Below are positions 1 through 64,000 of a stretch of DNA of 64,000 nt, piece after piece. How positions within the stretch are numbered: the stretch's first letter is position 1; every line of letters starts with the position of its first letter. The notes below the pieces were generated by a model. The model ran no database searches and was not told where the DNA came from. It saw nothing but the letters and a program-made list of their open reading frames with translations. Source of the stretch: Porticoccaceae bacterium (GTDB lineage: Bacteria > Pseudomonadota > Gammaproteobacteria > Pseudomonadales > Porticoccaceae); NCBI GenBank assembly GCA_036961295.1, contig JBALVX010000001.1, forward strand, positions 25,114-89,113. Direction: 5' to 3'. Position numbers and translations under genes: made by a program.

Positions 1-618
1 GGCATGGAGCGAGTAAAAATATACAGTGAAGGTATGCCGAATCGTAAAGGCACTGGGCTGTATACTCAGAAGGTAATGGAAAACTTTCCCTGTTTGCCTG
101 TGGAAGAAGAAGGGCGTTTAGAAGATGCGCGTCTTAGAGAAAATTTTATTCAACGTGTCTATGTATATTCACGCTGGAAAATGATGCGCAGCCAACGCTT
201 TACCATTACACATCTACAGGAGTTTCATGCCAAACATAAATATATCTTTATGAGTCACAATCAGACAGAATCCAGAATGTTAGGCGTCTTATTGGCGGAA
301 AACAGCGGGTCTGATCTCGGTAGTTTGGCAGATAAATACCTCGATAATATGATGCGTACATTAAAGTGTATTGCAAGTAGAAAAAATCATGTTAATACAC
401 TGCAACATATTCAGGGCTACCTTAAAAAATATTTGGATGGAGAAGATAAAGCTGAGTTAAATACAATTATCGAAGACTACAGGAAAGGTTTGTTGCCTCT
501 TATCGTCCCCGTCACTCTATTAAGACATCATTTTAGGAAACATCCGAATAACTATATAACCCAGTCTTATTATATGCCTCCCCATCCAGGGGAGCTGATG
601 TTGCTCAATAATATATGA
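1..618 (+). CDS. DUF1722/YbgA-like protein, C-terminal part (5' end outside window)
   Basis: Frame open from nt 1 to TGA 616-618. Translation (ENFIQRVYVYSRW...LQEFHAKHKYIFMSHNQ...LLRHHFRKH) fits the DUF1722 pattern that usually follows a DUF523 domain. AT-rich. Confidence 0.6.
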   Translation, partial: GMERVKIYSEGMPNRKGTGLYTQKVMENFPCLPVEEEGRLEDARLRENFIQRVYVYSRWKMMRSQRFTITHLQEFHAKHKYIFMSHNQTESRMLGVLLAENSGSDLGSLADKYLDNMMRTLKCIASRKNHVNTLQHIQGYLKKYLDGEDKAELNTIIEDYRKGLLPLIVPVTLLRHHFRKHPNNYITQSYYMPPHPGELMLLNNI

Positions 619-728
619 AACAAGTTTCCGTAACAGATAAGTTCTAAAAAAATTACGTTTACGAGCTTGTCGAACCCATCGGTAAAAACTTTGATAGTGA
701 GTTCAAGCCAGAGCTGACTCCCAAAGAA

Positions 729-1115
729 ATGTTGAGCTTAGGTGTATTTGGGGGTAAATATTTGAACGATTGCCAACAAGAGTTTTCTGCTAATTGGTTT
801 GTCGGTGCAAAGTTAAGCCCGCAAATAAAAGATATTAGTCTTAATTATTTCTCGGTAGATGCTTCCCAGCCGCTCAGTGAATGGCAGCGAAAAGGCTGGA
901 TTCATCTTCAAGACCCTAGAGGCTGGTTCCAGTGGTATTGCCGTTACTATATGGGTAGGCGCACATCAGATGATGTACGCCAGATAAAAAGGTGGAAAGC
1001 CTTTAGGCGGCATGCATCTGCGGTTAAAAAGAACTGTGAAAGATACGATTTAAGCTGTCGAAAGAAACAGCGACAGGCCTTGTTACATTGGGCATACGAT
1101 TCACGAAATCTATAA
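729..1115 (+). CDS. conserved hypothetical protein (PRGWFQWYCRYYMGRR motif)
   Basis: 128-aa ORF. The frame is open and protein-like from nt 648 (KNYVYELVEPIGKNFDSEFKPELTPKE) but has no ATG/GTG/TTG before 729, so the true start is uncertain. Confidence 0.45.
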   Translation: MLSLGVFGGKYLNDCQQEFSANWFVGAKLSPQIKDISLNYFSVDASQPLSEWQRKGWIHLQDPRGWFQWYCRYYMGRRTSDDVRQIKRWKAFRRHASAVKKNCERYDLSCRKKQRQALLHWAYDSRNL

Positions 1116-1441
1116 ATCGTCCTAAAACACTAGGATCAGCAGACCTCTTTCCCTGTTTCCTGGGCCCTTCATCCCAAAAATTGATACTATAATCCATTGA
1201 TTATTAAGGTTGCTCGCTCTGAACAAAAGCTCCGGGGAACAAGAGCCCCGGGAATAACGAGAATAGTCGGGAATAGATTATCGTGTACACCGCATATAAG
1301 CAGAGTGAGACCCTCTAGCTTATTGTTTTTATAATCGAATTACCTTGGCTACGGTCTGCTACGTCCAAAATGGAGTGGAAAGTGATATAAAGCCTGTGTC
1401 TATTGAATAAACTGCTAGGGCCAATTAGGAAAAGGATATTT

Positions 1442-1954
1442 ATGAAAAAATATATAGATAATCTGGCAAAAGTTTTATTGGGCTCTTCCTATAATGATCT
1501 GGAAAAGCCTGAACAAAAAGTAATCGACAGCATAGCCGAAGCAGAACCAATTGTTGAAAACGTCAATGAATTGTTCCATGAGCAACTAACATTTGGACAA
1601 CGGCTTGCCGATAAAATATCAACGTTTGGTGGTTCTTGGGCCTTTATAATTATTTTTTTAACTATCTTGGTGTCATGGATGGCGGTTAATTCTTTTTACT
1701 TAATTAGTCCCAAACAAGCCTTTGACCCGTATCCATATATATTTCTGAATCTTATGCTATCTACAATTGCTGCTCTCCAAGCGCCAGTTATAATGATGTC
1801 ACAAAACAGAAACACAGCCAAAGACCGTCTAGATATTACTCAAAATTATAAGGTAAGCTTAAAAACAGAATTGGAAATCATACGCCTTCATCAAAAAATA
1901 GATGAACTCACAAAAACACTTTCTCAAAACAAAGTAATTGATGAAGAGCCCTAA
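1442..1954 (+). CDS. DUF1003-like membrane protein
   Basis: ATG 1442 is preceded by AGGAAAAGGA. Two TM helices plus NLMLSTIAALQAPVIMMSQNR and a coiled C-terminus are typical of DUF1003. The longer ORF from TTG 1403 is less likely. Confidence 0.65.
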   Translation: MKKYIDNLAKVLLGSSYNDLEKPEQKVIDSIAEAEPIVENVNELFHEQLTFGQRLADKISTFGGSWAFIIIFLTILVSWMAVNSFYLISPKQAFDPYPYIFLNLMLSTIAALQAPVIMMSQNRNTAKDRLDITQNYKVSLKTELEIIRLHQKIDELTKTLSQNKVIDEEP

Positions 1955-2020
1955 CAATACGTTTAAATCGCTGCGCTCGGACAAGCAAAAAGCGGCTTGC
2001 CGTTTAACTCTGCGTTACGT
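1949..2020 (+). repeat. attC-like recombination site A (72 bp)
   Basis: R'' CCCTAAC (contains the TAA stop of the upstream ORF) - 5 nt - L'' GTTTAAA ... L' GTTTAAC - 5 nt - R' GTTACGT. L''/L' pair with one extra base in L''. The internal stem is cggacaagc/gcttgccg. Confidence 0.5.
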
Positions 2021-2040
2021 GTCATAAATCGGAGTATTAG

Positions 2041-2355
2041 ATGGCAGGAAAGTATCCGGATAGAATCAGAGCGCTACCACCTTATGATGGGCGTTTTGAC
2101 GCATACAAACTTGAAGCAAAAGAAGGCGATGTCCTTTTCGCATCATATCCTGCTGGCACATCCATTCCTCCCCATGTTCATGACACTGACAATCATGGTG
2201 TTATCACACGCGGTGAGTTGATATTGAGCATGAACGGCGAAGTAACTAAAGTAAGCGTGGGTGAGTGGTACCATGTTCCCGCAAATGTTGAGCACTCTGC
2301 CGAATTTGAAGTTGAAACAGATGAGGTTGAATTCTGGTTCCATGCAAACACTTAA
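2041..2355 (+). CDS. cupin domain protein
   Basis: 104 aa with GGAG RBS at 2031-2034. Cupin metal motifs PHVHDTDNHGV...EHSAEF. Stop TAA lies inside ACTTAAC (2350-2356), a perfect RYYYAAC box. Confidence 0.7.
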   Translation: MAGKYPDRIRALPPYDGRFDAYKLEAKEGDVLFASYPAGTSIPPHVHDTDNHGVITRGELILSMNGEVTKVSVGEWYHVPANVEHSAEFEVETDEVEFWFHANT

Positions 2356-2441
2356 CAAATCACTCCAATGGGGTTTATAGTTCCCACCATAATGAGGGTT
2401 GTAACAACCCTGAATTAAATTCACCTAATAGAGGATCAGTA

Positions 2442-4070
2442 ATGTTGGATCAGGACAGTAAAGCGGCGGTCTCCACTAGCACAGTCGACGCGGTGGTTAT
2501 CGGAGCCGGTGTGGCGGGGCTCTACCAGATTCATCAGTTGCGAGAGCAGGGCCTCAGCGTGAGAGGGTTTGATGCCGCGTCCGATGTGGGTGGCACCTGG
2601 AACTGGAATCGCTATCCGGGGGCTCGTTTTGATTCTGAATGCTATATCTACCAGTATTTGTTCTCCGAGGATCTTTACAAGGACTGGAGCTGGAGCGAGC
2701 GTTTTCCCGGACAACCGGAAATTGAACGCTGGATGCATTACGTGGCGGACCGCCTCGATCTGCGTCGCAGCATACAGTTCAACACCACAATCCAGAGCGC
2801 GCATTTTAATGAGGCCACCGAACGCTGGCTCGTCACCACCGACAGCGGCGAGGTCATCGACACAGGATTTTTAGTCACCTGCTGCGGCATGTTATCGGCA
2901 CCGCTGTCGTCCCTGTTTCCCGGGCAGGAAACCTTCAAGGGACAGATTTTTCACACCGCGCGCTGGCCAAAAGAACCGGTCGATTTAGCGGGCAAGCGAG
3001 TTGGCGTTATTGGTAACGGCGCGACAGGTATTCAGGTGATTCAGACCATCGCCGAGAAGGTCGAACATCTTTCCGTTTTTATCCGCTCGCCGCAATATGT
3101 ACTGCCCATGAAAAATATCAAGTATGGCGCGGCAGAAGTCGAAGGGTATAAATCGAGATTTAAGGAGCTTGCCGAGACCTTACCCCACACCTTTTCCGGC
3201 TTCGAATACGACGTCGAGCACACCTGGGCAGAACTGACACCCCAGCAGCGCCTCGACGTCCTTGAAGAGGGCTGGAGCAATGGCTCCCTGAAATTGTGGT
3301 TGGCCTCATTCGCCGAAGTATTTACCGACGAAGATGTCAGCGCGCAAATCTCCGAGTTTGTGCGGGAAAAGATGCGCGCGCGGCTCAAGGACCCCAAATT
3401 GTGTGAACTGTTGATACCCACTGACTTCGGTTTTGGCACGCACCGGGTTCCGCTGGAGACCAATTACCTGGAAGTCTACCATCGGCCCAATGTCGAAATC
3501 GTTAGCGTTAAAGATAATGCCATCGAAAGCGTTACGCCTGAAGGCATAAAAACGGCTGACGGCACCGTCCACCCACTCGACATCATCATCCTCGCCACTG
3601 GTTTTGACGCCGGCACTGGCGCGTTAACCCGCATTGATATCCGTGGTCGGGAAGGGCGCTCTCTGAAAGAAGACTGGAGTAAAGATATTCGCACCACCAT
3701 GGGTTTGCAGGTACACGGTTACCCGAATCTGTTCACCACCGGCGCACCCCTTGCGCCCTCAGCGGCGCTGTGCAATATGACAACCTGTCTGCAACAGCAA
3801 ACGGAATGGATCAGTGCCTGTATCAAATACCTACGCAACAAAAATTTGAAATGCATAGAGCCGACTCAGGAAGCCGAGGAGCAGTGGATCACCCATCACG
3901 AAGAACTGGCCAATGCCACCTTGGTGGCCAAAACGTCGTCCTGGTACATGGGTTCAAATGTCGAAGGTAAACCGCGGCGACTACTATCCTATATCGGCGG
4001 CGTGGGGGATTACCGCAACCGTTGTAATGAGGTCGCTGAAAAGGGTTATCCGGGTTTTGACGTTCATTGA
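2442..4070 (+). CDS. type I Baeyer-Villiger (flavin-dependent) monooxygenase
   Basis: 542 aa. Motifs GAGVAGLY FAD fold, GGTWNWNRYPGARFDSE, BVMO fingerprint FKGQIFHTARWP and a second Rossmann motif GNGATG. AGAGGA RBS. Confidence 0.85.
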   Translation: MLDQDSKAAVSTSTVDAVVIGAGVAGLYQIHQLREQGLSVRGFDAASDVGGTWNWNRYPGARFDSECYIYQYLFSEDLYKDWSWSERFPGQPEIERWMHYVADRLDLRRSIQFNTTIQSAHFNEATERWLVTTDSGEVIDTGFLVTCCGMLSAPLSSLFPGQETFKGQIFHTARWPKEPVDLAGKRVGVIGNGATGIQVIQTIAEKVEHLSVFIRSPQYVLPMKNIKYGAAEVEGYKSRFKELAETLPHTFSGFEYDVEHTWAELTPQQRLDVLEEGWSNGSLKLWLASFAEVFTDEDVSAQISEFVREKMRARLKDPKLCELLIPTDFGFGTHRVPLETNYLEVYHRPNVEIVSVKDNAIESVTPEGIKTADGTVHPLDIIILATGFDAGTGALTRIDIRGREGRSLKEDWSKDIRTTMGLQVHGYPNLFTTGAPLAPSAALCNMTTCLQQQTEWISACIKYLRNKNLKCIEPTQEAEEQWITHHEELANATLVAKTSSWYMGSNVEGKPRRLLSYIGGVGDYRNRCNEVAEKGYPGFDVH

Positions 4071-4105
4071 GTTGAAGGGGTGTTGTATGCTTTTTAGGAT
4101 ATTGT

Positions 4106-4273
4106 ATGAATGCCGCACAATCTCTTGACGACTTGCGTTCCCCTCCTGGAAACAGGCTCGAACCATTAAAAGGTGAGCTCAAGGGTTTTCACAGCATTCG
4201 TATTAATTCCCAGTGGCGCATTATTTTCCGCTGGGCCGAAGGTGGTGCCACCAATGTCCAGATCGTGGACTAA
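4106..4273 (+). pseudogene. higB: HigB-type (COG3549 killer) toxin remnant, N-terminally truncated with premature TAA
   Basis: 55-codon ORF NAAQSLDDLRSPPGNRLEPLKGELKGFHSIRINSQWRIIFRWAEGGATNVQIVD* matches only the C-terminal ~60% of about 92-aa HigB toxins. The frame opens 6 codons after the BVMO stop. It ends GAC TAA CAC TAA where the family ends VDYH. Confidence 0.7.
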
Positions 4274-4295
4274 CACTAAAATTTAGAGGTGTCAT

Positions 4296-4586
4296 ATGAT
4301 TCCCTGCAATAGAACTGCAACGCATCCAGGGGTCATTTTGCTCAAAGAGTTTCTTGAGCCACTGGATTTAACGCAAAAGGCTTTGGCGGCACACGTCGGT
4401 GTTCCTGTGCAGCGAGTTAATGAAATTGTTCGCGGTAAACGCGGCTTTACGCCGGAAACTGCATGGCTGCTTTCCGAGGCGCTGCGTACAACTCCAGAGT
4501 TTTGGCTCAATCTTCAATCCATACATGATTTGTCGGCCAATCGTCCCGATAATCACATTGAGCTATTGATCGCAGCGGGCATGTAG
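4296..4586 (+). CDS. higA: HigA-family antitoxin (XRE HTH)
   Basis: 96 aa. HPGVILLKEFLEPLDLTQKALAAHVGVPVQRVNEIVRGKRGFTPETAWLLSEAL is a typical HigA HTH. Starts 22 nt after the higB remnant. Confidence 0.85.
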   Translation: MIPCNRTATHPGVILLKEFLEPLDLTQKALAAHVGVPVQRVNEIVRGKRGFTPETAWLLSEALRTTPEFWLNLQSIHDLSANRPDNHIELLIAAGM

Positions 4587-4728
4587 CAAGCGTGACGCCC
4601 TTGCTTGTTAAGGGGTTAGATAGAATCTGCGCCTAACATCAATCGGGCTGCCACGCAGAAAACTTGGTAGTGCAGGTTTGGGCCTCACTTTAGCGCTTTA
4701 TAAAAACAGATAAAACTGTGGAATATCG

Positions 4729-4821
4729 ATCTTACAAGCGCATTAAGTTCGTTCCGACGCTGCGCATCTCCACTAGACCCAGCCTGCTTCGCAGTTTGCG
4801 TTGTTTATGCGGACGTTAAAA
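4729..4821 (+). repeat. attC-like recombination site B (93 bp, degenerate R'')
   Basis: ATCTTAC - 5 nt - CATTAAG ... GTTTATG - 5 nt - GTTAAAA, the same 7-5-7 spacing as sites A and C. Shares TTAAGTTCG and ACGTTAAAA with site C. Confidence 0.4.
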
Positions 4822-4835
4822 CTCAAAATCGAAAT

Positions 4836-5051
4836 ATGCCTAAATCAATAAAGCTTTTTCTTTTCTGTTACTTTGCCTCTTTAGTTATTGGTTTGGTGGG
4901 CATGTTTGTTTCTGGCGCTGTAAAGAATTTAGTGGGTGGAACTGCAATTTATGTAGCTGTCACTCTATTAATAATGTTTGCTTCATTGTTTTTTTATCAC
5001 AAAGCAACATTCGTGGGCAAAATGGGTATACGTGATATTCGCTGGCTCTGA
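4836..5051 (+). CDS. small hydrophobic protein (2 TM), possibly the 5' part of a frameshifted gene
   Basis: 71-aa ORF in very AT-rich DNA. It overlaps ORF 4978..5217 in another frame. Together they would give an approximately 125-aa 3-TM protein. Confidence 0.3.
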   Translation: MPKSIKLFLFCYFASLVIGLVGMFVSGAVKNLVGGTAIYVAVTLLIMFASLFFYHKATFVGKMGIRDIRWL

Positions 5052-5217
5052 TGCTTTAAATAAAATATGGGTTCTATATTTTTTCGGGCAAAAGTCCTTT
5101 GTTTTGTCAACTATCATAGCGCTGCAATTTGTGCTTTTAGTTTATTCTATATTTTTATTGTTTTATAAAGACAGTTATATTTGGTTCAAGAAAGCGTGTG
5201 ATCAATGGAAGGTGTAA
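4978..5217 (+). CDS. small hydrophobic protein / 3' part of a frameshifted gene
   Basis: 79-aa ORF. Its stop TAA is embedded in the GTGTAAC R'' box of attC-like site C. Confidence 0.3.
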   Translation: MLHCFFITKQHSWAKWVYVIFAGSDALNKIWVLYFFGQKSFVLSTIIALQFVLLVYSIFLLFYKDSYIWFKKACDQWKV

Positions 5218-5278
5218 CAAGTTGCTTAAGTTCGGTCGCTTTGCCGTAGTTTGTCTGGCCCTTAGCGAAACGTTAAAA
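5212..5278 (+). repeat. attC-like recombination site C (67 bp)
   Basis: R'' GTGTAAC (contains the ORF stop) - AAGTT - L'' GCTTAAG ... L' CCTTAGC - GAAAC - R' GTTAAAA. L'' has one extra A relative to L' (extrahelical base). The spacers do not pair (UCS-like). Confidence 0.5.
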
Positions 5279-5325
5279 GAACCCACTATCTTATTAAAGC
5301 AACCCACTTAACCCCAAACCAATCC

Positions 5326-5661
5326 CTACTTTTTCTTCTCAGTCGATCGCAACAGGTTAGACAGCTTCGGATTCGGCTTGCTGGCTTTCCGCAATAGCAA
5401 TGCGATATGACCAATGGTCTGCACCAGTTGGGTCTTGCAGGTTTTGTTAAGTTGGGCCAGTAGCTTGCGGCGGTCGTCGCGATCAGCCACGGCTATTTTG
5501 ACTTTGATCAATTCGTGATCGTCGAGCGCGCGTTCCAGCTCTGCTAGCACGGTAGGGGAAAGCCCCTTGTCGGCGATGGTAACCGTAGGCTTTAGGTCGT
5601 GGCCGATGCGGCGCAGGTACTTCTTTTGCTCGTTACTGAGTGCGGTGGATGTTACAGTCAT
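5326..5661 (-). CDS. yhbY: ribosome assembly RNA-binding protein YhbY (CRM domain)
   Basis: 111 aa. LSNEQKKYLRRIGHDLKPTVTIADKGLSPTVLAELERALDDHELIKVK. Divergent from rlmE, as in E. coli. Confidence 0.85.
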   Translation of the reverse strand: MTVTSTALSNEQKKYLRRIGHDLKPTVTIADKGLSPTVLAELERALDDHELIKVKIAVADRDDRRKLLAQLNKTCKTQLVQTIGHIALLLRKASKPNPKLSNLLRSTEKKK

Positions 5662-5745
5662 GGGTGGTTCGGGCCGTTGGTCGGGGCGCGGGATTTTAAC
5701 AGAAATTGGGCTGGCGAGGCCCCTTGATAGAAAAGATAGGCGAGT

Positions 5746-6375
5746 ATGGGTAAATCGAAAAGCGGAAGTAGTCGGCGCTGGTTACAGGAGCACGAGGCTG
5801 ATCACTATGTACAAAAGGCGCGGAAGGACGGCTATCGCTCCCGTGCCAGCTATAAATTGCTGGAGCTGGATACGAAGAATCGCCTGTTAAAACCGGGAAT
5901 GACGGTGGTTGATCTGGGTGCTGCGCCCGGGGGCTGGTGTCAGGTAGCGGCTGAAAAAATTGGCTCGAAGGGGCGAATCATTGCCTGCGATATCTTGCCG
6001 ATGGATAACCTGGCGGATGTGGAAATACTGTGCGGTGATTTTACCGAAGAAGCGGTACTCGCCGAGCTTGAAACTATGGTCGGCGGCGCGCCCATTGACC
6101 TTGTAATGTCGGATCTGGCACCCAATGTAAGTGGGATAAAGGAAGTGGATCAGCCTCGGTCCATGTATTTAGTGGAGCTGGCGCTGGAGTTTGCGCGCCA
6201 GGTTTTGAGACCGGGCGGGGTGTTTGTGACGAAGGTTTTTCAGGGTGAGGGTTCCGATGCTCTGCTCAAAGAAGTTCGTCAAGGTTTTCAAAAGGTTACC
6301 ATTCGTAAGCCGGAAGCGTCGCGACCGCGATCCAGAGAGGTTTACTGGGTTGCCACAGGTTTTCGGGCAAAATAG
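5746..6375 (+). CDS. rlmE: 23S rRNA (uridine2552-2'-O)-methyltransferase RlmE/FtsJ
   Basis: 209 aa. [30 protein letters not shown] and SAM motif [13 protein letters not shown]. Confidence 0.95.
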
Positions 6376-6484
6376 CCCAGTTTTCGCGACGGAATAGCTG
6401 GCGCGGCAGAATTGAGCGGTCAAAACTGGTTATAATTGATATTCGTACCAAAACATTGGCGATGGCCAATTCGAGGATTTCAGG

Positions 6485-8440
6485 TTGAGTGAAGTAGCAA
6501 AGAATGTGATTCTCTGGCTGGTGATTGGCGCCGTGCTGTTTTCGGTGTTCCGGAATTTTCAGGAAGGGCCCGCACCGCAGAACATCACCTACACCAATTT
6601 TATTGATGAAGTGCAGAGTGGAAACGTTCGCAGTGTGCTAATTGACGAGTTGGTCATTCTGGGTGAGCGGGAAAATGGTGAGAAGTTTCGCTCCATCCGA
6701 CCCTATGCCAGCGATGACGGCATGATGAAGGACCTGCTCAATAACAACGTTAATATTTCCGGTAAAGAGCCGGACAAGGCCAGTTTTTGGCAGAGCCTGT
6801 TTTTGGCGATATTACCAATCCTATTGATTGTCGGCATTTTTGTGTTCTTTATGCGGCAAATGCAGGGCGGCGCGGGCGGTGGTCGAGGCGGCCCCATGTC
6901 CTTCGGTAAATCTAAAGCGCGCTTGCTCAGCGAAGATCAAATTAAAACTACTTTTGCCGATGTCGCCGGTGTCGATGAAGCCAAAGAAGAAGTTGGCGAG
7001 CTGGTGGAATTTCTGAGCGATCCTTCCAAGTTCCAAAGCCTGGGTGGTCGTATTCCCCGTGGCGTGTTGATGTCTGGCCCTCCGGGTACCGGTAAAACCT
7101 TGCTGGCCAAGGCGATTGCTGGCGAGGCGAAGGTGCCGTTCTTTTCTATCTCGGGTTCTGACTTTGTCGAAATGTTTGTCGGCGTGGGTGCGTCCCGCGT
7201 GCGCGATATGTTCGAGCAAGCTAAAAAACAAGCGCCCTGCATTATCTTTATTGATGAGATTGATGCGGTGGGCCGTACCCGCGGTGGCGGTATCGGCGGT
7301 GGTAATGACGAGCGCGAGCAAACGCTAAACCAATTGTTGGTTGAGATGGATGGCTTTGAGGGCAACGAAGGGGTGATTGTAATCGCCGCATCTAACCGCC
7401 CCGATGTGTTGGATAAAGCCTTGCTGCGCCCCGGACGTTTTGATCGCCAGGTCTATGTCGGCTTGCCGGACATTCGCGGTCGCGAACATATTCTTAAAGT
7501 TCACGCGCGCAAAGTGCCCCTGGACGAAGACGTTAAACTCAATGTGATTGCTCGCGGTACGCCGGGTTTCTCTGGTGCCGATCTTGCCAACTTGATCAAC
7601 GAGGCCGCGCTGTTTGCGGCGCGGTCCGATAAGCGTCTGGTCACCATGGAAGAGTTTGAGAAAGCCCGAGACAAAATCATGATGGGTGCCGAGCGCCGCT
7701 CCATGGTGATGTCCGAAGAAGAAAAAGCCAATACCGCCTATCACGAAGCGGGCCATGCCATTATTGGTCGTTTAGTGCCGGGCCACGATCCGGTGCATAA
7801 GGTCACTATTATTCCCCGTGGTCGCGCTCTGGGTGTTACCCAGTTCCTGCCCGAAGAAGATCAATACAGCATCAACAAACGACAACTGGAAGGCCAGATT
7901 TGCAGTTTGTTCGGGGGTCGAATCGCCGAGGAGTTAATACACGGTGCCGACGGCGTTACGACTGGTGCCTCTAACGATATTGAGCGCGCTAGTCAGTTGG
8001 CGCGGAGCATGGTAACCAAGTGGGGTTTGACCGAAAAACTCGGGCCCATCCTCTACGGTGAAGAGCAAACTATGGACCCTTCCGAGAGAGGCAGAAATTT
8101 CTCGGGAGAAACCTCCAAGCAAATCGATCACGAAGTACGCGGTATTATTGACCGCTGCTATCAGCGGGCGAATAAATTGCTCGAAGACAATATCGATATT
8201 TTGCACGCGATGAAAGCAGCGCTGATGGAATACGAAACCATCGATGCCGATCAAGTCAACGATTTGATGGAGCGGCGCACGGTGCGTCCGCCGCAAGGCT
8301 GGGACGACGATTTAGATCACCGCTCGGGTGGCAGCAAGCCCAAGGAAGCCGATGTTAGTGGCAATGTAGATGCGGACGTAAATACGGATGGAGATACGGA
8401 TAAGGAAAGCCCTATTGGCGGACCGGTCGAGGACAGCTAG
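6485..8440 (+). CDS. ftsH: ATP-dependent zinc metalloprotease FtsH
   Basis: 651 aa. Walker [12 protein letters not shown], zinc site HEAGHA. TTG start with GAGGA 8 nt upstream. Acidic C-terminal tail. Confidence 0.97.
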
Positions 8441-8483
8441 GTATAAAGGCTGGACATTTAGAGCGGCGTTTCGATTCCGAAAT

Positions 8484-8524
8484 AAAGCCGGTTGACCCTA
8501 AGGGTTGGCTGGCTTTATTGTTTT
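8484..8524 (+). terminator. rho-independent terminator after ftsH
   Basis: aaagcc...ggcttt stem enclosing accc/gggt, followed by attgtttt. Confidence 0.55.
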
Positions 8525-8580
8525 AAGTGGGAGCTAGAACTGATAAATAAAAATGGAATTTTCAGATTCGGTTTTTTGAG

Positions 8581-8641
8581 TCCCTTAATTTTAAGTTAAT
8601 TAGTTTTAAGTCCATTAGTTTTTAAGTGAATGAGTTTTTAA
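8581..8641. repeat. tandem repeat, 4 x 15-16 bp (..ttagttttaag)
   Basis: Units are tcccttaattttaag / ttaattagttttaag / tccattagtttttaag / tgaatgagtttttaa. The array ends 4 nt before the folP ATG. Confidence 0.8.
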
Positions 8642-8645
8642 TTTT

Positions 8646-9488
8646 ATGTCGATGATCGACTTTTCGCAGCGACCCGTCCACGGTCGCCCCCGGGTGATGG
8701 GGGTACTCAATATCACGCCGGATTCGTTTTCCGACGGCGGCACTCTGTTTGTCAATAATGCGCTCAACCTCGATGAAACTTTGCGTCGCGCTGAAACCCT
8801 GGTGAGCGAAGAGGCGGATTTGTTGGACGTCGGTGGCGAATCAACGCGACCCGGCGCGGAACAGGTTAGTGAAGCGCAAGAGCTGGATCGAGTGATGCCG
8901 GTGATTGAAGCGTTGATGTCTCGGTTTGATGTGCCGGTGTCAATTGACAGCAGTAATCCGCTGGTTATTTCCAGCGCAGTCGCGGCAGGTGCGGGACTGG
9001 TTAATGACGTGCGTGCACTGGTTCGTCCCGGAGCTTTGGATGCGGCGCGCGATAGTGGCGCGCCAATTTCTTTAATGCATATGCAGGGCCAGCCGGGCAC
9101 TATGCAGGACGCGCCGGTTTATCAAGATGTGGTGGCCGAGGTGCTGGCATTTTTACTGGAGCGCGTGCGCGTTTGCGTTGCAGCGGGCATCCCAAAACAA
9201 CGACTAATGATTGACCCCGGCTTTGGGTTTGGCAAGGAACTCGCGCATAATGCGGCTTTATTGCAGGCGCTACCGGAGTTTGTTGCCCAGGGCTTCCCGG
9301 TGTTGGTGGGGCTGTCCCGCAAGCGCATGGTCGGCGAGATAACGGGTCGCCCGGTTAACGAGCGTGTTTGCGGCAGCGTGGCCCTGGCAATGTTGGCGGC
9401 CCAGCGCGGGGCGTCAATAATACGAGTCCACGATGTTGGCGCCACCGTCGATGCCCTCAAAACACTGGCGGTGATTGAGCCTGCTTAA
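8646..9488 (+). CDS. folP: dihydropteroate synthase
   Basis: 280 aa. VMGVLNITPDSFSDGG...DVGGESTRPGA...IDPGFGFGK. Confidence 0.95.
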   Translation: MSMIDFSQRPVHGRPRVMGVLNITPDSFSDGGTLFVNNALNLDETLRRAETLVSEEADLLDVGGESTRPGAEQVSEAQELDRVMPVIEALMSRFDVPVSIDSSNPLVISSAVAAGAGLVNDVRALVRPGALDAARDSGAPISLMHMQGQPGTMQDAPVYQDVVAEVLAFLLERVRVCVAAGIPKQRLMIDPGFGFGKELAHNAALLQALPEFVAQGFPVLVGLSRKRMVGEITGRPVNERVCGSVALAMLAAQRGASIIRVHDVGATVDALKTLAVIEPA

Positions 9489-9529
9489 GTTAACAAAGCG
9501 AAATGTCGCAAGTGCGACAGATATAGATA

Positions 9530-9593
9530 AAGCGCGATATAAATAAAGCACGATATAAATAAAGCACGATATAAATAAAGCACGATATAAATT
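9530..9593. repeat. tandem repeat, 4 x 16 bp (aagcacgatataaata)
   Basis: Four head-to-tail copies (first aagcGcgatataaata, last ...aaatt). The array ends 6 nt before ATG 9600 of glmM. Confidence 0.9.
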
Positions 9594-9599
9594 AGATAG

Positions 9600-10952
9600 A
9601 TGACGAGCATTATGACAAAACGTTTTTTTGGTACCGATGGTATTCGCGGCACGGTTGGCGAGTATCCCATTACTGCAGATTTCATCCTTAAGCTGGGTTG
9701 GGCCGCAGGCAAAGTATTTGGCGGGAAAAGTGACGAGCGCCAACAGATCCTGGTGGGCAAAGATACTCGGGTCTCCGGTTATATGTTTGAGTCCGCCCTG
9801 GAAGCGGGAATTATTGCCGCAGGTGTCGATGTCGGTTTATTGGGTCCCATGCCGACTCCAGCTATTTCTTATCTGACGCAAACCTTCCGCGCCCAGGCGG
9901 GCATCGTGATTAGCGCTTCGCACAATCCGTTTGCGGATAACGGCATCAAATTTTTTGGCGCCGACGGTTATAAATTGCCGGACAGTGTCGAGCACGAAAT
10001 CGAAAGCTATCTTGACGAGGACATTAGAACGATGGCCTCTAGCCAGTTGGGAAGAGCTAGCCGGGTGGTCGATGCCGCTGGGCGTTATGTCGAATTTTGT
10101 AAGGGTACCTTGCCCCCGGGTTTTAGCTTGAAGGGCATCAAACTGGTTCTCGATTGCGCCAACGGTGCGACCTATCACGTGGCGCCGAATGTGCTTCGGG
10201 AATTAGGTGCGCAGGTGGAAACCATCGGCGTTGACCCCGACGGGTTTAACATCAATCGCGACTGCGGCTCCACCAGTCCTGAGGCGTTGCAGCAGGCAGT
10301 GCTTGAGCAGGGAGCAGACCTGGGCATTGCAATGGATGGCGATGGCGATCGGGTTGCCTTTGTCGATCATACCGGTGCGCTGGTTGATGGCGACGAATTG
10401 CTGTACATAATTGCTGCTCACCGGCATAACAATGGTGGCTGTAGTGGTGTTGCCGGTACCCTGATGAGCAATTACGGTCTCGAAACGGCCCTTGGCGAGT
10501 TGAACATACCCTTCGTGCGTACCGCCGTGGGTGACCGCTATGTGATTGAAGCCATGCGCGAACATCAGTGGGATCTCGGCGGTGAAAATTCCGGTCATCT
10601 GATTTGCGGCGACATCACCACTACTGGGGATGGCATTGTTGCTGCCTTACAGGTGCTGCGGGTGATGGTCGACACTAGTGATCGGCTCTATGACTTGCGC
10701 TCGGGGATGACTAAGCTGCCCCAAACGATGATTAACGTCAAAATCAAAAAGCGTGTGGTACTTGAAGACGATCCGGCCGTGTGCGCGGCCCTCAAGCACG
10801 CAGAGGAAGCCCTGGTGGGCCGGGGTCGAGTGCTATTGCGTCCCTCCGGCACCGAACCGGTGGTGCGGGTGATGATAGAAGGCGAAGATATAAAACAGGT
10901 CGAGCAGTTGGCCCGTGAAGTTGCCGCCGTCGTCGAGCTAGCCGTCGCGTGA
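9600..10952 (+). CDS. glmM: phosphoglucosamine mutase
   Basis: 450 aa. FGTDGIRG, phosphoserine loop SASHNP, MDGDGDR. An alternative ATG lies at 9612. Confidence 0.95.
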
Positions 10953-11048
10953 ACACCCTGTGGAAGGCCCAAATCGCATTGTATGTCGGTGTTAAGTCCG
11001 TTATTATTGCGCCCCTTTTTGGGCTGGTGACAATGCGTATCCTAGTTA

Positions 11049-11822
11049 ATGCGTAGCCTGGTGGTAGGCAACTGGAAAATGAACGGTTCGCGCCGTTCCA
11101 GTATTCAGTTGTGCGAAGACATTGTTGAGGGCCTGGCTGAAGCTGAAGTAGCTGGGGAAATAGCTCAGCAAGCAGATCGAATAGAAACGGTGGTTTGTCC
11201 GCCCTTTGTATACCTTGCCGACGCCACAGATATTATGGCGCGGACGGAAAGTAGTTTGAGCCTTGGTGCGCAAACCTTAAGCGAAAACAACAACGGTGCG
11301 TTTACCGGTGAAGTGTCGGCGGCCATGTTGGTCGAACTCGCTTGTCGCTACGTGCTAGTCGGGCATTCCGAACGCCGCAGTATTTTCGGCGAAAGCAGTG
11401 CGCAGGTGGCGGATAAGTTTTGCGTAGCACTGACGGCGGGCCTGGTGCCCGTGTTGTGTGTTGGCGAGAGCCAAAGCCAGCGCGATGCCGGCGAGACCTT
11501 CGCGGTTATCGACGAGCAGCTTGATGCGGTCGTCGCCGCAGTTGGTGTCGATACGCTGAGTAGCGCAGTCATTGCCTACGAACCTGTATGGGCGATAGGC
11601 ACTGGCAATACCGCAAGCCCGGCGCAGGCGCAGGCGGTACATGCCCATATTAGAGCCCGCCTGGGTGAGGCTGGTAGCGAAACACGATTATTGTACGGCG
11701 GTAGCGTCAACGCGGATAATGCCGCAGAGCTGTTTGCCGAAGTGGATATTAATGGCGCCCTGGTGGGTGGGGCATCATTAGATGCCGGACAATTTATAGC
11801 TATTTGTAAAGCGGCTACATGA
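11049..11822 (+). CDS. tpiA: triose-phosphate isomerase
   Basis: 257 aa. VVGNWKMNG, VGHSERR, AYEPVWAIGTG. Confidence 0.95.
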   Translation: MRSLVVGNWKMNGSRRSSIQLCEDIVEGLAEAEVAGEIAQQADRIETVVCPPFVYLADATDIMARTESSLSLGAQTLSENNNGAFTGEVSAAMLVELACRYVLVGHSERRSIFGESSAQVADKFCVALTAGLVPVLCVGESQSQRDAGETFAVIDEQLDAVVAAVGVDTLSSAVIAYEPVWAIGTGNTASPAQAQAVHAHIRARLGEAGSETRLLYGGSVNADNAAELFAEVDINGALVGGASLDAGQFIAICKAAT

Positions 11823-11846
11823 CATTGATGGGGTAGTGGAAAACTG

Positions 11847-12251
11847 ATGGAAAATTTAATACTAGCGGCACACATAGTGATCGGTTTAACGATCATCGTT
11901 TTTGTGTTGCTACAGCAAGGCAAAGGTGCCGAAGCCGGTGCCTCTTTTGGAGCTGGAGCGTCGCAAACCTTATTTGGCAGTGTCGGCACCTGGAACTTTT
12001 TCAGCAAAGTTACTGCCTTCCTGGCTCTGGGCTTCTTTATCACCAGTTTTACACTGGCTGTGCTAGCCAGTAAAAATACCGGCGTCGATAGCCAATTGCT
12101 ACCCGAGCTAGAAATTCTGCAAGAGATACCTGGTCTCGATGTATCTGCGTTAGAAGTACCTGATCTTGAAGATTCAGGCCTCGATGATATTAATACCGAC
12201 ATTAATACCGATATTGATTCGGTAGATCAACAACTGCCGTCGCAACCGTAA
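11847..12251 (+). CDS. secG: preprotein translocase subunit SecG (extended acidic C-terminus)
   Basis: 134 aa. LLQQGKGAEAGASFGAGASQTLFGS. C-terminal DDINTDINTDID tail. Confidence 0.9.
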   Translation: MENLILAAHIVIGLTIIVFVLLQQGKGAEAGASFGAGASQTLFGSVGTWNFFSKVTAFLALGFFITSFTLAVLASKNTGVDSQLLPELEILQEIPGLDVSALEVPDLEDSGLDDINTDINTDIDSVDQQLPSQP

Positions 12252-12260
12252 AACGTCGTG

Positions 12261-12358
12261 ATGACTATGGTTAAATGACTATGGTTAAATGACTATGGTT
12301 AAATGATTGTGGTTAAATAACTCTCGTTAAATAACTCTCGTTAAATGATTATGATTAA
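12261..12358. repeat. tandem repeat, 7 x 14 bp, abutting the tRNA-Leu gene
   Basis: Units are 3x atgactatggttaa, atgattgtggttaa, 2x ataactctcgttaa and atgattatgattaa, then a partial atgtatgtat running into tRNA nt 1 (12369). Confidence 0.9.
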
Positions 12359-12368
12359 ATGTATGTAT

Positions 12369-12453
12369 GCCCAAGTGGTGGAATTGGTAGACACGCTATC
12401 TTGAGGGGGTAGTGGCGCAAGCCGTGCCGGTTCAAGTCCGGCTTTGGGCACCA
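12369..12453 (+). tRNA. tRNA-Leu (anticodon GAG)
   Basis: GCCCAAG...CTTGGGCACCA acceptor, anticodon loop TTGAGGG, long variable arm, TTCAAGT T-loop, encoded CCA. Position after secG matches E. coli leuU. Confidence 0.95.
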
Positions 12454-12482
12454 TGTTAAAGACCAGCACCCTCTGCTGGCGA
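12440..12482. repeat. attL: 43-bp direct repeat (last 14 nt of tRNA-Leu plus 29 nt downstream)
   Basis: ggctttgggcaccatgttaaagaccagcaccctctgctggcga is identical to 19281-19323. Confidence 0.9.
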
Positions 12483-12489
12483 CTAAGAA

Positions 12490-12515
12490 GCTCCGCAATG
12501 CGGGGCTTTTTTTTT
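12490..12515 (+). terminator. rho-independent terminator (island-borne) after tRNA-Leu
   Basis: gctccgc aat gcggggc followed by a 9-T run. Confidence 0.75.
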
Positions 12516-12564
12516 ACTTTTTAGTCTGGCTACGTCCTCTACTATCCATTGCTATCTGCCCTTA

Positions 12565-12617
12565 TTGGGGGGTATATTGGGGGTACAAATTGATATGATG
12601 ATAAAAAATACCCCCAA
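12565..12617. promoter_or_regulatory. putative integrase arm-type sites (TTGGGGGTA x2 direct, x1 inverted)
   Basis: ttggggggta (12565-74), ttgggggta (12577-85) and inverted tacccccaa (12609-17) overlapping the int ATG. The same motif recurs at 19197-19217. Confidence 0.5.
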
Positions 12618-13843
12618 TGGCCACCAATAAACTAACCATTCCAGCCGTAAAGAATGCCAAGCCGAGCGAGAAGCAATGGAAGCTGAGCGATGGTGGTGGT
12701 CTCTATCTTTTGATTCAGCCTAAGGGTGGTAAGTACTGGCGTTTGAAATATCGCTATCAGGGCAAAGAAAAGGTTTTAGCGCTTGGGGTATACCCTGAGA
12801 CCACACTTGCTTTGGCGAGAGAAGGTAGGGATAGAGCTAGAGTTTTGTTAGGGAATGGCACTGATCCCAGCCTTGTGCGGAAACAGCGAAAGCGCGCTGG
12901 TAGGATCAATTCTGAAAATACCTTTGAAGCATTGGCTCTCGACTGGATCGAACAGCAGCGGGGCAGATGGTCAATAGGCCATACCGAACGTGTTATCCAG
13001 TCACTCGAAAGTGATGTTTTCCCCCATATCGGATATCGCGCAATTTCTGAACTGACACCTCCCGACATACTGGAAGTTGTTCGCAAAGTTGAAAGCCGTG
13101 ATGCTCTGGATGTAGCGGGGCGCATTTTACAGCGCTGCGGTGCGATCTTTCGCTATGCCGTGCAAACGGGTAGGGCGCAGACGAACCCCGCCTCAGAGCT
13201 AAAGGGGGTGCTAAAAACCCGCAAAGTTGAGCACAGGGCCGCTATTACCCGCGCCGAGCTTCCACAGTTACTTAGAGACGTAGCGACCTATGAAGGCTAT
13301 CTGATTACGCGCCTTGCGCTCAAGTTGCTGATACTTACCTTTGTACGCCCTGGTGAGCTTCGCTTTGCCCGATGGGATGAATTCGACCTTGAAGCGCGCG
13401 TATGGCGTATTCCCGGTGAGCGCATGAAAATGAAGACCGAACACTTAGTACCCTTGTCGCGGCAAGCCATCGATTTATTGGAACAATTGAAACCGATCAC
13501 TGGGCATTATGATTTATTGTTTTCAGGTGAGCGCGGTCAGCTCAAACCCATATCCGAAAACACCATGACCTATGCCCTGTACCGCATGGGCTACAAGAGT
13601 CGGGCCACCGCCCATGGTTTCAGAACCACCGCGTCGTCTATTCTTAATGAAGAAGGCTTCAACCCAGATGCTATCGAACGGCAGCTCTCCCATCTTGAGC
13701 GCAATCAGGTGAGGGGCGCTTACACAAAGCATGCGGAGTACCTGAAAGACCGAACTAGGATGATGCAATGGTGGGCTGACTATTTGGATCAACTGGAGAC
13801 CGGCTCTAATGTGGTGCCGGGCAAGTTTGGGGCAAGTAACTAA
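12617..13843 (+). CDS. int: tyrosine-type site-specific integrase (P4-like, DUF4102 arm-binding N-terminus)
   Basis: 408 aa. LSDGGGLYLLIQPKGGKYWRLKYRYQGKEKVLALGVYP N-domain. Catalytic RPGELR...HGFRTTASS...GAY. Confidence 0.95.
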   Translation: MATNKLTIPAVKNAKPSEKQWKLSDGGGLYLLIQPKGGKYWRLKYRYQGKEKVLALGVYPETTLALAREGRDRARVLLGNGTDPSLVRKQRKRAGRINSENTFEALALDWIEQQRGRWSIGHTERVIQSLESDVFPHIGYRAISELTPPDILEVVRKVESRDALDVAGRILQRCGAIFRYAVQTGRAQTNPASELKGVLKTRKVEHRAAITRAELPQLLRDVATYEGYLITRLALKLLILTFVRPGELRFARWDEFDLEARVWRIPGERMKMKTEHLVPLSRQAIDLLEQLKPITGHYDLLFSGERGQLKPISENTMTYALYRMGYKSRATAHGFRTTASSILNEEGFNPDAIERQLSHLERNQVRGAYTKHAEYLKDRTRMMQWWADYLDQLETGSNVVPGKFGASN

Positions 13844-13942
13844 AGGGGGTTGAATAACCCAGCCTAGCCCGACGGGGCGAACCGGGCAGCTACCCACTGC
13901 CCTTGGCTTGGTTTTTATTCTTGGGTCGCACGGGGGTGTGAG

Positions 13943-14716
13943 GTGAATAATGATGATAGTGGTGAGCGCGATGATGTTTTTATTTTCATACGGAAGCCAA
14001 AGAATAGTAGGTCAGAGCAAACTTTCGATACTAAGCAAGACCTGGCCGACTTCCTGTCAAATGAAAACCTATTCGTCTCATTTGACGAACTTGTTGAAGA
14101 ACACGGCTTGGCGTTGTCAATACAGCTGACGAGTGCGGTTTGTCAATTTAATGAAGACGGCGACGTACTCTCAGCGATCGACGTGATGACCCTTTGCAAA
14201 GTAATGGATTTATACCCGCCAACGGGCGTCATGAATTGGGTATCCCAAGCTTTCTGGGACTTTATGAAGGATGATTCTCAGGCAGAAACGGGTCGGATCG
14301 ATCAAGGAAAGCAATACACAGGTGATATGAATAAACTTCTGGGGATCACGGGCCCAGGCAAACCAATCAATAGCGCTCGAAGAAAGCACAGAAATAAATA
14401 CCTTTACGTCATCATGGGGAATGTGATCCGTGTTTTCGGCGTCAGCGCACACGCTGCGGCAAAGCTGATTTATCAAAGAGAAATGTTTATCGGCACTTGG
14501 CGCTCTTGTGTGGGACTCCCCGATCCATCCTCAATTGAAAGAGCTTACAGCCAATTAAACCCCAAGCCGCACGAAGAGGGTCTATCGCTTGGTTATCGCT
14601 ACCCAGAGAGCCGAGAACACCTGAAAGAGTTTGCGGAGTCCTTTGATGTTCCTGATGCTGATCGTACGGTTATTCAGGCGCTTATGCAGAAAGTTGATTT
14701 ACTTTTTCCGGAATAG
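13943..14716 (+). CDS. hypothetical protein (island)
   Basis: 257-aa ORF with a GTG start. No motif recognised. The first in-frame ATG is about 80 codons in. Confidence 0.45.
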   Translation: MNNDDSGERDDVFIFIRKPKNSRSEQTFDTKQDLADFLSNENLFVSFDELVEEHGLALSIQLTSAVCQFNEDGDVLSAIDVMTLCKVMDLYPPTGVMNWVSQAFWDFMKDDSQAETGRIDQGKQYTGDMNKLLGITGPGKPINSARRKHRNKYLYVIMGNVIRVFGVSAHAAAKLIYQREMFIGTWRSCVGLPDPSSIERAYSQLNPKPHEEGLSLGYRYPESREHLKEFAESFDVPDADRTVIQALMQKVDLLFPE

Positions 14717-14803
14717 AACCAAGGCCTCCTCTTGATTCGATGGAGTCCAGTTTAGGGCTGTCAGATGATTGCTGTTGTCAACTATCGCCAAAGGAGGCAA
14801 AGC

Positions 14804-15058
14804 ATGACTAACAGCAACCGTTCCCCCACTCCCAATACCATACCTTCAAATGACCGAATCTTACGCTGGCCAGAAGTTCATCAGCGTGTAGGTATTTGTC
14901 GCTCTCATGCTCACCAGTTAGTAGCGCAAGGTGAATTCCCCGAGCCAATTAAATTAGGGCCACGTGCCTCTGGTTGGCTCGAATCGGAAATAAATGAATG
15001 GCTCGTACGACGTGTGGCCGAATCTCGCACCGATCAGCTACGCAAAGCGGGGAGCTAA
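14804..15058 (+). CDS. alpA: AlpA-family transcriptional regulator / excisionase-like HTH
   Basis: AGGAGG RBS. ILRWPEVHQRVGICRSHAHQLVAQGEFPEPIKLGPRASGWLESEINEWL is the AlpA signature. Confidence 0.85.
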   Translation: MTNSNRSPTPNTIPSNDRILRWPEVHQRVGICRSHAHQLVAQGEFPEPIKLGPRASGWLESEINEWLVRRVAESRTDQLRKAGS

Positions 15059-15061
15059 ATC

Positions 15062-15526
15062 ATGAAGACACAAAAAAGCCCGGTGACAGCCGGGCAATTC
15101 CGTAACAAATCAACCAATATGCTCAGCAGCAACCAGTTGAATCAGAGTGATTGTAGCTTAAGGATTGGCGGGGGTGGTAGTCCTAGGCCTCGTAGGAGGG
15201 AAACTAAATACGAGCGATCTTGTATCTTGATGATTTCCACCCCAGGGGGTGTGACTGAAAACGATATATTGCGAGCGTGTCGCTTATCTAGTGGGCGTAA
15301 TTACCCGAATAAACTGGAGAAGGAAGCTGGGATTATTATGGGGCGCGCACGTGAACTAAATCCTGACGGCATAGGCTCACATTTCCGTTACAGGATTCGT
15401 TCTGCAAATGACGCACAGCAGGCGATTAAGGTAGTCAACAAACTGAGCATAAGGCGCGGCGCTGGGCCGCTTACCGATGAGCAGGTGAGACGTTTACTGG
15501 CTTTATATAATACCGACGACGAATGA
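15062..15526 (+). CDS. hypothetical protein (island)
   Basis: 154 aa. Starts 3 nt after the alpA stop, with a GGGGAG RBS. No motif recognised. Confidence 0.5.
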   Translation: MKTQKSPVTAGQFRNKSTNMLSSNQLNQSDCSLRIGGGGSPRPRRRETKYERSCILMISTPGGVTENDILRACRLSSGRNYPNKLEKEAGIIMGRARELNPDGIGSHFRYRIRSANDAQQAIKVVNKLSIRRGAGPLTDEQVRRLLALYNTDDE

Positions 15527-15527
15527 A

Positions 15528-15917
15528 ATGGGCGCGGTAAAGAAGTCCAAGAGCCCGCGCTTTATAGGAATCCCACAGCACGTTGCTCATAGCGAAGAGT
15601 TTGCTGCCTTAAAGGGCAATGAAGTAAAACTGTTGATTGATTTGTTAGTGCAATACTATGGCCGGAACAACGGGAAGCTTTCGCCTACTTTAGCTTTGAT
15701 GAAAAAACGGGGGTGGGCTTCTTCATCACTCTACCGGGCTCACACTGGACTTTTAAAAAAAGGCTTTGTCGTAGTAACTCGCCAGGGTTGGAAACAGCGA
15801 GGTCGCCCCACGCTGGTAGCAATCACCTGGAATAGGATTGATGAATGTGACATTGACTATGACGAAGGTATTAGATCCAGCGCAACACCACTTAATAGTT
15901 GGCGCAAGAAACAATGA
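15528..15917 (+). CDS. putative winged-helix DNA-binding protein (possible Rep/regulator of the island)
   Basis: 129 aa. Starts 1 nt after the previous stop. FIGIPQHVAHSEEFAALKGNEVKLLIDLLVQYYGRNNGKLSP...LLKKGFVVVTRQG resembles wHTH proteins of small mobile elements. Confidence 0.45.
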   Translation: MGAVKKSKSPRFIGIPQHVAHSEEFAALKGNEVKLLIDLLVQYYGRNNGKLSPTLALMKKRGWASSSLYRAHTGLLKKGFVVVTRQGWKQRGRPTLVAITWNRIDECDIDYDEGIRSSATPLNSWRKKQ

Positions 15918-15992
15918 ATCCGCATATTTGGGTTGCGAGAAATTTAACGGATCAACCTCTCCTGCATGGCATAGGTTAAGGTCTACCCACGC

Positions 15993-16088
15993 CCATATAG
16001 GAGTGGGTCGCCACAAACTGGAGCTGACCTATGCCATATAGGAGTAGTAACTAGGGGTTTTGGTGAGTGTGTCTATTCCATATAGGAG
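15993..16088 (+). repeat. iteron-like direct repeats, 3 x CCATATAGGAG
   Basis: Exact 11-mers at 15993-16003, 16034-16044 and 16078-16088 (41- and 44-bp spacing), in a convergent intergenic region. Confidence 0.8.
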
Positions 16089-16146
16089 AGTCTTATATAC
16101 AACCATACCCTCTAGAAAAACCGTTGCTGAAAGATTAGTGATAAAT

Positions 16147-16515
16147 CTACGGATCGGAGTTTAGCGCAGCGGCAATAATTGTCTCATTACTGATGCCAGG
16201 AGGCGCAGAGACGTAAAGGCTTATCTCAGCTATCCACCGGAATCCAAGGTGAGCAATGGCGCGTTCATTGGCGGGGGTGAACCGTTCCCCGCCGTCGGGC
16301 TTGATGGTGTTCAGTTGCTGCGGCGCGTGTCCAGGCCTGTAGTCTTGTAGGTAAATTACGTTGCTCATGGTGCGTTGCTCCTGCGGTGTTTCGGTAAAGG
16401 CTTTGCGGAGGCGCGTTTGTAGGGCTTCTGGCCAGCTATCGAGGCTGACTGTCATTGTATCGCGCAGCTTTATGAGGTGGCGACTACCGGTAGGTGTGGG
16501 CGCTAGAATGGGCAA
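16147..16515 (-). CDS. hypothetical protein (island), start uncertain
   Basis: 122-aa ORF from TTG 16515. ATG 16455 is an alternative. ATG 16368 is the only candidate with a good AGGAG RBS (giving 73 aa). Confidence 0.4.
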   Translation of the reverse strand: MPILAPTPTGSRHLIKLRDTMTVSLDSWPEALQTRLRKAFTETPQEQRTMSNVIYLQDYRPGHAPQQLNTIKPDGGERFTPANERAIAHLGFRWIAEISLYVSAPPGISNETIIAAALNSDP

Positions 16516-16629
16516 CTCAAGGTACTACCTTGGCCCATATCCGCACCGGGGGGAGCGCTGAGCGCGGTAAGAGAGAAACTTTTCAGGGCTGACAGCGACA
16601 CCACCTCTTTTTTTGAAGGTGCGTTATAT

Positions 16630-16643
16630 CCTATTAATATAGG
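16630..16643. promoter_or_regulatory. inverted repeat CCTAT-TAAT-ATAGG sharing the iteron core
   Basis: Both arms contain the ATAGG core of the CCATATAGGAG iterons. It lies in the divergent region between 16515 and 16910. Confidence 0.35.
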
Positions 16644-16831
16644 GGTGAAGTGCTTGTCGTTTAAATGGTCAGGTGTCGGTTTTTGCTGTTTTGACCGTGA
16701 AATTGCTGAGCGGTCTGAGTTAGGGGGTAAATGCTCCTGTTATTCACAATAGGCAGACCAAAGTCCAACCATGTGGAGCTGGCCTCTACCTCAATGTTAC
16801 TGATACTCCTGGGAACGTTGCTGGCCCACGA

Positions 16832-16885
16832 GTGTCAGATATAGTGTCAGATATTGTTGACAGTCTGATTGTGGGGAGTTAATCT
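16832..16885 (+). promoter_or_regulatory. candidate sigma70 promoter with an upstream direct-repeat operator for the 3-gene operon
   Basis: GTGTCAGATAT at 16832-42 and 16844-54. -35 TTGACA at 16857-62, 17-nt spacer, -10 TAATCT at 16880-85, 24 nt before ATG 16910. Confidence 0.45.
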
Positions 16886-16909
16886 CCTTTGTGAAAAGGG
16901 AATATAAAT

Positions 16910-17776
16910 ATGACGCGACGATTAAAAATCGCACCACTGATCTTCGTTCAGGTGGAAATGACATGGTCACCACTTCCAGACCCAAATGTACTTAATGTAG
17001 ACGAGCTTACTCAATTTCATCGCGCTCTGCAGAAGCTGGGGTTTTCTCAGAAGCAGGAATTAGAGTTCACTTGGCAGGAGCTATCTTTATCCGGTGCTGA
17101 TAGCGCCCTAAAATCTAGGAGCCAAATCAGACATATTTTTTCGAACCCGGAAAGGGACTGTCAAGTAGAGATAACCAGAGAGAAAGTATCCATAAAGCAA
17201 AGCCGGTATGCAGGGTTTGAAGCATTGTTTACTTTGGCTAAGGACGTGATTTCGTTATTGGAGGCTGTCGAGGATATTCGCAATACTGGAGTTGGTGTTG
17301 TATCAATTCATTATGTTGATTTATTTATACCTAGCAAAGGGCGTCAACTTGAGGAATATGTTAGCTCGCAGTTGATTCCTTTCTCTCCAGCACTAAGCAA
17401 TATTCTAGCGAAACAGAGAACCGCATCTTCAGTTATACTCTTGGAAAAGAGTGACGCTAAGATACGGGATATAGCTGTTAGGCTAAATATCTATCAAGCA
17501 GATGGGGGCAAGATGCCAATCTTTGTCCCCGTTGAGCTGCAAGAGCAGCAGCAGGAAGCTGCTATGCGTTTATTTCTACCTGAAATTGATTTTGATGAAA
17601 ATGTTGAATATGGCCTGATGGATATTAGGCATGCTAGTAAATTTGTGAAACAAGAAAAATTTGGTGATGTTAACAAAGGCGAGGAGCTTAGATCGCTATA
17701 CCAAATAGCAAGTAATGTTTTTTGGGATATATTATCTGAACCAGCGAAGGAGGAGTGGGGTTATTCCGATGAATAA
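16910..17776 (+). CDS. uncharacterised protein, possibly TIGR04255-like (cargo gene A)
   Basis: 288 aa. N-terminal APLIFVQVEMTW and central VVSIHYVDLF recall the TIGR04255 pattern (from memory, unverified). No TM segment or catalytic motif seen. Confidence 0.6.
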   Translation: MTRRLKIAPLIFVQVEMTWSPLPDPNVLNVDELTQFHRALQKLGFSQKQELEFTWQELSLSGADSALKSRSQIRHIFSNPERDCQVEITREKVSIKQSRYAGFEALFTLAKDVISLLEAVEDIRNTGVGVVSIHYVDLFIPSKGRQLEEYVSSQLIPFSPALSNILAKQRTASSVILLEKSDAKIRDIAVRLNIYQADGGKMPIFVPVELQEQQQEAAMRLFLPEIDFDENVEYGLMDIRHASKFVKQEKFGDVNKGEELRSLYQIASNVFWDILSEPAKEEWGYSDE

Positions 17777-18374
17777 TGGAGCGTCAACGGCAACAAGAAG
17801 TCTTGAGTCTCACACAAGGTTAGTGTTGTTGCCTGTGCATAAAACTACGGTCGCTAAGGACGTAAGCTGGCCCTCGCGTCCAGAAAGCGACGACGGCTAC
17901 GGCTTTAAGTTAGTTGTCCTCGGCTTTTCTGCAAACCCTACAAATGGGGTTGTGGGCATTAGCCCACAACAATTAGAAGACGAGAATGTATGCGATAGAG
18001 TCATTGAATTAGATCGCTCTTTAAATCTGCCTAGAAAGTTACTGGCGGAAGCTCTCCAAATATCGAGGACAACGCTATACGATCTTCTTAACGGGGCTAA
18101 TCGAGAGTATAGAAATGAGGCTAGACTGAATAAGATGGAGTACGCAGCATCAATTATTCGCAAATCAACTGATTACCCAATTGGACGTAGTGCGATTGCG
18201 GTAAAGATTGATGGCAGTTCGTTGTCCGACGTATTGAAAGCAGATGATATTAGCTCTTCGGCTGTTGAGCAATTCGCAGTAGCAATTAACGCTATTAAAG
18301 AGAGAGAACGACTTGCCGAAGAGGATATATCGTCCAAAAATGAGCAGTATGCTCAAACGCAATTCACGGGATAG
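17769..18374 (+). CDS. HTH-containing protein (cargo gene B)
   Basis: ATG overlaps the gene A stop by 8 nt (GATGAATAA). AAGGAGGAG lies upstream. XRE-like HTH LPRKLLAEALQISRTTLYDLLNG mid-protein. Confidence 0.6.
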   Translation: MNNGASTATRSLESHTRLVLLPVHKTTVAKDVSWPSRPESDDGYGFKLVVLGFSANPTNGVVGISPQQLEDENVCDRVIELDRSLNLPRKLLAEALQISRTTLYDLLNGANREYRNEARLNKMEYAASIIRKSTDYPIGRSAIAVKIDGSSLSDVLKADDISSSAVEQFAVAINAIKERERLAEEDISSKNEQYAQTQFTG

Positions 18375-18379
18375 CATGC

Positions 18380-19189
18380 ATGAGTGCAGAAGTAGAATGG
18401 ACTCAGGGCAGCTACTTCAAATTTAGTCACCTATCTGAAGAAACTAAAGCTCAATTTAAAGAAGGTATCCCAGGGCAAGGCAGAATTCGGGGAACTTCCT
18501 TAATTGTAGTAATCTCACAAGATTGTGATATTCAGGCTTCGAGCGGCGTCGAGTTTTATGTTCAGCTGATGGTGGCAGAGCGGGTGAATTCTACCCCTCC
18601 GTTAAATTATCACGCTAGATCATCGCGTTTTCTTGCGCTTGACATAGGCGGGGCCATATTCAAGCTCAAAGCCTTAAAGATTTGCTTCTTTCCGAAAGAG
18701 GCTTTTTTCGAGTGCAAAGAATCTTCTCAAAATAGGGGCGAGTTTGATTTTGAGCAAAAGGAATTGCTGAGACGTTGGTTAGCACAACGCTATAACAGAG
18801 CCGCTTTACCAGACAGCTTTAACAGACGAATTTCGGGTGTAATAGATCTGTTGCCAAATCAAAAGGTGGATTTGTACTTAAGATTAGATAGTGAAGTCGA
18901 GAATGAAGACTGCTACGCCGTAGCGATTATTGCGGTCCCATACAAGGGAGCAAATATTGATGCTAAGGGGCAAGTAGAATTGTTCAAAGATATGGAGTTG
19001 CTAGAGATTGCCATAAACAATCAAGGGGGGTTAACTTTTGATAGAGACTGGTTAGACGAAAAGTATTACACATTGGTTATGACCCGCTCTGATACGCCGC
19101 TAGAGGTGTTGGACGAATTTAAAAGATGGAATTTAGACTATATATCCTACAAAGATGATGATTATGGAGTCGGACAAAATGAAGACTAG
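18380..19189 (+). CDS. uncharacterised protein (cargo gene C)
   Basis: 269 aa. Starts 5 nt after the gene B stop. LIVVISQDCDI motif and acidic C-terminus. No family recognised. Confidence 0.6.
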   Translation: MSAEVEWTQGSYFKFSHLSEETKAQFKEGIPGQGRIRGTSLIVVISQDCDIQASSGVEFYVQLMVAERVNSTPPLNYHARSSRFLALDIGGAIFKLKALKICFFPKEAFFECKESSQNRGEFDFEQKELLRRWLAQRYNRAALPDSFNRRISGVIDLLPNQKVDLYLRLDSEVENEDCYAVAIIAVPYKGANIDAKGQVELFKDMELLEIAINNQGGLTFDRDWLDEKYYTLVMTRSDTPLEVLDEFKRWNLDYISYKDDDYGVGQNED

Positions 19190-19196
19190 ATATATT

Positions 19197-19217
19197 TTGG
19201 GGGTATTTATGGGGGTA
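19197..19217. promoter_or_regulatory. putative integrase arm-type sites (attR side)
   Basis: ttgggggta (19197-205) and atgggggta (19209-17), the same motif and orientation as at 12565-12585. Confidence 0.5.
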
Positions 19218-19280
19218 TATCCGATTGAGCAGTTTTTGAAATCTAACTGTGGTACGCGTTGCGGGTTGTGATGTGGGTGT

Positions 19281-19323
19281 GGCTTTGGGCACCATGTTAA
19301 AGACCAGCACCCTCTGCTGGCGA
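19281..19323. repeat. attR: 43-bp direct repeat (displaced tRNA-Leu 3' end)
   Basis: Identical to 12440-12482. Flanking bases differ on both sides. Confidence 0.9.
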
Positions 19324-19330
19324 TAAAAAA

Positions 19331-19352
19331 CCCGCGTAGCAGCGGGTTTTTT
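19331..19352 (+). terminator. rho-independent terminator (original tRNA-Leu terminator)
   Basis: cccgc gtagca gcggg followed by ttttttg. Confidence 0.7.
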
Positions 19353-19474
19353 GTGTCTGAACGATAAGTGTGAGCTTGTAACTGTGCGCTTTTTTATATT
19401 GACATCGAAGGGGGCTGGGGAGTATTTTCGGTAAACAAAGGATTTAAAAGTACAAATCAAAAAAGGAGATTTCG

Positions 19475-19930
19475 ATGAAACTCAAACCCTTGCTCACTAT
19501 GCACGCTGACCTTAAGCCGCCCGTCGACGTCGGTCCCGGTCCCTACGGCAACCGCATGATTTTTGATGTCATCGGTGGCACTTTCACCGGCGATAAACTG
19601 CGCGGTACTTTGCTGCCCAGTGGCGGCGACTGGATATTAATTGACGAGCGGGGCGTCGGTAAGCTCGATGTGAGAATTACTCTCCAGACCGAGGATGGCG
19701 CGCTACTCTACGTGCAATATCACGGCGTGCTGGCCATGAACGAAGCCGTTAACGTAGCGGTGGGCGGTGGTGAACCCATGGACTTTGGCGATACCTACTT
19801 TATGACGCAGCCGCGCGTGGAAACCGGGGATGAGCGCTACCGTTGGCTCAACGATATTGTCGCGGTCGCCGAAGGTCGGGTAGTCGATCACGCGGTTGAA
19901 TATAAGGTGTACGAGTTGGTTAATGATTAA
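19475..19930 (+). CDS. DUF3237 (UPF0311) family protein
   Basis: 151 aa. GPGPYGNRMIFDVIGGTFTGDKLRGTLLPSGGDWILIDERGVGKLDVR. Confidence 0.7.
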   Translation: MKLKPLLTMHADLKPPVDVGPGPYGNRMIFDVIGGTFTGDKLRGTLLPSGGDWILIDERGVGKLDVRITLQTEDGALLYVQYHGVLAMNEAVNVAVGGGEPMDFGDTYFMTQPRVETGDERYRWLNDIVAVAEGRVVDHAVEYKVYELVND

Positions 19931-20056
19931 GGGCTGAATGCCATTCTCAAGTGTATATTTGCGATTGGTACAGAGTTTTACTGAAGTTGGGTAAAGGGTG
20001 CTTATTGGCGATCTTAGCGGCCGCCCATTCAATCCATGAAGAAGAGTCAATTAGTC

Positions 20057-20085
20057 TTGACCCTGCGGTGCCTGAGACCTATAAT
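20057..20085 (+). promoter_or_regulatory. candidate sigma70 promoter upstream of tRNA-fMet
   Basis: TTGACC - 17 nt - TATAAT followed by a GC-rich discriminator (ccccggccc). However, it is about 145 nt from the tRNA 5' end. Confidence 0.4.
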
Positions 20086-20229
20086 CCCCGGCCCTTGAGT
20101 TCAGGCGTTTCAGGGCTTCTGAAGCAAGGGTAAACGGAAGGTTGTTAAGTGGGTTTGATAGTTGTGTTGTGGCCAGTTATGGGGCTGCATCGTCAAAGCC
20201 AAAACCGGAAGTTGGAAACCAGTTAATGA

Positions 20230-20306
<77 letters not shown>

Positions 20307-20347
20307 AACTTTGGCTCGAAGCTTTGCTTCGGCTAAATGGTACGTTA

Positions 20348-20376
20348 AAGCCCCTGGTTTCAGGGGCTTTTTGTTT
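20348..20376 (+). terminator. rho-independent terminator/attenuator between tRNA-fMet and rimP
   Basis: aagcccctg gttt caggggctt followed by tttgttt. Confidence 0.7.
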
Positions 20377-20482
20377 ATAGGGTGTTCGGTTTATTTAGAG
20401 CTGAGGCCTTGTTAAAGATTCGATTTCAGGCTTGCGCCAGCGGTATCTTACGCAGGTAAAATGCAGGTCCGGAGGACAGAGA

Positions 20483-20938
20483 TTGGCAAGGCAAGATGAA
20501 ACCTTAAATGCGTTGATAGCGCCGGTAGTTGAGGCCCTGGATTGTAAGCTCTGGGGTCTTGAATATAACACTGGCGGTCGATACAGCGTGTTGCGGATTT
20601 ATATTGACCGCGAGAGTGGCATCGGCATCGACGAATGCGAGAACGTAAGCCGCCAGGTGAGTAGCTTGCTGGATGTGGAAGAGGTGATTACAGGGCAATA
20701 TACCCTTGAGGTATCGTCACCAGGTTTGGATAGACCCCTGTATAATTTGACGCAGTATCAGCAATTTGCTGGCGAAGATATTAAGCTGCGTTTGCGTATT
20801 CCCTTTGAGGGACAGCGCAAGTTTCACGGGCGGCTTAATGGTGTTGAGGGCGACGATGTCGTGCTCATGGTAGAAGACAACGAGTATTTGTTCCCGGTGG
20901 ATAACATCGAACGTGCAACTGTAGTCCCGCGCTTTTAG
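20483..20938 (+). CDS. rimP: ribosome maturation factor RimP
   Basis: TTG 20483 has GGAGGA 6 nt upstream and gives about 151 aa. LNALIAPVVEALDCKLWGLEY...EVSSPGLDRPL. The ORF track start at 20432 is probably too long. Confidence 0.85.
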   Translation: MARQDETLNALIAPVVEALDCKLWGLEYNTGGRYSVLRIYIDRESGIGIDECENVSRQVSSLLDVEEVITGQYTLEVSSPGLDRPLYNLTQYQQFAGEDIKLRLRIPFEGQRKFHGRLNGVEGDDVVLMVEDNEYLFPVDNIERATVVPRF

Positions 20939-20962
20939 CGGGGGTGACCGAGAGATAAATGG

Positions 20963-22486
20963 ATGGAAAATGAAATCCTGTTGGTTGCGGAAGCGGTCTC
21001 TAACGAGAAAGGCGTTTCCCAAGAGGTAATTTTTGAGGCTCTCGAGCAGGCGCTCGCGATGGCCACCAAAAAACGCTATGACGAAGACTCGAACATCCGT
21101 GTGATGATCGATCGTCAGACCGGCGAGTACGCGAGTTTTCGCTGGTGGGACGTGGTCGACGACGAAACCATGGCCGAGCTGGGTACCCAGCTCACCACCG
21201 AGGAAGCGATTGAGAAAGATCCTGCGCTGAAGCCGGGTGACAGCCATGAAGAGCCAATCGACAATGTCGAGTTTGGCCGCATCGCCGCGCAAATCGCCAA
21301 GCAAGTTATCGTGCAAAAAGTGCGCGATGCTGAGCGTGCGCTGGTAGCCGAAAAATACAGTAATCGCATCGGTGAATTGATTAGCGGTACGGTTAAAAAA
21401 GTCACCCGCGAACATGTCATTATTGATCTGGGTAACAACGCCGAGGGCTTGCTGCCCCGCGAAGAATTGGTGGGTCGCGAAGTGTTTCGCGTCAACGACC
21501 GGGTTCGTACTGTGCTGCTGGAAATTCGCCCCGAAGGTCGAGGCCCGGTATTGCTGCTGAGCCGCAAATGCAATGAAATGTTGCTGGAATTATTTAATAT
21601 TGAAGTGCCGGAAATTGCCGAGCAAGTGATTGAGATTCGCGCAGTAGCGCGGGACCCTGGCTCGCGCGCAAAAATTGCCGTTAAAACTAACGATGGTCGC
21701 ATGGACCCCATTGGTGCCTGCGTAGGTATGCGCGGTGCACGGGTGCAAGCGGTATCCAACGAGCTCGATGGTGAGCGCATCGATATCGTGCTGTGGGACG
21801 ATAACCCCGCACAGCTGGTGATCAACGCGATGGCGCCTGCCGAAGTTGAATCCATTATTGTCGATGAAGATCGACACACTATGGATGTCGCGGTTGCCGA
21901 AGAGAACCTGGCTCAGGCCATTGGCCGAGGCGGCCAAAACGTACGCCTGGCAACCGAAATGACGACGTGGAATATCAATGTCATGACGGTGGATGACATT
22001 AATTCCAAGCAGGAAGAAGAAGCGGGCGGCATTGTCGAAAGCTTTATGGAAAAACTCGATATCGACGAAGATGTCGCTATCGTGCTGGTTGAAGAAGGTT
22101 TTACTACGCTGGAAGAAGTTGCCTACGTACCCCTGGAAGAAATGGCGGGTATCGATGGTTTTGACGAAGAGATTGCCGAGGAGCTACGCGCTCGAGCTAA
22201 GGACGCATTGTTAACTAATGCCCTGGCATCGGAAGAAGAATTAGCGAATGCCAAACCGGCGGAAGACCTGCTAGGTATGGCCGGTATGGATCAGACGCTA
22301 GCTTATACGCTCGCGGCTAAGGGTATTGTCACCATGGAAGACCTGGCTGAACTGGCCGTTGATGACTTGCTCGAAATAGAAGAAATGGAAGCGGAGCGTG
22401 CGGCGGAATTAATTATGACTGCTCGCGCGCCCTGGTTTGAAGATGAGCCTGAGACAGGCGAAAGTGTTGCGGAAGATCAAGCCTGA
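20963..22486 (+). CDS. nusA: transcription termination/antitermination factor NusA
   Basis: 507 aa. [28 protein letters not shown], with S1, KH and AR domains. Confidence 0.97.
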
Positions 22487-22519
22487 TTATTAAGCGCGCT
22501 AACCGAGGGATAGATTTAC

Positions 22520-25141
22520 ATGGCTGAAGTGACTGTCACCGAACTAGCCGACGTGGTCGGCGCCTCCGTAGAACGACTGCTGAAACAAATGCAGGAAGCC
22601 GGGCTGTCACACAGCTCTGCAGAAGAAACCGTCAACGATGAAGACAAGCAAAAGCTGCTGGTCTATCTAAAAGGTTTGCACGGTGAGCAGGCCGACGAAC
22701 CACGCAAAATTACCTTGCGCCGCAAAAGTGTCAGTACGCTTAAAGCCGGGGCGGGTAGAAAAACCGTTAATGTCGAAGTTCGTAAGAAGCGCACCTACGT
22801 TAAGCGCGATCTTGAACCAGAAACGGTATCTGCACCTGCTCCTGAACCCGTACTTGAGCCCGTATCTGAATCGGTACCTGAATCTGTAGAACCTGCGGTT
22901 GTTGAGGAAGTTCCTACTCCTGCTCCAGCTCCGAAACCCGCCACACCCCTGGCGGGCAAGCGCGTGTCGTTGCTCGACGGCGTCGAGGACAAGCGCCTGG
23001 CGGCGATAAGCAATCGTAAAAAAGCTGAAGCAGAGCGTGTGCGATCGGTTGAAGAAGCTCGACAGGAGCGCTTGCAACAAGAGCAAGCAGACAAGGATAA
23101 GAAGGCGGGGACGAAACCGTCTGCGCCCGGTGCTGCTGCCCCCGCTGAAGATACGAAGCCGGGTAAGCGTCGCGAAAAGCATTTTGAAGATAAGCCTGTT
23201 GTTGAGGCAGAAGAAAAACCTAAAAAGAAAAAATCAATTAAAGGTGCGCGTAAAAAGCGCCCCGAAGACTTGCTTGCCGAGGCGGCATTAGAGGATGACG
23301 AGGGTGGTCGACCTCGCCTGAAATCGAAGCAGCCGATCGTCAAAATCAAAAATGTTCACGTGTTTAAAAAACCGACTGAAAAAACCACGCATAGCGTCGA
23401 AATTCCCGAGCAAATATCCGTCAGCGACCTGGCTCAACGCATGTCGGTGAAAGGTGTCGCGGTGGTAAAAGAGCTGATGAAGCTCGGCACGATGGCAACT
23501 ATTAACGAAGTTATTGAGCAGGACGTCGCCGTACTGGTGGTAGAAGAATTGGGTCATACCCCGGTGCTGGTTTCGGCCACCCATGAAGAAGATCGATTCC
23601 GCGATGATATCGTCACCGAAGAAGGTGTCGAGTTACCTCGTGCGCCTGTAGTTACGGTGATGGGCCACGTCGATCACGGCAAAACCTCATTGCTCGATTG
23701 TATTCGCAAATCCCGTGTCGCCTCCGGCGAAGCGGGCGGTATTACCCAGCATATTGGCGCGTATCACGTTGATACTCCGAAAGGCATGGTGACCTTCCTC
23801 GATACTCCTGGTCACGCGGCGTTTACCGCCATGCGTGCTCGTGGTGCTCAGTCTACCGATGTGGTGATTCTGGTGGTTGCCGCCGACGATGGCGTGATGC
23901 CGCAGACCGAAGAAGCGGTTAAACATGCGCGCGCAGCCGGTGTGCCACTGGTCGTCGCCATTAATAAAATGGATAAAGAGGGTGCCAATCCGGATCAGGT
24001 CATTAACGAACTGGCCGTGTTGGAAGTCGTACCTGAAGAATGGGGCGGCGATACCCAGTTTATAAAAGTCTCTGCCTTGACCGGTGACGGCATTGAAGCC
24101 CTGCTCGAAGCGGTATTGTTGCAAGCTGAATTACTTGAATTAACCGCGCCAGTCGAAGTGCCCGCACGCGGGGTGATTGTTGAAGCGCGTATTGATAAAG
24201 GTCGTGGTGTCGTAGCGACAGCGCTGATACAGGCGGGCACGTTAAGCCAGGGTGATTTTGTCCTCGCTGGTGAAAGTGTCGGTAAAGTACGCGCCATGAT
24301 TGGCGACGATGGTAAAGCGATAAAAGCTGCGGGGCCGTCGATTCCGGTTGAGATTTTAGGGCTCGATACGCCACCCAATGCGGGCGATGAATTTTTTGTT
24401 ACTGCCGATGAGCGCAAGGCCCGCGAAATTGCGGAACTGCGACAGCATAAAGCGCGCGACGAACGCATGACGCGCCAGCAAGTCGCTAACCTTGAGAACA
24501 TGTTTGCCGGTTTCGAAGGCGGCGAGCAACGGGTTTTACCACTGGTCGTCAAAACCGATGTGCGTGGTTCTTTGGAAGCCATTCTCGCGGCCTTACACGA
24601 TTTTACGACCGATGAGGTTGGCGTCAATATTGTCACTTCCGGGGTTGGTGGTTTAACCGAGTCCGATATTAATTTGGCAGTGACTACCGGTGCCGTGGTA
24701 CTGGGCTTTAACGTGCGCGCCGATGCCGCCGCGCGTAAAGTGGTTGAATCCGAAGGCGTGGATCTGCGCTACTACAGCGTGATTTATCAGTTACTCGACG
24801 AAGTGAAGCAAGCGTTGTCGGGCATGCTGGATCCGGAAATGCGCGAAGAAATTGTCGGTATCGCTGAAGTTCGCGATGTCTTCAGTTCGCCCAAGTTCGG
24901 CCACATTGCCGGTTGTATGGTGATTGAAGGTACGGTGTCTCGCGACAAGCCCATCCGTGTATTGCGCGACAGCGTAGTGATTTATCAGGGTGAGCTGGAA
25001 TCCTTACGGCGCTTTAAAGACGATGTTAAAGACGTACGCAACGGTACTGAGTGCGGTATTGGCGTTAAGGATTACAAAGACGTTAAGCCCGGTGATCAGA
25101 TCGAAGTTTACGAAATTCAGTACATCGACCGAGAACTCTAG
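22520..25141 (+). CDS. infB: translation initiation factor IF-2
   Basis: 873 aa. [21 protein letters not shown]. Confidence 0.97.
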
Positions 25142-25155
25142 GGCGGGATTAAACG

Positions 25156-25593
25156 ATGCCGAGAGAGTTCAGTCGCAGTGAACGGGTTGCCGATGCCCTA
25201 CAGAGAGAATTAGCGCAGCTGATTCGCACCGACGTTAATGATCCCCGTGTTGGCATGGTTAATGTCACTGGGGTGGATGTCAATCGCGATCTGGCGGTGG
25301 CGAAAGTATACGTCAGCTTTATCGAAGATCGCGAAGACCAGGCCATTAAGGACGCGGTTGCCGCGCTTAACGGCGCTGCGGGTTATTTGCGCTCTCAGTT
25401 GGCGAGCCGCATGACCATGCGCAGCGTGCCAACACTCAAATTCTTCTACGATGCTACCGCTAAAACGGGTCAATATCTGTCGGCATTAATTGATCGGGCC
25501 GTGGCAAGTGACAGTCTCACTAACGATAGTGTCGCCGTAGATAGTAAAGCTATTGATGGTAAGACTGACCACAAGAAACAGGACGCCGAATAG
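25156..25593 (+). CDS. rbfA: ribosome-binding factor A
   Basis: 145 aa. FSRSERVADALQRELAQLI...DPRVGMVNVTGVDV..DL..AKVYVS. Confidence 0.93.
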   Translation: MPREFSRSERVADALQRELAQLIRTDVNDPRVGMVNVTGVDVNRDLAVAKVYVSFIEDREDQAIKDAVAALNGAAGYLRSQLASRMTMRSVPTLKFFYDATAKTGQYLSALIDRAVASDSLTNDSVAVDSKAIDGKTDHKKQDAE

Positions 25594-25594
25594 A

Positions 25595-26533
25595 ATGGGA
25601 CGTCGTCGTCCCCACGGTCGTCCAGTCAGTGGTATTTTGGTACTCGACAAGCCCGCAGGCATAACGTCTAACGCGGCTTTGCAGCAGGCGAAGTATTTAT
25701 TCTACGCCGCCAAGGCCGGACACACTGGTAGTCTAGATCCATTAGCAACCGGAGTATTGCCAGTTTGTTTTGGTGAGGCCACTAAGTTTACCCAGTTTTT
25801 ACTGGAAGCAGACAAAACCTACCTCAGTACGTTTTGCCTGGGTGTTGCAACCGAAACCGGCGATAGTGACGGCGAGATCACCACCGAAAGCAGTGCGGCG
25901 GCGATAACGGAAAGTGCCATCGCTGAATTGTTGCCGCAGTTTCGCGGCGCGATTGAGCAAGTGCCGTCCATGTATTCGGCATTGAAGCACGGTGGCACAC
26001 CGCTGTATAAACTGGCTCGCGCAGGGATTGAAGTCGAACGTCCCGCACGCCCAGTCACGGTATTTCAGTACGACATTATTGATTTTCGCCCCGGCGAGAA
26101 AGCCGAGCTGGATGTAGAGATTCGCTGTAGTAAGGGCACCTATATTCGTACGCTGGCGGAAGATTTAGGACACAAACTAGGTTGTGGTGCCCATGTGACG
26201 GCATTGCGGCGTACCCAGGCTGGACCGTTTCTCGAAAGTGAGTCGATCAGTTTGGAGAAGCTCGAGTCGCTGCGCGAGGGTAAGCAGGGCGAAGATTTAG
26301 ATTTTTTACTGAAGCCGATTGATGCCGCCGTTGGTGATCGTCGGCTGCTGGAATTGCCAGAAAACCTGTGTTGGTACTTCCTGCGCGGTCAACCAGTGAC
26401 CGCCCCGGAGGTCTATCGCGAGGCCAACGAAGGCGATATAGTGCGTGTTTTTCAATCTCAGGGTGAATTCCTTGGGGTTGGCAAAGTATTGGAGGATGGG
26501 CGCGTACAGCCCCATCGTCTGATAGCGGGATAG
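25595..26533 (+). CDS. truB: tRNA pseudouridine(55) synthase TruB
   Basis: ATG lies 1 nt after the rbfA stop. GILVLDKPAGITSN...GHTGSLDPLATGVLP. Confidence 0.93.
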   Translation: MGRRRPHGRPVSGILVLDKPAGITSNAALQQAKYLFYAAKAGHTGSLDPLATGVLPVCFGEATKFTQFLLEADKTYLSTFCLGVATETGDSDGEITTESSAAAITESAIAELLPQFRGAIEQVPSMYSALKHGGTPLYKLARAGIEVERPARPVTVFQYDIIDFRPGEKAELDVEIRCSKGTYIRTLAEDLGHKLGCGAHVTALRRTQAGPFLESESISLEKLESLREGKQGEDLDFLLKPIDAAVGDRRLLELPENLCWYFLRGQPVTAPEVYREANEGDIVRVFQSQGEFLGVGKVLEDGRVQPHRLIAG

Positions 26534-26646
26534 TAAGTTGAAGTGCTTGTTAACATTCACTTAACTTAACGATCCCATTAAACCCTGGACGATCTGTAAA
26601 TATGCACGGATCCGTCTGTATTTCATTGCATATTGGAGAGAAGAAA

Positions 26647-26916
26647 ATGGCATTAAGTCCAGAAGATAAAGCAGCAATCGTAAATGACAACGCGCGTGAA
26701 AAAGGCGATACCGGTTCCCCCGAAGTTCAGGTGGCACTGTTAACCGCTAATATCAACAAGCTGCAAGGTCACTTTAAAGACAACAAAAAAGATCACCACT
26801 CTCGTCGTGGTCTCATCCGCATGGTAAATCAGCGTCGCAAGTTGTTGGATTACCTGAAAGGCAAAGATGGAGCACGTTACGTCGCTCTTATTGCTAAGCT
26901 CGGTTTACGTCGTTAA
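26647..26916 (+). CDS. rpsO: 30S ribosomal protein S15
   Basis: 89 aa. [37 protein letters not shown]. Confidence 0.97.
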
Positions 26917-26930
26917 TCACATAATACTTT

Positions 26931-26956
26931 CAGCGCTCCATGGGGGGCGCTGTTGC
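26931..26956 (+). terminator. rpsO terminator / pnp-leader hairpin
   Basis: cagcgctcc atg ggggcgctg stem-loop between rpsO and pnp. Confidence 0.5.
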
Positions 26957-26965
26957 AACTGACTG

Positions 26966-29137
26966 GTGAAAAAATTGAATTCAGTAATAAAGAAATTTCA
27001 GTATGGAAAGCACACCGTTACTTTGGAAACCGGCCGCATCGCGCGCCAGGCTACCGGTGCGGTACTGTGTAGCATGGATAATACCTCGGTACTGTGTACC
27101 GTAGTTGGTGCTCGGGAAGCTAAACCCGGTCAGCCGTTTTTTCCGCTGACTGTTAACTATCAAGAAAAAGCCTACGCAGCGGGTCGTATCCCCGGTGGTT
27201 TTTTCCGTCGTGAAGGCCGTCCGAACGAAAAAGAAACGCTAACCTGTCGTTTGATCGATCGCCCGATTCGTCCGCTGTTTCCCAACGGCTTTATGAACGA
27301 AGTCCAGGTGATCACTACAGTGATGTCTGCCGACAAAAATGTCGATCCAGATATCGTTGCGATGATTGGTGCTTCCGCCGCATTGTCGATTTCCGGTATT
27401 CCTTTTAATGGCCCGGTTGGTGCAGCGCGCGTTGGCTATACCCCCGAAGACGGCTACATACTCAACCCTACCTACAGCGAGCTGGTCGATTCGAAGCTTG
27501 AGATGGTGGTTGCCGGTACCCGTGACGCAGTATTGATGGTGGAATCCGAAGCCGCAGAACTGTCCGAAGACTTAATGTTGGGTGCCGTGCTTTACGCTCA
27601 CCAGGAAATGCAGGCAGTGATTCAGGTAATCGACGAGTTGGTTCGCGATGCCGGTAAGCCCCGTTGGAATTGGAAGCCAGCTGTTGAAAACATGGAGCTG
27701 AAATCAGCCGTAGCAAGCCAAATTGGCGAGGATCTCGTTGCTGCTTATCAGGTGACTGAAAAGCAACAGCGCCAGGCCCGTTTGGGTGAGTTGCGCGACG
27801 ACTGCGTTAAGGCCCTAGCCAATGACGAAGCCGGTATCAGTGCCGACGACGTTAGCAACGCCTTTAAAAAGCTCGAAAAAAATACCGTACGCAGCCGCAT
27901 TATTGCTGGTGAGCCGCGCATTGATGGTCGTAATACCCAAACCGTTCGTCCTATCGCGGTTGAAGTAGACGTACTGCCCAGTGCCCATGGTTCGTCACTG
28001 TTTACACGTGGTGAAACCCAATCCATCGTCGTTGCGACCCTCGGTTCTTTGCGTGATGCGCAAATCATCGATGCACTCGAAGGTACGCGCAGAGACGCGT
28101 TTATGTTGCACTACAACTTCCCTCCGTTCTCGGTTGGTGAGTGTGGCCGCACCGGGTTTACCAGTCGTCGGGAAACCGGCCACGGTCGTTTGGCCCGCCG
28201 CGGTATCTCTGCAGTATTGCCGAACCAGGAAGACTTCCCTTACACCATTCGTATCGTGTCTGAAATTACTGAGTCCAACGGTTCTAGCTCCATGGCCTCG
28301 GTATGTGGCGCCAGCCTCGCGCTAATGGATGCGGGCGTACCTTTGACCACACCCGTTGCCGGTATCGCCATGGGTCTGGTAAAAGAAGACAACGGTTTTG
28401 CCGTACTCACCGACATTCTGGGTGATGAAGATCACCTCGGCGATATGGATTTCAAAGTGGCGGGTTCTGCTCGTGGTATTACCGCTTTGCAAATGGATAT
28501 TAAGATTGAAGGCATCACCGAAGAGATTATGGAAGAAGCCCTCAAGCAGGCACACAGTGCGCGCCTGCATATCCTTGGTGAAATGAACAAGGTCATCGAC
28601 AGCAGTCGCACCGATGTTGCTGAAAATGCACCGCGCTTTAAAACCTTGAAAATTGATCCGGACAAAATCCGCGATGTAATTGGTAAAGGCGGCGCAACCA
28701 TTCGCAGCTTGACCGAGCAAACCGGCGCGACCATTGATATCGAAGATGACGGTTCCATTCGTATCTACAGCGATGATAGAGAAAGTCTGGATCGTGCAGT
28801 CTTCCTTATCGAAGAAATTACCGCTGAAGCGGAAATTGGCCGTATCTACGACGGTACTGTTGCGCGCATTGTCGACTTTGGTGCTTTTGTTACCATCATG
28901 CCGGGCACCGACGGTCTCTGTCATATCTCTCAAATCGCTGCAGAGCGCGTTGAGAAAGTGAACGATTACCTGAGCGAAGGCCAGCAAATTAAAGTTAAAG
29001 TGCTGGACGTCGACGCTCGCGGCCGTATTAAACTATCGATGAAAGAAGTTAGTGTTGAAGAGGGCGGTATTGCGCCTAAAGTCAGCGTTGAACCTGCTGC
29101 TGAACCAGTACCAGTAGCGGATGCCCCGCAAGACTAG
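26966..29137 (+). CDS. pnp: polyribonucleotide nucleotidyltransferase (PNPase)
   Basis: 723 aa. [19 protein letters not shown]..., two RNase PH domains, KH and S1. TTG 26975 is an alternative start, as in E. coli. Confidence 0.97.
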
Positions 29138-29162
29138 GGTGTTTTTCGTTTAGTACAGTGTT

Positions 29163-29193
29163 AAAAAAACGGGGCAATTAGCCCCGTTTTTTT
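29163..29193. terminator. bidirectional rho-independent terminator
   Basis: aaaaaaa cggggc aatta gccccg ttttttt. Confidence 0.85.
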
Positions 29194-29241
29194 ATGTCTG
29201 ATTTTTATGTCTGATTCTCATGCTTGTTTTTTGCAGCGTGT

Positions 29242-30114
29242 TCAAAGAGCGTCTGCGGAGACTTTGTTTTGTAAACGATTCGACAGTGCTACATAGATCG
29301 CAAGAGTCGCCACCATCGTGACTCCATAGAGCGAGGGCACCATGGCAATTTTAGCGTTGTTGAGTAAAAAAGGGCTGATCGCAATGGTCACACCCAGGAT
29401 CGCATTTTGTGCGCCTACCTCAATGGACAGGGTGCGGGTTTGTTTGGCGTTCAACTTAGCCAGTTTGCCCAAACTCAAGCCCAATAAAATACTTAAAACA
29501 TTCAAGGTAATGGTCAAGGCTCCGAGTTGGAGAAAGTGCGTAAACCAGACGCCGTCGTTTTGCATAAATACGCCGATAATCACTAGCGGTAAAAATACCA
29601 TGCAACCCCAGCGTACCCCGTGTCGCGCACGCTGGGCAAAGGCCGGTGCACGGCGAAAGATCACCATACCCAGACTCACCGGGATAATAGTGATGACCAT
29701 AATCTGAAGTGCTGTTTTTATAAGCGGCAAGGAAAGTTGAGTACTGCTATCACTGAAATACAACATACTCAGATTCATTGCGATGGGCAGGGTAAACACC
29801 GTTACTAAACTGGAAATACTGGTCATGGTGACCGACAGCGCGACATCACCCCGTGCCAGTAGCGTAAATAAATTAGACAGTACACCGCCGGGGCACAGCG
29901 TGAGGAGCATCACGCCCAAAGCAACTTCTCCTGTCAAGCCCAGGCTAGCGCAGAGCGTAAATCCGAGGAGAGGCAATAACAGCAGTTGGCCGAGCAGGCC
30001 AGCCAACGCAGCTTTGGGAATTTTAACCACGCGACGAAAATCATCGAGGGTGAGTCCCATGCCCATACCGAACATCAGCAGGATAAGTACGCCGGTTGCA
30101 ATAGTGCTAATCAT
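29242..30114 (-). CDS. bile acid:sodium symporter (BASS) family transporter
   Basis: 290 aa and polytopic. GMGLTLDDFRRV...LLTLCPGG..SN typical of BASS. Confidence 0.8.
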   Translation of the reverse strand: MISTIATGVLILLMFGMGMGLTLDDFRRVVKIPKAALAGLLGQLLLLPLLGFTLCASLGLTGEVALGVMLLTLCPGGVLSNLFTLLARGDVALSVTMTSISSLVTVFTLPIAMNLSMLYFSDSSTQLSLPLIKTALQIMVITIIPVSLGMVIFRRAPAFAQRARHGVRWGCMVFLPLVIIGVFMQNDGVWFTHFLQLGALTITLNVLSILLGLSLGKLAKLNAKQTRTLSIEVGAQNAILGVTIAISPFLLNNAKIAMVPSLYGVTMVATLAIYVALSNRLQNKVSADAL

Positions 30115-30304
30115 AGCGCGTTGCTACGATGATAATTTTTCTGGGGTAGTTGTTTCGACATGCTGAAGGCACTCCTTTTTATTTTATTTTATTGTATTGT
30201 ATGGGTATCAACGACAGTCGTTCGCTTTGCCCCAGTTTATTATAGGATGCTGGGGTATTCTATACTGGTCAGGTATGTTTTGAAGTCATACAAGGGAGAT
30301 TTTA

Positions 30305-31696
30305 ATGACCGAATTACCACTCTATTTTGACGACGCATTATCTCTTGCTGAAAAGCTGCACAAGGGAGAAATAAGTTCGCTTAGTGTTACCGAAATGATG
30401 CTGTCGAGAATTAGTAGCACAGACGCTGAGTTCGGTGCCTATACAACGATAACTGCAGAACTTGCTTTGCAGCAGGCTGAGCAAGCGGATAGGGAAATAA
30501 GCCGAGGGAAGATACGTTCGCCTTTACACGGTGTACCTATCGCCGTTAAAGACTTACTGGATACTAAAGGTATCTCAAGCTCGTACGGAATGCCGCTTTA
30601 CTCCGAGCACAAACCAACATCAGATGCGACAGTTGTTCGAAAACTTGCAGAAGCGGGCACAGTACTGTTGGGTAAAACCAAATTAACCGAAGGCGCTTTT
30701 GTAAGGCACCATCCGGCTATCACTCCACCTGTTAATCCATGGAACCCAGAGTGCTGGGCTGGGGTTTCGTCATCCGGCTCAGGCGTAGCTACTGCGGCCG
30801 GACTTTGCTATGCCAGTATCGGCACCGATACCGGCGGAAGTATTCGCTTTCCATCAGCATTGAACGGTCTCGTTGGGCTAAAACCTACCTGGGGGCGTGT
30901 CAGCCGTCATGGTGTTTTCCCCCTGGCCTATTCCCTGGATCACGTTGGGCCGATGACGAGGAGTGTCGGTGATGCGGCCGCAATGCTACACATTATTGCA
31001 GGTTTAGACGTGCTTGATGCCACCAGCAGCCCGAGAGAGCCGAGCGATTATTTAGGCAATCTTAATAAGGGAGTGTCGGGTCTGAGAATAGGGATTGATC
31101 AAAGTTACGTTGCCACTGATACCGACAGTGAATTGGTTGGTGCCGTTAACGAAGTTGGGGATTGCCTCCAGAGACTGGGATGTAAACTGGTTGATATCAC
31201 CATTGCTTACGGCAACCTTTGCGATGGTTGGGCGCATACCGCCGCAGTCGAAGCGGCCCACGGCCACAGGGAGACTTTTCCGGAGCAAAGAGAAAAATAT
31301 GGCTCGATTAAAGAGCTACTGGATTTTGGTCTGTCTACCAGTGCCGAATCTTACATGCAGATGGAAATGGCGCGGCGTGCTTTCAAAGCTCAGCTTGAGG
31401 CAACATTTCAGTCGATCGATATTGTTTTGTGTCCATCCATGCCCGCATATGCGCCACCGAAGGAAGGCTCAGCGGAAATGGATCAGGTAGAACAGGGCTT
31501 GTCGGATATGTTGAAATTTACCGCGCCCTATAATTATTCAGGTAGCCCGACCTTATCCTTGCCGTGGCGGCCCGGCAGCAAAAATATTCCCGTGGGTGTT
31601 CAACTCATCGGCAGAGATTTCGAGGAAGGTACCCTGCTACAAGTAGGGAAAGCCATTGAACAATATGCTACGCCAGCGATGCACCCTAAGCTGTAA
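30305..31696 (+). CDS. amidase (amidase-signature family)
   Basis: 463 aa. PLHGVPIAVKD, SSSGSGVATAAG, GTDTGGSIRFPSA. Confidence 0.9.
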   Translation: MTELPLYFDDALSLAEKLHKGEISSLSVTEMMLSRISSTDAEFGAYTTITAELALQQAEQADREISRGKIRSPLHGVPIAVKDLLDTKGISSSYGMPLYSEHKPTSDATVVRKLAEAGTVLLGKTKLTEGAFVRHHPAITPPVNPWNPECWAGVSSSGSGVATAAGLCYASIGTDTGGSIRFPSALNGLVGLKPTWGRVSRHGVFPLAYSLDHVGPMTRSVGDAAAMLHIIAGLDVLDATSSPREPSDYLGNLNKGVSGLRIGIDQSYVATDTDSELVGAVNEVGDCLQRLGCKLVDITIAYGNLCDGWAHTAAVEAAHGHRETFPEQREKYGSIKELLDFGLSTSAESYMQMEMARRAFKAQLEATFQSIDIVLCPSMPAYAPPKEGSAEMDQVEQGLSDMLKFTAPYNYSGSPTLSLPWRPGSKNIPVGVQLIGRDFEEGTLLQVGKAIEQYATPAMHPKL

Positions 31697-31726
31697 GCAG
31701 TATATTGTTTCAGTGCTTCAAATTAT

Positions 31727-33250
31727 CTAGTCCGTTAACTTATATTCGGAAAAGTCCGGCTGTTCCATTTCTTTATAGAAGCGGCTGGGGTGCCACGGAT
31801 ACAGGTTGGGAATTCCAGTTTTGTCGATATACCAGCTAGCGCAGCCGCCCGTGGCCCAGGTGGTAGTGGTAACGGCTTCTGCCATGTCCCGGTTAAGGGA
31901 CTCGAAGACCTCTGGTTTTACTTCAATGCTGGCGGATTTTTCACTTTTCATTTTATCCAGACACTGGATCATATAGCCGATCTGGGTTTCGGTAATGGAG
32001 ATTAACGACAAGTTACCAACCGGCCCGGTGGGGCCTTCGAGCATCCAGAAGTTGGGGAAGCCCGGTATGGTCATTGCCCTATGGGCGCGAGGTGCGCCGT
32101 CCCATTGTTCGCTCAATTCGACGTTGTTTTCGCCATACACTTTAGTGGGCAAAATAAATTCTGATACTTTAAATCCAGTGGCGAGTACCAGCACATCCAG
32201 TTCGTGTAAGCGCCCGTCTTCGGTGCGTACACCTTCCGGTTCGATGGCGGTAATCCCCGCAGTGACCAGTTCGGCATTGTCGCGACTAATGGCTGGATAA
32301 AAGTCAGAACAAAAAATTAAGCGCTTACAGGTTGCCTTGTAATCGGGTGTCAGTTTGGCGCGAAGCTCTGGGTCGGGAACGGTCTCTTTGAGCATTTGCA
32401 GGCAGGCTTGCTCGATTTTTTGCTGTTCTTTGACATCCCCTATCGTAGCTTTCGCAAAGGTGGTTAGCATTAAGCGTTTGTAAAACCAGACAAGAAAGAG
32501 ATGAAGCGCTGGAAAGGCGCGCAGAATGGTTTTCCAGATGGGGCCATATTTTTTTTGCGGCAGTGGCGCTACCCAGTGGGGAGTGCGCTGGAAGACCGAC
32601 ATGTGACCGACTTTTTTGGTGATCTCTCCAACGATTTGTGCCGATGTAGAGCCGGTGCCAATAATGCCTACTCTCTTGCCCTCCAGTGCTACGGAGTCAT
32701 CCCAGCGGGTGGTGTGAAACATCGCGCCCTTAAAGGAGTCCAGGCCAGGGATATCGGGGTAGGCGGGGTGGTGGAGAATGCCGGTGGCAGAAATGACAAA
32801 ATCAAACGTTTGAGTGTCGTGCCCCGCGGCTTTTAATTGCCATGTTGGCCCGTGGTAAGTTAGTTCGGTGACCGGGCTGTTTAATTTAACCGCCGACATG
32901 ACGTCGTATTTTTCAGCAACATGATCAATATATTTGAGAATTTCTGCTCCATACGAGAAGCGGTGAGACCAATTGGCATTGGGTTCGAAAGAGTAGGAAT
33001 ACCAGTAGGATGGCACATCGCACGATAAGCCGGGGTAGTGATTGTCCCGCCAGGTACCGCCGATCCTCTCTGCCTTTTCGTAGACCGTGACGTCGGTATA
33101 ACCCGCATCACGCAATTTAATAACCGCACCAATCCCGGACAAGCCAGCGCCAACAATCGCGATACGCGGGGTGCGGCCCTGTTTGGCCCAACACGAATTT
33201 AAATCAGCTATATTTTGAGTCATGTTCTCGGTTCCGCTGTGATCGTTCAT
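31727..33250 (-). CDS. flavin-dependent (Baeyer-Villiger-type) monooxygenase
   Basis: 507 aa. GAGLSGIG, GGTWRDNHYPGLSCDVPS, fingerprint FKGAMFHTTRWDD, GTGSTSAQ. Confidence 0.8.
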   Translation of the reverse strand: MNDHSGTENMTQNIADLNSCWAKQGRTPRIAIVGAGLSGIGAVIKLRDAGYTDVTVYEKAERIGGTWRDNHYPGLSCDVPSYWYSYSFEPNANWSHRFSYGAEILKYIDHVAEKYDVMSAVKLNSPVTELTYHGPTWQLKAAGHDTQTFDFVISATGILHHPAYPDIPGLDSFKGAMFHTTRWDDSVALEGKRVGIIGTGSTSAQIVGEITKKVGHMSVFQRTPHWVAPLPQKKYGPIWKTILRAFPALHLFLVWFYKRLMLTTFAKATIGDVKEQQKIEQACLQMLKETVPDPELRAKLTPDYKATCKRLIFCSDFYPAISRDNAELVTAGITAIEPEGVRTEDGRLHELDVLVLATGFKVSEFILPTKVYGENNVELSEQWDGAPRAHRAMTIPGFPNFWMLEGPTGPVGNLSLISITETQIGYMIQCLDKMKSEKSASIEVKPEVFESLNRDMAEAVTTTTWATGGCASWYIDKTGIPNLYPWHPSRFYKEMEQPDFSEYKLTD

Positions 33251-33295
33251 GGGTATTCCTCTAGTTTGGGTGTTCTGTGTGGAGTTTAGCGCATA

Positions 33296-35350
<2,055 letters not shown>

Positions 35351-35501
35351 TTAATATTTTGCTAAGCATGAAGCGTGCTTTAGACGGTTAATCATAACCG
35401 TAGAGCGACGGATTGGCTAATGCCTGATTTGCAATTATTGGGTCAATTTCTGAGCTATTCGGAAATGCTGGAAACGAAAATAGTCAAAACCATGAGTTAG
35501 C

Positions 35502-36116
35502 CTAGAGAGACTTGAGCTTTGTCGCGCTACAGGTATTCTCGGCAAGAAAATCCAGCAAAATTTGTCGATTTTCGTTTTGACTGTTCTTGTGTTGATAAAA
35601 GGTTGCGGTATGACGGCCCTGGCTGGCAACTCGTTGATGAGGGCCTGAGTGCGCTGTAACCAGGGTGTCGAGGTTAGCGAAAGGTATTATCTGGTCATCC
35701 CGGCTATGGAAAAATAATATGGGTAGCGTGTTGAGTTGAGGTAGGGCATCGAGAGGGTCGTAGGCTCCCGGTACACTCCACGATACCGGGTATTGCAGCG
35801 GCCAGATCAACCAGGATTGTTTGGCAACATGACGAACCATAGTTCGATAGCGAGTAAAGGCGGCGTCCGATACCAGGCCGCACAGTTTGGAATTATTCAG
35901 ATGCCGGATCGCCCCGTGCAGCATTAAGCTGGCGCCGATACTTTGTCCGAGTATGAACAAGCCCTGATCCGCGGTTTCCGGGGCTTCGCTAAGCCAGGTG
36001 ATGGCTGCATCAATATCGAAAAAAACTTCGGGTAATTTTGCTTTGCCCTTTGATAAGCCAAAGCCGCGATAGTCGAGCAGCAATACCTGATATCCGGCGG
36101 TGGGTAACCAGCGCAC
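35502..36116 (-). CDS. alpha/beta hydrolase (minimal coordinates; true N-terminus lies upstream, to about 36413)
   Basis: GQSIGAS nucleophile elbow. The same frame continues upstream through LHGNAENISTH, DGTQLHAWFLPG and a lipoprotein-like signal (KALLALIFVSTLGAC), but no ATG/GTG/TTG is in frame. Confidence 0.6.
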   Translation of the reverse strand: MRWLPTAGYQVLLLDYRGFGLSKGKAKLPEVFFDIDAAITWLSEAPETADQGLFILGQSIGASLMLHGAIRHLNNSKLCGLVSDAAFTRYRTMVRHVAKQSWLIWPLQYPVSWSVPGAYDPLDALPQLNTLPILFFHSRDDQIIPFANLDTLVTAHSGPHQRVASQGRHTATFYQHKNSQNENRQILLDFLAENTCSATKLKSL

Positions 36117-36433
36117 ATTGTGGATGTGGGTGCTGATGTTTTCCGCGTTGCCGTGTAAAAATAAAATGCTGCCTTTGGGCGTACCGACACCGGGTAAAAA
36201 CCAGGCGTGTAATTGTGTGCCGTCGGCGGCACTCAGTTCTATGTCTCGATAGGCCAGGCCCAGGTTATCGGGAGTTTGTAGATGCTCACGCTGGGGGAAG
36301 AAAAATAATCCGCTGCAAGCACCGAGAGTACTAACAAAAATTAGCGCGAGCAGTGCTTTGCCAGTTCGCTCTAATTTACTTGCTCGTTCTGATTTACGAT
36401 ACGCAGATTTTATAAGGCGTATGTCAGGGCAGT

Positions 36434-37402
36434 TTAAATAATGCCCGCCTCAAGCAATTTGCCGTGCAGCCATTCTCGACCTTTATCATCAATGGCTTTA
36501 ACTGGAGGTAAAATGCCGCCGGCATTTAAACCGATCATCTCGAACCAGGCCTTCATATAAGGTATCGCAGAAGCATAAGAACCGGTATTAATAATCCAGG
36601 TAACCATGATTTCTTCAAACAATGCGCCGGCGGGACGAACCAATAACCATTTCTTTCTGGCTGCATCAAAATCACCGGCAATGGCCAGGTCGAAATAGGC
36701 TTTCATATTGGCGCGTTGCTTACCGAAAGCGATATAGCAAAAATTGGCCCACATCACCTGTCCGCCGACCCGCAAATCATCGAGTACGAAGTATTCGAGG
36801 GGTTCGGAAATGACGATGTCCTTACGCATGGCATTGCGTACTCTTGCGGTATCCCCCTGAATAATCGAGCCTTGCTTCATGCCCACTACGGTATCCAAAT
36901 CACTAATACGCTTCATCAGATCGATGCCCATCAGCTTGCCTGCCACCGGCGTGCGATACAGCATAATGGCGAGGTCTGAGTGATCGGCCATGTATTTAAA
37001 GTATTCGTAAATTTCATCGTCTGATTTGAGTTGGAAGGGCGGGTTCATCACTTCAGCGCCTTCAAAACCGATGTCCTGGAGTCGATCCATTTTCTCCAGA
37101 GCTTGATGCACACTGTGATCTAGAATGATGGTCCAGAGTTTCATTCGCCCTTTATTCGCATCGGCAATAATTTCGTGATACCGAATCCAGTCAGACAATT
37201 TCAGGTTCCAGCCTTCGGCAACATTACCGCCGACCACCAGCCCCGGAATTCCCATCTCCACATAGGCTTCGATATTTTCGCGAATGCCGGCCTCATCGAG
37301 ACTAAGATCTGGCTTGAATGGAGTAATAGGGCACTCGTAAAAACCTTTCAGGTTTTCGCATGCCCAGGACTTTGCTTCGGGTTTAGTAAATTCCAGCGCC
37401 AT
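36434..37402 (-). CDS. dihydrodipicolinate synthase-family (class I aldolase) protein
   Basis: 322 aa. GLVVGGNVAEG..., Schiff-base Lys context VVGMKQGS. Confidence 0.7.
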   Translation of the reverse strand: MALEFTKPEAKSWACENLKGFYECPITPFKPDLSLDEAGIRENIEAYVEMGIPGLVVGGNVAEGWNLKLSDWIRYHEIIADANKGRMKLWTIILDHSVHQALEKMDRLQDIGFEGAEVMNPPFQLKSDDEIYEYFKYMADHSDLAIMLYRTPVAGKLMGIDLMKRISDLDTVVGMKQGSIIQGDTARVRNAMRKDIVISEPLEYFVLDDLRVGGQVMWANFCYIAFGKQRANMKAYFDLAIAGDFDAARKKWLLVRPAGALFEEIMVTWIINTGSYASAIPYMKAWFEMIGLNAGGILPPVKAIDDKGREWLHGKLLEAGII

Positions 37403-37588
37403 GATCTTAGTTATCCGATGTTTAAAGATGAGGAAGAATAACTAGCCTTTCTCTAAAAGTCGATAACTATGGTGCTTGGTTTTTTATTTATTAGCGGCGC
37501 TTTATCTGGCAGCGTCCCTCTATCGGGCCGTAGACCTTGTTTGGTAACAGTGTATTGGCAGCAGTTTTTTTGGACGTCGCACCGAAAG

Positions 37589-39556
37589 TTATCTGAAAAA
37601 GAAGTGGTAGCCCAGCGATAATTCGGTGGCACTGTCGGCTTCGAACCAGCGACGACCTGCCGACAGGCGCAGTGCATGATTTACATCCAGTACGATATTT
37701 TGTTCCAGCTTAAATTCAAGCCGTTGTTCGCCACCGCTAAATTCCAGACCCGAGGCGGTGATAAGTCCATTGCCGATGCGCGTACTGTAGAGCCAACCGA
37801 GTTGTGGGCCGAGAGCTATTTCCGCCACGACATCAAAATCCCGATTGTGTTCGAGGCGTCCCATCAGTAGAGCAAACAAAGTGGTGTTGTTGAGATCGAA
37901 GGCATAGCCGCCACCGCCCGTCACATGGGTGGCGAGTGGCCTACCCTGTGCCGTGTCTACCCGCTCCAGGCCGCCGTAAACGCGCCAGGATAACTGGTCG
38001 AAAAAAGTATTTTTGGGTGTCAGTGACACAATATCAACGACATCCAGGCGTTCCAGTTTGACGGAGCCGTCGTCGTAGCGGCGAAGAGCACCGTTACCCA
38101 TATTGATTTGTGCTCCGGGCAGGAAGCCGTAACTGTTATCGAGCAGGCTGTGATAGGCCATGCGAAACTCGAGCTCGCTGTAGTTGCGATGACCATCGCG
38201 GCCCCCGTTAATTGCCAGGCGTTTACTTTGATGACTGTTCTGGGGCGCAATGGGAGTAGTGATTTCCAGTGGATCCTGTGTCGGATATTGGCTGAGTTTT
38301 GCCAATAGAGTAAGACTGTTCTGCGCGGTGTTTGCGTCGCGGGTTTTTTTCGCCTGTTGATAGCGTAGGCCGGTGTAGGCTGAATTCAGCGCTTGATATT
38401 GCTGAGGTTCTGACAGTTGCTGAAAGTTATCGCTATTGATCAGTTCTGGGTGTTGGGCCAGTTCCGGCAACATACGACGTTGCGGCGCCGGAACCGCCGC
38501 GAGTTGATGTTTAAGTTGTGTGGCCATTGCAGGTCGGTATTCAGTGCTAGAGATAAGACCGCCGCGCTCTACGGTGCGAATGGTATCGATTGGAATTGCA
38601 GAGATCCAAAAATCGTCGGTTAATTCGATGCCGGGCCGCGCAACTTCTAGTAACTCTAACAGGCGGTAAGAGCAGTTTTCGGTAAAGAAATAATAATCAA
38701 AATTAATGTCCTTGAGTTCCCACAAATGAGTAGCGAGACGATGGCTCTCCTCGGGGTTGAGGTTAAGAGGGTATTCCCAGATATCGCGATTTTCCCCGCG
38801 GTTGTACTCCTGAATTTTTTTGAAATAAGGTTCGACGACAAATTGCCCTGGATAGCCCCCGCTTAAACCTTGATAGGCGTAGACAAAGGAATTTTCTCCC
38901 GGGGGAACATTAGCCCCGAAATTAACCCCATAGGACAGCCAGTCCATATGTTCCCGATCAGGTTTGGGATCCAGGCGTAGTAAGGTGTGACCAAACATCG
39001 AGGATGGACTGTTCAGGTGATGAGCGGGAAATACCAGCACCACGCTGCCGGCATTGATGAGCTCGCTCCACTCCTGGTAAAGCGGGCAGGAGGTGCGGGG
39101 CAATTTTTTTCGATCTACAGCCAGTTTTTCTACTAACCAATTAAGGCGTGCAGGAAAGTGGCATTGGGGATGGTGGTTGTCGCCGCTGGCCTTATCGTCA
39201 CTGGGATTGGGGTCGCTGGCATTAGGGTCGTCGTTTAAGGTGGCGGCTTGAAACAAGCCCTCTAGCGTAGCGTGTAATTCACTTTGAGGGTCGTGATCGC
39301 CATCAGCAGATAGAAAAAAAGCTTCGTCATCAACGAAACTGGAGTAGCGAGTTTTACTGCCAGGAATGACATTCTTCGTGACCTGGTAATGCAGCAGATT
39401 AAGCCACTCCGGATCGTTCCATAGTTGTTTTTTTTCCGCGAGTAGGCCAAGTTCGACGAGGTAAGCGGAGTTGTCCGCATCGGCGTTAGCCGGAAGGGTT
39501 AGAAGAGTAGATGCAAGGAAAATAACTAGCGTGGCGGATAGGCGAACAATCATCAT
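37589..39556 (-). CDS. DUF4105 domain-containing exported protein
   Basis: 655 aa with a signal peptide. The SSMFGHTLLRLD motif is characteristic of DUF4105. Confidence 0.7.
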   Translation of the reverse strand: MMIVRLSATLVIFLASTLLTLPANADADNSAYLVELGLLAEKKQLWNDPEWLNLLHYQVTKNVIPGSKTRYSSFVDDEAFFLSADGDHDPQSELHATLEGLFQAATLNDDPNASDPNPSDDKASGDNHHPQCHFPARLNWLVEKLAVDRKKLPRTSCPLYQEWSELINAGSVVLVFPAHHLNSPSSMFGHTLLRLDPKPDREHMDWLSYGVNFGANVPPGENSFVYAYQGLSGGYPGQFVVEPYFKKIQEYNRGENRDIWEYPLNLNPEESHRLATHLWELKDINFDYYFFTENCSYRLLELLEVARPGIELTDDFWISAIPIDTIRTVERGGLISSTEYRPAMATQLKHQLAAVPAPQRRMLPELAQHPELINSDNFQQLSEPQQYQALNSAYTGLRYQQAKKTRDANTAQNSLTLLAKLSQYPTQDPLEITTPIAPQNSHQSKRLAINGGRDGHRNYSELEFRMAYHSLLDNSYGFLPGAQINMGNGALRRYDDGSVKLERLDVVDIVSLTPKNTFFDQLSWRVYGGLERVDTAQGRPLATHVTGGGGYAFDLNNTTLFALLMGRLEHNRDFDVVAEIALGPQLGWLYSTRIGNGLITASGLEFSGGEQRLEFKLEQNIVLDVNHALRLSAGRRWFEADSATELSLGYHFFFR

Positions 39557-39703
39557 TAAGGGATCAGCGTGGAGCTAACACAAATAATTATGTTAGGCAG
39601 AGTGAATAAATAGATTCTAGATACAAGAAAACCCCTCACCAGCGCCTGTCAGGAACAAGTCCAGCGTAGGCGAGGTAAGGGGTTTCAGTTCTTAGCGTGT
39701 AAT

Positions 39704-40195
39704 TTATACGGAGTACTTAGCGAGCTGAGAGTCTTCTTTCATCAGCGCGTTGATAGACGCCATAACTTCATGTGCGGTGATGTTCTCGTGAGGAAAAAGA
39801 GTCGAGAAATTATTGTGAGTTAATTCGGCAAAGGCGGCTCGGTCTTCCGGGGCAATGCCCATGCCGAGCGCAACAGCATTCAGAGCTTCACCATGGCCGC
39901 GAGCGATGTCTTCAGAGAACTCGTCCATCATCAGTGCAGCTAAGCTGGTGCCGCTGTAGCTGAGGGTGCCATTAGAAGTACAACCATTAGTGCCACTAGT
40001 GATGCCGAAAGTGTTATTGCCGGTAGTACCGTTAGTGGTTATCGCTAGTACGTGGGTGGCCGTGCCACTTTGACCTTCAAACAACATATTACCCCAGCCA
40101 CAATTAGGACCGCCCGCCGCCCCGGCAAAGGCTAAAGAAGGTAGTGTGGAAAGAGCGATAATGCCAATAATTTTTTTCCCGTGAAGTTTTCTCAT
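39704..40195 (-). CDS. DUF3015 family exported protein
   Basis: 163 aa with a signal peptide. GPNCGWGNMLFEGQSG...FSEDIARGHGEAL. Confidence 0.7.
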   Translation of the reverse strand: MRKLHGKKIIGIIALSTLPSLAFAGAAGGPNCGWGNMLFEGQSGTATHVLAITTNGTTGNNTFGITSGTNGCTSNGTLSYSGTSLAALMMDEFSEDIARGHGEALNAVALGMGIAPEDRAAFAELTHNNFSTLFPHENITAHEVMASINALMKEDSQLAKYSV

Positions 40196-40595
40196 GCTTG
40201 TTCTTCCTTTTAGATTAAGTTGACTCAGGGAGTTCGATCCTACTCCGGTGATGGTGTTTTTTCAAACACTTGTCCCGGGTTAAATGGTGAAACCATTTTA
40301 TGAGTTCCGCACAATATGTGATGGGCTTCAAAGGCTACCAATAAGCACCTAAACGCTATTCTATATCGATCATTTATGTAGCAGTGTTTATGCCGTGGTG
40401 TTTGCGGAATACCTTGCTATCAAAGTATGTTTAATGCGCCTGCTGGAGTGTCACTTATTTGATACAGATTAAGCAGGCCTCAAATAATGCTAATGAGCCC
40501 GCTTTCTGGCTGCTATGGTGTTAAGTGCAAGGCGTACTGGCAGGTCAGCGGGTGCCAGCGATAGAAAAATCAAATAACGGGATAACGCTAATACC

Positions 40596-42170
40596 ATGAA
40601 AGATGTGCTGGATGCCCTAAGTACAGGATTAATTTTTGTTGTGCCTTTGGTTATTAGTGCAGGGGCAGCGGTAATTAGCGTAGGGGCGGCCTGGCATGCG
40701 TTGTTATTTAAGCGTGATTCTCGGGCCGCGCTAGGTTGGGTTGTGGTCTGCCTGACATTGCCTGTTATTGGCGCCATTTTTTATTTTATGTTTGGTATTA
40801 ATCGGGTGCGTGCCCGAGCGCAACGCTTGCGTGGTGAGCGCCGTCGCTGGTTTGTGGATTTTGAGCGCGGGTTCCGGCCGCAGCAAGTCATCGGCGAAGA
40901 AATACCCGATAACGTTATTTCCGATAGCGCAGCCTCTGGCCCCGGCCAGGTTGCGGATGTTAATTGCACAGTCGGTATCGCTCGGGCCGCCGCGACAGTG
41001 ACAGGAAGGCCGCTAAGTGAAAATAACAGGGTTAGCATTTTACGCAATGGTGAGCAGGCATTCCCTGCGATGTTGGCAGCCATTGCCGATGCCCGCCACA
41101 GTATTTTTTTAAGTACTTATATTTTTGAAAACAACCAGACTGGCTTGATTTTTGTGCAAGCCTTACAGGCCGCATTGGACCGGGGCGTGGAAGTCAGGGT
41201 GGTGGTTGACGGTATGGGCGCGTGGTATTCCCGGGGTATTATCGGCGCACTACGCAAAGCAGGTATCAATACCCGGCGATTTAACGCGCCGCGCATAGCA
41301 CTGCCGACCATGGCTTTAAATTTGCGCAATCACCGCAAAATTTTGTTGGTAGATGACCACATCGCTTTCGCCGGTGGGATGAATATTGGTGATCGTCACC
41401 TTCTAGGTCAAGCTGAAAACAATACGTCAACGGCGGATATTCAGTTTTGTTTTGAGGGCCCGGTGCTTACTCAGCTCGCCGATGTTTTTGCCGATACCTG
41501 GCGTATTGGTGGCGACCAAGCTAGTAACGACCAGACTCTCCCGGAGCTTCCGGTTCAGGCTTCCACAGTTAATGCCGATACGGTTAAGGCTGATGCAGTT
41601 AAAGAAAGCAATCGGCCATATACCAGCGCTTGCCGAGCGATTGCGGATGGCCCGGATGATAACCTGGACAAACTGGCATTGATCTTCGTTGCGGCGATGG
41701 ACTCTGCCCAGCACAGCATTCGAATTATGACGCCCTACTTTCTACCTAGTCAGGGCATGATTGCGATTTTGCAGTCAGCGGCTTTGCGTGGTTTACAGGT
41801 CTCAATAGTGCTGCCGGCTAAAAATAATTTGTCATATGTGCACTGGGCAACCCGAAATATGCTGTGGGAATTATTGTCCTGTGGCGTCAAGGTCTATTAT
41901 CAGCCTGGAGTGTTTGTCCATACCAAATTATTGCTAATCGATGACGCTTACGCTTTGGTAGGTTCCGCGAATATTGACCCCCGCAGCTTGCGGTTAAATT
42001 ATGAATTGGGTGTCGAGATTTACGATCAGGCCGTCGTGGCAGAACTTATTGGAGACTTTGAGGAAGCTGTGGGGCGTTCAGCCCCGATCACCCAGCAGGT
42101 ATTAGACGAACGCTCCTTGCTTGAGCGCACTCGCGATGCAGTATGTTGGTTGGTGTCGCCCTATCTGTAG
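40596..42170 (+). CDS. cls: cardiolipin synthase (PLD superfamily)
   Basis: 524 aa. Two N-terminal TM helices and two HKD motifs (HRKILLVDD, HTKLLLIDD). Confidence 0.9.
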   Translation: MKDVLDALSTGLIFVVPLVISAGAAVISVGAAWHALLFKRDSRAALGWVVVCLTLPVIGAIFYFMFGINRVRARAQRLRGERRRWFVDFERGFRPQQVIGEEIPDNVISDSAASGPGQVADVNCTVGIARAAATVTGRPLSENNRVSILRNGEQAFPAMLAAIADARHSIFLSTYIFENNQTGLIFVQALQAALDRGVEVRVVVDGMGAWYSRGIIGALRKAGINTRRFNAPRIALPTMALNLRNHRKILLVDDHIAFAGGMNIGDRHLLGQAENNTSTADIQFCFEGPVLTQLADVFADTWRIGGDQASNDQTLPELPVQASTVNADTVKADAVKESNRPYTSACRAIADGPDDNLDKLALIFVAAMDSAQHSIRIMTPYFLPSQGMIAILQSAALRGLQVSIVLPAKNNLSYVHWATRNMLWELLSCGVKVYYQPGVFVHTKLLLIDDAYALVGSANIDPRSLRLNYELGVEIYDQAVVAELIGDFEEAVGRSAPITQQVLDERSLLERTRDAVCWLVSPYL

Positions 42171-42231
42171 AATGCTCAGTGATTACTTAGCTGGGAATTA
42201 ACGGACGAGTTAAAACTGCTTAAAAGAGTAG

Positions 42232-42270
42232 CACATAAAAATGCCGGGTCTAGCCCGGCATTTTTATGTG
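42232..42270. terminator. bidirectional terminator (17-bp perfect arms)
   Basis: cacataaaaatgccggg tctag cccggcatttttatgtg, between the convergent cls and TonB-receptor genes. Confidence 0.85.
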
Positions 42271-42285
42271 CTTGCGTGGTAGGAA

Positions 42286-44442
42286 TTAATAACGGTGTTG
42301 AATCTCCACACCCAATATTCTGCCCTTGCCTAGGGGCGAGAAGGTGGCACCAGGAGAGCCTGGGAAAAAGCCGGGTAATTGAGTATCGCCGCCGACTGTA
42401 ACCTCGTCCTTAAGATTTTTGCCGTACAGGGATACAGTGAGATTATCGTTAAGCGCCCAGTCGAGACTGGCATCGATCATATCGACCGCATTTAAGGTGC
42501 CCGCATTACTGTCGGTGTAAGCGGCAGCGTCGCGATGAGAAAAGCTGGCCATCGCGGTTAGCATGCCAAGGTCGCCCATACTATGGTCATAAATAAAGCT
42601 GGCACCGTATTCCCAGGGCGATAAACGTGGCAGATCCAGACCCTTGTCAACGCCGTTAATAATACCGTCTATATTAAGGTCTACTTTTACGTCGTCGTAA
42701 CTGCCATCGATATAACCGGCAAACACCTGGGTGGTGAAGTTATCGGTAATCAGGGCAATGGCTTCCAGTTCAAAACCTTTGATAATAGCCGTGGCGGAGT
42801 TAACGATAGTTTGATTAACGCCAATGGGCCCAGGTTCATTCAGTTCGCGCTGCATATCGGTGATTTTGTTATGAAAAGCAGAGGCATTAAGGCGTACACG
42901 ACCGTCCATAAAGTCTTTTTTCATGCCAATTTCGTAGGATCTTTGTGTTTCCTGATCAAAAGGATCGGTGGCGACGCTTGGATCGGTATTTCTCAAGTTG
43001 TAGCCGCCGCTGCGAAAACCCTTGGTCCAGGAAATATAATATTGGGTGGATTCGTCCGGTAACCATTGCAGACCAATTTTCGGGGTAAAGCTATCCCAGT
43101 CTTCTGAATCGCTAAAGTCGAAGACACAGGCACCACTATCGATATCACAGCCATTGAGGGCGAGGTTGGCAACATCCCCTTCCTTTTTCTCAGTGCTATA
43201 GCGACCACCGAGCGTCAGTACTAGCTGATCAGTCAGAGAAATATCGGCCTGGCTAAAAAAGCCCCAGGTTTCGGTTTCTAACGTACCGCCACCGGTGAAA
43301 TTGAGGAAGCCAAACAAAAAACGGCGCTCTATATAGTCTATATCTTGAGTAAAGTAGTAGACGCCGCTGGTAATGGCTACCGGACCAAAGTTGCCGGAGT
43401 AACGCAGTTCGTTCGACAATTGATCCTGATCAAGTTTGGCGAATCCGTTGAAGACTGAGAACGGGCTTGCATCAATATCACTGAGGGAGTCCGACTTGTA
43501 ATCCCGGTAGCCGAGAATATTGGTAATTCGGCCTTCCCCGAAATTGACATCCCAGTTGGTTTCCAGGCTGGCATTATTCCAGCGTTGTTGGGCGTAGCCA
43601 TCTTCATCGATGGAAAAATCGAAGTTATCTCGGTCGGACAGGCCGTGGTTTTTACTGGCTGGGCCATCACTCAGGGAATCGCCATTTTCGTAGCGCAGGA
43701 TAAAGTCCAGAGTGTCGGTGGCGGCGTAGGTTAGCGCACCTCGAACCAGGCGGGTATCGGCATCACCGAAGTTATCGTTGCCGTCAAAATCATTGTCGTG
43801 ATAACCGCGATCATCGTTGTAATACAGGGCTATTTTGCCGCCGATTTTGTCGGTGAGTGGGCCGGAGATTACCGTGGATGCCACATAATTAAGACCGGAC
43901 TCAACCGCAAACTTGCTGTTCATACTAAATTCGTCGCCGGGTAGTGTGGTGCGCAGCAGTACCGCACCGCCGGTTACATTGCGACCAAACAATAAACCCT
44001 GCGGCCCGCGCAATACTTCGGCACCGGCCAGGTCAAAGGTGTCCATGACCACGCCCATGTTAAGGCCGTAATACATGCCATCGATAAACATTCCAACCGT
44101 GGGATCAATTCCGGGGATCGAGCTGTTGATGCCCAGGCCACGAATAGAGAAATTTGCAACGCCTCTAAAGGTGCCAACATCATCCAGTTGCACATTAGGG
44201 ATGGAGAAAGCCAGGCTTTTCACATCGCGCATATGCAGCGCATCGATTTGAGCTTCGTCGAACGCGGTGACCGCCAGTGGCACATCCTGAACGCTGATAC
44301 CATCGGGTTTTTTGGTGGCAGTGGTGATGACTTCTTCCAGCAACACATTACCCGTGCTGGCTGCGTAGGAAGGTAGGGCTATTAGTGCAGAGAAGGCCAG
44401 GATCGGTAAAGCTAATCGCTGCGCGAGAGTTTTTTTACTCAT
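42286..44442 (-). CDS. TonB-dependent receptor
   Basis: 718 aa. Signal peptide, plug motifs (VLRGPQGLLFGRN) and a C-terminal beta-barrel ending ...GVEIQHRY. Confidence 0.9.
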   Translation of the reverse strand: MSKKTLAQRLALPILAFSALIALPSYAASTGNVLLEEVITTATKKPDGISVQDVPLAVTAFDEAQIDALHMRDVKSLAFSIPNVQLDDVGTFRGVANFSIRGLGINSSIPGIDPTVGMFIDGMYYGLNMGVVMDTFDLAGAEVLRGPQGLLFGRNVTGGAVLLRTTLPGDEFSMNSKFAVESGLNYVASTVISGPLTDKIGGKIALYYNDDRGYHDNDFDGNDNFGDADTRLVRGALTYAATDTLDFILRYENGDSLSDGPASKNHGLSDRDNFDFSIDEDGYAQQRWNNASLETNWDVNFGEGRITNILGYRDYKSDSLSDIDASPFSVFNGFAKLDQDQLSNELRYSGNFGPVAITSGVYYFTQDIDYIERRFLFGFLNFTGGGTLETETWGFFSQADISLTDQLVLTLGGRYSTEKKEGDVANLALNGCDIDSGACVFDFSDSEDWDSFTPKIGLQWLPDESTQYYISWTKGFRSGGYNLRNTDPSVATDPFDQETQRSYEIGMKKDFMDGRVRLNASAFHNKITDMQRELNEPGPIGVNQTIVNSATAIIKGFELEAIALITDNFTTQVFAGYIDGSYDDVKVDLNIDGIINGVDKGLDLPRLSPWEYGASFIYDHSMGDLGMLTAMASFSHRDAAAYTDSNAGTLNAVDMIDASLDWALNDNLTVSLYGKNLKDEVTVGGDTQLPGFFPGSPGATFSPLGKGRILGVEIQHRY

Positions 44443-44732
44443 GAGGATGCTCCTGTATATTTTATTAAGCCACGTTCCTTATTTTCTTACAGGTATCCGT
44501 ACACTGAGTGGCATTGTTGTCATTTGATTATAGTTCGCCGACTCCAAGATAGACTACATCGCTGGCATTGTAAAACGGATTTTGCTTGTGGTTTTGCGGG
44601 GTTGTTAGCGAGAGGGAAGCGCGGTGTAAGCCATAGGTCGTGCGGAGGTCTGGTGAGAAAGCAGCGGTCGTCTCTCAAGGGCTCTGGAAGATAGTTTGAG
44701 CCGATGTTTTGACAGGTTTTAACTAATTGATT

Positions 44733-44770
44733 TTTAATAAAAACCCCCGGGTATTCGTGCATACCCGGGG
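44733..44770 (-). terminator. rho-independent terminator of the carboxylase/ACAD operon
   Basis: Perfect 10-bp stem ccccgggtat/atacccgggg. On the minus strand it is followed by a U-rich run. Confidence 0.8.
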
Positions 44771-44838
44771 TTTCAATTGAATGTTTCTTTTTATGTTTTT
44801 TTATACTGATTATCTTGGTTCTAGCTGACTGACTATTG

Positions 44839-45996
44839 TCAGCTGATGATAGAACGCTTGGAGATTTCCTCCAGCATAACTTCGGTGGCGCCGCCGCCAA
44901 TACTTTGTACACGCGCATCGCGGGACATGCGCTCGATGGCGCTTTCGCGGATATAGCCAAAGCCACCGTGAAATTGCAGGCAGGTGTACATCACTTCATT
45001 AACCAATTCACAGCAAAAGGCTTTGGCCATCGACACTTCTTTAACGCAATCCTGCCCGAGGGAATCCAGCCAGGCAGCGTGGTAGGTGAGTTGCCGGCCC
45101 GCTTCGACCTTGGCTTGCAACATAGCGAGACGTTGGCGAATGGTTTGTTTGTCCCATAAGGTGCCGCCAAAGGCTTTGCGTTCTTGCACGTATTGCAAAG
45201 TCATCTCCAGTGCTTTGGCTGCTTCTCCCATGGTTTGCGCGGCCAGCACGGTGCGCTCATTCTGGAAGTTTTTCATAATGGAATAAAAGCCTTTATTAAG
45301 TTCGCCAAGAATATTTTCCTTGGGCACCCGGCAATTATCAAACACCAGTTCAGCGGTATCGGAACAGCGCCAACCCTGTTTGTCGAGGGCGCGACTGGCA
45401 GTAAAACCGGCCATGCCTTTTTCGACGATAAAAATAGTCACGCCCCGCGAGCTTTTCACCGTGGTGTCGGTTTTGGCGGCGACGAAATACACATCGCCTT
45501 TAACGCCATTGGTGATAAACATTTTTGTACCGTTGAGCACATAGCTATCACCATCTTCTACGGCGGTGGTGCGAATACCTGCCACATCGGAACCGGCATC
45601 GGGTTCAGTAACCGCGACCGCGCAGATTTTTTTACCGCTAATTAAGTCGGGCATGTATTTATCTTTTTGCGCTTTGTTACCAAAATTCTCTAAATGCGGA
45701 GACGCCATATCGGTATGCACCGTCACGGTAACTGCGAAACCACCAAAGGAGGAGCGGCCTAATTCTTCCGCAAGGATAACGCTGCCCAGGGTGTTCATAT
45801 TGCTGCCGCCGTACTCTTCGCCGTAGCGAATGCCGAGAAAGCCGAGATCTCCCATTTTTCGTAGTACATCGCGGGGTACAAACCCATCCTGTTCCCAGGG
45901 CTCGGCATTGGGCACGATCTCCTGTTCGACAAAGCGACGAATTTGGTCGCGCAGCATATTTTGTTCTTCAGAAAAATACAGTTGGTTGGTGCTCAC
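44839..45996 (-). CDS. acyl-CoA dehydrogenase (AtuD/LiuA-like)
   Basis: 385 aa. Typical ACAD layout (TEPDAGSD, ...GGFGY...). Last gene of the carboxylase operon. Confidence 0.85.
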   Translation of the reverse strand: MSTNQLYFSEEQNMLRDQIRRFVEQEIVPNAEPWEQDGFVPRDVLRKMGDLGFLGIRYGEEYGGSNMNTLGSVILAEELGRSSFGGFAVTVTVHTDMASPHLENFGNKAQKDKYMPDLISGKKICAVAVTEPDAGSDVAGIRTTAVEDGDSYVLNGTKMFITNGVKGDVYFVAAKTDTTVKSSRGVTIFIVEKGMAGFTASRALDKQGWRCSDTAELVFDNCRVPKENILGELNKGFYSIMKNFQNERTVLAAQTMGEAAKALEMTLQYVQERKAFGGTLWDKQTIRQRLAMLQAKVEAGRQLTYHAAWLDSLGQDCVKEVSMAKAFCCELVNEVMYTCLQFHGGFGYIRESAIERMSRDARVQSIGGGATEVMLEEISKRSIIS

Positions 45997-46064
45997 GTGT
46001 GATCCTCTTCGATGTTGGTTGCGCGTATTGCTAGGTTTACGCTTTAAGTTTTAGTGTGTTTGAT

Positions 46065-48137
46065 TCAGGTGTTTGGTTTTAGCTCGATGAGTAGCGCGCC
46101 ATTTTCGACATTATCGCCGACGGCACAAAAAATATCCTGCACGGTGCCGTCTGTTTGGGCGTTGAGTTTATGGAGTAGCTTCATTGAGTCCAGTACGGCT
46201 ACCGTATCGCCCGCGGTGACTGAATCGCCGACCTTGCAACACACTTCAACGACCTGACCCGGTAGGGCCGCCGTTACCCGGTGATCGCCGGAGCCGGCGT
46301 CAGATAAGGAGCCAAGCGCGAGCTGATGTTCGTCCAGCAAACGCCAGCGCTGTATTTTATCACCGTTGCTGATGATTAAGAGCTCGTCTTCAGACTGAAG
46401 GCTCAGCGTGTGAGTGTGCGCTCCTAATTCAGCATCTTCTATTTCAATCAGACAAGAGCCAGAAGCCAAACCTGTGGCAGTTGCGCTGATTTCGTGGCTA
46501 GTCTCGGGGCTGATCTCGAAGGTATGGGCTTTAGCGTGATAAGTATCACCGCTACGGCTTACCGTAACGAGGTGCTGTTGTCCGCTTTCGTCCTCCAGCG
46601 CTATTCGATTTTGGGCGGTAATACCGGCGCGCTCCAATAGACGGAAACTGCCGAGTGTTTGCCAGGGAGAAGACAATGCTGCACCAGTCGGATGTTCCCG
46701 ATTTACGGTATGGGCGATGGCCGCTAGCAAGGGGGCGTCGGCAGAGACCGGCGCAGGCGTCCAACCGCCGGGGAAGCATTGCGCCAAAAACCCAGTGCTT
46801 AGCGCTTGATCGATAAATTCGGGGCGGCGCAAAATGTCGGTAACAAAAGCCAGGTTGGTGCGCGGCCCGGTAATACGAAATTGATTAAGGGCGGTGATGA
46901 GCCGGGATTTTGCCTGTGCCCGGTCGTCGCCACCGGCGATAACTTTGGCGATCATCGAGTCGTAGTAGGGGGTGATTTCAGACCCGGCCTGCACGGCGCT
47001 GTCTATGCGTACTTCAGTTTTTCCACCTGGTTCGTTACCTGGTAGTGAGCCGGGTTCTGAGTAGTGGGTAATCAGACCGGTTTGCGGCTGGTAATTATTG
47101 GCGGGGTCTTCGGCATTGATGCGGGCTTCAATGGCCCAGCCATCGCAAGGGATTTGATCTTGGGATAAGGGCAGCGCTTCACCCGCCGCGATACGAATTT
47201 GCCATTCAACTAAATCGAGGCCGGTAATGTATTCGGTAACCGGATGCTCGACTTGCAGGCGCGTGTTCATTTCTAAAAAATAAATATCACCGCTGTTGTG
47301 ATCGAGCAAAAATTCAATAGTGCCTAGCGAGTCGTAATTAATGGCCTTGGTCAGGGTAAGGGCGCTGGCATAGAGCGCTTCCCGCTGCTGGTCACTAATA
47401 AATGCAGCGGGCGCTTCTTCAATCACTTTTTGATGGTTGCGTTGAATGGAGCATTCCCGCTCATACAAATGCACGGTAGTGCCGGTTGTGTCCGCAGCTA
47501 CCTGTACCTCGATATGGCGAGGTGCGGTGACCAGTTTTTCCAGCAGCATGGCGTCGTCGCCAAAACTGGCGAGGGCTTCGCGTTTGGCATCTTGCAGAGC
47601 CGCCGCGAACTCGGCGGCGCTATCGACCTGGCGCATGCCTTTGCCACCGCCACCCGCACTGGCTTTTATCATGAGTGGGTAGCCAACCTTATCGGCTTCC
47701 AGAGCTAACGTAGTCTCGCTTTGATCCTCACCGTGATAACCGGGAATCACTGGCACGCCAGCTTGCTGGGCAATGCGTTTGGCTTCCAGCTTGGAACCCA
47801 TCAAACGAATGGCTTCCCGGTTGGGGCCGACGAAAATAATGTTTTGTTTTTCGCACAGAGAAATTAACGCATCGCTTTCGGACAAAAAACCATAACCGGG
47901 ATGAATGGCGTCAACTTTTGCGCGTAAGGCAACGGCGATAATCGCGTCGGCATTCAGGTAGGAAGCGGCGCTCTCTGCGAGGCCAATACCATAGGCTTCA
48001 TCGGCGAGAGCCACGTGGGGCGCATGGCGATCGGCCTCGGAATACACAGCAACCGCGCGAATATTAAGACGGCGACAGGTGCGAATAATACGAGCGGCAA
48101 TTTCGCCGCGATTGGCTACTAATAAAGATGTAATCAT
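46065..48137 (-). CDS. biotin-dependent acyl-CoA carboxylase alpha subunit (biotin carboxylase + BCCP)
   Basis: 690 aa. LLVANRGEIAARIIRTCRRLNI, ATP-grasp domain, C-terminal biotinyl motif VLDSMKL. Confidence 0.9.
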   Translation of the reverse strand: MITSLLVANRGEIAARIIRTCRRLNIRAVAVYSEADRHAPHVALADEAYGIGLAESAASYLNADAIIAVALRAKVDAIHPGYGFLSESDALISLCEKQNIIFVGPNREAIRLMGSKLEAKRIAQQAGVPVIPGYHGEDQSETTLALEADKVGYPLMIKASAGGGGKGMRQVDSAAEFAAALQDAKREALASFGDDAMLLEKLVTAPRHIEVQVAADTTGTTVHLYERECSIQRNHQKVIEEAPAAFISDQQREALYASALTLTKAINYDSLGTIEFLLDHNSGDIYFLEMNTRLQVEHPVTEYITGLDLVEWQIRIAAGEALPLSQDQIPCDGWAIEARINAEDPANNYQPQTGLITHYSEPGSLPGNEPGGKTEVRIDSAVQAGSEITPYYDSMIAKVIAGGDDRAQAKSRLITALNQFRITGPRTNLAFVTDILRRPEFIDQALSTGFLAQCFPGGWTPAPVSADAPLLAAIAHTVNREHPTGAALSSPWQTLGSFRLLERAGITAQNRIALEDESGQQHLVTVSRSGDTYHAKAHTFEISPETSHEISATATGLASGSCLIEIEDAELGAHTHTLSLQSEDELLIISNGDKIQRWRLLDEHQLALGSLSDAGSGDHRVTAALPGQVVEVCCKVGDSVTAGDTVAVLDSMKLLHKLNAQTDGTVQDIFCAVGDNVENGALLIELKPNT

Positions 48138-48205
48138 GGAATGTTTGGTCGCCTGTTTATTCGCGCTGAAAAAGTATTGGTAAGAGTCTTATTGTCATTA
48201 AGGAC

Positions 48206-49807
48206 TTACATTCTATACACGGGGGACGGCCCGGCTTCCGGCTCTCGTGTGGCGGTTAAGGCTAAACATAGGCCCATCACGTCGCGAGTTTGCGCGGGTT
48301 CGATAATGCCGTCGTCCCAAAGTCGAGAGGTGGCGTAGTAGGGGTCGCTTTGTTCCCCGTACTGGGCGCGCACGTCGTCCTCGATTTTCTGTAATTCTTC
48401 TGCACTGGCTTCGCCGTGTTTAATACTGCTGCGGCGCAATTCCAACATCACGTTACTGGCAATGTCCGCACTCATGGTGGCGCAACTGGCGGTGGGCCAG
48501 GTGAACATAAAGTGCGGACCAAAGCCGCGCCCGGCCATGCCGTAATTACCCGCGCCGTAGGAGCCGCCGACAATGACTGAAAATTTAGGTACTCGCGCGT
48601 TAGCCTGGGCGTAGACCATCTTCGCGCTGTTTTTGGCAATGCCACCGCGTTCTGCATCCGTGCCCACCATGTACCCGGTGATATTGTGCAAAAACAGCAG
48701 CGGGGTATTGCGTTGATTGCACAGCTCAATAAAATGCGCGCCCTTTAATGCCGACTCCGAAAACAGTGCGCCGTTATTACCAAGAATCCCCACCGGATAG
48801 CCGTGAATATGTGCGGTACCGCAAACCAGGGTTTCGCCGTAGAGCGGTTTGAATTCGTGGAAGTCGCTGTCGTCCACCAGCCGGGCGATAATTTCGCGAA
48901 CATCGTAGGGGATTTTTGGATCAGCGCTGACAATACCGTTTAATTCTTCCGGGCTATAAGCGGGAGGTAAGACCGGCTGGGTGTCGGTGTGGCAGGTTTT
49001 TGGAAAATTCAGTTTGCCGATAATTTCCCGTAGCCGTGCCAATGCCTCGGGTTCGTCTTCGGCCAGATAATCGCTAACGCCGGACACCTTGGTGTGCATT
49101 TCAGCACCGCCCAGGGTTTCGCCATCGACGTCTTCGTTGATAGCTACTTTCACAATGGAGGGGCCGCCGAGGTGAATGCGGGCGTTACCCTTCACCATGA
49201 TGTTTTCGTCGGATAAGGCGGGAATATAAGCGCCGCCCGCCGTACAGCCGCCAAATACCGCCGACAGTTGCGGCAGGCCCTGCTGAGACATGCGGCATTG
49301 CCGGAAAAAGCTGTTGCCGAAGTGATCTTTGTCGGGGAATACCCGGTCTTGCTCCGGCAAATAAGCGCCACCGCAATCCACCAGATAAATACAGGGCAGC
49401 CGGTTTTGCTCGGCAATTTCCTGAGCGCGAACGTGTTTTTTGACCGTCTCGTGAAAAAACGAGCCGCCTTTAACCGTGGCGTCGTTGGCGATAATCATAC
49501 AGTGAATACCGCAAATTTGGCCGATGCCCGTGACAATGCCCGCGGAGGGTACCTCGTTGTTGTATTGGCCGTAGGCCGCCAACGGAGATAATTCCAAAAA
49601 AGGCGTGTGGGCATCAATCAACCGGTCGACGCGCTCTCGTGCCAGCAACTTACCGCGCTCCCGATGCCGCACAATTAACTTTTCGCGAATACCGGTGGCG
49701 GCTTCGCTCAGGCGAGAACGCAATTGGTCCGTTGATTTTTGGTATTGCTCGCTGTTGGTTTTAAACTCCGGAGAGCGGGGGTTAATCGCGGACTGAATAC
49801 GACTCAT
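48206..49807 (-). CDS. acyl-CoA carboxylase beta (carboxyltransferase) subunit, methylcrotonyl/geranyl-CoA type
   Basis: Start set at ATG 49807 (MSRIQSAINPRS..., 533 aa), not the longer ORF to 49945. Typical MCCase-beta sequence. Confidence 0.88.
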   Translation of the reverse strand: MSRIQSAINPRSPEFKTNSEQYQKSTDQLRSRLSEAATGIREKLIVRHRERGKLLARERVDRLIDAHTPFLELSPLAAYGQYNNEVPSAGIVTGIGQICGIHCMIIANDATVKGGSFFHETVKKHVRAQEIAEQNRLPCIYLVDCGGAYLPEQDRVFPDKDHFGNSFFRQCRMSQQGLPQLSAVFGGCTAGGAYIPALSDENIMVKGNARIHLGGPSIVKVAINEDVDGETLGGAEMHTKVSGVSDYLAEDEPEALARLREIIGKLNFPKTCHTDTQPVLPPAYSPEELNGIVSADPKIPYDVREIIARLVDDSDFHEFKPLYGETLVCGTAHIHGYPVGILGNNGALFSESALKGAHFIELCNQRNTPLLFLHNITGYMVGTDAERGGIAKNSAKMVYAQANARVPKFSVIVGGSYGAGNYGMAGRGFGPHFMFTWPTASCATMSADIASNVMLELRRSSIKHGEASAEELQKIEDDVRAQYGEQSDPYYATSRLWDDGIIEPAQTRDVMGLCLALTATREPEAGPSPVYRM

Positions 49808-49813
49808 AGCGGT

Positions 49814-49856
49814 CTCTTTTATACGGCTCTTTTTAATACGACTCTTTATAATACGA
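49814..49856. repeat. tandem repeat, 3 x 13-15 bp (ctcttt(t)a(a)tacg)
   Basis: ctcttttatacgg / ctctttttaatacga / ctctttataatacga, ending 6 nt upstream of the carboxyltransferase ATG on the minus strand. Confidence 0.7.
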
Positions 49857-50074
49857 ATGAGCGAGGGATACTGGTTTTGTTGCTTAGCTTGATAACCCCC
49901 GCGCAGGCAGCCGCTAAGGCTAACAAACTGGCAGAGTTGACGCAATTAATAGGGGGTAGTTGGGGGCTTAGGTAGTTGGGGATTAGATAGCTAAATTATA
50001 GACAAGGAGCAATCGAGAGATCGTTGGGAAAAAAGTTCCTCAGCAGGCGTTGCCTTACCTTTGATCAGGAGACT

Positions 50075-50776
50075 TTACCAGGACTCAGTATTGGGCCGCA
50101 GGTCAACTTCAAAAGTCCATGCTGACCGATCCTGCTGCGCCAGGTGGTAGTAGGTTTCGGCAATGGCTTCGGCTTTTAAGAAGGTATCGTCGGCTTTGTC
50201 GGGGAACATCTCCCGGGTTCGAGGTATATCGATAACGCCATCAATAATGACCAGCGCGACGTGGATGCCTTCGCTGCCTAAGGATCTGGCCAGCGATTGG
50301 GTCAAATTTCGTTGTGCCGCCTTTGCCGAGCTAAAGGCCGCAAAGTTGGCGCCGCCACGCAATGAAGCCGTTGCGCCCGTAACCAGCAGGCTACCGCCAC
50401 CATTTTTTGTCATCGCCGGAACCACGGCCTGAGATACAGCCAGTAAGCCGAGGGCGTTAACCTTCCAGGCATTTTCAAAATCGTTAAAGGTCGTGTCCAG
50501 GGCGGAGGCAAATAGGCCACCTCCGGCGTTGTAAATCACCACATTTGGCGTGCCCAGCGTCTTAAGAATTTGCGCAAAAGTGGTTTTTATCGAATCGGGG
50601 TCGGATAAGTCACAGGAAAAAGGACTAATGTCTTCATTGCCCTTGGCGTAGTCCTGCATTCTCTCCAGGTTTCTGGCCAGCAGAGCGATGCGATAGCCGG
50701 CCTTATGAAATCGTTCGCAGAACGCCAGGCCGTTTCCCGGGCCAACTCCGGCAATGATGCATAGTGGTTTTTTCAT
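50075..50776 (-). CDS. short-chain dehydrogenase/reductase family protein
   Basis: 233 aa. GVGPGNGLA Rossmann motif, FSSAKAA in the usual YxxxK position, C-terminal WTFEVDLRP. Confidence 0.8.
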   Translation of the reverse strand: MKKPLCIIAGVGPGNGLAFCERFHKAGYRIALLARNLERMQDYAKGNEDISPFSCDLSDPDSIKTTFAQILKTLGTPNVVIYNAGGGLFASALDTTFNDFENAWKVNALGLLAVSQAVVPAMTKNGGGSLLVTGATASLRGGANFAAFSSAKAAQRNLTQSLARSLGSEGIHVALVIIDGVIDIPRTREMFPDKADDTFLKAEAIAETYYHLAQQDRSAWTFEVDLRPNTESW

Positions 50777-50884
50777 GATTGCGTACCTGCTGAAGTGTTG
50801 ATCGTATTGCTAAAGTGTAGCTAGCTTTATAAATAAGTAGAAGCGCATATTTGCGGATGTGAAGTGCAAGAGCGCGGAGTGGGT

Positions 50885-51472
50885 TTACTTAGATGTAGGT
50901 TTCCATTGAGTTCTCAGAACATAGTGCCTGTGGGTGTGTTTACTAAATACTGGCGTCCTTCGATAAAATTTACGTTTTATATGTTTGTTTTTGCTTAGTT
51001 TAAACAATGCACTCTCAAGTAATTTTATCGGGTCTTTTGTTATCTCTTCGAATTCGAACCCGGGTTTATATTTTTTAAACGCCCAGCTTAATCGTTTTAG
51101 ATAGGTGGGGGACATGCTTTTTGACTGAAGGCTTTGATATGCCAGTAATACGGCCACAGACTGGTAATAGACGGAACGCTCAAAGTCATCTATTGAGTAG
51201 TAGTAAAGCCCAGCATCGTCATAGGCTTCGATAACCGAGATCGACGGGGTGAGCGACGGTTTGTTGAGTGTGATGGCAGTTTTGACTTTACTTATTGCGA
51301 GGCCAGGGGAGTCATCCTGAAATAATTTATAGGCCTCTTTTCTCAAGGCTTCTGCCCGCAAGACGTCGGATTGTTTAACCAATTCCGCTTGTGGTTGCGT
51401 AGATACACATCCCGCTAACAATATGGTGAAAGTAAGAACCAGGTAGACTTGGGCGAAGGCGCAAATACGCAA
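50885..51472 (-). CDS. hypothetical lipoprotein
   Basis: 195 aa. Lipobox LLAGC after a hydrophobic signal. TTG start. Confidence 0.45.
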   Translation of the reverse strand: MRICAFAQVYLVLTFTILLAGCVSTQPQAELVKQSDVLRAEALRKEAYKLFQDDSPGLAISKVKTAITLNKPSLTPSISVIEAYDDAGLYYYSIDDFERSVYYQSVAVLLAYQSLQSKSMSPTYLKRLSWAFKKYKPGFEFEEITKDPIKLLESALFKLSKNKHIKRKFYRRTPVFSKHTHRHYVLRTQWKPTSK

Positions 51473-51573
51473 ACTCCCGGTGCGTGGGTCAATAGTTGCT
51501 TTTATAGTATGGGGCCTCTAGTGTAGTACGGCAGTGTTGTACGGTAATGTAGTGCTACCGCGCTAATTTTCTA

Positions 51574-52479
51574 ATGGTGGAGCAAGCTATGAACAAAATC
51601 AAATCTCTGTTTATCGGAATTTTTCCGGTGTTCGCTATGGGTGTTAGTGCTTACGGTATCTACACCCTCGTTAACTCTGGGATAAACTTTGTTTGGCTGG
51701 GCGCGGTGCTAATAAGTTTGCCGGTCATTCTGTTTTTCAGCCGAGCCATGATATTTAAAGATATGCCTAGAACCTCCGCACACTTCCCCTTAATAACGAC
51801 GATGGCCGCGCTCGGACTAATGCTCTCCGTTTATGGTTTCGTGCAATCTGCCAGCGGGCCTGCGGATAATCCGGAGTTAATAGCGTCAAATAAACTGGGC
51901 ATGATATTAGCCAGTCTCGGGTTTATAGCTTATTTACTTTACAACTTTTGGTACTCATCTCTTGGTCGTTTGCCCAATGCAGCGTTGCAGGCTGGCCAGC
52001 CATTACCGGCGTTTAGCGCATTAGGTGTCGATGGCGAAGTTGTTGATTCCAGTACATTCGAGGGTGCGCCCGCGATATTTCTGTTTTTTCGAGGTAATTG
52101 GTGTCCATTATGCATGGCTCAAATCACGGAAATAGTGGCACAGTATCGCGAACTATCAGCTTTGGGAGCAAAGGTTGTACTGCTTGCCCCTCAGCCGGAA
52201 AAGAACACACAAGCTCTCGCCGACAAATTCAATGTGCCCTTTGTGTTTTTGACCGACGAAGGTAACCGCGCTGCCCAGGCCCTGGGGATAGTCATGGAAA
52301 ATGGCTTACCCACAGGTATGGAAGTACTGGGTTACGACAAGGATACGGTGTATCCCACCGTGCTTATTGTCGATGGGGACGGCGTTATTCTCTATAGCGA
52401 TCTGACCGACAACTATCGAGTTCGGCCCGAGCCCGAAGAATTTCTTAAGGTCTTGAGGGCTAACGCGCAGGTAGCGTAA
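51574..52479 (+). CDS. membrane-anchored redoxin/peroxiredoxin-like protein
   Basis: 301 aa. Four TM helices, then a thioredoxin fold with FFRGNWCPLC. ATG 51589 has the better RBS. Confidence 0.75.
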   Translation: MVEQAMNKIKSLFIGIFPVFAMGVSAYGIYTLVNSGINFVWLGAVLISLPVILFFSRAMIFKDMPRTSAHFPLITTMAALGLMLSVYGFVQSASGPADNPELIASNKLGMILASLGFIAYLLYNFWYSSLGRLPNAALQAGQPLPAFSALGVDGEVVDSSTFEGAPAIFLFFRGNWCPLCMAQITEIVAQYRELSALGAKVVLLAPQPEKNTQALADKFNVPFVFLTDEGNRAAQALGIVMENGLPTGMEVLGYDKDTVYPTVLIVDGDGVILYSDLTDNYRVRPEPEEFLKVLRANAQVA

Positions 52480-52549
52480 GAGTTCTGGCCGACGAGCTAG
52501 TAACAGAAGGAAGGCCTTAAGGACTTCTTACTATCCCTGGCCTTAATGA

Positions 52550-53212
52550 TTACAGCACGATATGCAAACCCAGCAATGCCCCCTTGGTATGAATGCTGTC
52601 TTCGGTAGCAAAGACATTAAAATGGCTGACGGTAGCAATTAAAGAGCGGGTTATCGGCCATTTTACGCCGGCAGTAAATAACACAACGGTCACCTTATCT
52701 TTTCTGAAATCGTAAAAAGGCTCAAGTTCCGCGTAAGGGATCAGCGAGACTTTGTTAAAGCTCAGGGGATGGGACAGCTCAAATGCGGGTCGGTAGCGAA
52801 AACCCTTAATGATCTCGCCTCGGCGATACTCTAGCCGCGAGCGATGAGAGAATTCCCAGCCGTCGAGATTAACTTTATAGGTGACAGAGCCGCGAATTCG
52901 ATCATCCCTGCGGTAGCCTCCACCGTCTTTTTGAGGATAATAGCCGAAATACCCCAGCTGCCACTGACGACCCGAATCGGTAGTCCTGTTCACTCCAAGA
53001 TAAGAAAACCTACCCTTATAGCGTTCGTAAATATTACCGCCGGCAGCGATTACTTTATAGCCGTTATCAAACTGCTTAGAAGCGGAAATTTGAGCAATTA
53101 ACAAATCGTTAGCGTGTGCTGAGGACATTAAAGCAGTTAGCAATACCGTTATAAATACGGAGTATTTTAATAAGGACCGCACGATAATATAAAATATATT
53201 GGGAATAGTCAT
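52550..53212 (-). CDS. putative outer-membrane beta-barrel protein (DUF2490-like)
   Basis: 220 aa. Signal peptide ending SSAHA, alternating beta-strand pattern, aromatic-rich. Confidence 0.45.
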   Translation of the reverse strand: MTIPNIFYIIVRSLLKYSVFITVLLTALMSSAHANDLLIAQISASKQFDNGYKVIAAGGNIYERYKGRFSYLGVNRTTDSGRQWQLGYFGYYPQKDGGGYRRDDRIRGSVTYKVNLDGWEFSHRSRLEYRRGEIIKGFRYRPAFELSHPLSFNKVSLIPYAELEPFYDFRKDKVTVVLFTAGVKWPITRSLIATVSHFNVFATEDSIHTKGALLGLHIVL

Positions 53213-53386
53213 AACTTCTCGGTTTGGATTTTTTCAGTCGCGTAGTAGTGTGTCCTCGCCATTAGGCGCGGAAGTTATACGGGCAATATGTTTTTGCGTA
53301 TATGTGGGTTTTCGAGGTTTGCCTGGCGTTGTTACGAGGTTGGGGTGATCACCGGACAATGACTTTTGCGGTGATAGCCGGTAGCT

Positions 53387-53462
53387 GAGCGCCGACACTG
53401 AAAAACGCCGAGGCTAAAAAACGCCGACACTAAGAAACGCCGAGGCCCAAAATAGCGCCGCG
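53387..53462. repeat. imperfect tandem repeat, about 5 x 14-17 bp (core AAACGCCGA)
   Basis: Alternating cgccgacac / cgccgaggc units in the divergent region between 53212 and 53622. Confidence 0.65.
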
Positions 53463-53621
53463 TATTATAACAAAACCCTAGCAGGGTAAGTAAAGTTTTT
53501 AGTGCCGTTATGCTTGATTCTTGGGGGGGGAGATCGACTCCAGCCCAATCAATTGTCTCTACCGGTAGCATGGGCGGTATAATGCCAGCTTCGTACAAAT
53601 AGCAGCCGGTGAGATAGCGCG

Positions 53622-54476
53622 ATGATTAGTATTGGTAAGGCCTATCGGCTCGAAGTGGTGAAGACCGTCGACTTTGGTTTTTATCTCGACGCCGAAGCGC
53701 TGGGCGATGTTTTGCTGCCCCGCAAGAATGCACCGGAAGATTTGGTCGAGGGTGATTTTATCGAGGTGTTTCTGTATCTCGATTCCGAAGATCGCCCCGT
53801 GGCAACCACCCAGACCCCCGCAGCCCATGTTGGCGAGTTCGCTTATCTAAAGGTTGTGGATACGACTCCGGTAGGCGCCTTCCTGGATTGGGGTCTGGAT
53901 AAAGACGTATTAGTGCCTTTCGCTGAACAGCACAGACCTCTGGAAGTGGGTCATTATTGCCTGGTGTATTTGTACCTCGATCGTGCCGATCGTATTACCG
54001 CATCATCCAAAATCGACCATTTCCTTGACGACGACAAGCCCCATGACTTTGTCCCCCAGCAGCCGGTCGAGCTGATTATCGCCAACAGTACCGATCTGGG
54101 CTACAAAGCCATTATTAATAACAGTCATTGGGGTGTGCTTTACAAAAGCGATGTCTACCAGCGCTTGAGTTTTGGCCAGCGTATCGACGGCTACATTAAG
54201 TATATTCGGCCCGATGGCAAAATTGATTTAAGTTTGCAAGGCGGACAGGAAACTCGCGATAAATACCAAAGTGTTATTTTGACCTACCTGAAAGATCAAA
54301 ATGGCTTTGCGGCAGTACACGACAAATCAACGCCCGCTTTGATTTCAGAACTATTTGGCATGAGTAAAGGAGCGTTTAAAAAAGCCATTGGCGGTCTGTA
54401 CAAGCAGCGACTTATTACTATCCAGAAAGATGGTATTCGCTTGCTGGACAGCGTTGATCGAGACACTAACAGTTAG
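53622..54476 (+). CDS. S1-like RNA-binding protein, CvfB/YitL family
   Basis: 284 aa. IGKAYRLEVVKTVDFGFYLDAEALGDVLLPRKNAP, repeated S1-like domains and a C-terminal wHTH. Confidence 0.8.
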   Translation: MISIGKAYRLEVVKTVDFGFYLDAEALGDVLLPRKNAPEDLVEGDFIEVFLYLDSEDRPVATTQTPAAHVGEFAYLKVVDTTPVGAFLDWGLDKDVLVPFAEQHRPLEVGHYCLVYLYLDRADRITASSKIDHFLDDDKPHDFVPQQPVELIIANSTDLGYKAIINNSHWGVLYKSDVYQRLSFGQRIDGYIKYIRPDGKIDLSLQGGQETRDKYQSVILTYLKDQNGFAAVHDKSTPALISELFGMSKGAFKKAIGGLYKQRLITIQKDGIRLLDSVDRDTNS

Positions 54477-54492
54477 CCAGTAATTCTTGAAT

Positions 54493-54534
54493 CAGGAAAG
54501 TTAAATTAGAAAAGTTAAATCAGGAAAGTTAAAT
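54493..54534. repeat. tandem repeat, 3 x 14 bp ((c/t)ag(g/a)aaagttaaat)
   Basis: The last unit supplies the GGAAAG Shine-Dalgarno-like element and overlaps the TTG start at 54534. Confidence 0.8.
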
Positions 54535-55034
54535 TGATAAATAACGATATTTTACGCCGCGTCCGCTACGTCTTTGATTTTGGCGATACCAAAATGGTCG
54601 CAATATTTGCGTTAGCCGATCACCAGGTGACGCGGGAACAGATTAGTAACTGGCTAAAGAAAGATGACGATGTTGCTTTCGAAGAGTGTGCTGACACCGA
54701 GCTTGCCATTTTTCTCAACGGCTTGATTAACGACAAGCGCGGGAAGAAAGAGGGCTCTCCCCACGAGCCCGAGCAACGCTTAACCAACAACATTATTTTT
54801 ATGAAGTTAAAAATCGCCCTTAATCTAAAAGCCGAAGATGTGCTGGCGATAATGGAGCTGGCGGGTTTTGTAATGAGCAAGCATGAATTAAGCGCTTTCT
54901 TTCGCAAGTCAGACCACAAACACTATCGAGTTTGCCAGGATCAAATTTTGCGAAATTTCCTGCAAGGTTTGCAAATTAAATATCGCGGTAACTCCGAATC
55001 AAAAGCCCCTTTTGAATGGAAAGCGACGCCTTAA
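54534..55034 (+). CDS. DUF1456 (YehS) family protein
   Basis: 166 aa. NNDILRRVRYVFDF and a second repeat IIFMKLKIALNLKAEDV. Confidence 0.8.
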   Translation: MINNDILRRVRYVFDFGDTKMVAIFALADHQVTREQISNWLKKDDDVAFEECADTELAIFLNGLINDKRGKKEGSPHEPEQRLTNNIIFMKLKIALNLKAEDVLAIMELAGFVMSKHELSAFFRKSDHKHYRVCQDQILRNFLQGLQIKYRGNSESKAPFEWKATP

Positions 55035-55157
55035 CTCTTCGAAAAAACTACGGCCTTCTGGGAAAGATACAGCTAATACTGCCTGTTTTGGCTTACTGTG
55101 CGGTTGCGCTTATACTCAGGCATTAATGTCGTGTCGCCGTAGGGGAGAACATTTTCA

Positions 55158-56261
55158 ATGCCTGATCGAATGAGTAAGAGAGCCGTCCTGGTTCAAGCAA
55201 ATCAACCCGTAGAAATTTGGCAGCATCCTGTCTCCGCCGCTCAGGCGGGCGAAGTCGTGGTGCGAGTGTTGATGAGCGGGGTGTGTGGAACCGACGTGCA
55301 TTTTTGGCGCGGCGAGGTGGATTTGCCCGGTCCAATGGTGCTCGGCCATGAAGGCATTGGCGCTGTTGAGGACCTGGGCGAGGGTGTGACTACGGATTTT
55401 GCCGGTGCGCCGCTCAGTATCGGTGACCGTATTTATTGGGTGCCACTGAGTCCATGCCATCGTTGTCATTACTGCACGGTGGAGAAAGACCTGTCGCTTT
55501 GTGAAAATGGCATGGCGGAGCTCTTCCGAGCGGCCGATAGACCCCCGTCTGCCTGTTACAGCGAGTACTCCTGGCTCCCGGCGGGTATGCCATTTTATCG
55601 GATTCCCGACGACACCCCATCTGAAGCAGTGATCGCATTTGGTTGTGCAATGCCGACGATGTTGCAGGGCATCGAGCGTTTAGGGGGCATTAATATAAAC
55701 CAAACGGTGGTGGTGCAGGGCTGTGGCCCGGTGGGTCTGGCCGCTGTGTTACTGGCCAAATTGTCGGGTGCCAGGCAAATCATTGTTATCGGTGCCCCGG
55801 AGCGGCGTCTGGCGATGGCCGCTCGTTTAGGGGCGACAGATATTATTAATATGGAGGAGGTTTCGACAGCAGAGGAGCGCGTTCAGTGCGTACTCGATCT
55901 TACTCAAGGCCGGGGGGCAGAGGTGGTGATTGAGGCCGCAGGTGTGGTGGCGGCTTTTGGTGAAGGCTTAAAGATCGTGGCTAAAAATGGTCGTTATCTA
56001 GTGGTAGGGCTCTGGTCTGCTCCGGGAACGGTTGCCATCGAGCCGCGTTATATCAATAACAATAACCTCCGAATTATCGGTACAGCCCTGTACCAGCCCG
56101 AACATCTCTATGGTGCAATTCAGGTCGCGCAAAAAAATCATCGCGAATTCCCCCTGGCTGAGGCGGTGACACACCGATTTTCACTTGAAGACAGTCAAAA
56201 AGCCCTGGAAGCCGTCGCGCGTTTGGAGACGGTGAAGGCAGTTATTATTCCGGGGCTATAG
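55158..56261 (+). CDS. zinc-dependent alcohol dehydrogenase (MDR family, XylB-like position)
   Basis: 367 aa. CGTDVH, GHEGIG, GCGPVGLAA. Confidence 0.85.
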   Translation: MPDRMSKRAVLVQANQPVEIWQHPVSAAQAGEVVVRVLMSGVCGTDVHFWRGEVDLPGPMVLGHEGIGAVEDLGEGVTTDFAGAPLSIGDRIYWVPLSPCHRCHYCTVEKDLSLCENGMAELFRAADRPPSACYSEYSWLPAGMPFYRIPDDTPSEAVIAFGCAMPTMLQGIERLGGININQTVVVQGCGPVGLAAVLLAKLSGARQIIVIGAPERRLAMAARLGATDIINMEEVSTAEERVQCVLDLTQGRGAEVVIEAAGVVAAFGEGLKIVAKNGRYLVVGLWSAPGTVAIEPRYINNNNLRIIGTALYQPEHLYGAIQVAQKNHREFPLAEAVTHRFSLEDSQKALEAVARLETVKAVIIPGL

Positions 56262-56389
56262 ATGAAGAAGGGCAGGGCCCCGTTGGTGCTGGCGCTTAAT
56301 TTGAACGAAGATGTATACTGTCGACTGGCTTATTTTATAAGCGTACCTAATGAGAGTGCCTAATAAAAACATCTGACAATAACGTCGTT

Positions 56390-56403
56390 CACACTATAGT
56401 GTG
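56390..56403. promoter_or_regulatory. perfect 14-bp palindrome CACACTATAGTGTG upstream of the hydroxylase gene
   Basis: Located 21 nt before ATG 56425. Candidate operator. Confidence 0.3.
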
Positions 56404-56424
56404 TGCTGATTTGGAGAGAACTTT

Positions 56425-57594
56425 ATGTCTAGTGCTATCGCTGGAAACTCCGGCCCCTTAAGCTTCGTCGCCCGAGTTACCACCTTGCCGCATCTAACCT
56501 TCGCCATCTTACCGGTAGTCGGCTACCTCCTCGGCGGCGGGATATATCATTGGATAACCGTATTCGTGTTGTTGGCACTTATGTTTATCGACCCGATCAT
56601 TGGGACCGACGATACTAATCACGACGAAGCTGATGAGGGAGCGCTGCAAGAAAAATTATTCTATCGAATGATGCTCTGGGTAACTTTGCCAGCCTCTGTT
56701 GCGGTTACTATTTTTGGCCATTGGCTGTTGACCCAAACTAGCCTTACAACCTCGGAAACAATTGGCTTTCTGCTCTCGCTAACCTTAGCAACGGGGTTCC
56801 TGGCCACCACGGCCCACGAGCTTTGCCATCACACACAGCCCGTCGATCGCTTGATTGGCGACCTGGTGTTTACACCCATTTTTATGTGTGATTTCCATAT
56901 CTATCACAACTTTATGCATCATATTCATGCCGCTACGCCCATTGATCCGGGCACCGCGCGCTACGGCGAGAAAATTTACCCTTTCTTGATCAATAGCATT
57001 GTCAGAAAAACCCGGATGGCCTGGCAGATAGAAAAGAAGCGCATGGCAGATAACGGTAAACCAACCTGGCACCCCAGTAACCTGATGATTCGGTTTATCG
57101 TACTGCAGGCCGCGTGGTTGGGATTGTTAGTCGCTTTGTTCGGTCTTTGGTCGATCCCGATCTGCTTTGTGCAGTATTTATTCCCCAGGTTATTGTTAGC
57201 CGTAGGTGATTATCTCGAGCACTACGGCCTGGGGCGCAAACAGTTGCCGGATGGTAGCTACGAAAAAATTCGACCCAATCACGCCTGGGACGACAGTACT
57301 CTGGTCAGTAGCATGCTGTTCTGCCAGATAGACCGTCACTCCGATCATCACACTAATGTTGGTCGGCCTTACCAAATTCTACGAGTGATGGACGAAGCGC
57401 CACGCTTGCCCCAGGGCTACCTGACGATGATCCCCATCGCGTTTATCCCCTCGCTTTGGCGAAAGCAAATGCACCCCGTCGTCGAAGCCTATTACGACAA
57501 AGGTGAGGTAATACCCTATGCCATGCCCGATGCCTTACCGGAAAAGTACGCAGCAATGGTGCCTGAAGGGTGGGGGCAAACCCTACCGGACTGA
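56425..57594 (+). CDS. AlkB/XylM-family integral-membrane non-heme di-iron monooxygenase
   Basis: 389 aa. His boxes HELCHH, HNFMHHIH and DRHSDHH, plus EHYGL. Confidence 0.85.
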   Translation: MSSAIAGNSGPLSFVARVTTLPHLTFAILPVVGYLLGGGIYHWITVFVLLALMFIDPIIGTDDTNHDEADEGALQEKLFYRMMLWVTLPASVAVTIFGHWLLTQTSLTTSETIGFLLSLTLATGFLATTAHELCHHTQPVDRLIGDLVFTPIFMCDFHIYHNFMHHIHAATPIDPGTARYGEKIYPFLINSIVRKTRMAWQIEKKRMADNGKPTWHPSNLMIRFIVLQAAWLGLLVALFGLWSIPICFVQYLFPRLLLAVGDYLEHYGLGRKQLPDGSYEKIRPNHAWDDSTLVSSMLFCQIDRHSDHHTNVGRPYQILRVMDEAPRLPQGYLTMIPIAFIPSLWRKQMHPVVEAYYDKGEVIPYAMPDALPEKYAAMVPEGWGQTLPD

Positions 57595-57731
57595 TTTGTC
57601 AGGCTAAAGTACGCCTGATCGATTTGTTTTTTGTTAAAGAGAGCGTTGTCGAAGATACCCAGCGTGTTATCGGAGACCTTCGCTCCCTTCCCCTGTATTC
57701 TGAACTGTGCTCTGGAGTTCATGGCACCTGT

Positions 57732-57787
57732 TAGTAGAAATCACCTAGTAAAAATCACCTAGTAAAAATCACGTAGTAGAAATTACG
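57732..57787. repeat. tandem repeat, 4 x 14 bp (tagtaRaaatYacS)
   Basis: tagtagaaatcacc / tagtaaaaatcacc / tagtaaaaatcacg / tagtagaaattacg, ending 4 nt before ATG 57792. Confidence 0.9.
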
Positions 57788-57791
57788 CTTT

Positions 57792-58877
57792 ATGCAAAAA
57801 TTGTTTAACAAATTTAAAAATCGTAACGAGCCCCGTACCGCTACCATTCAACCCGACGGGGAGTCCTTCGAAGTACCTAAAAACCGAACCCTGCTACAGG
57901 CCGCAAACGACAAAGGTATTGATTTTCCTCAGCACTGCACGGTCGGTACCTGCGGTAGCTGCCGCTGTAAATTGCTGGAAGGCGAGGTGCGTCCACTTCG
58001 CGATTTTTCCTATACTCTGACACGAGCGGAAATCAGCGACGGCTATATATTAGCCTGTCAAAGCATGCTTAAAGGCGATGTGGTGGTTGAGCTGGAATCC
58101 CGCGGCGAATTGGCTACACAGCCTGCGGAGCGCTTTACCGCTAACATCACTAGCACCGGTATGTTGACTCACGACATTATGGAAGTGAGTATCAAGCTCG
58201 ATCGGCCAATGAACTACACCGCCGGCCAATTTGCTGACATCTTTATAAATAACGGTCTCGAGGGCTTTGCCCGACACCGCAGCTATTCATTTGCCGGCGC
58301 GCCGGAAGTTGGGGGAAGTTCGGATCTGAGTTTTCATATCCGGCGTGTTAGCGGAGGCAGCTACACAGAATGGCTGTTTGAAAAAGACCGAACTGGCGAA
58401 ACATTGGAGTTACACGGCCCCAATGGTTCGTTTTGGTTGAGAGCTGACGACGCGCCTATATTATGTATTGCTGGCGGCAGTGGTATGGCACCCATCAAAG
58501 CGATATTGGAGGACGCCGCGGCGCACGATATCAAGCGACCAGTGACCTATCTGTTCGGCGCTCGGGCGCAAAGAGATTTATATTGCCTCGAAGAAATGCA
58601 GGCCTTAGCGAAGCAGTGGCCAGGCAATCTGCAATTTATTCCGATACTCTCGGAAGAGCCGGAAGGCTCGAGTTGGACAGGGAAGCGTGGTTTAGTGACA
58701 GAATATATTAATCCTGCAGCGGTCGGTTTCGATTTGAAAGGATGTCACACTTATTTATGCGGGCCGCCAGTGATGATTGATGCTGCGCTAGAGGTGCTGG
58801 CACACAATCAGGTGCCAACGGATCATATCCACTACGACAAATTTCTCGATTCTCGGCAGCTCGAAATCGAAAATTAG
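57792..58877 (+). CDS. XylA-type reductase: plant-type [2Fe-2S] ferredoxin fused to an FAD/NAD(P)H reductase
   Basis: 361 aa. CTVGTCGSCRCKLLEGEV...C, RHRSYSFA, IAGGSGMAPI. Confidence 0.88.
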   Translation: MQKLFNKFKNRNEPRTATIQPDGESFEVPKNRTLLQAANDKGIDFPQHCTVGTCGSCRCKLLEGEVRPLRDFSYTLTRAEISDGYILACQSMLKGDVVVELESRGELATQPAERFTANITSTGMLTHDIMEVSIKLDRPMNYTAGQFADIFINNGLEGFARHRSYSFAGAPEVGGSSDLSFHIRRVSGGSYTEWLFEKDRTGETLELHGPNGSFWLRADDAPILCIAGGSGMAPIKAILEDAAAHDIKRPVTYLFGARAQRDLYCLEEMQALAKQWPGNLQFIPILSEEPEGSSWTGKRGLVTEYINPAAVGFDLKGCHTYLCGPPVMIDAALEVLAHNQVPTDHIHYDKFLDSRQLEIEN

Positions 58878-58926
58878 GTGCGAAGAAGGCAGGTTTCAGG
58901 AAATGGGTTGGTTTTAATCACAGTCG

Positions 58927-59376
58927 CTAGTTAGGTGGCATCATGACATCTGCGGGCGGGAAAGAATCAAATTCTGGAATGCCGGAAAACTCTGGAACCC
59001 AATGGTGTCTGTATTGCACCTGCTCGACATAGTTTGGTTTGGGGAAATTCTTATCTACGAAGCAGCCGACCGCAAAGCCAATAAAGCGTGAAATGCCCGG
59101 GAAGAACTTCTCGGCTTCCTCAAGTGTCCAATATAACGTGGTGCCACAGTTAGGACAGAAGTTATAAGCAACGCCCACGCTATTAGCCGAATCCGAAAAC
59201 GTTTTGGTTTCGCCGCTTATTTCGAGCACTTGTTCTCGCGCGTACCAGCATGAAACCTGAAAGACGCTACCCGTGCGTTTTTGGCAATAGTCGCAATGAC
59301 AGACCAGCACCCGAAACGGGTCACCCTCGACAGTCGCCGATACTTTCCCGCACGCGCATTCGGTTTTACGTTGCAT
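58927..59376 (-). CDS. GFA (glutathione-dependent formaldehyde-activating/CENP-V) family protein
   Basis: 149 aa. CACGKV..., CHCDYCQKRTGS, FCPNCGTTL. Confidence 0.8.
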   Translation of the reverse strand: MQRKTECACGKVSATVEGDPFRVLVCHCDYCQKRTGSVFQVSCWYAREQVLEISGETKTFSDSANSVGVAYNFCPNCGTTLYWTLEEAEKFFPGISRFIGFAVGCFVDKNFPKPNYVEQVQYRHHWVPEFSGIPEFDSFPPADVMMPPN

Positions 59377-59497
59377 GTTCAGACCTCGTTCTTTGCTGTA
59401 GTTAAAGGCAGACGACTGCTAGCCACCTCCTGAGTTATCAGAAGGTGCCCGTTAAAGCGGGGGAAGATCAAAATCCCGCTTGAGCGACTTGTTAGAT

Positions 59498-59827
59498 TTA
59501 ATGGCTAATAGTTTTAGAAAAAACATTAATAACCACCACCCCTAATATAATTAATCCCATTCCTATAATTGCAGGAGTATCCGGTATTTCTTTGTATAAA
59601 ATAAAACTTACTATGCCAACTAATACGATTCCTAAACCAGACCATATTGCATACGTGATTCCTACAGGTATAGATCTTAAAACAAGCGTCATAAAATATA
59701 GCGCTACCAAAAAACCTACAACAACTATTGTGCTTGGAATTAATTTAGTAAATTCTTCAGATGCTTTTAATGCACTTGTTGCTATTACTTCTGCAATTAT
59801 AGCTATAGCTAAATATAAGTATGCCAT
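59498..59827 (-). CDS. SMR-family multidrug efflux transporter (EmrE/QacE-like)
   Basis: Start set at ATG 59827 (110 aa). Conserved Glu in AIIAEVIATSALK, four TM helices. Very AT-rich (19 G+C in nt 59521-59580). Confidence 0.85.
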   Translation of the reverse strand: MAYLYLAIAIIAEVIATSALKASEEFTKLIPSTIVVVGFLVALYFMTLVLRSIPVGITYAIWSGLGIVLVGIVSFILYKEIPDTPAIIGMGLIILGVVVINVFSKTISH

Positions 59828-59937
59828 GTATTTTTCTCTTTTAAATCTAACTATTAATAAACTCCCTAGTCGGTATATCATTCCTTTGCACCGATAGATT
59901 TAGCTCCCCAATATATTGATTTTTAAGAAAAATACAA

Positions 59938-60840
59938 TTGTTTTTGTTTCGATCTAAATACGAAGCCCTGGCGCAGGTGTATTTGGCGGAGGATGAAGAC
60001 AGTGGTGAACAAGTTGTACTGAAAACGCCGTCAATTAATTTCGAGGACGACCCGGTATTTCTCGATATGTTTATGCACGAGGAATGGGTTGGTACCCGGC
60101 TCGACAATAACCACGTATTGCGTGTGATCGGGCAAAACCGGCCGCGAAATTTTCTCTATTACGTGGCCGAATACATTGATGGTCAAACCCTGCGCAGTTG
60201 GATGAATGATAACCCTGAGCCCGATTTGACGGAAGTAAGGCAGATTTCTGGGCAGATTGCACGAGGCTTAATGGCTTTCCATAATATGGACATGATTCAT
60301 CAGGACTTGAAGCCGGAAAACGTGATGATCGACGATCACGGCACGGTTAAAATTATCGATTTTGGGTCTACTAAAATCGCAGGTATAGAAGAAATAGCTT
60401 CTCCTTTACAAAGACTCACCTTGCTCGGCACTAAAAATTATACGGCGCCTGAATATTTGCTGGGTTATTCCTGTTCCACGTACTCCGATATTTTTTCCTT
60501 AGGCGTTATCGTGTATGAAATGATGACCGGGAATTTACCTTATGGTGAAAAATACGACGAAGGCTCTGTACAAAGAATGGGCTACATTTCAGCACGCCGC
60601 TGGCTGCCGGAATTACCGATGTGGGTTGATGGTGCTTTAGAGAAAGAAGTGAAGAAAAATACCGAGCGGCGCTATGGGGAATTGTCGGAGTTTATTTACG
60701 ATCTGGATAATCCCAATGATGCATTTTTGATTGGGCAGTCTCAGCCTTTGCTGGCTCGAAATCCTCTGGCTTTTTGGCGGGGCTTGGCTTTGTTAAGCTT
60801 TGTTGCAAATGTACTGTTAGCGATATTTTTTTATTGGTGA
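59938..60840 (+). CDS. Hanks-type Ser/Thr protein kinase domain, N-terminally truncated relative to its family
   Basis: TTG-start ORF with an in-frame TGA 8 codons upstream. VVLKTP, HQDLKPEN, DFG, APE and a C-terminal TM helix are present. There is no glycine-loop strand and no N-terminal partner domain. Confidence 0.6.
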   Translation: MFLFRSKYEALAQVYLAEDEDSGEQVVLKTPSINFEDDPVFLDMFMHEEWVGTRLDNNHVLRVIGQNRPRNFLYYVAEYIDGQTLRSWMNDNPEPDLTEVRQISGQIARGLMAFHNMDMIHQDLKPENVMIDDHGTVKIIDFGSTKIAGIEEIASPLQRLTLLGTKNYTAPEYLLGYSCSTYSDIFSLGVIVYEMMTGNLPYGEKYDEGSVQRMGYISARRWLPELPMWVDGALEKEVKKNTERRYGELSEFIYDLDNPNDAFLIGQSQPLLARNPLAFWRGLALLSFVANVLLAIFFYW

Positions 60841-60951
60841 TGCTGTTTGGTCTCTATCGTCAACACAATCTTTGTGCATAAATTTTGTGTGTGCTGTGCT
60901 AAATTGGTTTAAGCCATTTTTTGATCGAATGTTAGATAGGTATCAACCACC

Positions 60952-62232
60952 ATGACCCAGAAAGCTCCGCTCAAGCTAAGCGTAGAAACCATTCGCCAGA
61001 ATTTGATTGATGGCCTTACGATATTTGTTGAAGGGGGCTGCGGTCAGCCGGATGCGGTGCTCGATCTGATCTCCCAGGCGAAACTCACTCAGCAGCTACG
61101 TATTATTGATAGCTCCGTGCCTACCATGCAGGCTTTGGACGTGAATCGAATTTCTACTGGCGCGATACTGAACAGTGGGTTTTTTCTCGGAGACTACCGG
61201 GCTTTACACGAGGCGGGCCGATTCGAATTTACGCCAGCCTTTCATTCCGCACGGTATCGCGCGATGGAAGAGGCATACGATATATCCATTGCTCTGATCA
61301 AGGTGTCATTGCCAGATGCAGCAGGTTTTTGCAGCGTCGGCCTACATGGAGACTATTCCGCCGCGATGTTGGCTCGGGCCACGCTCGTCATCGCCGAAAT
61401 TAACGCGCATATGCCCTATATTGCTGATGCTCCCAAGGTTGCGCTCAGCGACATTGATTACGTGGTGGAAGGTGATGGTGAACTGCTGGAGTACGCAGTG
61501 GCGGAAGGTTCCGAAACGGACTTGTTGATTGCTGAACATATTGCTGGCCTGGTTGAAGACGGCGATTGTTTGCAGCTAGGTATTGGTTCGCTCCCCGTGT
61601 CTATTATGAAAAAGCTGGGCGGGAAACAACATCTGGGCGTGCATACTGGCTTGCTTACCGAGGCCTTTATGCCACTGGTTGAAGGCGGTGTGGTCGATGG
61701 TAGTCGGAAGTCCCAGGACAAGGGAAAAATTACCGCCGGGGTCATCGCGGGTAACCGGGAGTTTTACCGTTGGTGCGAGAGCTGTCCAGACTTGCAAATA
61801 CGTCCGGTGAGCTATACACACGATGCCGGTGTGCTCGCGCAGATAGATAATTTGGTAGCGATTAATACCACGTTGGAAATTGATTTGTTTGGCCAGTTTA
61901 ATAGCGAAACCATTCGCGGCAAGCAAATTGGCGGAGGCGGTGGCTTGATCGATTTTTTGCGCGGGGCACAGTCGAGTAAAGGCGGGCGCAGTATTCTGGC
62001 ACTACAGGCGACCGCGAAACGAGGTGCGATTTCCAAAATTGTGCCTATTCTCAATATTGCCCCAGTGACCGGTATGCGTAGTGATATTGATTACGTGGTT
62101 ACTGAATACGGTATCGCGCGACTAGCAAATCTGTCGCTTGAAAAACGCGCGGAAGCATTGATTGATATTGCCCATCCGGATTTTCGCGTGGGTCTTACTC
62201 AACAGTGGGCCGAGTTGCTGTCAAAGTTCTAA
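60952..62232 (+). CDS. acetyl-CoA hydrolase/transferase family protein
   Basis: 426 aa. Typical 4-hydroxybutyrate CoA-transferase-like layout (...GGGGLIDF...). Confidence 0.8.
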   Translation: MTQKAPLKLSVETIRQNLIDGLTIFVEGGCGQPDAVLDLISQAKLTQQLRIIDSSVPTMQALDVNRISTGAILNSGFFLGDYRALHEAGRFEFTPAFHSARYRAMEEAYDISIALIKVSLPDAAGFCSVGLHGDYSAAMLARATLVIAEINAHMPYIADAPKVALSDIDYVVEGDGELLEYAVAEGSETDLLIAEHIAGLVEDGDCLQLGIGSLPVSIMKKLGGKQHLGVHTGLLTEAFMPLVEGGVVDGSRKSQDKGKITAGVIAGNREFYRWCESCPDLQIRPVSYTHDAGVLAQIDNLVAINTTLEIDLFGQFNSETIRGKQIGGGGGLIDFLRGAQSSKGGRSILALQATAKRGAISKIVPILNIAPVTGMRSDIDYVVTEYGIARLANLSLEKRAEALIDIAHPDFRVGLTQQWAELLSKF

Positions 62233-62768
62233 GGTTTAAGCCCGTTTGGATAATAATAACAGCCCATTGGGCTCTACTTTTAAGCGGTGGGGCGAGATCG
62301 GGCGGGGTCCGTATTTCGGGATTAGTTTTGGAGCTATATATGCTATATCCTTTGCTATAATCAGAAGCTAACTGATAAGTCGCAAGTAGAAATAACACCT
62401 TTGACTTCAGTTAATTCATAGCGTTGGGCACCAGAATGATCTGGTCGCCAAAGGAAGTTAGTAAAACCTAAGTCAATTTCACCTAAGTCAGTAAAATCCC
62501 GGCCAACAAAACCTGAGTTAACTAAAGGGCTTAGTAGATCGATTTGGATGAGGCGCGGACGTATTGCGGTCTATGTATCGCTACAATAATGCCAGATATG
62601 GTTAGCAATGTCTCCGTTTTTGTAGGGCTTAGCTTTGCTATACTAATCTCTGACCGATCGTTTTTGATAGGCGGTAGGGGGTGGAAGTTAGATATGTCTT
62701 AGCTTGCCATTCAAATACTAATGGGGCCAGTATCGAGTGGTTATCTTGTTTAGTGGAAGGCATAAGAT

Positions 62769-64000
62769 ATGAAAACACGGTTCAGCCGTAGACCCCTACA
62801 GACTATTTTATTGCGCCGCTGGGTGCCGTTATTATCGATTGTAATCCCAGCTCTGGTGTTCTTGTTGTGGGCTGTAGTGCACTATTTTATTTTACACGAA
62901 CGCCGGATCGATGATATTAAAGCCAGATGGCAAAACACTTTTTTACTGGGTGATGCTTTCTTAGAGCAATCGAAGGTTGAGCCCGATGTGGAGTACTTTA
63001 GGGGGATACTCCAAACTTTCTCTAATATTCCTACCTTAGAAGTGCTGGCGGTGATCACGCCAGATAATCGTGTGTTATTCAGCATCGATAATGGCGAGTT
63101 TAGTAGTAAGCCGGCACCGATCTTTGATGACATCATCCTTAATGACATTGTGTTGGACGAAATTCGCGGCGGCAAAGTTGCTTGGTTTGTCGATCACAGT
63201 GACTGGTTTATTGCTTATCACCCTATTCAAATTAAATCGGATGCAGTTCGTATTCCAGCGGGATATCTGATTTTTGTCGCTTACAGCCATTTAAAAATCC
63301 ACGACGAGCTTTTGTCTCTTACCTTGAAGGACACTGTCTGGCCATTGTTAATAATATTGTTCCTAACTTTATTTATTTCGATGTTTATCCGCCGTTTTAT
63401 CAATTTACCGTTACAGGAACTATTCGTAGCGATGGAAGGATTTTCACGCGGGGAGCGGGTTTTGTGCGACCTAAAAGGCAAGGGTGAATTTGGCCTTATT
63501 GCAGGAGTATATAACCGGAGTGCGTCGCGAGCGTTAAATTTGATGGACGATTTTCGCGACCGTGAGCAGTATCTCGAGCGTATCTTCGAGTCAGTTGCGG
63601 ATGGCATTATTATCACCGACGCCTACGCCCGTATAACCCGTATAACGTCAGCTGCCGAGAGCATTATTGCCCGTAATCGCGATGAGGTGGTAGGGCTTCC
63701 CCTGGACGAAGTTTTCCGGCCCGTTAGCAGTAAAGATAACATCAGTATCGAAAACGCCGGTTTGATGGCGCTTGAAAGTGGGCAAAGCGTCGGGCTGACC
63801 AATGGGCACATTCTTATCAACGCAAATGGTCAGGAGCGTCATATTGTTCAGACAGCGGCACCCCTTTTTGATCTTCAGGGTCATAAAGAGGGGGTGGTTC
63901 TGATATTCCGAGATATCACCGCTATTTCTTATGCTCGTATGGAACAGCGTATCGGCGCAGTTGCCTTTGAGAGTGCGCAACCGATTATTATCGCTAGTGC
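62769..64000 (+). CDS. membrane sensor protein with periplasmic domain, HAMP and PAS domains (3' end outside window)
   Basis: ATG 62769. The frame is open to the window end and is absent from the ORF track because it has no stop. Two TM helices, a HAMP-like linker and PAS (IFESVADGIIITD...VGLPLDEVF). Confidence 0.75.
   Translation, partial: MKTRFSRRPLQTILLRRWVPLLSIVIPALVFLLWAVVHYFILHERRIDDIKARWQNTFLLGDAFLEQSKVEPDVEYFRGILQTFSNIPTLEVLAVITPDNRVLFSIDNGEFSSKPAPIFDDIILNDIVLDEIRGGKVAWFVDHSDWFIAYHPIQIKSDAVRIPAGYLIFVAYSHLKIHDELLSLTLKDTVWPLLIILFLTLFISMFIRRFINLPLQELFVAMEGFSRGERVLCDLKGKGEFGLIAGVYNRSASRALNLMDDFRDREQYLERIFESVADGIIITDAYARITRITSAAESIIARNRDEVVGLPLDEVFRPVSSKDNISIENAGLMALESGQSVGLTNGHILINANGQERHIVQTAAPLFDLQGHKEGVVLIFRDITAISYARMEQRIGAVAFESAQPIIIAS

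Follow-up and report, generated by a model that had tools for sequence, protein, structure and literature searches.

The 64,000-nucleotide stretch analysed here (the window) opens with a block of about 5.3 kb flanked by convergent genes, ECH/CMD/greA on one side and yhbY on the other. The core gene yhbY (5326–5661, minus strand; Pfam CRS1_YhbY) bounds the block on the right, strain homology picks up again at 5280, and the gap between the block end and yhbY is 47–48 bp, in agreement with the 48 bp given by the first-pass annotation. On the left, bases 1–1414 are a constant module and not a cassette. The module begins with the 3′ part, 204 codons long, of a TudS (2-thiouracil desulfurase, DUF523)/DUF1722 gene (1–618, plus strand; Pfam DUF1722, E = 1e-39), which is present and collinear in 5/5 strain contigs and has full-length homologues of 318–333 aa with PF04463 and PF08349 in L001, L175, L176, and L177. 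It continues with a homologue of a conserved 166-aa gene (615–1115, plus strand), seen when the translation of the L001 copy is set against the window, where it has a nonsense codon at 645–647 (Gln11 to stop). Searches with this gene found no counterpart in Pfam, NCBIfam, or PDB. Considered as an attC element, the TGAAACAA box at 616 was rejected: it is only the ATGA overlap of these two conserved genes.

The module closes with a non-coding spacer of 299 bp (1116–1414), 92 to 95% identical in all strains; the first cassette crossover (..AATAAACTG|YTA) falls at its final base, G1414. Three different cassettes follow this same G1414: cupin in L002, DUF1003 in the window, and DUF1439 in L001. The spacer shows no attC structure, no fold signal (z = -0.26), no Rfam match, and no match to the covariance model R1 described below, and no attC, attI, or promoter is demonstrable at the first insertion point. 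The spacer could be an attI-like or a secondary (attG-like) entry site.

About five units make up the array, which starts inside the window at 1414|1415. The first is a 600-bp DUF1003 cassette (1415–2014, plus strand; GC ~0.36), with a 5′ remnant CTAGGG, an open reading frame (ORF) at 1442–1954 (Pfam DUF1003), and attC site A up to the crossover base G2014. The second (2015–4071, plus strand) begins at G|TTAYGT and joins a cupin gene (2041–2355; Pfam Cupin_2) to a Baeyer-Villiger-type flavin monooxygenase (BVMO) gene (2442–4070; Pfam FMO-like), two genes that are always together and are common to all strains. No intact attC follows either gene in the window, and an R″-like remnant, ACTTAAC at 2348–2354, agrees with the complement ACRTAAC at 6/7 positions; the attC sites of this unit are decayed or deleted. 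Downstream of the BVMO gene, L002 has other sequence, which ends in GGGGGCG|TTAAAT.

The third unit (4072–4614, plus strand) holds higB (4106–4273, 55 aa) and higA (4296–4586; HTH_3), with a short attC remnant 3′ of higA at ~4581–4620 (TGTAGC..G|TTAGAT). Both genes of the higBA module recognized in the first pass are present, but HigB is truncated N-terminally and covers Pfam profile positions 36–86 of 91 only. The module is missing in L002 and cut through in L176 and L177. The fourth unit, found within the window and L175 only, is an ORF-less cassette bearing attC site B (4615–4815, plus strand); its start, G+TTAGAT, is the complement of ATCTAAC, which the R″ of site B (ATCTTAC) matches at 6/7 positions. 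The last cassette (4816–5272, plus strand; GC ~0.34) carries attC site C and two small hydrophobic ORFs (4836–5051 and 4978–5217) of doubtful coding status. It differs from its L175 counterpart by 4 indel columns in 457 bp, and a 172-aa (Rieske-like) cassette takes its place in L001 and L002. The gene content and GC mosaic of the block are typical of cassettes, and two features remarked on earlier hold: AT-rich/GC-rich mosaicism is evident (GC 0.34–0.57), and promoter-like sites are few, with 5 observed versus 9.9 expected.

Three elements, each built of 7-nt boxes with 5-nt spacers, had been proposed as attC-like, and all were found as placed and with the architecture described. Site A (1949–2020, plus strand) reads R″ CCCTAAC, spacer AATAC, L″ GTT(T)AAAT, L′ GTTTAAC, spacer TCTGC, and R′ GTTACGT; site B (4729–4821, plus strand) reads R″ ATCTTAC, spacer AAGCG, L″ CAT(T)AAGT, L′ GTTTATG, spacer CGGAC, and R′ GTTAAAA; and site C (5212–5278, plus strand), the last site ahead of the core genome, reads R″ GTGTAAC, spacer AAGTT, L″ GCT(T)AAG, L′ CTTAGC, spacer GAAAC, and R′ GTTAAAA. 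In all three, L″ and L′ pair through 3 bp, one bulged T on the L″ side, and 3–4 bp, which bears out the extrahelical base proposed for A and C. The same geometry is seen in the class 1 attC sites extracted for comparison from arr-3, aadA2, aacIb, and VIM-2, and the layout R″-5 nt-L″ (3 bp + bulge + 4 bp)...L′-5/6 nt-R′ is shared with class 1 sites generally (aadA1/2, aadB, arr-3, aacA4, blaVIM-2, dfrA17). The L boxes of site B, CAT(T)AAG/GTTTATG, nearly equal those of arr-3, CAT(C)AAAC/GTTTATG, which likewise has 5-nt spacers. Unlike the class 1 sites examined, where the bulged base is C or G, all three window sites have T, and they have no sequence homology to class 1 sites. Four stop codons had been placed in ..AACAA boxes; this holds for 1952, 2352, and 5215 (..TAACAA boxes), and the one at 616 does not belong with them. 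Site A has the stop codon TAA inside R″, which is also the complement of its own cassette's 5′ end, G+CTAGGG. Of the three, site B is weakest; sites B and C share 76% identity over their 5′ halves, and the motif TTAAGTTCGKTC occurs in the window in sites B and C only.

Architecture alone is not proof of an attC site, since a loose 7-5-7 pattern (wobble pairs, any xAC/GTT) turns up readily by chance: the window has 93 matches. A strict scan (TAAC...GTTA, 5-nt spacers, at least 6/7 Watson-Crick L-box pairs) of other loci, 4.3 Mb of strand sequence in all, gave 8 occurrences, or ~0.01 expected per 5.3 kb of one strand, versus 2 seen in the block (A and C), both at ORF stop codons. Site B fails the strict scan, with TTAC in place of TAAC and two G-T pairs.

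The covariance model R1, built solely from nine class 1 integron attC sites, has site A as its top match in the 64-kb window (22.8 bits, E = 0.0038). Site C ranks fourth in the window with 9.9 bits (E = 5.8 for 64 kb, or ~0.5 scaled to the 5.4-kb block), and site B is undetected in the same search. Support from R1 is partial: A alone reaches a significant E value, and C is sub-threshold over the whole window. In L001, R1 scores best at the intergenic sites that follow the 110-aa gene (E = 0.013) and the 119-aa gene (E = 0.19). There is no R1 match in 1.48 Mb of other yhbY loci and nothing significant in the remaining 58 kb of the window.

Further evidence comes from cassette content among related strains. 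Five related strain contigs differ by entire cassettes, and the breaks fall exactly at G|TT. Window positions 1–1414, 2012–4602, and 5280 onward are 95 to 98% identical to L001, and the segments between are replaced. The junction in L002 is direct, ..AATAAATTG|TTATGTGTCAC, at the point where the window has the 600-bp DUF1003 cassette between ..ACTG| and ..TCTGCG|TTACGTGTCAT; the cassette is precisely missing in L002, and four other cassettes occupy the interval between the same two points in L001. Similarly, the 172-aa cassette begins at G|TTAAATGG in both L001 and L002, preceded by a different neighbour in each. In a closure test of 10 cassettes, the first six bases complement the variable part of the cassette's own R″ at 21/30 positions (P = 2.8e-7), versus 8/27 for the linear neighbour and 25% by chance; without the two of ten boundaries chosen partly by eye, the count is 15/24, still far above chance.

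The DUF1003 cassette links the window to a second array. Positions 1416–2017 of the window are 90% identical to positions 3646–4248 of L178, a contig of 37% GC on which at least four attC matches share a strand; one of these folds canonically at z = -4.2. Homology ends at both G|TT points; the L178 flanks are unrelated, with the copy there starting at G|TTAGGG and ending at ACG|TTA. This cassette is common, with identical ends, to the window array and an unrelated low-GC attC array.

Taken together, strain polymorphism, closure, the covariance model, and the shared DUF1003 cassette are four independent lines that support a cassette-array reading. We put at about 85% the probability that the left 5.3 kb of the window is a CALIN, a small array of integron cassettes with no integrase nearby, on the chromosome of a marine member of the Porticoccaceae. 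The reading is confirmed by the finding that entire cassettes distinguish related strains, with breaks precisely at the integron crossover point. An empty site is seen in L082, a contig of a related species, where yhbY stands directly beside ECH-CMD-greA-carB with no cassette block.

The absence of an integrase gene was established locally. A tblastn search with IntI1, a query verified as 100% identical to annotated intI1, gave no match with E ≤ 1e-3 in either the window or 161 loci and chance-level matches only in L001, L002, and L175 to L177. The one recurring IntI1-like match (996–1151, E = 1.5–21) is at chance level, on the cassette strand, and inside the 166-aa gene. L175 is 96.7% identical to and collinear with the window from base 1, and its left flank reads dnaJ-dapB-carA-carB-greA-CMD-ECH-TudS/DUF1722-166aa with no intI; its gene table contains no recombinase from dnaJ to secG, and the left flanks of L001 and L176 are the same.

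It can be hypothesized that each unit arrived as a circular cassette, with IntI, the integron tyrosine recombinase, recombining the folded bottom strand of the cassette attC with a resident site. Crossover would fall between the G and TT of the R′ box, which would explain why every unit begins with TTRRRY, complementary to its own R″. G1414, at the end of the conserved non-attC spacer, may have been the first insertion point, behaving like attI or a secondary attG site. As it is not encoded beside the array, IntI would have had to act in trans; it may have been encoded elsewhere in the genome, supplied by a mobile integron present transiently, or active in an ancestor before intI was lost. The sites may be active today.

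A different origin for the CALIN, possible but to our minds rather unlikely, is that it is the remnant of a once complete chromosomal integron at this place, its intI and attI deleted or replaced, and not the product of insertion in trans. The fixed first entry point, followed by different cassettes in different strains, is as expected at attI, ..AATAAAC-T-GTTATGT loosely recalls an attI simple site when read by eye, and intI loss is one published route to CALINs (PMC4889954). Against this, there is no intI pseudogene, the sole recurring IntI1-like match being at chance level, and to the left of the entry point lie genes of one orientation that have no relation to recombination. Most published CALINs (95%) likewise lack nearby intI remnants (PMC4889954), and in-trans IntI insertion at GWT genome sites has been experimentally shown (bioRxiv 10.1101/2022.09.11.507474).

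The first-pass annotation saw the block as the distal end of a larger array and expected intI and attI to the left of the window, or else a CALIN; the latter stands. That intI, attI, and Pc lie just left of the window is very improbable. The window does open within the block with its own left flank out of view, and the first-position junction at 1414 varies among strains as expected beside attI, but the collinear L175 flank and its counterparts in L001 and L176 lack an integrase, IntI1 has no significant match in these three contigs, ECH-CMD-greA-carB is the conserved yhbY neighbour in L082, and the array starts at 1414|1415 after constant, non-cassette sequence. Since a collinear strain has dnaJ-dapB-carAB-greA-CMD-ECH on the left without intI, the block is a complete small CALIN and not an end piece of a larger integron.

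As single strands, A, B, and C form poor hairpins, which counts against an attC reading and leaves the variable hairpin proposed for them weak: their unconstrained ssDNA folds are no stabler than shuffles (z +0.15 to +0.76; second run, z -0.65 to -1.4), their canonical folds have energies of -4.5, -4.7, and -0.2 kcal/mol, where class 1 attC sites reach -17 to -33, and these folds are 4.5–7 kcal/mol worse than alternatives. Per nucleotide, the central stems are far weaker than in class 1 sites, -0.09 to -0.13 versus -0.19 to -0.32 kcal/mol. The L178 copy of site A is as weak a hairpin as that of the window, and its cassette has evidently moved nonetheless. That the sites are generic intergenic repeats (REP- or terminator-like) in a hypervariable islet shaped by homologous and illegitimate recombination, with no integron, would fit these folds, the frequency of the loose pattern, the junctions away from G|TT, and the lack of an integrase, but is scarcely credible given that there are no further copies (TTAAGTTCGKTC being limited to B and C), no significant R1 matches in the rest of the window (58 kb) or in related loci totalling 1.48 Mb, and no terminator-like T-runs at the sites, and that neither the closure statistic nor the precise match of both DUF1003 cassette ends to G|TT in two arrays that are unrelated is explained outside integron recombination.

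An integrase-less cassette array is an already known kind of element, and most published CALINs (83%) contain fewer than six sites (PMC4889954). Like those CALINs, the block has two or more attC sites on one strand with less than 4 kb between them, neither intI nor a recognisable intI pseudogene within ~10 kb, and a small array with cassettes mostly of unknown function and no resistance genes; unlike them, it was assigned by comparative evidence and a small home-made covariance model and not by IntegronFinder, its three sites are unusually weak hairpins, and two units have lost attC. With sedentary chromosomal integrons (Vibrio superintegron, VCR repeats), it shares a chromosomal location, toxin-antitoxin and promoterless cassettes of unknown function, stop codons within TAACAA R″ boxes, and R′ = CGTTA, but it lacks intI, attI, and Pc, has ~5 units versus tens to hundreds, and has heterogeneous attC sites, of which only B and C are alike. 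The homogeneous attC repeats of ~100 nt in L178 are of the sedentary type, unlike those of the window. As in attG insertions or SALINs (Loot et al., bioRxiv 10.1101/2022.09.11.507474), cassettes lie outside an integron platform behind a first junction that looks like neither attC nor attI and is G|TT (GWT consensus); unlike there, several cassettes are stacked, and one entry point is occupied by different cassettes in different strains.

Some breaks do not fall at G|TT. The window and L001 part at 4602, in the middle of the higA-proximal element, and the BVMO/higB junction at ~4078 has no attC; ordinary deletions are needed to explain both. In L176 and L177, a deletion that starts within higB extends as far as the R′ box of site C, ending in the site C TTAAAAG; it could be simple slippage between TTAAAAG repeats and resembles the imprecise excision with loss of neighbouring DNA described for attG/SALIN insertions (bioRxiv 10.1101/2022.09.11.507474). 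The present array is partly eroded, and ordinary deletions are reshaping it as well, which is in part demonstrated.

By the published definition of a CALIN (at least two attC sites with no integron integrase nearby; PMC4889954), the evidence supports assigning the left block of the window to this kind of cassette array, its cassette part starting at 1415 and ending by about 5278. On the + strand, the block holds the 3' end of a DUF1722 gene (1-618), a homologue of a 166-aa gene with no assigned function (615-1115), a non-coding spacer of 299 bp (1116-1414), a DUF1003 membrane protein (1442-1954), a small cupin (2041-2355), a flavin monooxygenase of the Baeyer-Villiger type (BVMO; 2442-4070), a HigB-like fragment (4106-4273), a HigA-like HTH protein (4296-4586), and two small hydrophobic ORFs (4836-5217), followed by yhbY on the opposite (-) strand (5326-5661). 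GC ranges from 0.34 to 0.57 across the block, promoter-like sites are fewer than in shuffled sequence, and a search of Rfam with bases 1-6000 at a permissive threshold gave no match. The 166-aa gene of the window strain contains a nonsense codon at 645-647 (codon 11, TAA versus CAA in the related strain contig L001) and is intact in L001 and in three further strain contigs, L175, L176, and L177; no relative of its product was found in Pfam, NCBIfam, or PDB.

The decisive evidence for reading these units as putative cassettes is a comparison of sequences among strains. L001 (GCA_036961225.1) was reached through an exact YhbY protein, L002, a Porticoccaceae MAG, through a genome scan, and L175 to L177 through a homologue of the DUF1003 protein. 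A metagenome scan with YhbY added a sole close relative, L082, from a related species (YhbY identity, 85%), and the remaining yhbY loci (≤65% identity) served as background only. Left of yhbY, the window and L175 share the order [TudS/DUF1722-166aa]-DUF1003-cupin-BVMO-higBA-(site B)-(last cassette, site C), L001 has [TudS/DUF1722-166aa]-DUF1439-119aa-110aa-RDD-cupin-BVMO-higBA-149aa-172aa, L002 has [TudS/DUF1722-166aa]-cupin-BVMO-172aa, and L176 and L177 have [TudS/DUF1722-166aa]-DUF1003-cupin-BVMO. In L082 an ECH gene adjoins yhbY, which makes it an empty site. The L002 junction reads ..AATAAATTG|TTATGTGTCAC with no DUF1003 cassette between; the window carries a 600-bp DUF1003 cassette between ..AAACTG| and ..TCTGCG|TTACGTGTCAT, and in L001 four different cassettes fill the same interval. 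Similarly, the 172-aa cassette starts at G|TTAAATGG, and the neighbours before it differ between L001 and L002. Comparing cassette content between strains, as the first-pass annotation had proposed, therefore reveals presence, absence, and replacement of whole cassettes with junctions exactly at G|TT, the integron crossover point.

Integron recombination would split the R' box between G and TT, so that the final six bases of a cassette's R' should come to lie at the start of that cassette, where they complement its own R''. This closure was assessed at three variable R'' positions in each of ten cassettes from the window and L001. R'' matches the 5' end of its own cassette at 21 of 30 positions (P=2.8e-7), compared with 8 of 27 for the linear downstream neighbour and a chance expectation of 25%; when two boundaries chosen partly by eye are left out, the count is 15 of 24. 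Examples are the DUF1003 cassette (CCCTAAC with G+CTAGGG), the 110-aa cassette (ACCTAAC with G+TTAGGT), and the ORF-less cassette with site B (ATCTTAC with G+TTAGAT). Junctions and closure together place the crossover between the G and TT of R', as at attC sites.

The first-pass annotation had described three attC-like elements in a 7-5-7 layout, and their positions and layout read from the sequence just as it reported them. Site A (1949-2020) is CCCTAAC-AATAC-GTT(T)AAAT ... GTTTAAC-TCTGC-GTTACGT, site B (4729-4821) is ATCTTAC-AAGCG-CAT(T)AAGT ... GTTTATG-CGGAC-GTTAAAA, and site C (5212-5278) is GTGTAAC-AAGTT-GCT(T)AAG ... CTTAGC-GAAAC-GTTAAAA. In each, the L boxes form 3 bp, a bulged T on the 5' (L'') side, and a further 3 to 4 bp, and the 5-nt spacers are unpaired. 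The R boxes of an attC site, R'' RYYYAAC and R' GTTRRRY, are mutually complementary; those of A and C pair through TAAC/GTTA, and those of B (ATCTTAC/GTTAAAA) have one core mismatch. The R boxes expected of an attC site are thus present, as are its L boxes, spacers, and extrahelical base, with none of the three sites matching the degenerate R-box consensus at all seven positions. A strict scan asked for TAAC...GTTA, spacers of 5 nt, and a bulged L box in which at least 6 of 7 pairs are Watson-Crick. Other loci, with 4.3 Mb of strand sequence, contain 8 instances of this pattern; the 5.3-kb block contains two (A and C, each coinciding with an ORF stop codon on the coding strand) against about 0.01 expected, and site B fails it. 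Two simpler patterns were dropped as diagnostics: the loose 7-5-7 layout is frequent and does not discriminate (93 matches in the window), and the motif pair TAACAA...CGTTA has six other chance pairs there.

Known integrons offer a direct comparison. Class 1 integrons were retrieved with the IntI1 protein, a query that matched the annotated intI1 of thousands of plasmids at 100% identity, and nine attC sites were extracted from them (aadB, aadA1, aadA2, aac(6')-29a, blaVIM-2, arr-3, aac(6')-Ib, dfrA27, and dfrA17). These sites have the layout of A, B, and C, namely, R'', 5 nt, L'' bulged after the third pair, L', 5 to 6 nt, and R', and the L boxes of arr-3, CAT(C)AAAC/GTTTATG, are nearly the same as those of site B. 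A covariance model (R1; 62 positions, 16 pairs) was built from those nine sites only and searched against the whole window with filters off. The check that the first-pass annotation had called for, made here with this home-made model, bore out its sites in part: site A is the top match in the 64-kb window (22.8 bits, E=0.0038), site C ranks fourth (9.9 bits; E=5.8 per 64 kb, which scales to about 0.5 for the block), and site B went undetected. Across yhbY loci of other genera, 1.48 Mb in all, the model had no match. Its second-best window match, at 57048-57132 on the - strand (GACTAAC...CGTTATC, 11.4 bits, E=2.6), is at chance level and far from the array. R1 alone thus gives one significant and one borderline site, and geometry, closure, and polymorphism together support all three.

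Folding qualifies the hairpin claim of the first-pass annotation: the layout is real and the hairpin is weak. Unconstrained folding of single-stranded A, B, and C revealed no stability above that of shuffled sequence (z from -0.65 to -1.4). The canonical fold is possible for all three and marginal (-4.5, -4.7, and -0.2 kcal/mol for A, B, and C); it is not the minimum-energy structure, and the class 1 comparators aadA2 and arr-3 reach -17 and -33 kcal/mol. Good folds were obtained for two L001 sites, those of the 110-aa (z=-8.1) and RDD (z=-3.2) cassettes. A copy of site A in L178, an unrelated array contig, folds as weakly as site A of the window, which suggests that the weakness is intrinsic to the site and no bar to past movement.

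L178 is a contig from JGI metagenome 3300035162 with 37% GC, and it also links the DUF1003 cassette to a second array. Positions 1416-2017 of the window and 3646-4248 of L178 are 90% identical; the similarity is bounded by G|TTAGGG on the left and ACG|TTA on the right, and the DNA beyond either boundary is unrelated. As the L178 copy begins with TTAGGG, the CTAGGG of the window can be read as a T-to-C change. The GC of the cassette, about 0.36 compared with 0.52 in the host, fits an L178-like donor and not the host. R1 gives four same-strand intergenic matches on L178 (E=0.0013, 0.0014, 0.48, and 2.8), three of them among four similar attC-like repeats of about 100 nt, of the sedentary-integron type, that are visible by eye; the fourth match is the site A copy. 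Of the three R1-matched repeats, which were folded, only that at 3550-3650 takes the textbook attC shape (z=-4.2), and those at 4630-4728 (z=-3.2) and 2447-2546 (z=+0.55) have non-canonical folds. The region 2030-5230 of L178, flanked by genes for a DEAD-box helicase and a TonB receptor, is a further integrase-less array, with units encoding a 52-aa protein, DUF2726, DUF1003, a 118-aa protein, and MAPEG. More distant DUF1003 homologues (77 to 78% identity) occur on contigs L182 (1-5800), within a series of about 11 small genes of one orientation, and L185 (8131-8631), as a single gene; on these different contigs both adjoin the same AstE/RimK/RimB-like gene cluster. R1 found no significant attC in either context, and both were set aside as evidence, L182 being array-like and L185 a single gene. 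Homologues on plasmids, all below 60% identity, were uninformative.

A complete integron would have an adjacent intI. The search for one was modelled on the six-frame search of PMC4889954, with IntI1 tblastn in place of the intI_Cterm profile. It gave no match at E≤1e-3 in the window and 161 loci, matches at chance level only in L001, L002, and L175 to L177, and no match at E≤1 in L178 to L181. One weak IntI1-like match (996-1151, E=1.5-21) was discounted as a chance match: it lies on the cassette strand inside the 166-aa gene, and its recurrence in homologous strains counts as one observation. The first-pass annotation had expected intI just left of the window. L175 is collinear with the window from base 1 (96.7% identical), and its left flank reads dnaJ, dapB, carA, carB, greA, CMD, ECH, TudS/DUF1722, and the 166-aa gene, with no intI in its gene table, so that this expectation is unsupported. 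A sedentary chromosomal integron, defined in the literature by more than 19 homogeneous attC sites, a linked intI, and conservation within a species, is also a poor description, as the window array numbers about five units, its sites are heterogeneous, and it lacks intI. The alternative that the first-pass annotation had offered, a CALIN, is the one that fits: three sites lie on the + strand less than 4 kb apart (A to B, 2.7 kb; B to C, 0.4 kb), cassettes are polymorphic, and no intI or intI pseudogene lies within about 10 kb. From these footprints, we infer that an integron integrase, either past or trans-acting, carried out recombination at G|TT.

Bases 1-1414 form a constant stretch shared by all strains, which L082 lacks. 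Its spacer (1116-1414) ends at G1414, a fixed entry point at which three different cassettes begin. It has no Rfam match and no R1 match, no sigma-70-like promoter on its + strand, no recognisable attI, and no folding signal above shuffles as single-stranded DNA (1100-1425). Sites of the attI type are not known to be conserved from one integron class to another. Candidate identities for the spacer are an attI-like site, a secondary "attG" site (GWT consensus), and what is left of a decayed attC. It could also be speculated, as an unlikely case, that the spacer, ending in ..AATAAACTG|TTA beside the TudS/DUF1722-166aa module, is a dedicated integrase-less landing pad, an orphan attI-like site still served in trans by an integrase that would be encoded elsewhere or arrive on mobile elements; if true, the array would be actively turning over and not decaying.

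Two repeats lie in this region. A 21-nt direct repeat, GTCCTAAAACACCAG(A/C)ATCAG (20 of 21 positions identical), flanks the TudS/DUF1722-166aa module, one copy preceding the TudS start by about 130 nt and the other directly after the 166-aa stop codon (window 1119-1139; L175 8098-8118 and 9684-9704). It could be the trace of insertion of the two-gene module or a shared regulatory site. Just upstream of the TudS module, a tandem repeat with a unit of about 28 nt, GGTTTGGTGTCTGTGGTTTGGTGCCTGT, terminates the L002 contig (reverse complement, 1-120), and L175 (about 8035-8070) and L001 hold one or two degenerate units, so that its copy number is variable.

The array probably also records attC loss and toxin truncation. 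Neither the cupin gene nor the BVMO gene is followed by an attC, sequence agreement between the window and L001 ends midway through a short element after higA, and the last cassette differs by frame-shifting indels between the window and L175. The proposed higBA module holds for HigA, which is full length, and not for HigB: the 55-aa ORF at 4106-4273 matches only positions 36-86 of 91 in Pfam HigB-like_toxin, and the toxin is therefore N-terminally truncated, lacking about 35 residues. The truncated end falls at the BVMO/higB junction near 4078, which has no attC. L176 and L177 have a 1.1-kb deletion that starts at CCATTAAAAG within higB and extends to ACGTTAAAAG at site C's R' (L176 7886-7899 and L177 4655-4668; window equivalent, 4173-5265), joining higB to the TTAAAAG of that R' with loss of higA, site B, and the last cassette. 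Either slippage or imprecise integrase-mediated excision or secondary-site recombination fits this deletion; imprecise integrase-mediated excision has been described for genome-inserted cassettes (bioRxiv 10.1101/2022.09.11.507474).

Knowledge of integrons is unchanged by this array, as CALINs are a known kind of element. What is unusual is that five strain variants and an empty site resolve the cassette events to the single base, and that one cassette can be traced to an unrelated low-GC array. The array is a clean natural case of cassettes being gained, exchanged, and eroded in a CALIN. For annotation, the assignment accounts for the GC mosaic and the genes of unknown function beside yhbY, and it adds a well-documented integrase-less cassette array for the Porticoccaceae, a marine family rich in uncultured members.

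Follow-up and report, generated by a model that had tools for sequence, protein, structure and literature searches.

For P4, arm-type repeats around the core and autoregulation of int have been described. [quoted passage not shown] In Vibrio cholerae, PLE RepA, a small winged-helix initiator of RepA_N-like type that has neither helicase nor primase activity, binds semi-palindromic non-coding repeats and depends on the helper's replisome; 4PTA, 4PT7 and 2V79 are named as its structural neighbours (PMC7145576). Islands at tmRNA genes (I23/I44/I55-type) are transduced by a jumbo phage, and the same report cites 'phage defence elements' as another example of the integrase-only island class (PMC12595487).

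The Porticoccaceae chromosome sampled by our window (i.e. the whole 64-kb stretch of DNA analysed) carries an intact, recently inserted, site-specific integrative element of the P4-integrase/AlpA class, 6,841 bp in size. The first-pass annotation had proposed an intact element integrated in tRNA-Leu, based on a perfect 43-bp direct repeat made up of the final 14 nt of the tRNA and the 29 nt that follow it, and this proposal is supported. The integration target, tRNA-Leu(GAG) (12369-12453, + strand; ARAGORN, Rfam tRNA), stays intact after insertion. The 43-mer, GGCTTTGGGCACCATGTTAAAGACCAGCACCCTCTGCTGGCGA, is present in the window as exactly two copies, attL (12440-12482, +, containing the hairpin CCAGCA-N5-TGCTGG) and attR (19281-19323, +), which lie 6,841 bp apart starting at the tRNA-Leu 3' end; no third copy with up to three mismatches was found in the window, nor was there a match in any of 100 shuffled sequences. 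The 43-mer is not the dispersed repeat that had been named as the contrary case.

Sequence outside the two copies differs at once, as had been noted, and each copy is indeed followed by its own terminator, both folding as strong hairpins with T-runs. The intrinsic terminator at 12485-12511 (+; -16.5 kcal/mol, z -5.6) was brought by the island and now ends tRNA-Leu transcription, whilst the original chromosomal terminator of tRNA-Leu lies beyond attR (about 19324-19353, +; -17.1 kcal/mol). A related Porticoccaceae MAG (L001) provides the empty site, in which the attR-side terminator comes directly after a single 43-mer and the island-borne terminator is missing. Because this close relative, with flanks 93-97% identical to those of the island, lacks the element, the insertion is recent. 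The genomic setting is also as annotated, with glmM-tpiA-secG on one side and rimP-nusA, together with tRNA-Met(CAT) (20230-20306), on the other.

Domain matches confirm the previously assigned P4-type integrase and AlpA regulator. The integrase (int, 12617-13843, +, 408 aa) contains the Pfam domains Arm-DNA-bind_3, Phage_int_M and Phage_integrase and matches PRK09692 (E 6e-85) and, in PHROGs, phrog_1; alpA (14765-15058, +) encodes an AlpA-family excisionase/activator (PF05930, E 3e-17; phrog_2790). Between them, an int-alpA RNA motif (Rfam RF02996; 13857-13925, +), overlooked in the first-pass annotation, matches its model at full length with 41.1 bits against a gathering score of 35.8 and ends in a U-run; it occupies the canonical position of this family, from which no difference is apparent, and scans of sister islands did not detect it. 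The same interval holds orf2 (13943-14716, +, 257 aa), a fast-evolving backbone gene in the slot that PICMI fills with iolg and the tmRNA-borne locus L085 with DUF6387; profile searches of the Pfam, PHROGs, PADLOC and NCBIfam type gave no family match for orf2.

The motif WTGGGGGTA occurs six times in the window against 0.9 expected, with exact copies at 12577, 12609 (minus strand), 19197 and 19209. Pairs of direct copies had been described just inside both ends, with an inverted copy over the int start; this arrangement was found, except that the 12565-12574 copy, TTGGGGGGTA, is inexact, having six G. The int-proximal arm (12565-12585, +) comprises TTGGGGGGTA and TTGGGGGTA, the attR-proximal arm (19197-19217, +) comprises TTGGGGGTA and ATGGGGGTA, and the inverted copy (12609-12617, minus strand; TACCCCCAA on the + strand) extends as far as the A of the int start codon. 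The proposal that these are arm-type sites serving int autoregulation gains comparative support on the int side, where L082, L002 and L003 (integrases 75%, 79% and 68% identical, respectively) keep an array of two to three direct copies of GGGGGTA with an inverted TACCCCC directly adjoining the int start codon; the attR-side pair is not conserved in L082, the sole sister island with a readable right end. Int would recombine attP with attB within the 43-bp block, with the GGGGGTA repeats of both arms used by its N-terminal arm-binding domain, and AlpA would serve both in excision and as an activator. A sigma-70-like promoter candidate for int (TTGCTA-18-TATATT, 12549-12578, +; a consensus match only) has its -10 box within the direct copies, and since the repeats overlap both this promoter and the start codon, we propose that Int may repress its own synthesis.

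The island had been described as made almost entirely of orphan genes. This does not hold: orf4 has at least 468 relatives, orf5 at least 55 and orf2 12 (among 1.84 billion representatives), and orf7-orf9 keep their synteny in 13 of 14 genome loci, which span several phyla. As judged by sequence comparison, the genes lack annotation rather than relatives, and the supposed orphans are a conserved, primase-less, satellite-like backbone and a conserved three-gene toxin/defence-like cassette. The count of seven ORFs without recognisable function was likewise overstated, one being a TIGR04255 protein (E 5e-19) and another, orf6 (16147-16515, minus strand, 122 aa), a doubtful gene with no family match in profile searches, no tblastn relatives in 227 loci and no exact counterpart in the protein collection. 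The reported lack of capsid, conjugation and primase genes was borne out: Pfam, PHROGs and NCBIfam profiles detected none of these domains in the island, terminase, relaxase and coupling-protein domains were not found there, and satellite primases and a capsid protein gave no match to it as tblastn queries.

The backbone, int-orf2-alpA-orf4-orf5, is shared with sister island L082, which occupies the same secG-tRNA-Leu...tRNA-fMet site, with identities of 75% (int), 50% (orf2), 51% (alpA), 56% (orf4) and 72% (orf5); all genes that can be compared with L082 are full length, and backbone gene lengths match. Immediately after alpA, orf4 (15062-15526, +, 154 aa) encodes a protein whose homologue alignment reveals the conserved motif TENDILxxCRLSSGRNY...NPDGIGSHxRYR, a predicted helix-turn-helix. 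This family usually lies between alpA and the primase of P4/PICI-like elements; in the 90 ORF4-bearing loci considered, the downstream primase is of the Toprim/DUF927 type in 80 and the D5/DUF5906 type in 10, and one locus (L148) also encodes a fused protease-capsid protein of the kind seen in capsid-forming PICIs. The alpA-orf4 pair may represent the early module of P4/PICI-type phage satellites.

In the present island the primase position of ORF4-bearing elements is taken by orf5 (15528-15917, +), a 129-aa winged-helix protein (AF2 pLDDT 78), and neither primase type is present in any of 60 ORF5-bearing loci. Its top Foldseek matches are RepA_N N-terminal domains (4pt7, 4pql, 5kbj), with DnaD (2v79) lower in the list, but the likeness is weak (E 4e-3, TM 0.43), generic MarR/CodY winged helices are close behind, and ORF5 has no Pfam RepA_N match (profile-versus-PDB E 0.86). 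In PP003913.1, a 39% identical homologue bears the annotation 'replication protein O' and adjoins a primase gene, and further relatives are found in prophage-like contigs.

Downstream of orf5 lie four repeats, putative ORF5 binding sites (15959-16088, +), conserved in L082, L085 and L087: the 11-mer CCATATAGGAG is exact at 15993, 16034 and 16078, i.e. three times within 96 nt and nowhere else in the 64 kb, with an inverted two-mismatch copy at 15959. The repeat word co-varies with helix and wing residues of ORF5, in what are perhaps two to three independent lineages. At the boundary between backbone and cargo follows an invariant 22-mer, GAGAGTCTTATATACAACCATA (16086-16107, +), identical save for one C/T position in four islands found via their proteins, and present in 35 further loci by exact search. 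This repeat/22-mer block, which the first-pass annotation overlooked, is the element's most conserved DNA, exceeding the proteins; searched against INPHARED phages, it yielded no meaningful match. Paired with other integrases and att sites, the orf5 module is found again in more than 40 marine loci, among them one at a tmRNA (L085), one at a tRNA-Met (L087) and six genome and 29 metagenome loci. We read ORF5 as a putative origin-binding initiator and the repeats plus 22-mer as a putative origin. In such a scheme this small RepA_N/DnaD-like protein would replace the usual primase-helicase and bind the four repeats beside the AT-rich 22-mer, giving a minimal origin that would have to borrow helicase, primase and polymerase, the course taken by the V. 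cholerae PLE satellite with its RepA.

Beyond the origin-like block, a 76-nt conserved non-coding element (16544-16617, +) is 80% identical to L082 9986-10061 and partially matched in L257, with no significant fold. The cargo slot, which in other family members holds type I restriction-modification systems, Fic or a large NTPase, is here occupied by orf7-orf9. Just upstream of orf7 lies a perfect, operator-like tandem repeat of 12 nt, AGTGTCAGATAT x2 (16831-16854, +; TRF), and the stretch 16831-16861 is 90% identical to that upstream of the orf7 homologue in L257. The first gene, orf7 (16910-17776, +, 288 aa), encodes the TIGR04255 protein (NCBIfam, 69 bits against a cut-off of 30); orf8 (17766-18374, +, about 202 aa when counted from its likely start; the longest ORF starts at 17715), with homologues in L101, L102, L257 and L258, has a weak Xre-type HTH, HTH_3 and HTH_31 both falling below Pfam cut-offs; and orf9 (18380-19189, +, 269 aa) has the invariant motifs SQDCDI, WxxxRYxRAALPDxFN and LDYIS and an N-terminal half resembling MazF/CcdB (pLDDT 67, Foldseek E-values 0.02-0.1). 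The cassette is syntenic in, e.g., L101-L104, and its neighbours elsewhere include TacAT, an nSTAND3-Mrr protein, integrases and an IS21-type element; none of its proteins is covered by a PADLOC model. It is probably a toxin-antitoxin or defence system, in which a TIGR04255 protein, an HTH regulator or antitoxin and a MazF/CcdB-fold effector would form a mobile toxin-antitoxin or abortive-infection unit that repays carriage of the island.

Taken together, we consider with somewhat better than even confidence that this is a satellite-like island combining Int/AlpA recombination, an ORF5 origin, spread by a helper phage and defence cargo. Its excision, replication and helper dependence are inferred; the excised circle would travel in helper-phage particles, like the minimalist PICMI satellites, and these are the likeliest route because the island has no packaging or transfer genes. 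That it is instead a transcriptional module is unlikely: ORF4 and ORF5 would then be transcription factors, and the repeats and 22-mer an operator/promoter for a cargo or immunity switch, with no replication and with chance transfer (by generalised transduction or transformation) preceding Int-mediated insertion. The ORF5 fold would suit MarR, CodY or ArsR-type regulators equally, a TATATA/TATAAC -10-like core lies inside the 22-mer and the block falls precisely where backbone meets cargo; nevertheless, in four of ten islands examined the gene past the 22-mer is read from the opposite strand, 22 invariant bases exceed promoter needs, and ORF5 fills the primase slot of related elements and has the primase-adjoining homologue annotated as replication protein O.

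We hold it to be decidedly unlikely that the locus is a decayed P4/PICI-like satellite, stripped of primase and packaging genes and now an immobile, domesticated defence island capable of excision at most. The primase present in nearly all ORF4-bearing relatives is indeed absent, circular or virome copies were not found (no exact 22-mer match in IMG/VR; terminal repeats on none of 29 22-mer-bearing metagenome contigs) and at 90% identity every protein of the island is a singleton in a collection of 15 billion. However, both 43-bp repeats are perfect, backbone gene lengths equal those of L082 and the empty site makes the insertion recent; moreover, recurrence of the primase-less gene order in L082 and of the orf5/repeat module in more than 40 loci with differing integrases, att sites and hosts, together with conservation of the non-coding block above that of the proteins, indicates a selected design and not random decay. 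The first-pass annotation had left open whether the island hitch-hikes as an integrative mobilisable element (IME) or as a satellite-like element; hitch-hiking itself we infer, and the satellite option is more likely because the backbone is akin to those of P4/PICI-like satellites. As an IME, which we regard as very improbable, the block would be an oriT and ORF4 and ORF5 relaxosome accessory DNA-binding proteins, while a conjugative element would provide relaxase and mating pore in trans. Mimicry of a helper oriT is known from mobilisable islands, e.g. the MGIs of SXT/R391, the island itself lacks transfer genes, and an invariant 22-mer beside variable protein-binding repeats would suit a nic site under constraint from a relaxase acting in trans. 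Against this, the region is unmatched among 72,556 plasmids, relaxase and coupling-protein domains were not found in the island, ORF4 relatives reside in primase- and capsid-bearing phage-satellite-type elements and ORF5 relatives in prophage-like contigs, and AlpA-led early operons typify satellites (PMC10803314).

The island belongs to a well-known integrase/AlpA class. With P4-like satellites and Gram-negative PICIs it shares a P4-family arm-binding integrase at a tRNA-Leu 3' end and an AlpA/Vis-type regulator, and with about 90 P4, PICI and capsid-forming PICI elements the position of the ORF4 family; unlike them it lacks an alpha-type or D5-type primase-helicase as well as psu/sid/delta/epsilon, terS/ppi/rpp and capsid genes, and is about half their size or less. 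Common to it and the tmRNA/tRNA defence islands are a tyrosine integrase with AlpA, direct repeats at the 3' end of a tRNA or tmRNA, the lack of autonomous transfer genes and variable defence cargo, although the tmRNA islands are larger (orf numbering to about 20-40), have a core of YqaJ, RadC and inovirus Gp2-like proteins and have no reported orf5/repeat/22-mer module (PMC12595487). ORF5 shares fold matches to 4PT7 and 2V79 with PLE RepA, whereas it lacks detectable sequence similarity to RepA_N (its structural match being weak), and PLE differs in its large serine recombinase, its size of about 18 kb and the extra C-terminal domain of its RepA. Compared with PICMIs, the island is without a primase and sits in tRNA-Leu, but agrees in size (about 6 kb), in the order int, small gene, alpA, small gene, replication gene and cargo, in having no capsid-remodelling or packaging genes, and in its marine gammaproteobacterial host and cargo with a probable defence role.

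The island is bounded by two perfect copies of a 43-mer, GGCTTTGGGCACCATGTTAAAGACCAGCACCCTCTGCTGGCGA, at 12440-12482 and 19281-19323. This sequence comprises the final 14 nt of tRNA-Leu(GAG) (12369-12453, identified with ARAGORN), which remains intact, together with the 29 nt beyond it; the sequences outside the two copies are unrelated, bearing out the direct repeat described in the first-pass annotation, and allowing up to three mismatches revealed no third copy in the window (shuffled sequences also gave none). To its left the island is flanked by glmM, tpiA and secG, and to its right, beyond tRNA-Met(CAT) (20230-20306, ARAGORN), by rimP and nusA. A 34-nt query consisting of CACCA, the five 3'-terminal nucleotides of the tRNA, and the 29 nt that follow was searched against 185,579 species representatives and matched one other genome, a related Porticoccaceae MAG (L001), in a single copy. 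L001 is 93% identical to the window up to the repeat and 97% identical from 20003 on, and its lone 43-mer is followed immediately by the attR-side terminator, i.e. the empty site that had been proposed as a check exists as an unoccupied attB. Strong terminator hairpins (-16.5 and -17.1 kcal/mol) lie 3' of each 43-mer in the window; since the L001 attB continues into the attR-side terminator, that at approximately 19324-19353 is the original chromosomal one and that at 12485-12511 is island DNA. The possibility that the 43-mer is a dispersed repeat is ruled out by its distribution: apart from the pair in the window, a single copy exists, in the sole other genome that contains it.

Six of the island ORFs are present in a collection of 15 billion proteins, each as a singleton at 90% identity, which together with the empty site indicates that the island was acquired recently. 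A sister island at the same tRNA (L082) shares just 19-20 nt or so of the identity block, with one indel. As the 43-bp block is by comparison of unusual length, 29 of its bases being specific to the lineage, the island attP appears to be matched to this host lineage. The island is a genuine, intact-looking and recently inserted integrative element, and the core interpretation of the first-pass annotation, an integrative island in tRNA-Leu, was right.

The surrounding DNA is variable in its own right. Between the secG stop codon and tRNA-Leu a 14-bp tandem repeat (ATGACTATGGTTAA, 12261-12361) is present in 7.2 copies, versus 3.1 in L001 (3811-3853), identifying it as a variable minisatellite upstream of the tRNA. 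The sole gene between attB and tRNA-fMet encodes a DUF3237 protein in the window (19475-19930, E 4e-48) and a secreted DUF4124 protein in the equivalent slot of L001 (4104-4583), whilst the approximately 150 nt 5' of these genes, ribosome-binding region included, is common to both (88%); the gap between tRNA-Leu and tRNA-fMet is a second variable spot, independent of the integrase. The rimP leader of gammaproteobacteria (RF01770) was matched weakly (27.5 bits vs a gathering threshold of 47) at 20320-20396, its expected position after tRNA-fMet.

The product of int (12617-13843) exceeds the cut-offs of PF13356, PF22022 and PF00589, covering the arm-binding N-terminus and the catalytic domain, and aligns with PRK09692 over 400 of 413 positions (E 6e-85); Int is a full-length P4-type tyrosine recombinase. 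AlpA (14765-15058) matches PF05930. WTGGGGGTA is matched exactly six times in the 64 kb, compared with 0.9 expected, and the matches at 12577, 12609 (minus strand), 19197 and 19209 are situated within the island close to its termini; these copies at the ends were correctly described at first pass, whereas the left copy at 12565-12574 contains an extra G. In P4, repeats are found on both sides of the core and int is repressed by Int and Vis. An equivalent role as arm sites with int autoregulation had been proposed here, and the int-side evidence favours it: two to three direct GGGGGTA copies followed by an inverted TACCCCC abutting the int ATG are retained in L082 and in two further islands (L002 and L003, the latter at another tRNA-Leu, anticodon CAG) with integrases 68-79% identical to that of the window and different cargo, and a promoter-like site (TTGCTA-18-TATATT, 12549-12578) places its -10 box between the direct copies. 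The attR-side pair, in contrast, is missing from L082, the only island where it is comparable, as no tRNA-end repeat by which to place the distal arm occurs within 10 kb in L002 and L003. Taken together, the conserved int-side motifs and the overlapping promoter-like site support a reading of the GGGGGTA copies as putative arm sites with int autoregulation.

There is no Shine-Dalgarno sequence ahead of int (12585-12619). Since the C-rich TACCCCC directly adjoins the start codon in each of the four related islands (the window, L082 at approximately 5160-5204, and L002 and L003 at approximately 8950-9000), its occupation may itself block initiation of int translation. Among the nearest integrase relatives (L002, L004, L046, L052 and others) are contigs assigned to MAGs of Flavobacteriales (79% identity), Verrucomicrobiaceae (63%), Planctomycetota and Rickettsiales, reflecting either frequent mis-binning of island contigs or a very wide host range for the clade. 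Overlooked in the first-pass annotation was an int-alpA RNA (RF02996) at 13857-13925, directly after int and between int and alpA, which covers model positions 1-71 of 71 and scores 41.1 bits against a gathering threshold of 35.8; in the sister islands none was detected above that threshold.

The island genes had also been described as almost entirely orphan. This proved wrong: although no gene other than int and alpA has a Pfam family, at least 55 homologues were found for ORF5 (15528-15917) and at least 468 for ORF4 (15062-15526), and the majority of the genes form part of a recurrent primase-less backbone or of a recurrent cassette. Around ORF5 homologues the same layout recurs: int and alpA with a variable gene between them, then a small gene, ORF5, a non-coding block and variable cargo. 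The sister island L082-L084 occupies the same secG-tRNA-Leu...tRNA-fMet site with the same layout (identities to the window: int 75%, orf2 50%, alpA 51%, orf4 56%, orf5 72%), and the backbone is also found at the tmRNA gene of Neptuniibacter (L085) and, with a type I restriction-modification system and Fic as cargo, at a tRNA-Met gene (L087). orf2 is a fast-evolving member of this backbone, with 12 relatives among 1.84 billion representatives. The minus-strand orf6 is unsupported as a real gene, having no family match and no relative by tblastn in 227 loci, and its exact sequence being absent from the protein collection. In three other members a 184-aa ORF resembling a small tyrosine recombinase (HSMRKT...RY) was observed. 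In L233 (4741-5295) and L237 (893-1447) it separates orf5 from the repeat block, along with further inserted genes; in L238 (381-935), where no orf5 homologue was detected, it precedes the repeat block and is accompanied by a GNAT/TacA-like pair. These positions suggest a putative second insertion point within the backbone.

DNA similarity between islands runs approximately 190 nt beyond the orf5 stop codon, even where the integrases are 42-45% identical. This block contains four repeats: the word CCATATAGGAG is exact at 15993, 16034 and 16078 and nowhere else in the window, and a fourth, inverted copy with two mismatches lies at 15959. The repeats are followed by a 22-mer, GAGAGTCTTATATA(C/T)AACCATA (16086-16107), that marks the boundary between backbone and cargo. 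It is invariant in four islands found via their proteins, and exact searches located six further genome loci and 29 metagenome contigs, at most of which an ORF5 homologue ends approximately 100-190 nt upstream; invariance among the latter loci is by construction, as they were found by exact match. Across the family (the window, L082, L085, L087, L095-L100 and L228-L256) the 22-mer is better conserved than any protein. The repeat word itself varies by lineage, tracking the predicted recognition helix and wing of ORF5, albeit across few independent lineages: ORF5 proteins with SSLYRA and RQGWKQRGRPT pair with CCATAT(A/T)GGAG, those with STTLYKA and K(P/Q)GKKIRGDCT pair with CTCATATATCGAG, and L097 represents a third type. 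This co-variation suggests that ORF5 may bind the repeats.

The 22-mer is a candidate origin-unwinding site, nic site, pac site or promoter. The gene beyond it occurs on either strand, making a simple promoter unlikely. Searches of the repeat/22-mer region for a phage cos or pac site gave no exact match in IMG/VR and only chance-level matches in INPHARED, and for a plasmid ori or oriT gave no match in PLSDB; none of the 29 metagenome contigs had the terminal repeats of a circular or concatemeric form. Neither the repeat block nor a 76-nt non-coding element further along matched Rfam. The latter element (16544-16617; L082 9986-10061; L257 5587-5628) is approximately 80% conserved in three islands with partly different cargo, and folds no better than shuffled sequences.

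The AlphaFold model of ORF5 is a winged helix (pLDDT 78, pTM 0.73) for which the best Foldseek matches in the PDB were staphylococcal RepA_N N-terminal domains (4pt7, 4pql and 5kbj; E 4e-3, TM 0.43), with generic MarR/CodY regulators close behind and DnaD (2v79) at a lower rank. By profile search against the PDB, RepA 4pql was returned at a non-significant E of 0.86, and there was no match to Pfam RepA_N (PF06970) at E <= 0.1. The fold matches overlap the structural neighbours of the RepA protein of PLE (4PTA, 4PT7 and 2V79; PMC7145576), which is devoid of helicase or primase activity, binds semi-palindromic repeats and supports replication that requires the helper phage ICP1 (PMC7145576). A 39% identical ORF5 homologue on a 16-kb integrase-bearing sequence (PP003913.1) is labelled 'replication protein O' and adjoins a primase gene.

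ORF4 is recognisable by an invariant motif (TENDIL..CRLSSGRNY...NPDGIGSHxRYR), and sequence searches of the PDB with ORF4, ORF7 and ORF9 returned nothing significant. Among 90 ORF4 loci, mainly 12-25-kb IMG/VR proviruses of Enterobacterales but also of Pseudoalteromonas and others, a Toprim/DUF927 (P4 alpha-like) primase lies 1.2-5.4 kb downstream in 80 and a D5/DUF5906 primase is present in 10; one of these loci (L148) also contains a protease-capsid fusion, as in capsid-forming PICIs. Neither primase type was found in any of 60 ORF5 loci, and in the window no island ORF matched a primase family in Pfam, with tblastn using D5/DUF5906 and Toprim/DUF927 queries at chance level. From this distribution we infer that the replication module has been swapped, with alpA-ORF4, which forms the early module in P4/PICI-type satellites, kept and ORF5 plus repeats occupying the usual slot of the primase.

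Beyond the 22-mer, the window carries a cassette of three genes, orf7-orf9, whose frames overlap or abut. ORF7 matches TIGR04255 (69 bits vs an NCBIfam cut-off of 30, E 5.5e-19), a family for which our literature search found no paper; ORF8 contains a weak Xre-type HTH, and the weak HTH matches of its homologue in L101 include an Xre-like antitoxin HTH. ORF9 has the invariant motifs SQDCDI, RYxRAALPDxFN and LDYIS, and the N-terminal half of its model (pLDDT 67), and this half only, resembles MazF/CcdB (probability 0.96-0.99, E 0.02-0.1, TM 0.5-0.62 by target length); no sequence-family match to MazF/CcdB was found. A word-indexed search returned approximately 10 ORF9 relatives, and the three-gene order is present in all with a readable neighbourhood. 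These are an element with a Prim-Pol gene (L101; 46, 43 and 40% identity), loci neighboured by TacAT and by nSTAND3-Mrr and FRG-domain proteins (L102-L104; 26, 29 and 27%), and one further locus that adjoins an integrase gene, an IS21-type element and a methylase gene. A genome scan located 14 loci, 13 with the upstream partner genes, in hosts including Porticoccus, Ketobacter, Marinobacter, Colwellia, Alteromonas, Ectothiorhodospira, Thermoanaerobaculia and Balneolaceae. Two of these loci, L257 and L258, have an alpA homologue upstream, joined in L258 by an int homologue. A perfect 12-nt tandem repeat 5' of orf7, kept in L257, could be an operator. The cassette travels on mobile elements and adjoins known defence genes in several phyla, and we infer that it is a mobile three-gene toxin-antitoxin or defence-type system. 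Comparison of three versions (window, L101 and L102) with PADLOC-DB 2.0 gave no model match (Cas12 at chance level only), making the cassette a testable candidate for such a system. In other members the cargo slot beside the 22-mer holds type I RM genes or a 1,344-aa NTPase-like ORF (L233, L237, L253, L254, L238 and L087; HsdR in metagenome loci was read by eye, and the L087 RM and Fic genes are Pfam-listed), which fits a defence-cargo hotspot.

Excision control, an origin formed by ORF5 and its repeats, transfer by a helper phage and a toxin or defence function for the cargo are readings drawn from anatomy and analogy. A more novel reading would make the island part of a widespread and previously undescribed family of primase-less minimal phage satellites of marine gammaproteobacteria, with an invariant cis site and an unnamed defence cassette, a proposal that we advance tentatively and regard as rather doubtful. 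The backbone of such satellites would consist of int and alpA with a variable gene between them, followed by a second, small variable gene, a winged-helix initiator (ORF5), the cognate repeats and the 22-mer. Replication and packaging would be borrowed wholly from the helper, the 22-mer would serve as a cis site recognised by helper or host (for origin unwinding, or as pac or nic), and the cargo slot would exchange defence systems, e.g. the TIGR04255 protein with its HTH protein and MazF/CcdB-like effector. The island provides a clean, apparently intact case in which the alpA-orf4 early module of satellites is retained and the primase is replaced by a 129-aa winged-helix protein and repeats. 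Were the latter module an origin, a satellite could replicate with fewer genes than the smallest set known so far, and PLE-style borrowing of a helper replisome would extend beyond Vibrio cholerae. The 22-mer also offers a simple exact DNA probe for this island family in metagenomes.

The combination of a tRNA site, a P4-type integrase and AlpA marks the commonest kind of genomic island, and earlier descriptions exist both of minimal satellites (PICMI, VEIME) and of integrase-only defence islands. The island (6,841 bp) resembles PICMI in its int and alpA genes, size, gene order and lack of packaging or capsid genes; however, PICMI are defined by a DUF3987/DUF5906 primase, which Pfam and tblastn searches did not find here, and sit next to fis, whereas the neighbours here are secG/tRNA-Leu and the DUF3237 gene/tRNA-fMet/rimP. 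With P4-like satellites and PICIs it has in common the integrase type, AlpA and ORF4, but Pfam and PHROG (in which only int and alpA were matched) revealed none of P4 alpha primase-helicase, psu, sid, delta or epsilon, and the pri-rep, packaging-redirection and capsid genes of PICIs and capsid-forming PICIs are absent, such that the shared part is limited to int, alpA and ORF4; together with the negative tblastn primase searches, this upholds the initial description of the island as free of capsid and primase genes. PLE uses a large serine recombinase in place of a tyrosine recombinase, and is alike only in the style of its replication module. In comparison with IMEs and MGIs, no relaxase domain was found in the island and the repeat/22-mer region had no PLSDB match; a cryptic oriT may nonetheless be present. 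Among the closest families are the integrase-only defence islands at tRNA and tmRNA genes, for which transduction by a jumbo phage has been shown (PMC12595487). The present element falls within the general class of P4-integrase/AlpA tRNA islands and outside every named satellite family.

Follow-up and report, generated by a model that had tools for sequence, protein, structure and literature searches.

A TIGR04255–Xre–C-family gene cassette carried by mobile elements is a candidate toxin-antitoxin-like anti-phage system

A 6.9 kb island inserted at tRNA-Leu in a Porticoccaceae genome carries three genes at its attR end (hereafter A, B, and C), which belong to a cassette found from Proteobacteria to Cyanobacteria, Deinococcota, and Acidobacteriota. 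We read A-B-C as an old mobile cassette that may act as a self-repressed, toxin-antitoxin-like anti-phage module, working through abortive infection or competition between elements, and we put this reading at about even odds (roughly 0.5). Mobile carriage and a location where anti-phage genes usually sit make the cassette a strong candidate defense or toxin-antitoxin system. More tentatively, and somewhat short of an even chance, the combination of TIGR04255, Xre-type helix-turn-helix, and C-family proteins may be an unrecognized, phylum-spanning anti-phage system with a new sensor fold (A), a two-domain effector derived from CcdB/MazF (C), and a conserved operator of 12-nt period by which B would tune how much of the system is made.

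Coordinates below are positions in the window, the whole 64,000-nt stretch of DNA that was analyzed, and all features lie on its + strand. Gene A (16910–17776) is an ORF for a 288-aa protein assigned to TIGR04255 by NCBIfam, gene B (17769–18374) encodes a 201-aa Xre-type helix-turn-helix protein placed by family-level matches, and gene C (18380–19189) encodes a 269-aa member of a large unnamed family recognized by its motifs. These coordinates agree with the ORF sizes reported in the first-pass annotation, and the sequence confirms its description of both junctions: the ATG of B, at 17769, overlaps the A stop by 8 nt (GATGAATAA), and C starts 5 nt past the B stop (TAG). An alternative in-frame start at 17715 would lengthen B to 219 aa; we favor 17769, to which homologues such as that of locus L001 (197 aa, also with an 8-nt overlap) point. 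In 82 of 83 non-redundant loci, A and B either overlap or lie no more than 27 nt apart, and the spacing of B and C stays within 27 nt in 75 of the 83. A, B, and C are a single, tightly packed operon.

The integration target of the island is a tRNA-Leu(GAG) gene located with ARAGORN at 12369–12453. A repeat search identified attL as a 43-nt perfect direct repeat at 12440–12482, comprising the final 14 nt of the tRNA and 29 nt downstream, and its second copy, attR, at 19281–19323, which therefore leaves 91 nt between the end of C and attR. The island encodes a P4-type tyrosine integrase (12617–13843; Pfam Arm-DNA-bind_3, Phage_int_M, and Phage_integrase) and an AlpA-family excisionase or regulator (14765–15058; Pfam Phage_AlpA, E 3e-17), and no replication or transfer genes were recognizable in it. 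The operon occupies the integrase-distal position ascribed to it on first inspection, and the AT-richness noted at that stage is reflected in a G+C fraction of 0.43 at 17–19 kb versus 0.50–0.54 in the flanks. The sole terminator-like element 3′ of C is a hairpin at 19330–19352 (ACCCGC-GTAGCA-GCGGGT, then a T run), absent from the scan output, which we read from the sequence as the displaced tRNA terminator.

A back-translated motif pattern of C was used in the search for related loci. Intact A-B-C was found in 118 of 158 sources, 32 others ending at contig edges and approximately five being real exceptions, so that the gene order is kept in 118 of the ~125 loci with enough DNA to judge. When checked for synteny, the homologues were together in essentially every judgeable locus. 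The reverse check, starting from A, matched 12 plasmid records, and B and C were present in all nine that were inspected. The three proteins co-diverge (Mantel r 0.88–0.92, p = 0.001) at median identities of 19–24%. Far from being a rarity of the window island, the cassette represents a family of great size, age, and spread. It was not found in a phage collection searched with the C protein and with the DNA of the Klebsiella copy, nor in complete E. coli genomes searched by DNA.

The surroundings of the cassette bear out the proposal that it would sit in mobile and defense locations. P4-integrase islands carry it in the window and at loci L001 and L020, a Tn7-like element carries it adjoining an Xre-RES pair, and conjugative plasmids of the MOBH, MOBF, MOBQ, and MOBP types are among its carriers. 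At L035 the cassette is bounded directly by Phage_GPA on one side and by the portal and terminase genes on the other, the layout is the same at L036, and this slot is the gpA-gpQ hotspot of P2-like prophages defined in PMC9122126, where the cargo is typically anti-phage (PMC9122126). Restriction and toxin-antitoxin genes are frequent neighbors, and the genes adjoining the cassette include type III restriction-modification, TOTE, Mrr-nSTAND3, TacAT, RelB/YafQ, VapBC, and a Zeta-like protein; the cassette therefore recurs in variable cargo slots beside known defense genes, as hotspot and defense-island cargo does. The Mrr-nSTAND3 NTPase 3′ of the cassette at L002–L011 was considered as a fourth component and rejected, being absent from L017, the window, and most other loci. 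Core-gene settings occur as well (rpoD-dnaG at L029, pgi-zwf at L043) and speak against the anti-phage reading, and polysaccharide genes surround the cassette at a few loci. Window A, B, and C had no match in PADLOC-DB 2.0.0 at E ≤ 0.1, and the Klebsiella, P. putida, and A. baumannii copies had none save a generic helix-turn-helix one. The first-pass annotation had recognized no known defense system of this composition, and no PADLOC-DB 2.0.0 model matches it, so the term "defense" rests here on guilt by association. A check for metabolic or structural family matches across Pfam, NCBIfam, PHROG, and PADLOC likewise returned none for A, B, or C.

Protein A had been likened to TIGR04255, and the assignment is secure. 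Taking membership as a full-length match above 30 bits to the 252-position NCBIfam model ("sporadTIGR04255"), window A scores 69 bits (cut-off 30; E 5.5e-19) and aligns to model positions 2–252. The family also takes in each of the 64 non-redundant A proteins of the cassette (best 2.9e-48), and PGAP gives the plasmid copies the same name. A word-indexed homologue search with window A alone returned only A itself, and homologues were reached with a profile built from the cassette partners; tblastn of window A against plasmids gave no match because the window copy is too divergent. The AlphaFold model (pLDDT 82.5, pTM 0.82) predicts a duplicated beta-alpha-beta4-alpha sandwich, and the charged or aromatic residues R134, Y135, D137, D238, and H241 are invariant or nearly so. 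Neither a single-sequence search of the PDB with A nor a profile search with its family gave a match or a meaningful match, respectively. By Foldseek, the best PDB match of the model is the AdoMetDC prozyme, an AdoMetDC-type sandwich, with E 1e-4 and a TM of only 0.27, on account of which we rejected the assignment of A as an enzyme through this match. SecB was absent from the 50 best PDB matches, and a Foldseek search of BFVD returned unnamed proteins only. A is without a confident structural relative, and its role is therefore a guess. Our literature search found no paper mentioning the family, also under CHP04255 or IPR026349.

The XRE-like helix-turn-helix that had been noted in B is clear across the family and weak in the window copy, which scores 16.8 bits against HTH_3 (Pfam gathering threshold 23) and 17.7 bits against HTH_31 (threshold 27), below both. 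HTH_3 matches 35 of 84 family members (best 7.8e-9), and the antitoxin-specific Xre-like-HTH (PF20432) matches 10 of 84. A single-sequence PDB search with B gave weak matches only (E ≥ 0.02), and the family profile matched Xre, HigA, and MbcA-type antitoxins (8qnl, 3cec, 6fkg). A DUF2384 toxin-binding domain in the C-terminal part of B is unsupported, DUF2384 being absent among the matches listed for the family. From these similarities, B is probably an autorepressor and a candidate antitoxin.

The putative binding site lies upstream of A. A tandem repeat of 12-nt period (GTGTAAAGT) is found immediately 5′ of A in 57 of 87 non-redundant loci; a TGTAAA pair at this spacing occurs in those 57 loci versus 6 of 6,875 control windows, and other periods of the pair occur in one or two loci each. 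Conservation extends beyond the selected positions of the unit, with T in 81% and G in 62% of units, and, judged against the control windows, the repeat is confined to the front of the cassette itself. The window carries two tandem 12-nt direct repeats (AGTGTCAGATAT ×2, 16831–16854), a variant of the family-wide repeat (consensus aaGTGTAAAGTn, period 12) that is shared with a Porticoccus locus (L019) and has the core TGTCAG where the family has TGTAAA. The tandem repeat is probably the operator of B. The departure of the window core from that of the family counts against this, and so does the usual preference of helix-turn-helix dimers for inverted over direct repeats.

The first-pass annotation gave the operon its own promoter, and the hexamers TTGACA (16857–16862) and TAATCT (16880–16885) are present with a 17-nt spacer, so that a candidate promoter can be read from the sequence at 16857–16885. 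Its −10 is weak, matching TATAAT at three of six positions, and a consensus promoter scan listed no + strand promoter in this interval. The further statement that direct repeats flank the promoter is incorrect; both units abut the 5′ side of the −35.

Protein C could not be placed in a family at first sight, and this holds for named families, as searches of Pfam, NCBIfam, PHROG, and PADLOC found no match. It belongs to a large unnamed family of 2,241 cluster representatives with the motifs SQDCDI, W-x-A-x-RY-x-R-x-A-[LF]-PD-x-FN, and DY(I/L)S, in which D48, C49, D50, E62, R83, R137, Y138, and R140 are invariant or nearly invariant. The structure model (pLDDT 67) renders the ~130 N-terminal residues CcdB/MazF-like. 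Foldseek of this half against the PDB gave CcdB (4elz, 3tcj, 2vub) and MazF (4mzt, 5co7) as best matches, with probabilities of 0.92–0.99 and target TM of 0.55–0.64 over ~130 columns, at E of only 0.02–0.1 and from a model of pLDDT 67. At the sequence level, Pfam CcdB (PF01845) and PemK_toxin (PF02452) had no match in window C at E ≤ 0.1, CcdB or PemK had none in 150 C-family members at E ≤ 0.01, and hhalign comparison with CcdB of the F plasmid and MazF of E. coli gave probabilities below 1%. A single-sequence PDB search with C returned no match, and a profile search with the family no meaningful one. We tentatively assign a CcdB/MazF-like fold to the N-terminal half on the strength of the model, and C is a candidate effector. 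Decay is commoner in C than in A or B: C is reduced to its C-terminal domain at L014–16, frameshifted at L018, and left as fragments at L071, L073, and L106.

Several known systems resemble the cassette in part. Like the tripartite toxin-antitoxin-chaperone systems, M. tuberculosis HigBA-SecB TAC (PMC9098466) and anti-phage CmdTAC (PMC11618068), it has three co-transcribed small genes, is found in defense contexts, and would, by analogy, combine a toxin-like part, a neutralizer, and a third, possibly sensor, protein. Unlike them, it shares no homologous component, A not being SecB-like and C being neither an ADP-ribosyltransferase nor HigB, and its third gene, A, stands first. With Xre-type type II toxin-antitoxin systems (Xre-RES, ParST, MbcTA, HigBA, HipBA/HipBST), the cassette shares, at the level of the B family, an Xre-type helix-turn-helix in its middle gene, the position of B directly 5′ of the putative effector gene and often overlapping it, and an operator-like repeat at the promoter; however, C is not RES, ParT, MbcT, HigB, or HipA, and the additional gene A is obligatory. 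The signs of a type II system are indirect, namely tight coupling, the conserved operator-like repeat, and the preferential decay of C. Residues ~1–130 of C may resemble the CcdB/MazF (Kid/PemK) superfamily in predicted fold, and by eye the strand-loop-strand around SQDCDI resembles VDVQSDIID of CcdB, whereas C, at ~270 aa, has an extra C-terminal domain of ~125 aa and its own invariant motifs without a sequence-level match. A literature search for a CcdB-like helix-turn-helix anti-phage system found no paper.

In type III (ToxIN-like) systems, an array of ~36-nt RNA repeats lies 5′ of a Kid/MazF-like endoribonuclease gene. We considered the upstream repeats as a ToxI-like RNA antitoxin and rejected this, because there are just two units, these are too short at 12 nt, and the gene that follows them is A, not C. 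The L035 and L036 cassettes share their slot with the P2 gpA-gpQ cargo (old, tin, and the systems of Rousset et al. 2022, PMC9122126), but the cassette is not among the systems listed or tested in that paper, the term TIGR04255 is absent from its text and the supplements searched, and the window copy sits on a small P4-integrase tRNA island rather than a P2 phage.

In the mechanism we propose, B would bind the tandem GTGTAAAGT-type repeats, which in the window abut the −35, and repress the operon. The effector would be C, which would attack a nucleic-acid-linked target, by poisoning or cleavage, through an N-terminal domain of CcdB/MazF-like predicted fold and through its invariant Asp, Cys, Glu, Arg, and Tyr residues. 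B, whose synthesis immediately precedes that of C and is often coupled to it in translation, would also neutralize C as Xre-type antitoxins do, and A, always encoded first, could be a sensor or adaptor that links a trigger (e.g., a phage product) to the release of C. The idea of an addiction or toxin module, raised from the outset, is tentatively backed by the predicted CcdB/MazF-like fold of C and the Xre-antitoxin-like features of B. Pure addiction, in which the cassette stabilizes islands, plasmids, and prophages by post-segregational killing and has no anti-phage role, would account for an operon laid out like those of toxin-antitoxin systems, in which a C of toxin-like predicted fold comes after an Xre-type B, for carriage on plasmids and integrative elements, and for the classical toxin-antitoxin pairs that often adjoin it. 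We nevertheless consider it rather unlikely: the P2 hotspot typically holds anti-phage cargo, and restriction-modification, TOTE, and nSTAND genes adjoin the cassette. Two genes suffice for classical addiction modules, so the strictly conserved third gene is left unexplained. An anti-phage role does not exclude addiction, and the two are inseparable by sequence alone.

Many invariant polar residues in both A and C, the AdoMetDC-type sandwich as best PDB match of A, and the few loci among core or polysaccharide genes could instead indicate an accessory enzymatic or stress-response function outside conflict, with A and C as enzymes and B as their dedicated regulator. The sporadic, horizontally mobile distribution, a G+C content atypical for the host genome, the absence of a conserved metabolic neighbor, and the lack of an enzyme family match by sequence or confident structure make this improbable. 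We regard as more doubtful still a module of the element's own life cycle, in which B is the element's repressor and A and C are accessory to excision, transfer, superinfection immunity, or helper exploitation. In its favor, B is predicted to bind DNA, a conserved repeat being its putative cognate site, and the window island has integrase and AlpA genes without recognizable replication or transfer genes. Yet the same cassette occurs in mechanistically unrelated elements (a P2-like prophage, a Tn7-like transposon, plasmids of four MOB types, and tRNA islands), always in accessory and never in core regulatory positions, and the repeat is exclusive to its front.

TIGR04255 has until now been a "sporadically distributed" family without a function, and the reading of the cassette as an unrecognized, phylum-spanning anti-phage system, if true, would give it its first. 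The family always stands first in a fixed cassette, with a conserved operator-like repeat and carriage by phages, plasmids, transposons, and islands in slots mostly filled by immune genes, and is therefore testable. Should the cassette have a defense or toxin-antitoxin role, its effector architecture and its sensor or adaptor fold would both be additions to those known, and thousands of "hypothetical protein" genes would gain an annotation. The cassette is a small operon of 2.3 kb plus promoter. One Klebsiella copy is that of pVA126-339, and copies occur in culturable hosts, including Klebsiella pneumoniae, Acinetobacter baumannii, Pseudomonas putida, Vibrio furnissii, and Marinobacter.

Three consecutive plus-strand genes at the attR end of the tRNA-Leu island, A (16910–17776, 288 aa), B (ATG at 17769, 201 aa), and C (18380–19189, 269 aa), represent one divergent member of a large, uncharacterized cassette family. 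The ORF table and sequence bear out the three-gene arrangement described in the first-pass annotation, with the TAA of A overlapping the start of B by 8 nt (in GATGAATAA) and C starting 5 nt after the TAG of B. An alternative, longer start for B lies at 17715; homologues argue for the start at 17769.

Protein A matches TIGR04255 over its full length (69 bits, cut-off 30), as the first-pass annotation had suggested, and all 64 of 64 non-redundant A partners belong to this family. Its predicted structure (pLDDT 82.5, pTM 0.82) comprises two tandem beta-alpha-beta4-alpha halves. Matches in the PDB were unconvincing: an AdoMetDC prozyme reached E 1e-4 but TM 0.27, while PII/GlnK and TBP matched only halves of the model, and a search of BFVD yielded nothing useful. 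The proposed XRE-like helix-turn-helix of B falls below threshold in the window copy but stands at the family level, where HTH_3 matches 35/84 non-redundant B partners and the antitoxin-type Xre-like-HTH (PF20432) matches 10/84. The B family profile reaches Xre/MbcA/ParS-like, HigA-like, and HipB proteins in the PDB. Protein C of the window proved as unplaceable as it had first appeared, with no match in Pfam, NCBIfam, PHROG, or PADLOC. An exhaustive profile search nevertheless recovered 2,241 cluster representatives at E ≤ 1e-3 (1,606 at E ≤ 1e-10) with near-invariant Q9, C49, D50, E62, R83, W133, R137, Y138, R140, P144, F147, E174, Y179, D253, and S256. None of 150 family members gave a meaningful Pfam match, and plasmid copies are named "hypothetical protein" in RefSeq.

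All contigs encoding C homologues carry a trio of ~285-, ~210-, and ~295-aa proteins, and those reached via A homologues encode A, B, and then a full-length, truncated, or frameshifted C. Using tblastn with Klebsiella A, we retrieved 12 plasmid records, all annotated TIGR04255; B and C were present in 9/9 of those checked, including plasmids of Meiothermus (Deinococcota), Chroococcidiopsis (Cyanobacteria), Mesorhizobium, and Acinetobacter baumannii. A further 14 loci came from a scan of genomes (Porticoccus, Ketobacter, Marinobacter, Colwellia, Alteromonas, Ectothiorhodospira, Wenzhouxiangella, Burkholderiales, Balneolaceae, and Thermoanaerobaculia), four from a viral scan, and at least 120 from a metagenome scan with a back-translated motif. 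When 158 sources were sorted with HMMs built for the three proteins, A-B-C order on one strand was found in 118, and contig ends cut 32. Genuine exceptions were few: the decayed loci L071, L073, and L106; L152, which lacks A; and L053, where the A position ahead of B and C is taken by an unrecognized 247-aa ORF (1604–2347, minus strand), which is either a highly diverged A or a substitute for it. In another homologous locus, L145, the longest B-matching ORF (10173–11219, 348 aa) shares ~500 nt, in a different frame, with the 3′ part of A (10712–11581) and so probably overstates the true length of B. Packing is tight, with a B-C gap of ≤27 nt in 75/83 loci. For A, B, and C, the matrices of pairwise identity correlate strongly (Mantel r 0.88–0.92, p = 0.001) at a median identity of 19–24%, and r is still 0.63–0.80 for pairs below 40% identity. 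On all this evidence, the trio has been inherited and exchanged as a single unit over a very long time.

The first-pass annotation had proposed checking homologues for A-B-C synteny and for a mobile or defense context, and both were found. P4-integrase islands carry the cassette in the window and in L001/L020, the latter also encoding a Prim-Pol, and other integrases adjoin further copies. The cassette also occurs in a Tn7-like element adjoining an Xre-RES pair, on conjugative plasmids (MOBH, MOBF, MOBQ, and MOBP), in an IS-rich plasmid region, and at the end of a Klebsiella prophage. Two IMG/VR contigs, L035 (4270–13599) and L036 (888–6286), represent P2-like prophages. The L035 cassette is flanked by Dam and Phage_GPA on one side and, on the other, by portal and terminase genes, which is the classical old/tin slot; L036 shares the cassette-portal-terminase layout on the downstream side. 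The gpA-gpQ slot was defined as a P2 hotspot of anti-phage systems by Rousset et al. (PMC9122126). One set of defense or toxin-antitoxin neighbors comprises type III restriction-modification with a UvrD-like helicase, a TOTE primase-helicase, an IrrE/M78 protein, and a Zeta-like ATPase; others include Mrr-nSTAND3 with FRG and TacAT, RelB/YafQ and HigBA-like pairs, and VapBC. Core genes (rpoD-dnaG; pgi-zwf) are neighbors in a minority of loci. In one lineage (L002, 8956–11271; also L003–L011), a ~655–771-aa Mrr_cat-nSTAND3 NTPase follows the cassette. Neither the homologous locus L017 nor the window has it, nor do most other loci, so it is a neighbor rather than a component.

Regulation was examined upstream of A, where the proposed TTGACA/TAATCT promoter is half convincing: TTGACA (16857–16862) is a perfect hexamer, whereas TAATCT (16880–16885) agrees with TATAAT at 3/6 positions, and a promoter scan of the window reported no plus-strand promoter at this site. 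The direct repeats said to flank the promoter do exist, as two tandem 12-nt units (AGTGTCAGATAT, 16831–16854), but lie directly upstream of the −35 hexamer. This variant is shared with a Porticoccus relative (L019), and a tandem direct repeat of 12-nt period precedes A in many cassette loci. Allowing at most one mismatch in total, a TGTAAA pair at 12-nt spacing was detected within 200 nt upstream of A in 57/87 non-redundant loci, compared with 6/6,875 control windows from the same loci; alternative periods of 8–11 nt occurred in one or two loci apiece. The unit consensus is aaGTGTAAAGTn, in which unselected positions are also conserved (T in 81% and G in 62% of units), and the motif is recognizable from Meiothermus to Klebsiella. 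A median of 23 nt separates the end of the second unit from the longest-ORF start of A. Within the helix-turn-helix of B, R100 and Y104 are nearly invariant. On the simplest reading, the repeat would be the operator of B.

C is the gene that decays most often while A and B remain intact. In L014 (9507–9908; also L015 and L016), C is a 133-aa C-terminal domain (HMM positions 170–290) whose start keeps the usual overlap with B, exactly the N-terminal domain being lost; in L018, C is frameshifted. The predicted C structure is moderate (pLDDT 67, pTM 0.58), and the best PDB matches of its N-terminal ~130 residues are CcdB and MazF (probability 0.92–0.99, target TM about 0.6, but E only 0.02–0.1). 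Sequence-level tests found no link to either, and we treat this fold as a lead, not as family membership. In L014–L016, it seems to be the CcdB/MazF-like half that was cleanly lost.

Taken together, these observations are in keeping with a self-regulated, toxin-antitoxin-like conflict module, in which B would serve as repressor and probable neutralizer, C as effector, and A as an obligatory third partner, either sensor or adaptor. Decay of C beside intact A and B lends weak extra support to this reading. Its chief competitor is a role purely in addiction, and sequence analysis does not distinguish this from defense. The cautious interpretation in the first-pass annotation, a candidate defense or addiction module, is supported. 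A role in regulating the host element and an unrelated enzymatic role are both less likely. The cassette falls into the familiar class of small toxin-antitoxin or defense-type cargo modules, but its parts lack characterized relatives. PADLOC has no model matching the cassette, typical members included, consistent with the earlier failure to recognize a known system, and a literature search found no paper on it. A 2.3-kb clone could assign function to TIGR04255 and to about 2,000 clusters of "hypothetical" proteins.

Proteins identical to those of the window carry database names that assign it to a metagenome-assembled genome of Porticoccaceae. Within the window, A-B-C forms the right-hand end of a small integrative element delimited by a 43-nt perfect direct repeat (12440–12482 and 19281–19323) at tRNA-Leu(GAG) (12369–12453). 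This 6.9-kb element encodes a P4-type integrase (12617–13843) and an AlpA protein (14765–15058), with no recognized replication or transfer gene. Its four other ORFs (13943–14716, 15062–15526, 15528–15917, and 16147–16515 on the minus strand) gave no Pfam, NCBIfam, PHROG, or PADLOC match, barring a very weak Sta1-like one for the 129-aa ORF. The AT-richness noted earlier holds, with G+C of 0.43 at 17–19 kb versus 0.50–0.54 around it. Other low-G+C stretches (1–2000, 54001–55000, 59001–61000, and 62001–64000; 0.39–0.47 versus about 0.50–0.55) may be further acquired segments. The spacer between a SecG-like ORF (11847–12251) and tRNA-Leu is filled by a 14-nt unit, ATGACTATGGTTAA with variants, repeated seven times in tandem (12247–12380). 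Directly past attR lies a DUF3237 gene (19475–19930, E 4e-48), and after it come tRNA-Met and the core operon rimP-nusA-infB.
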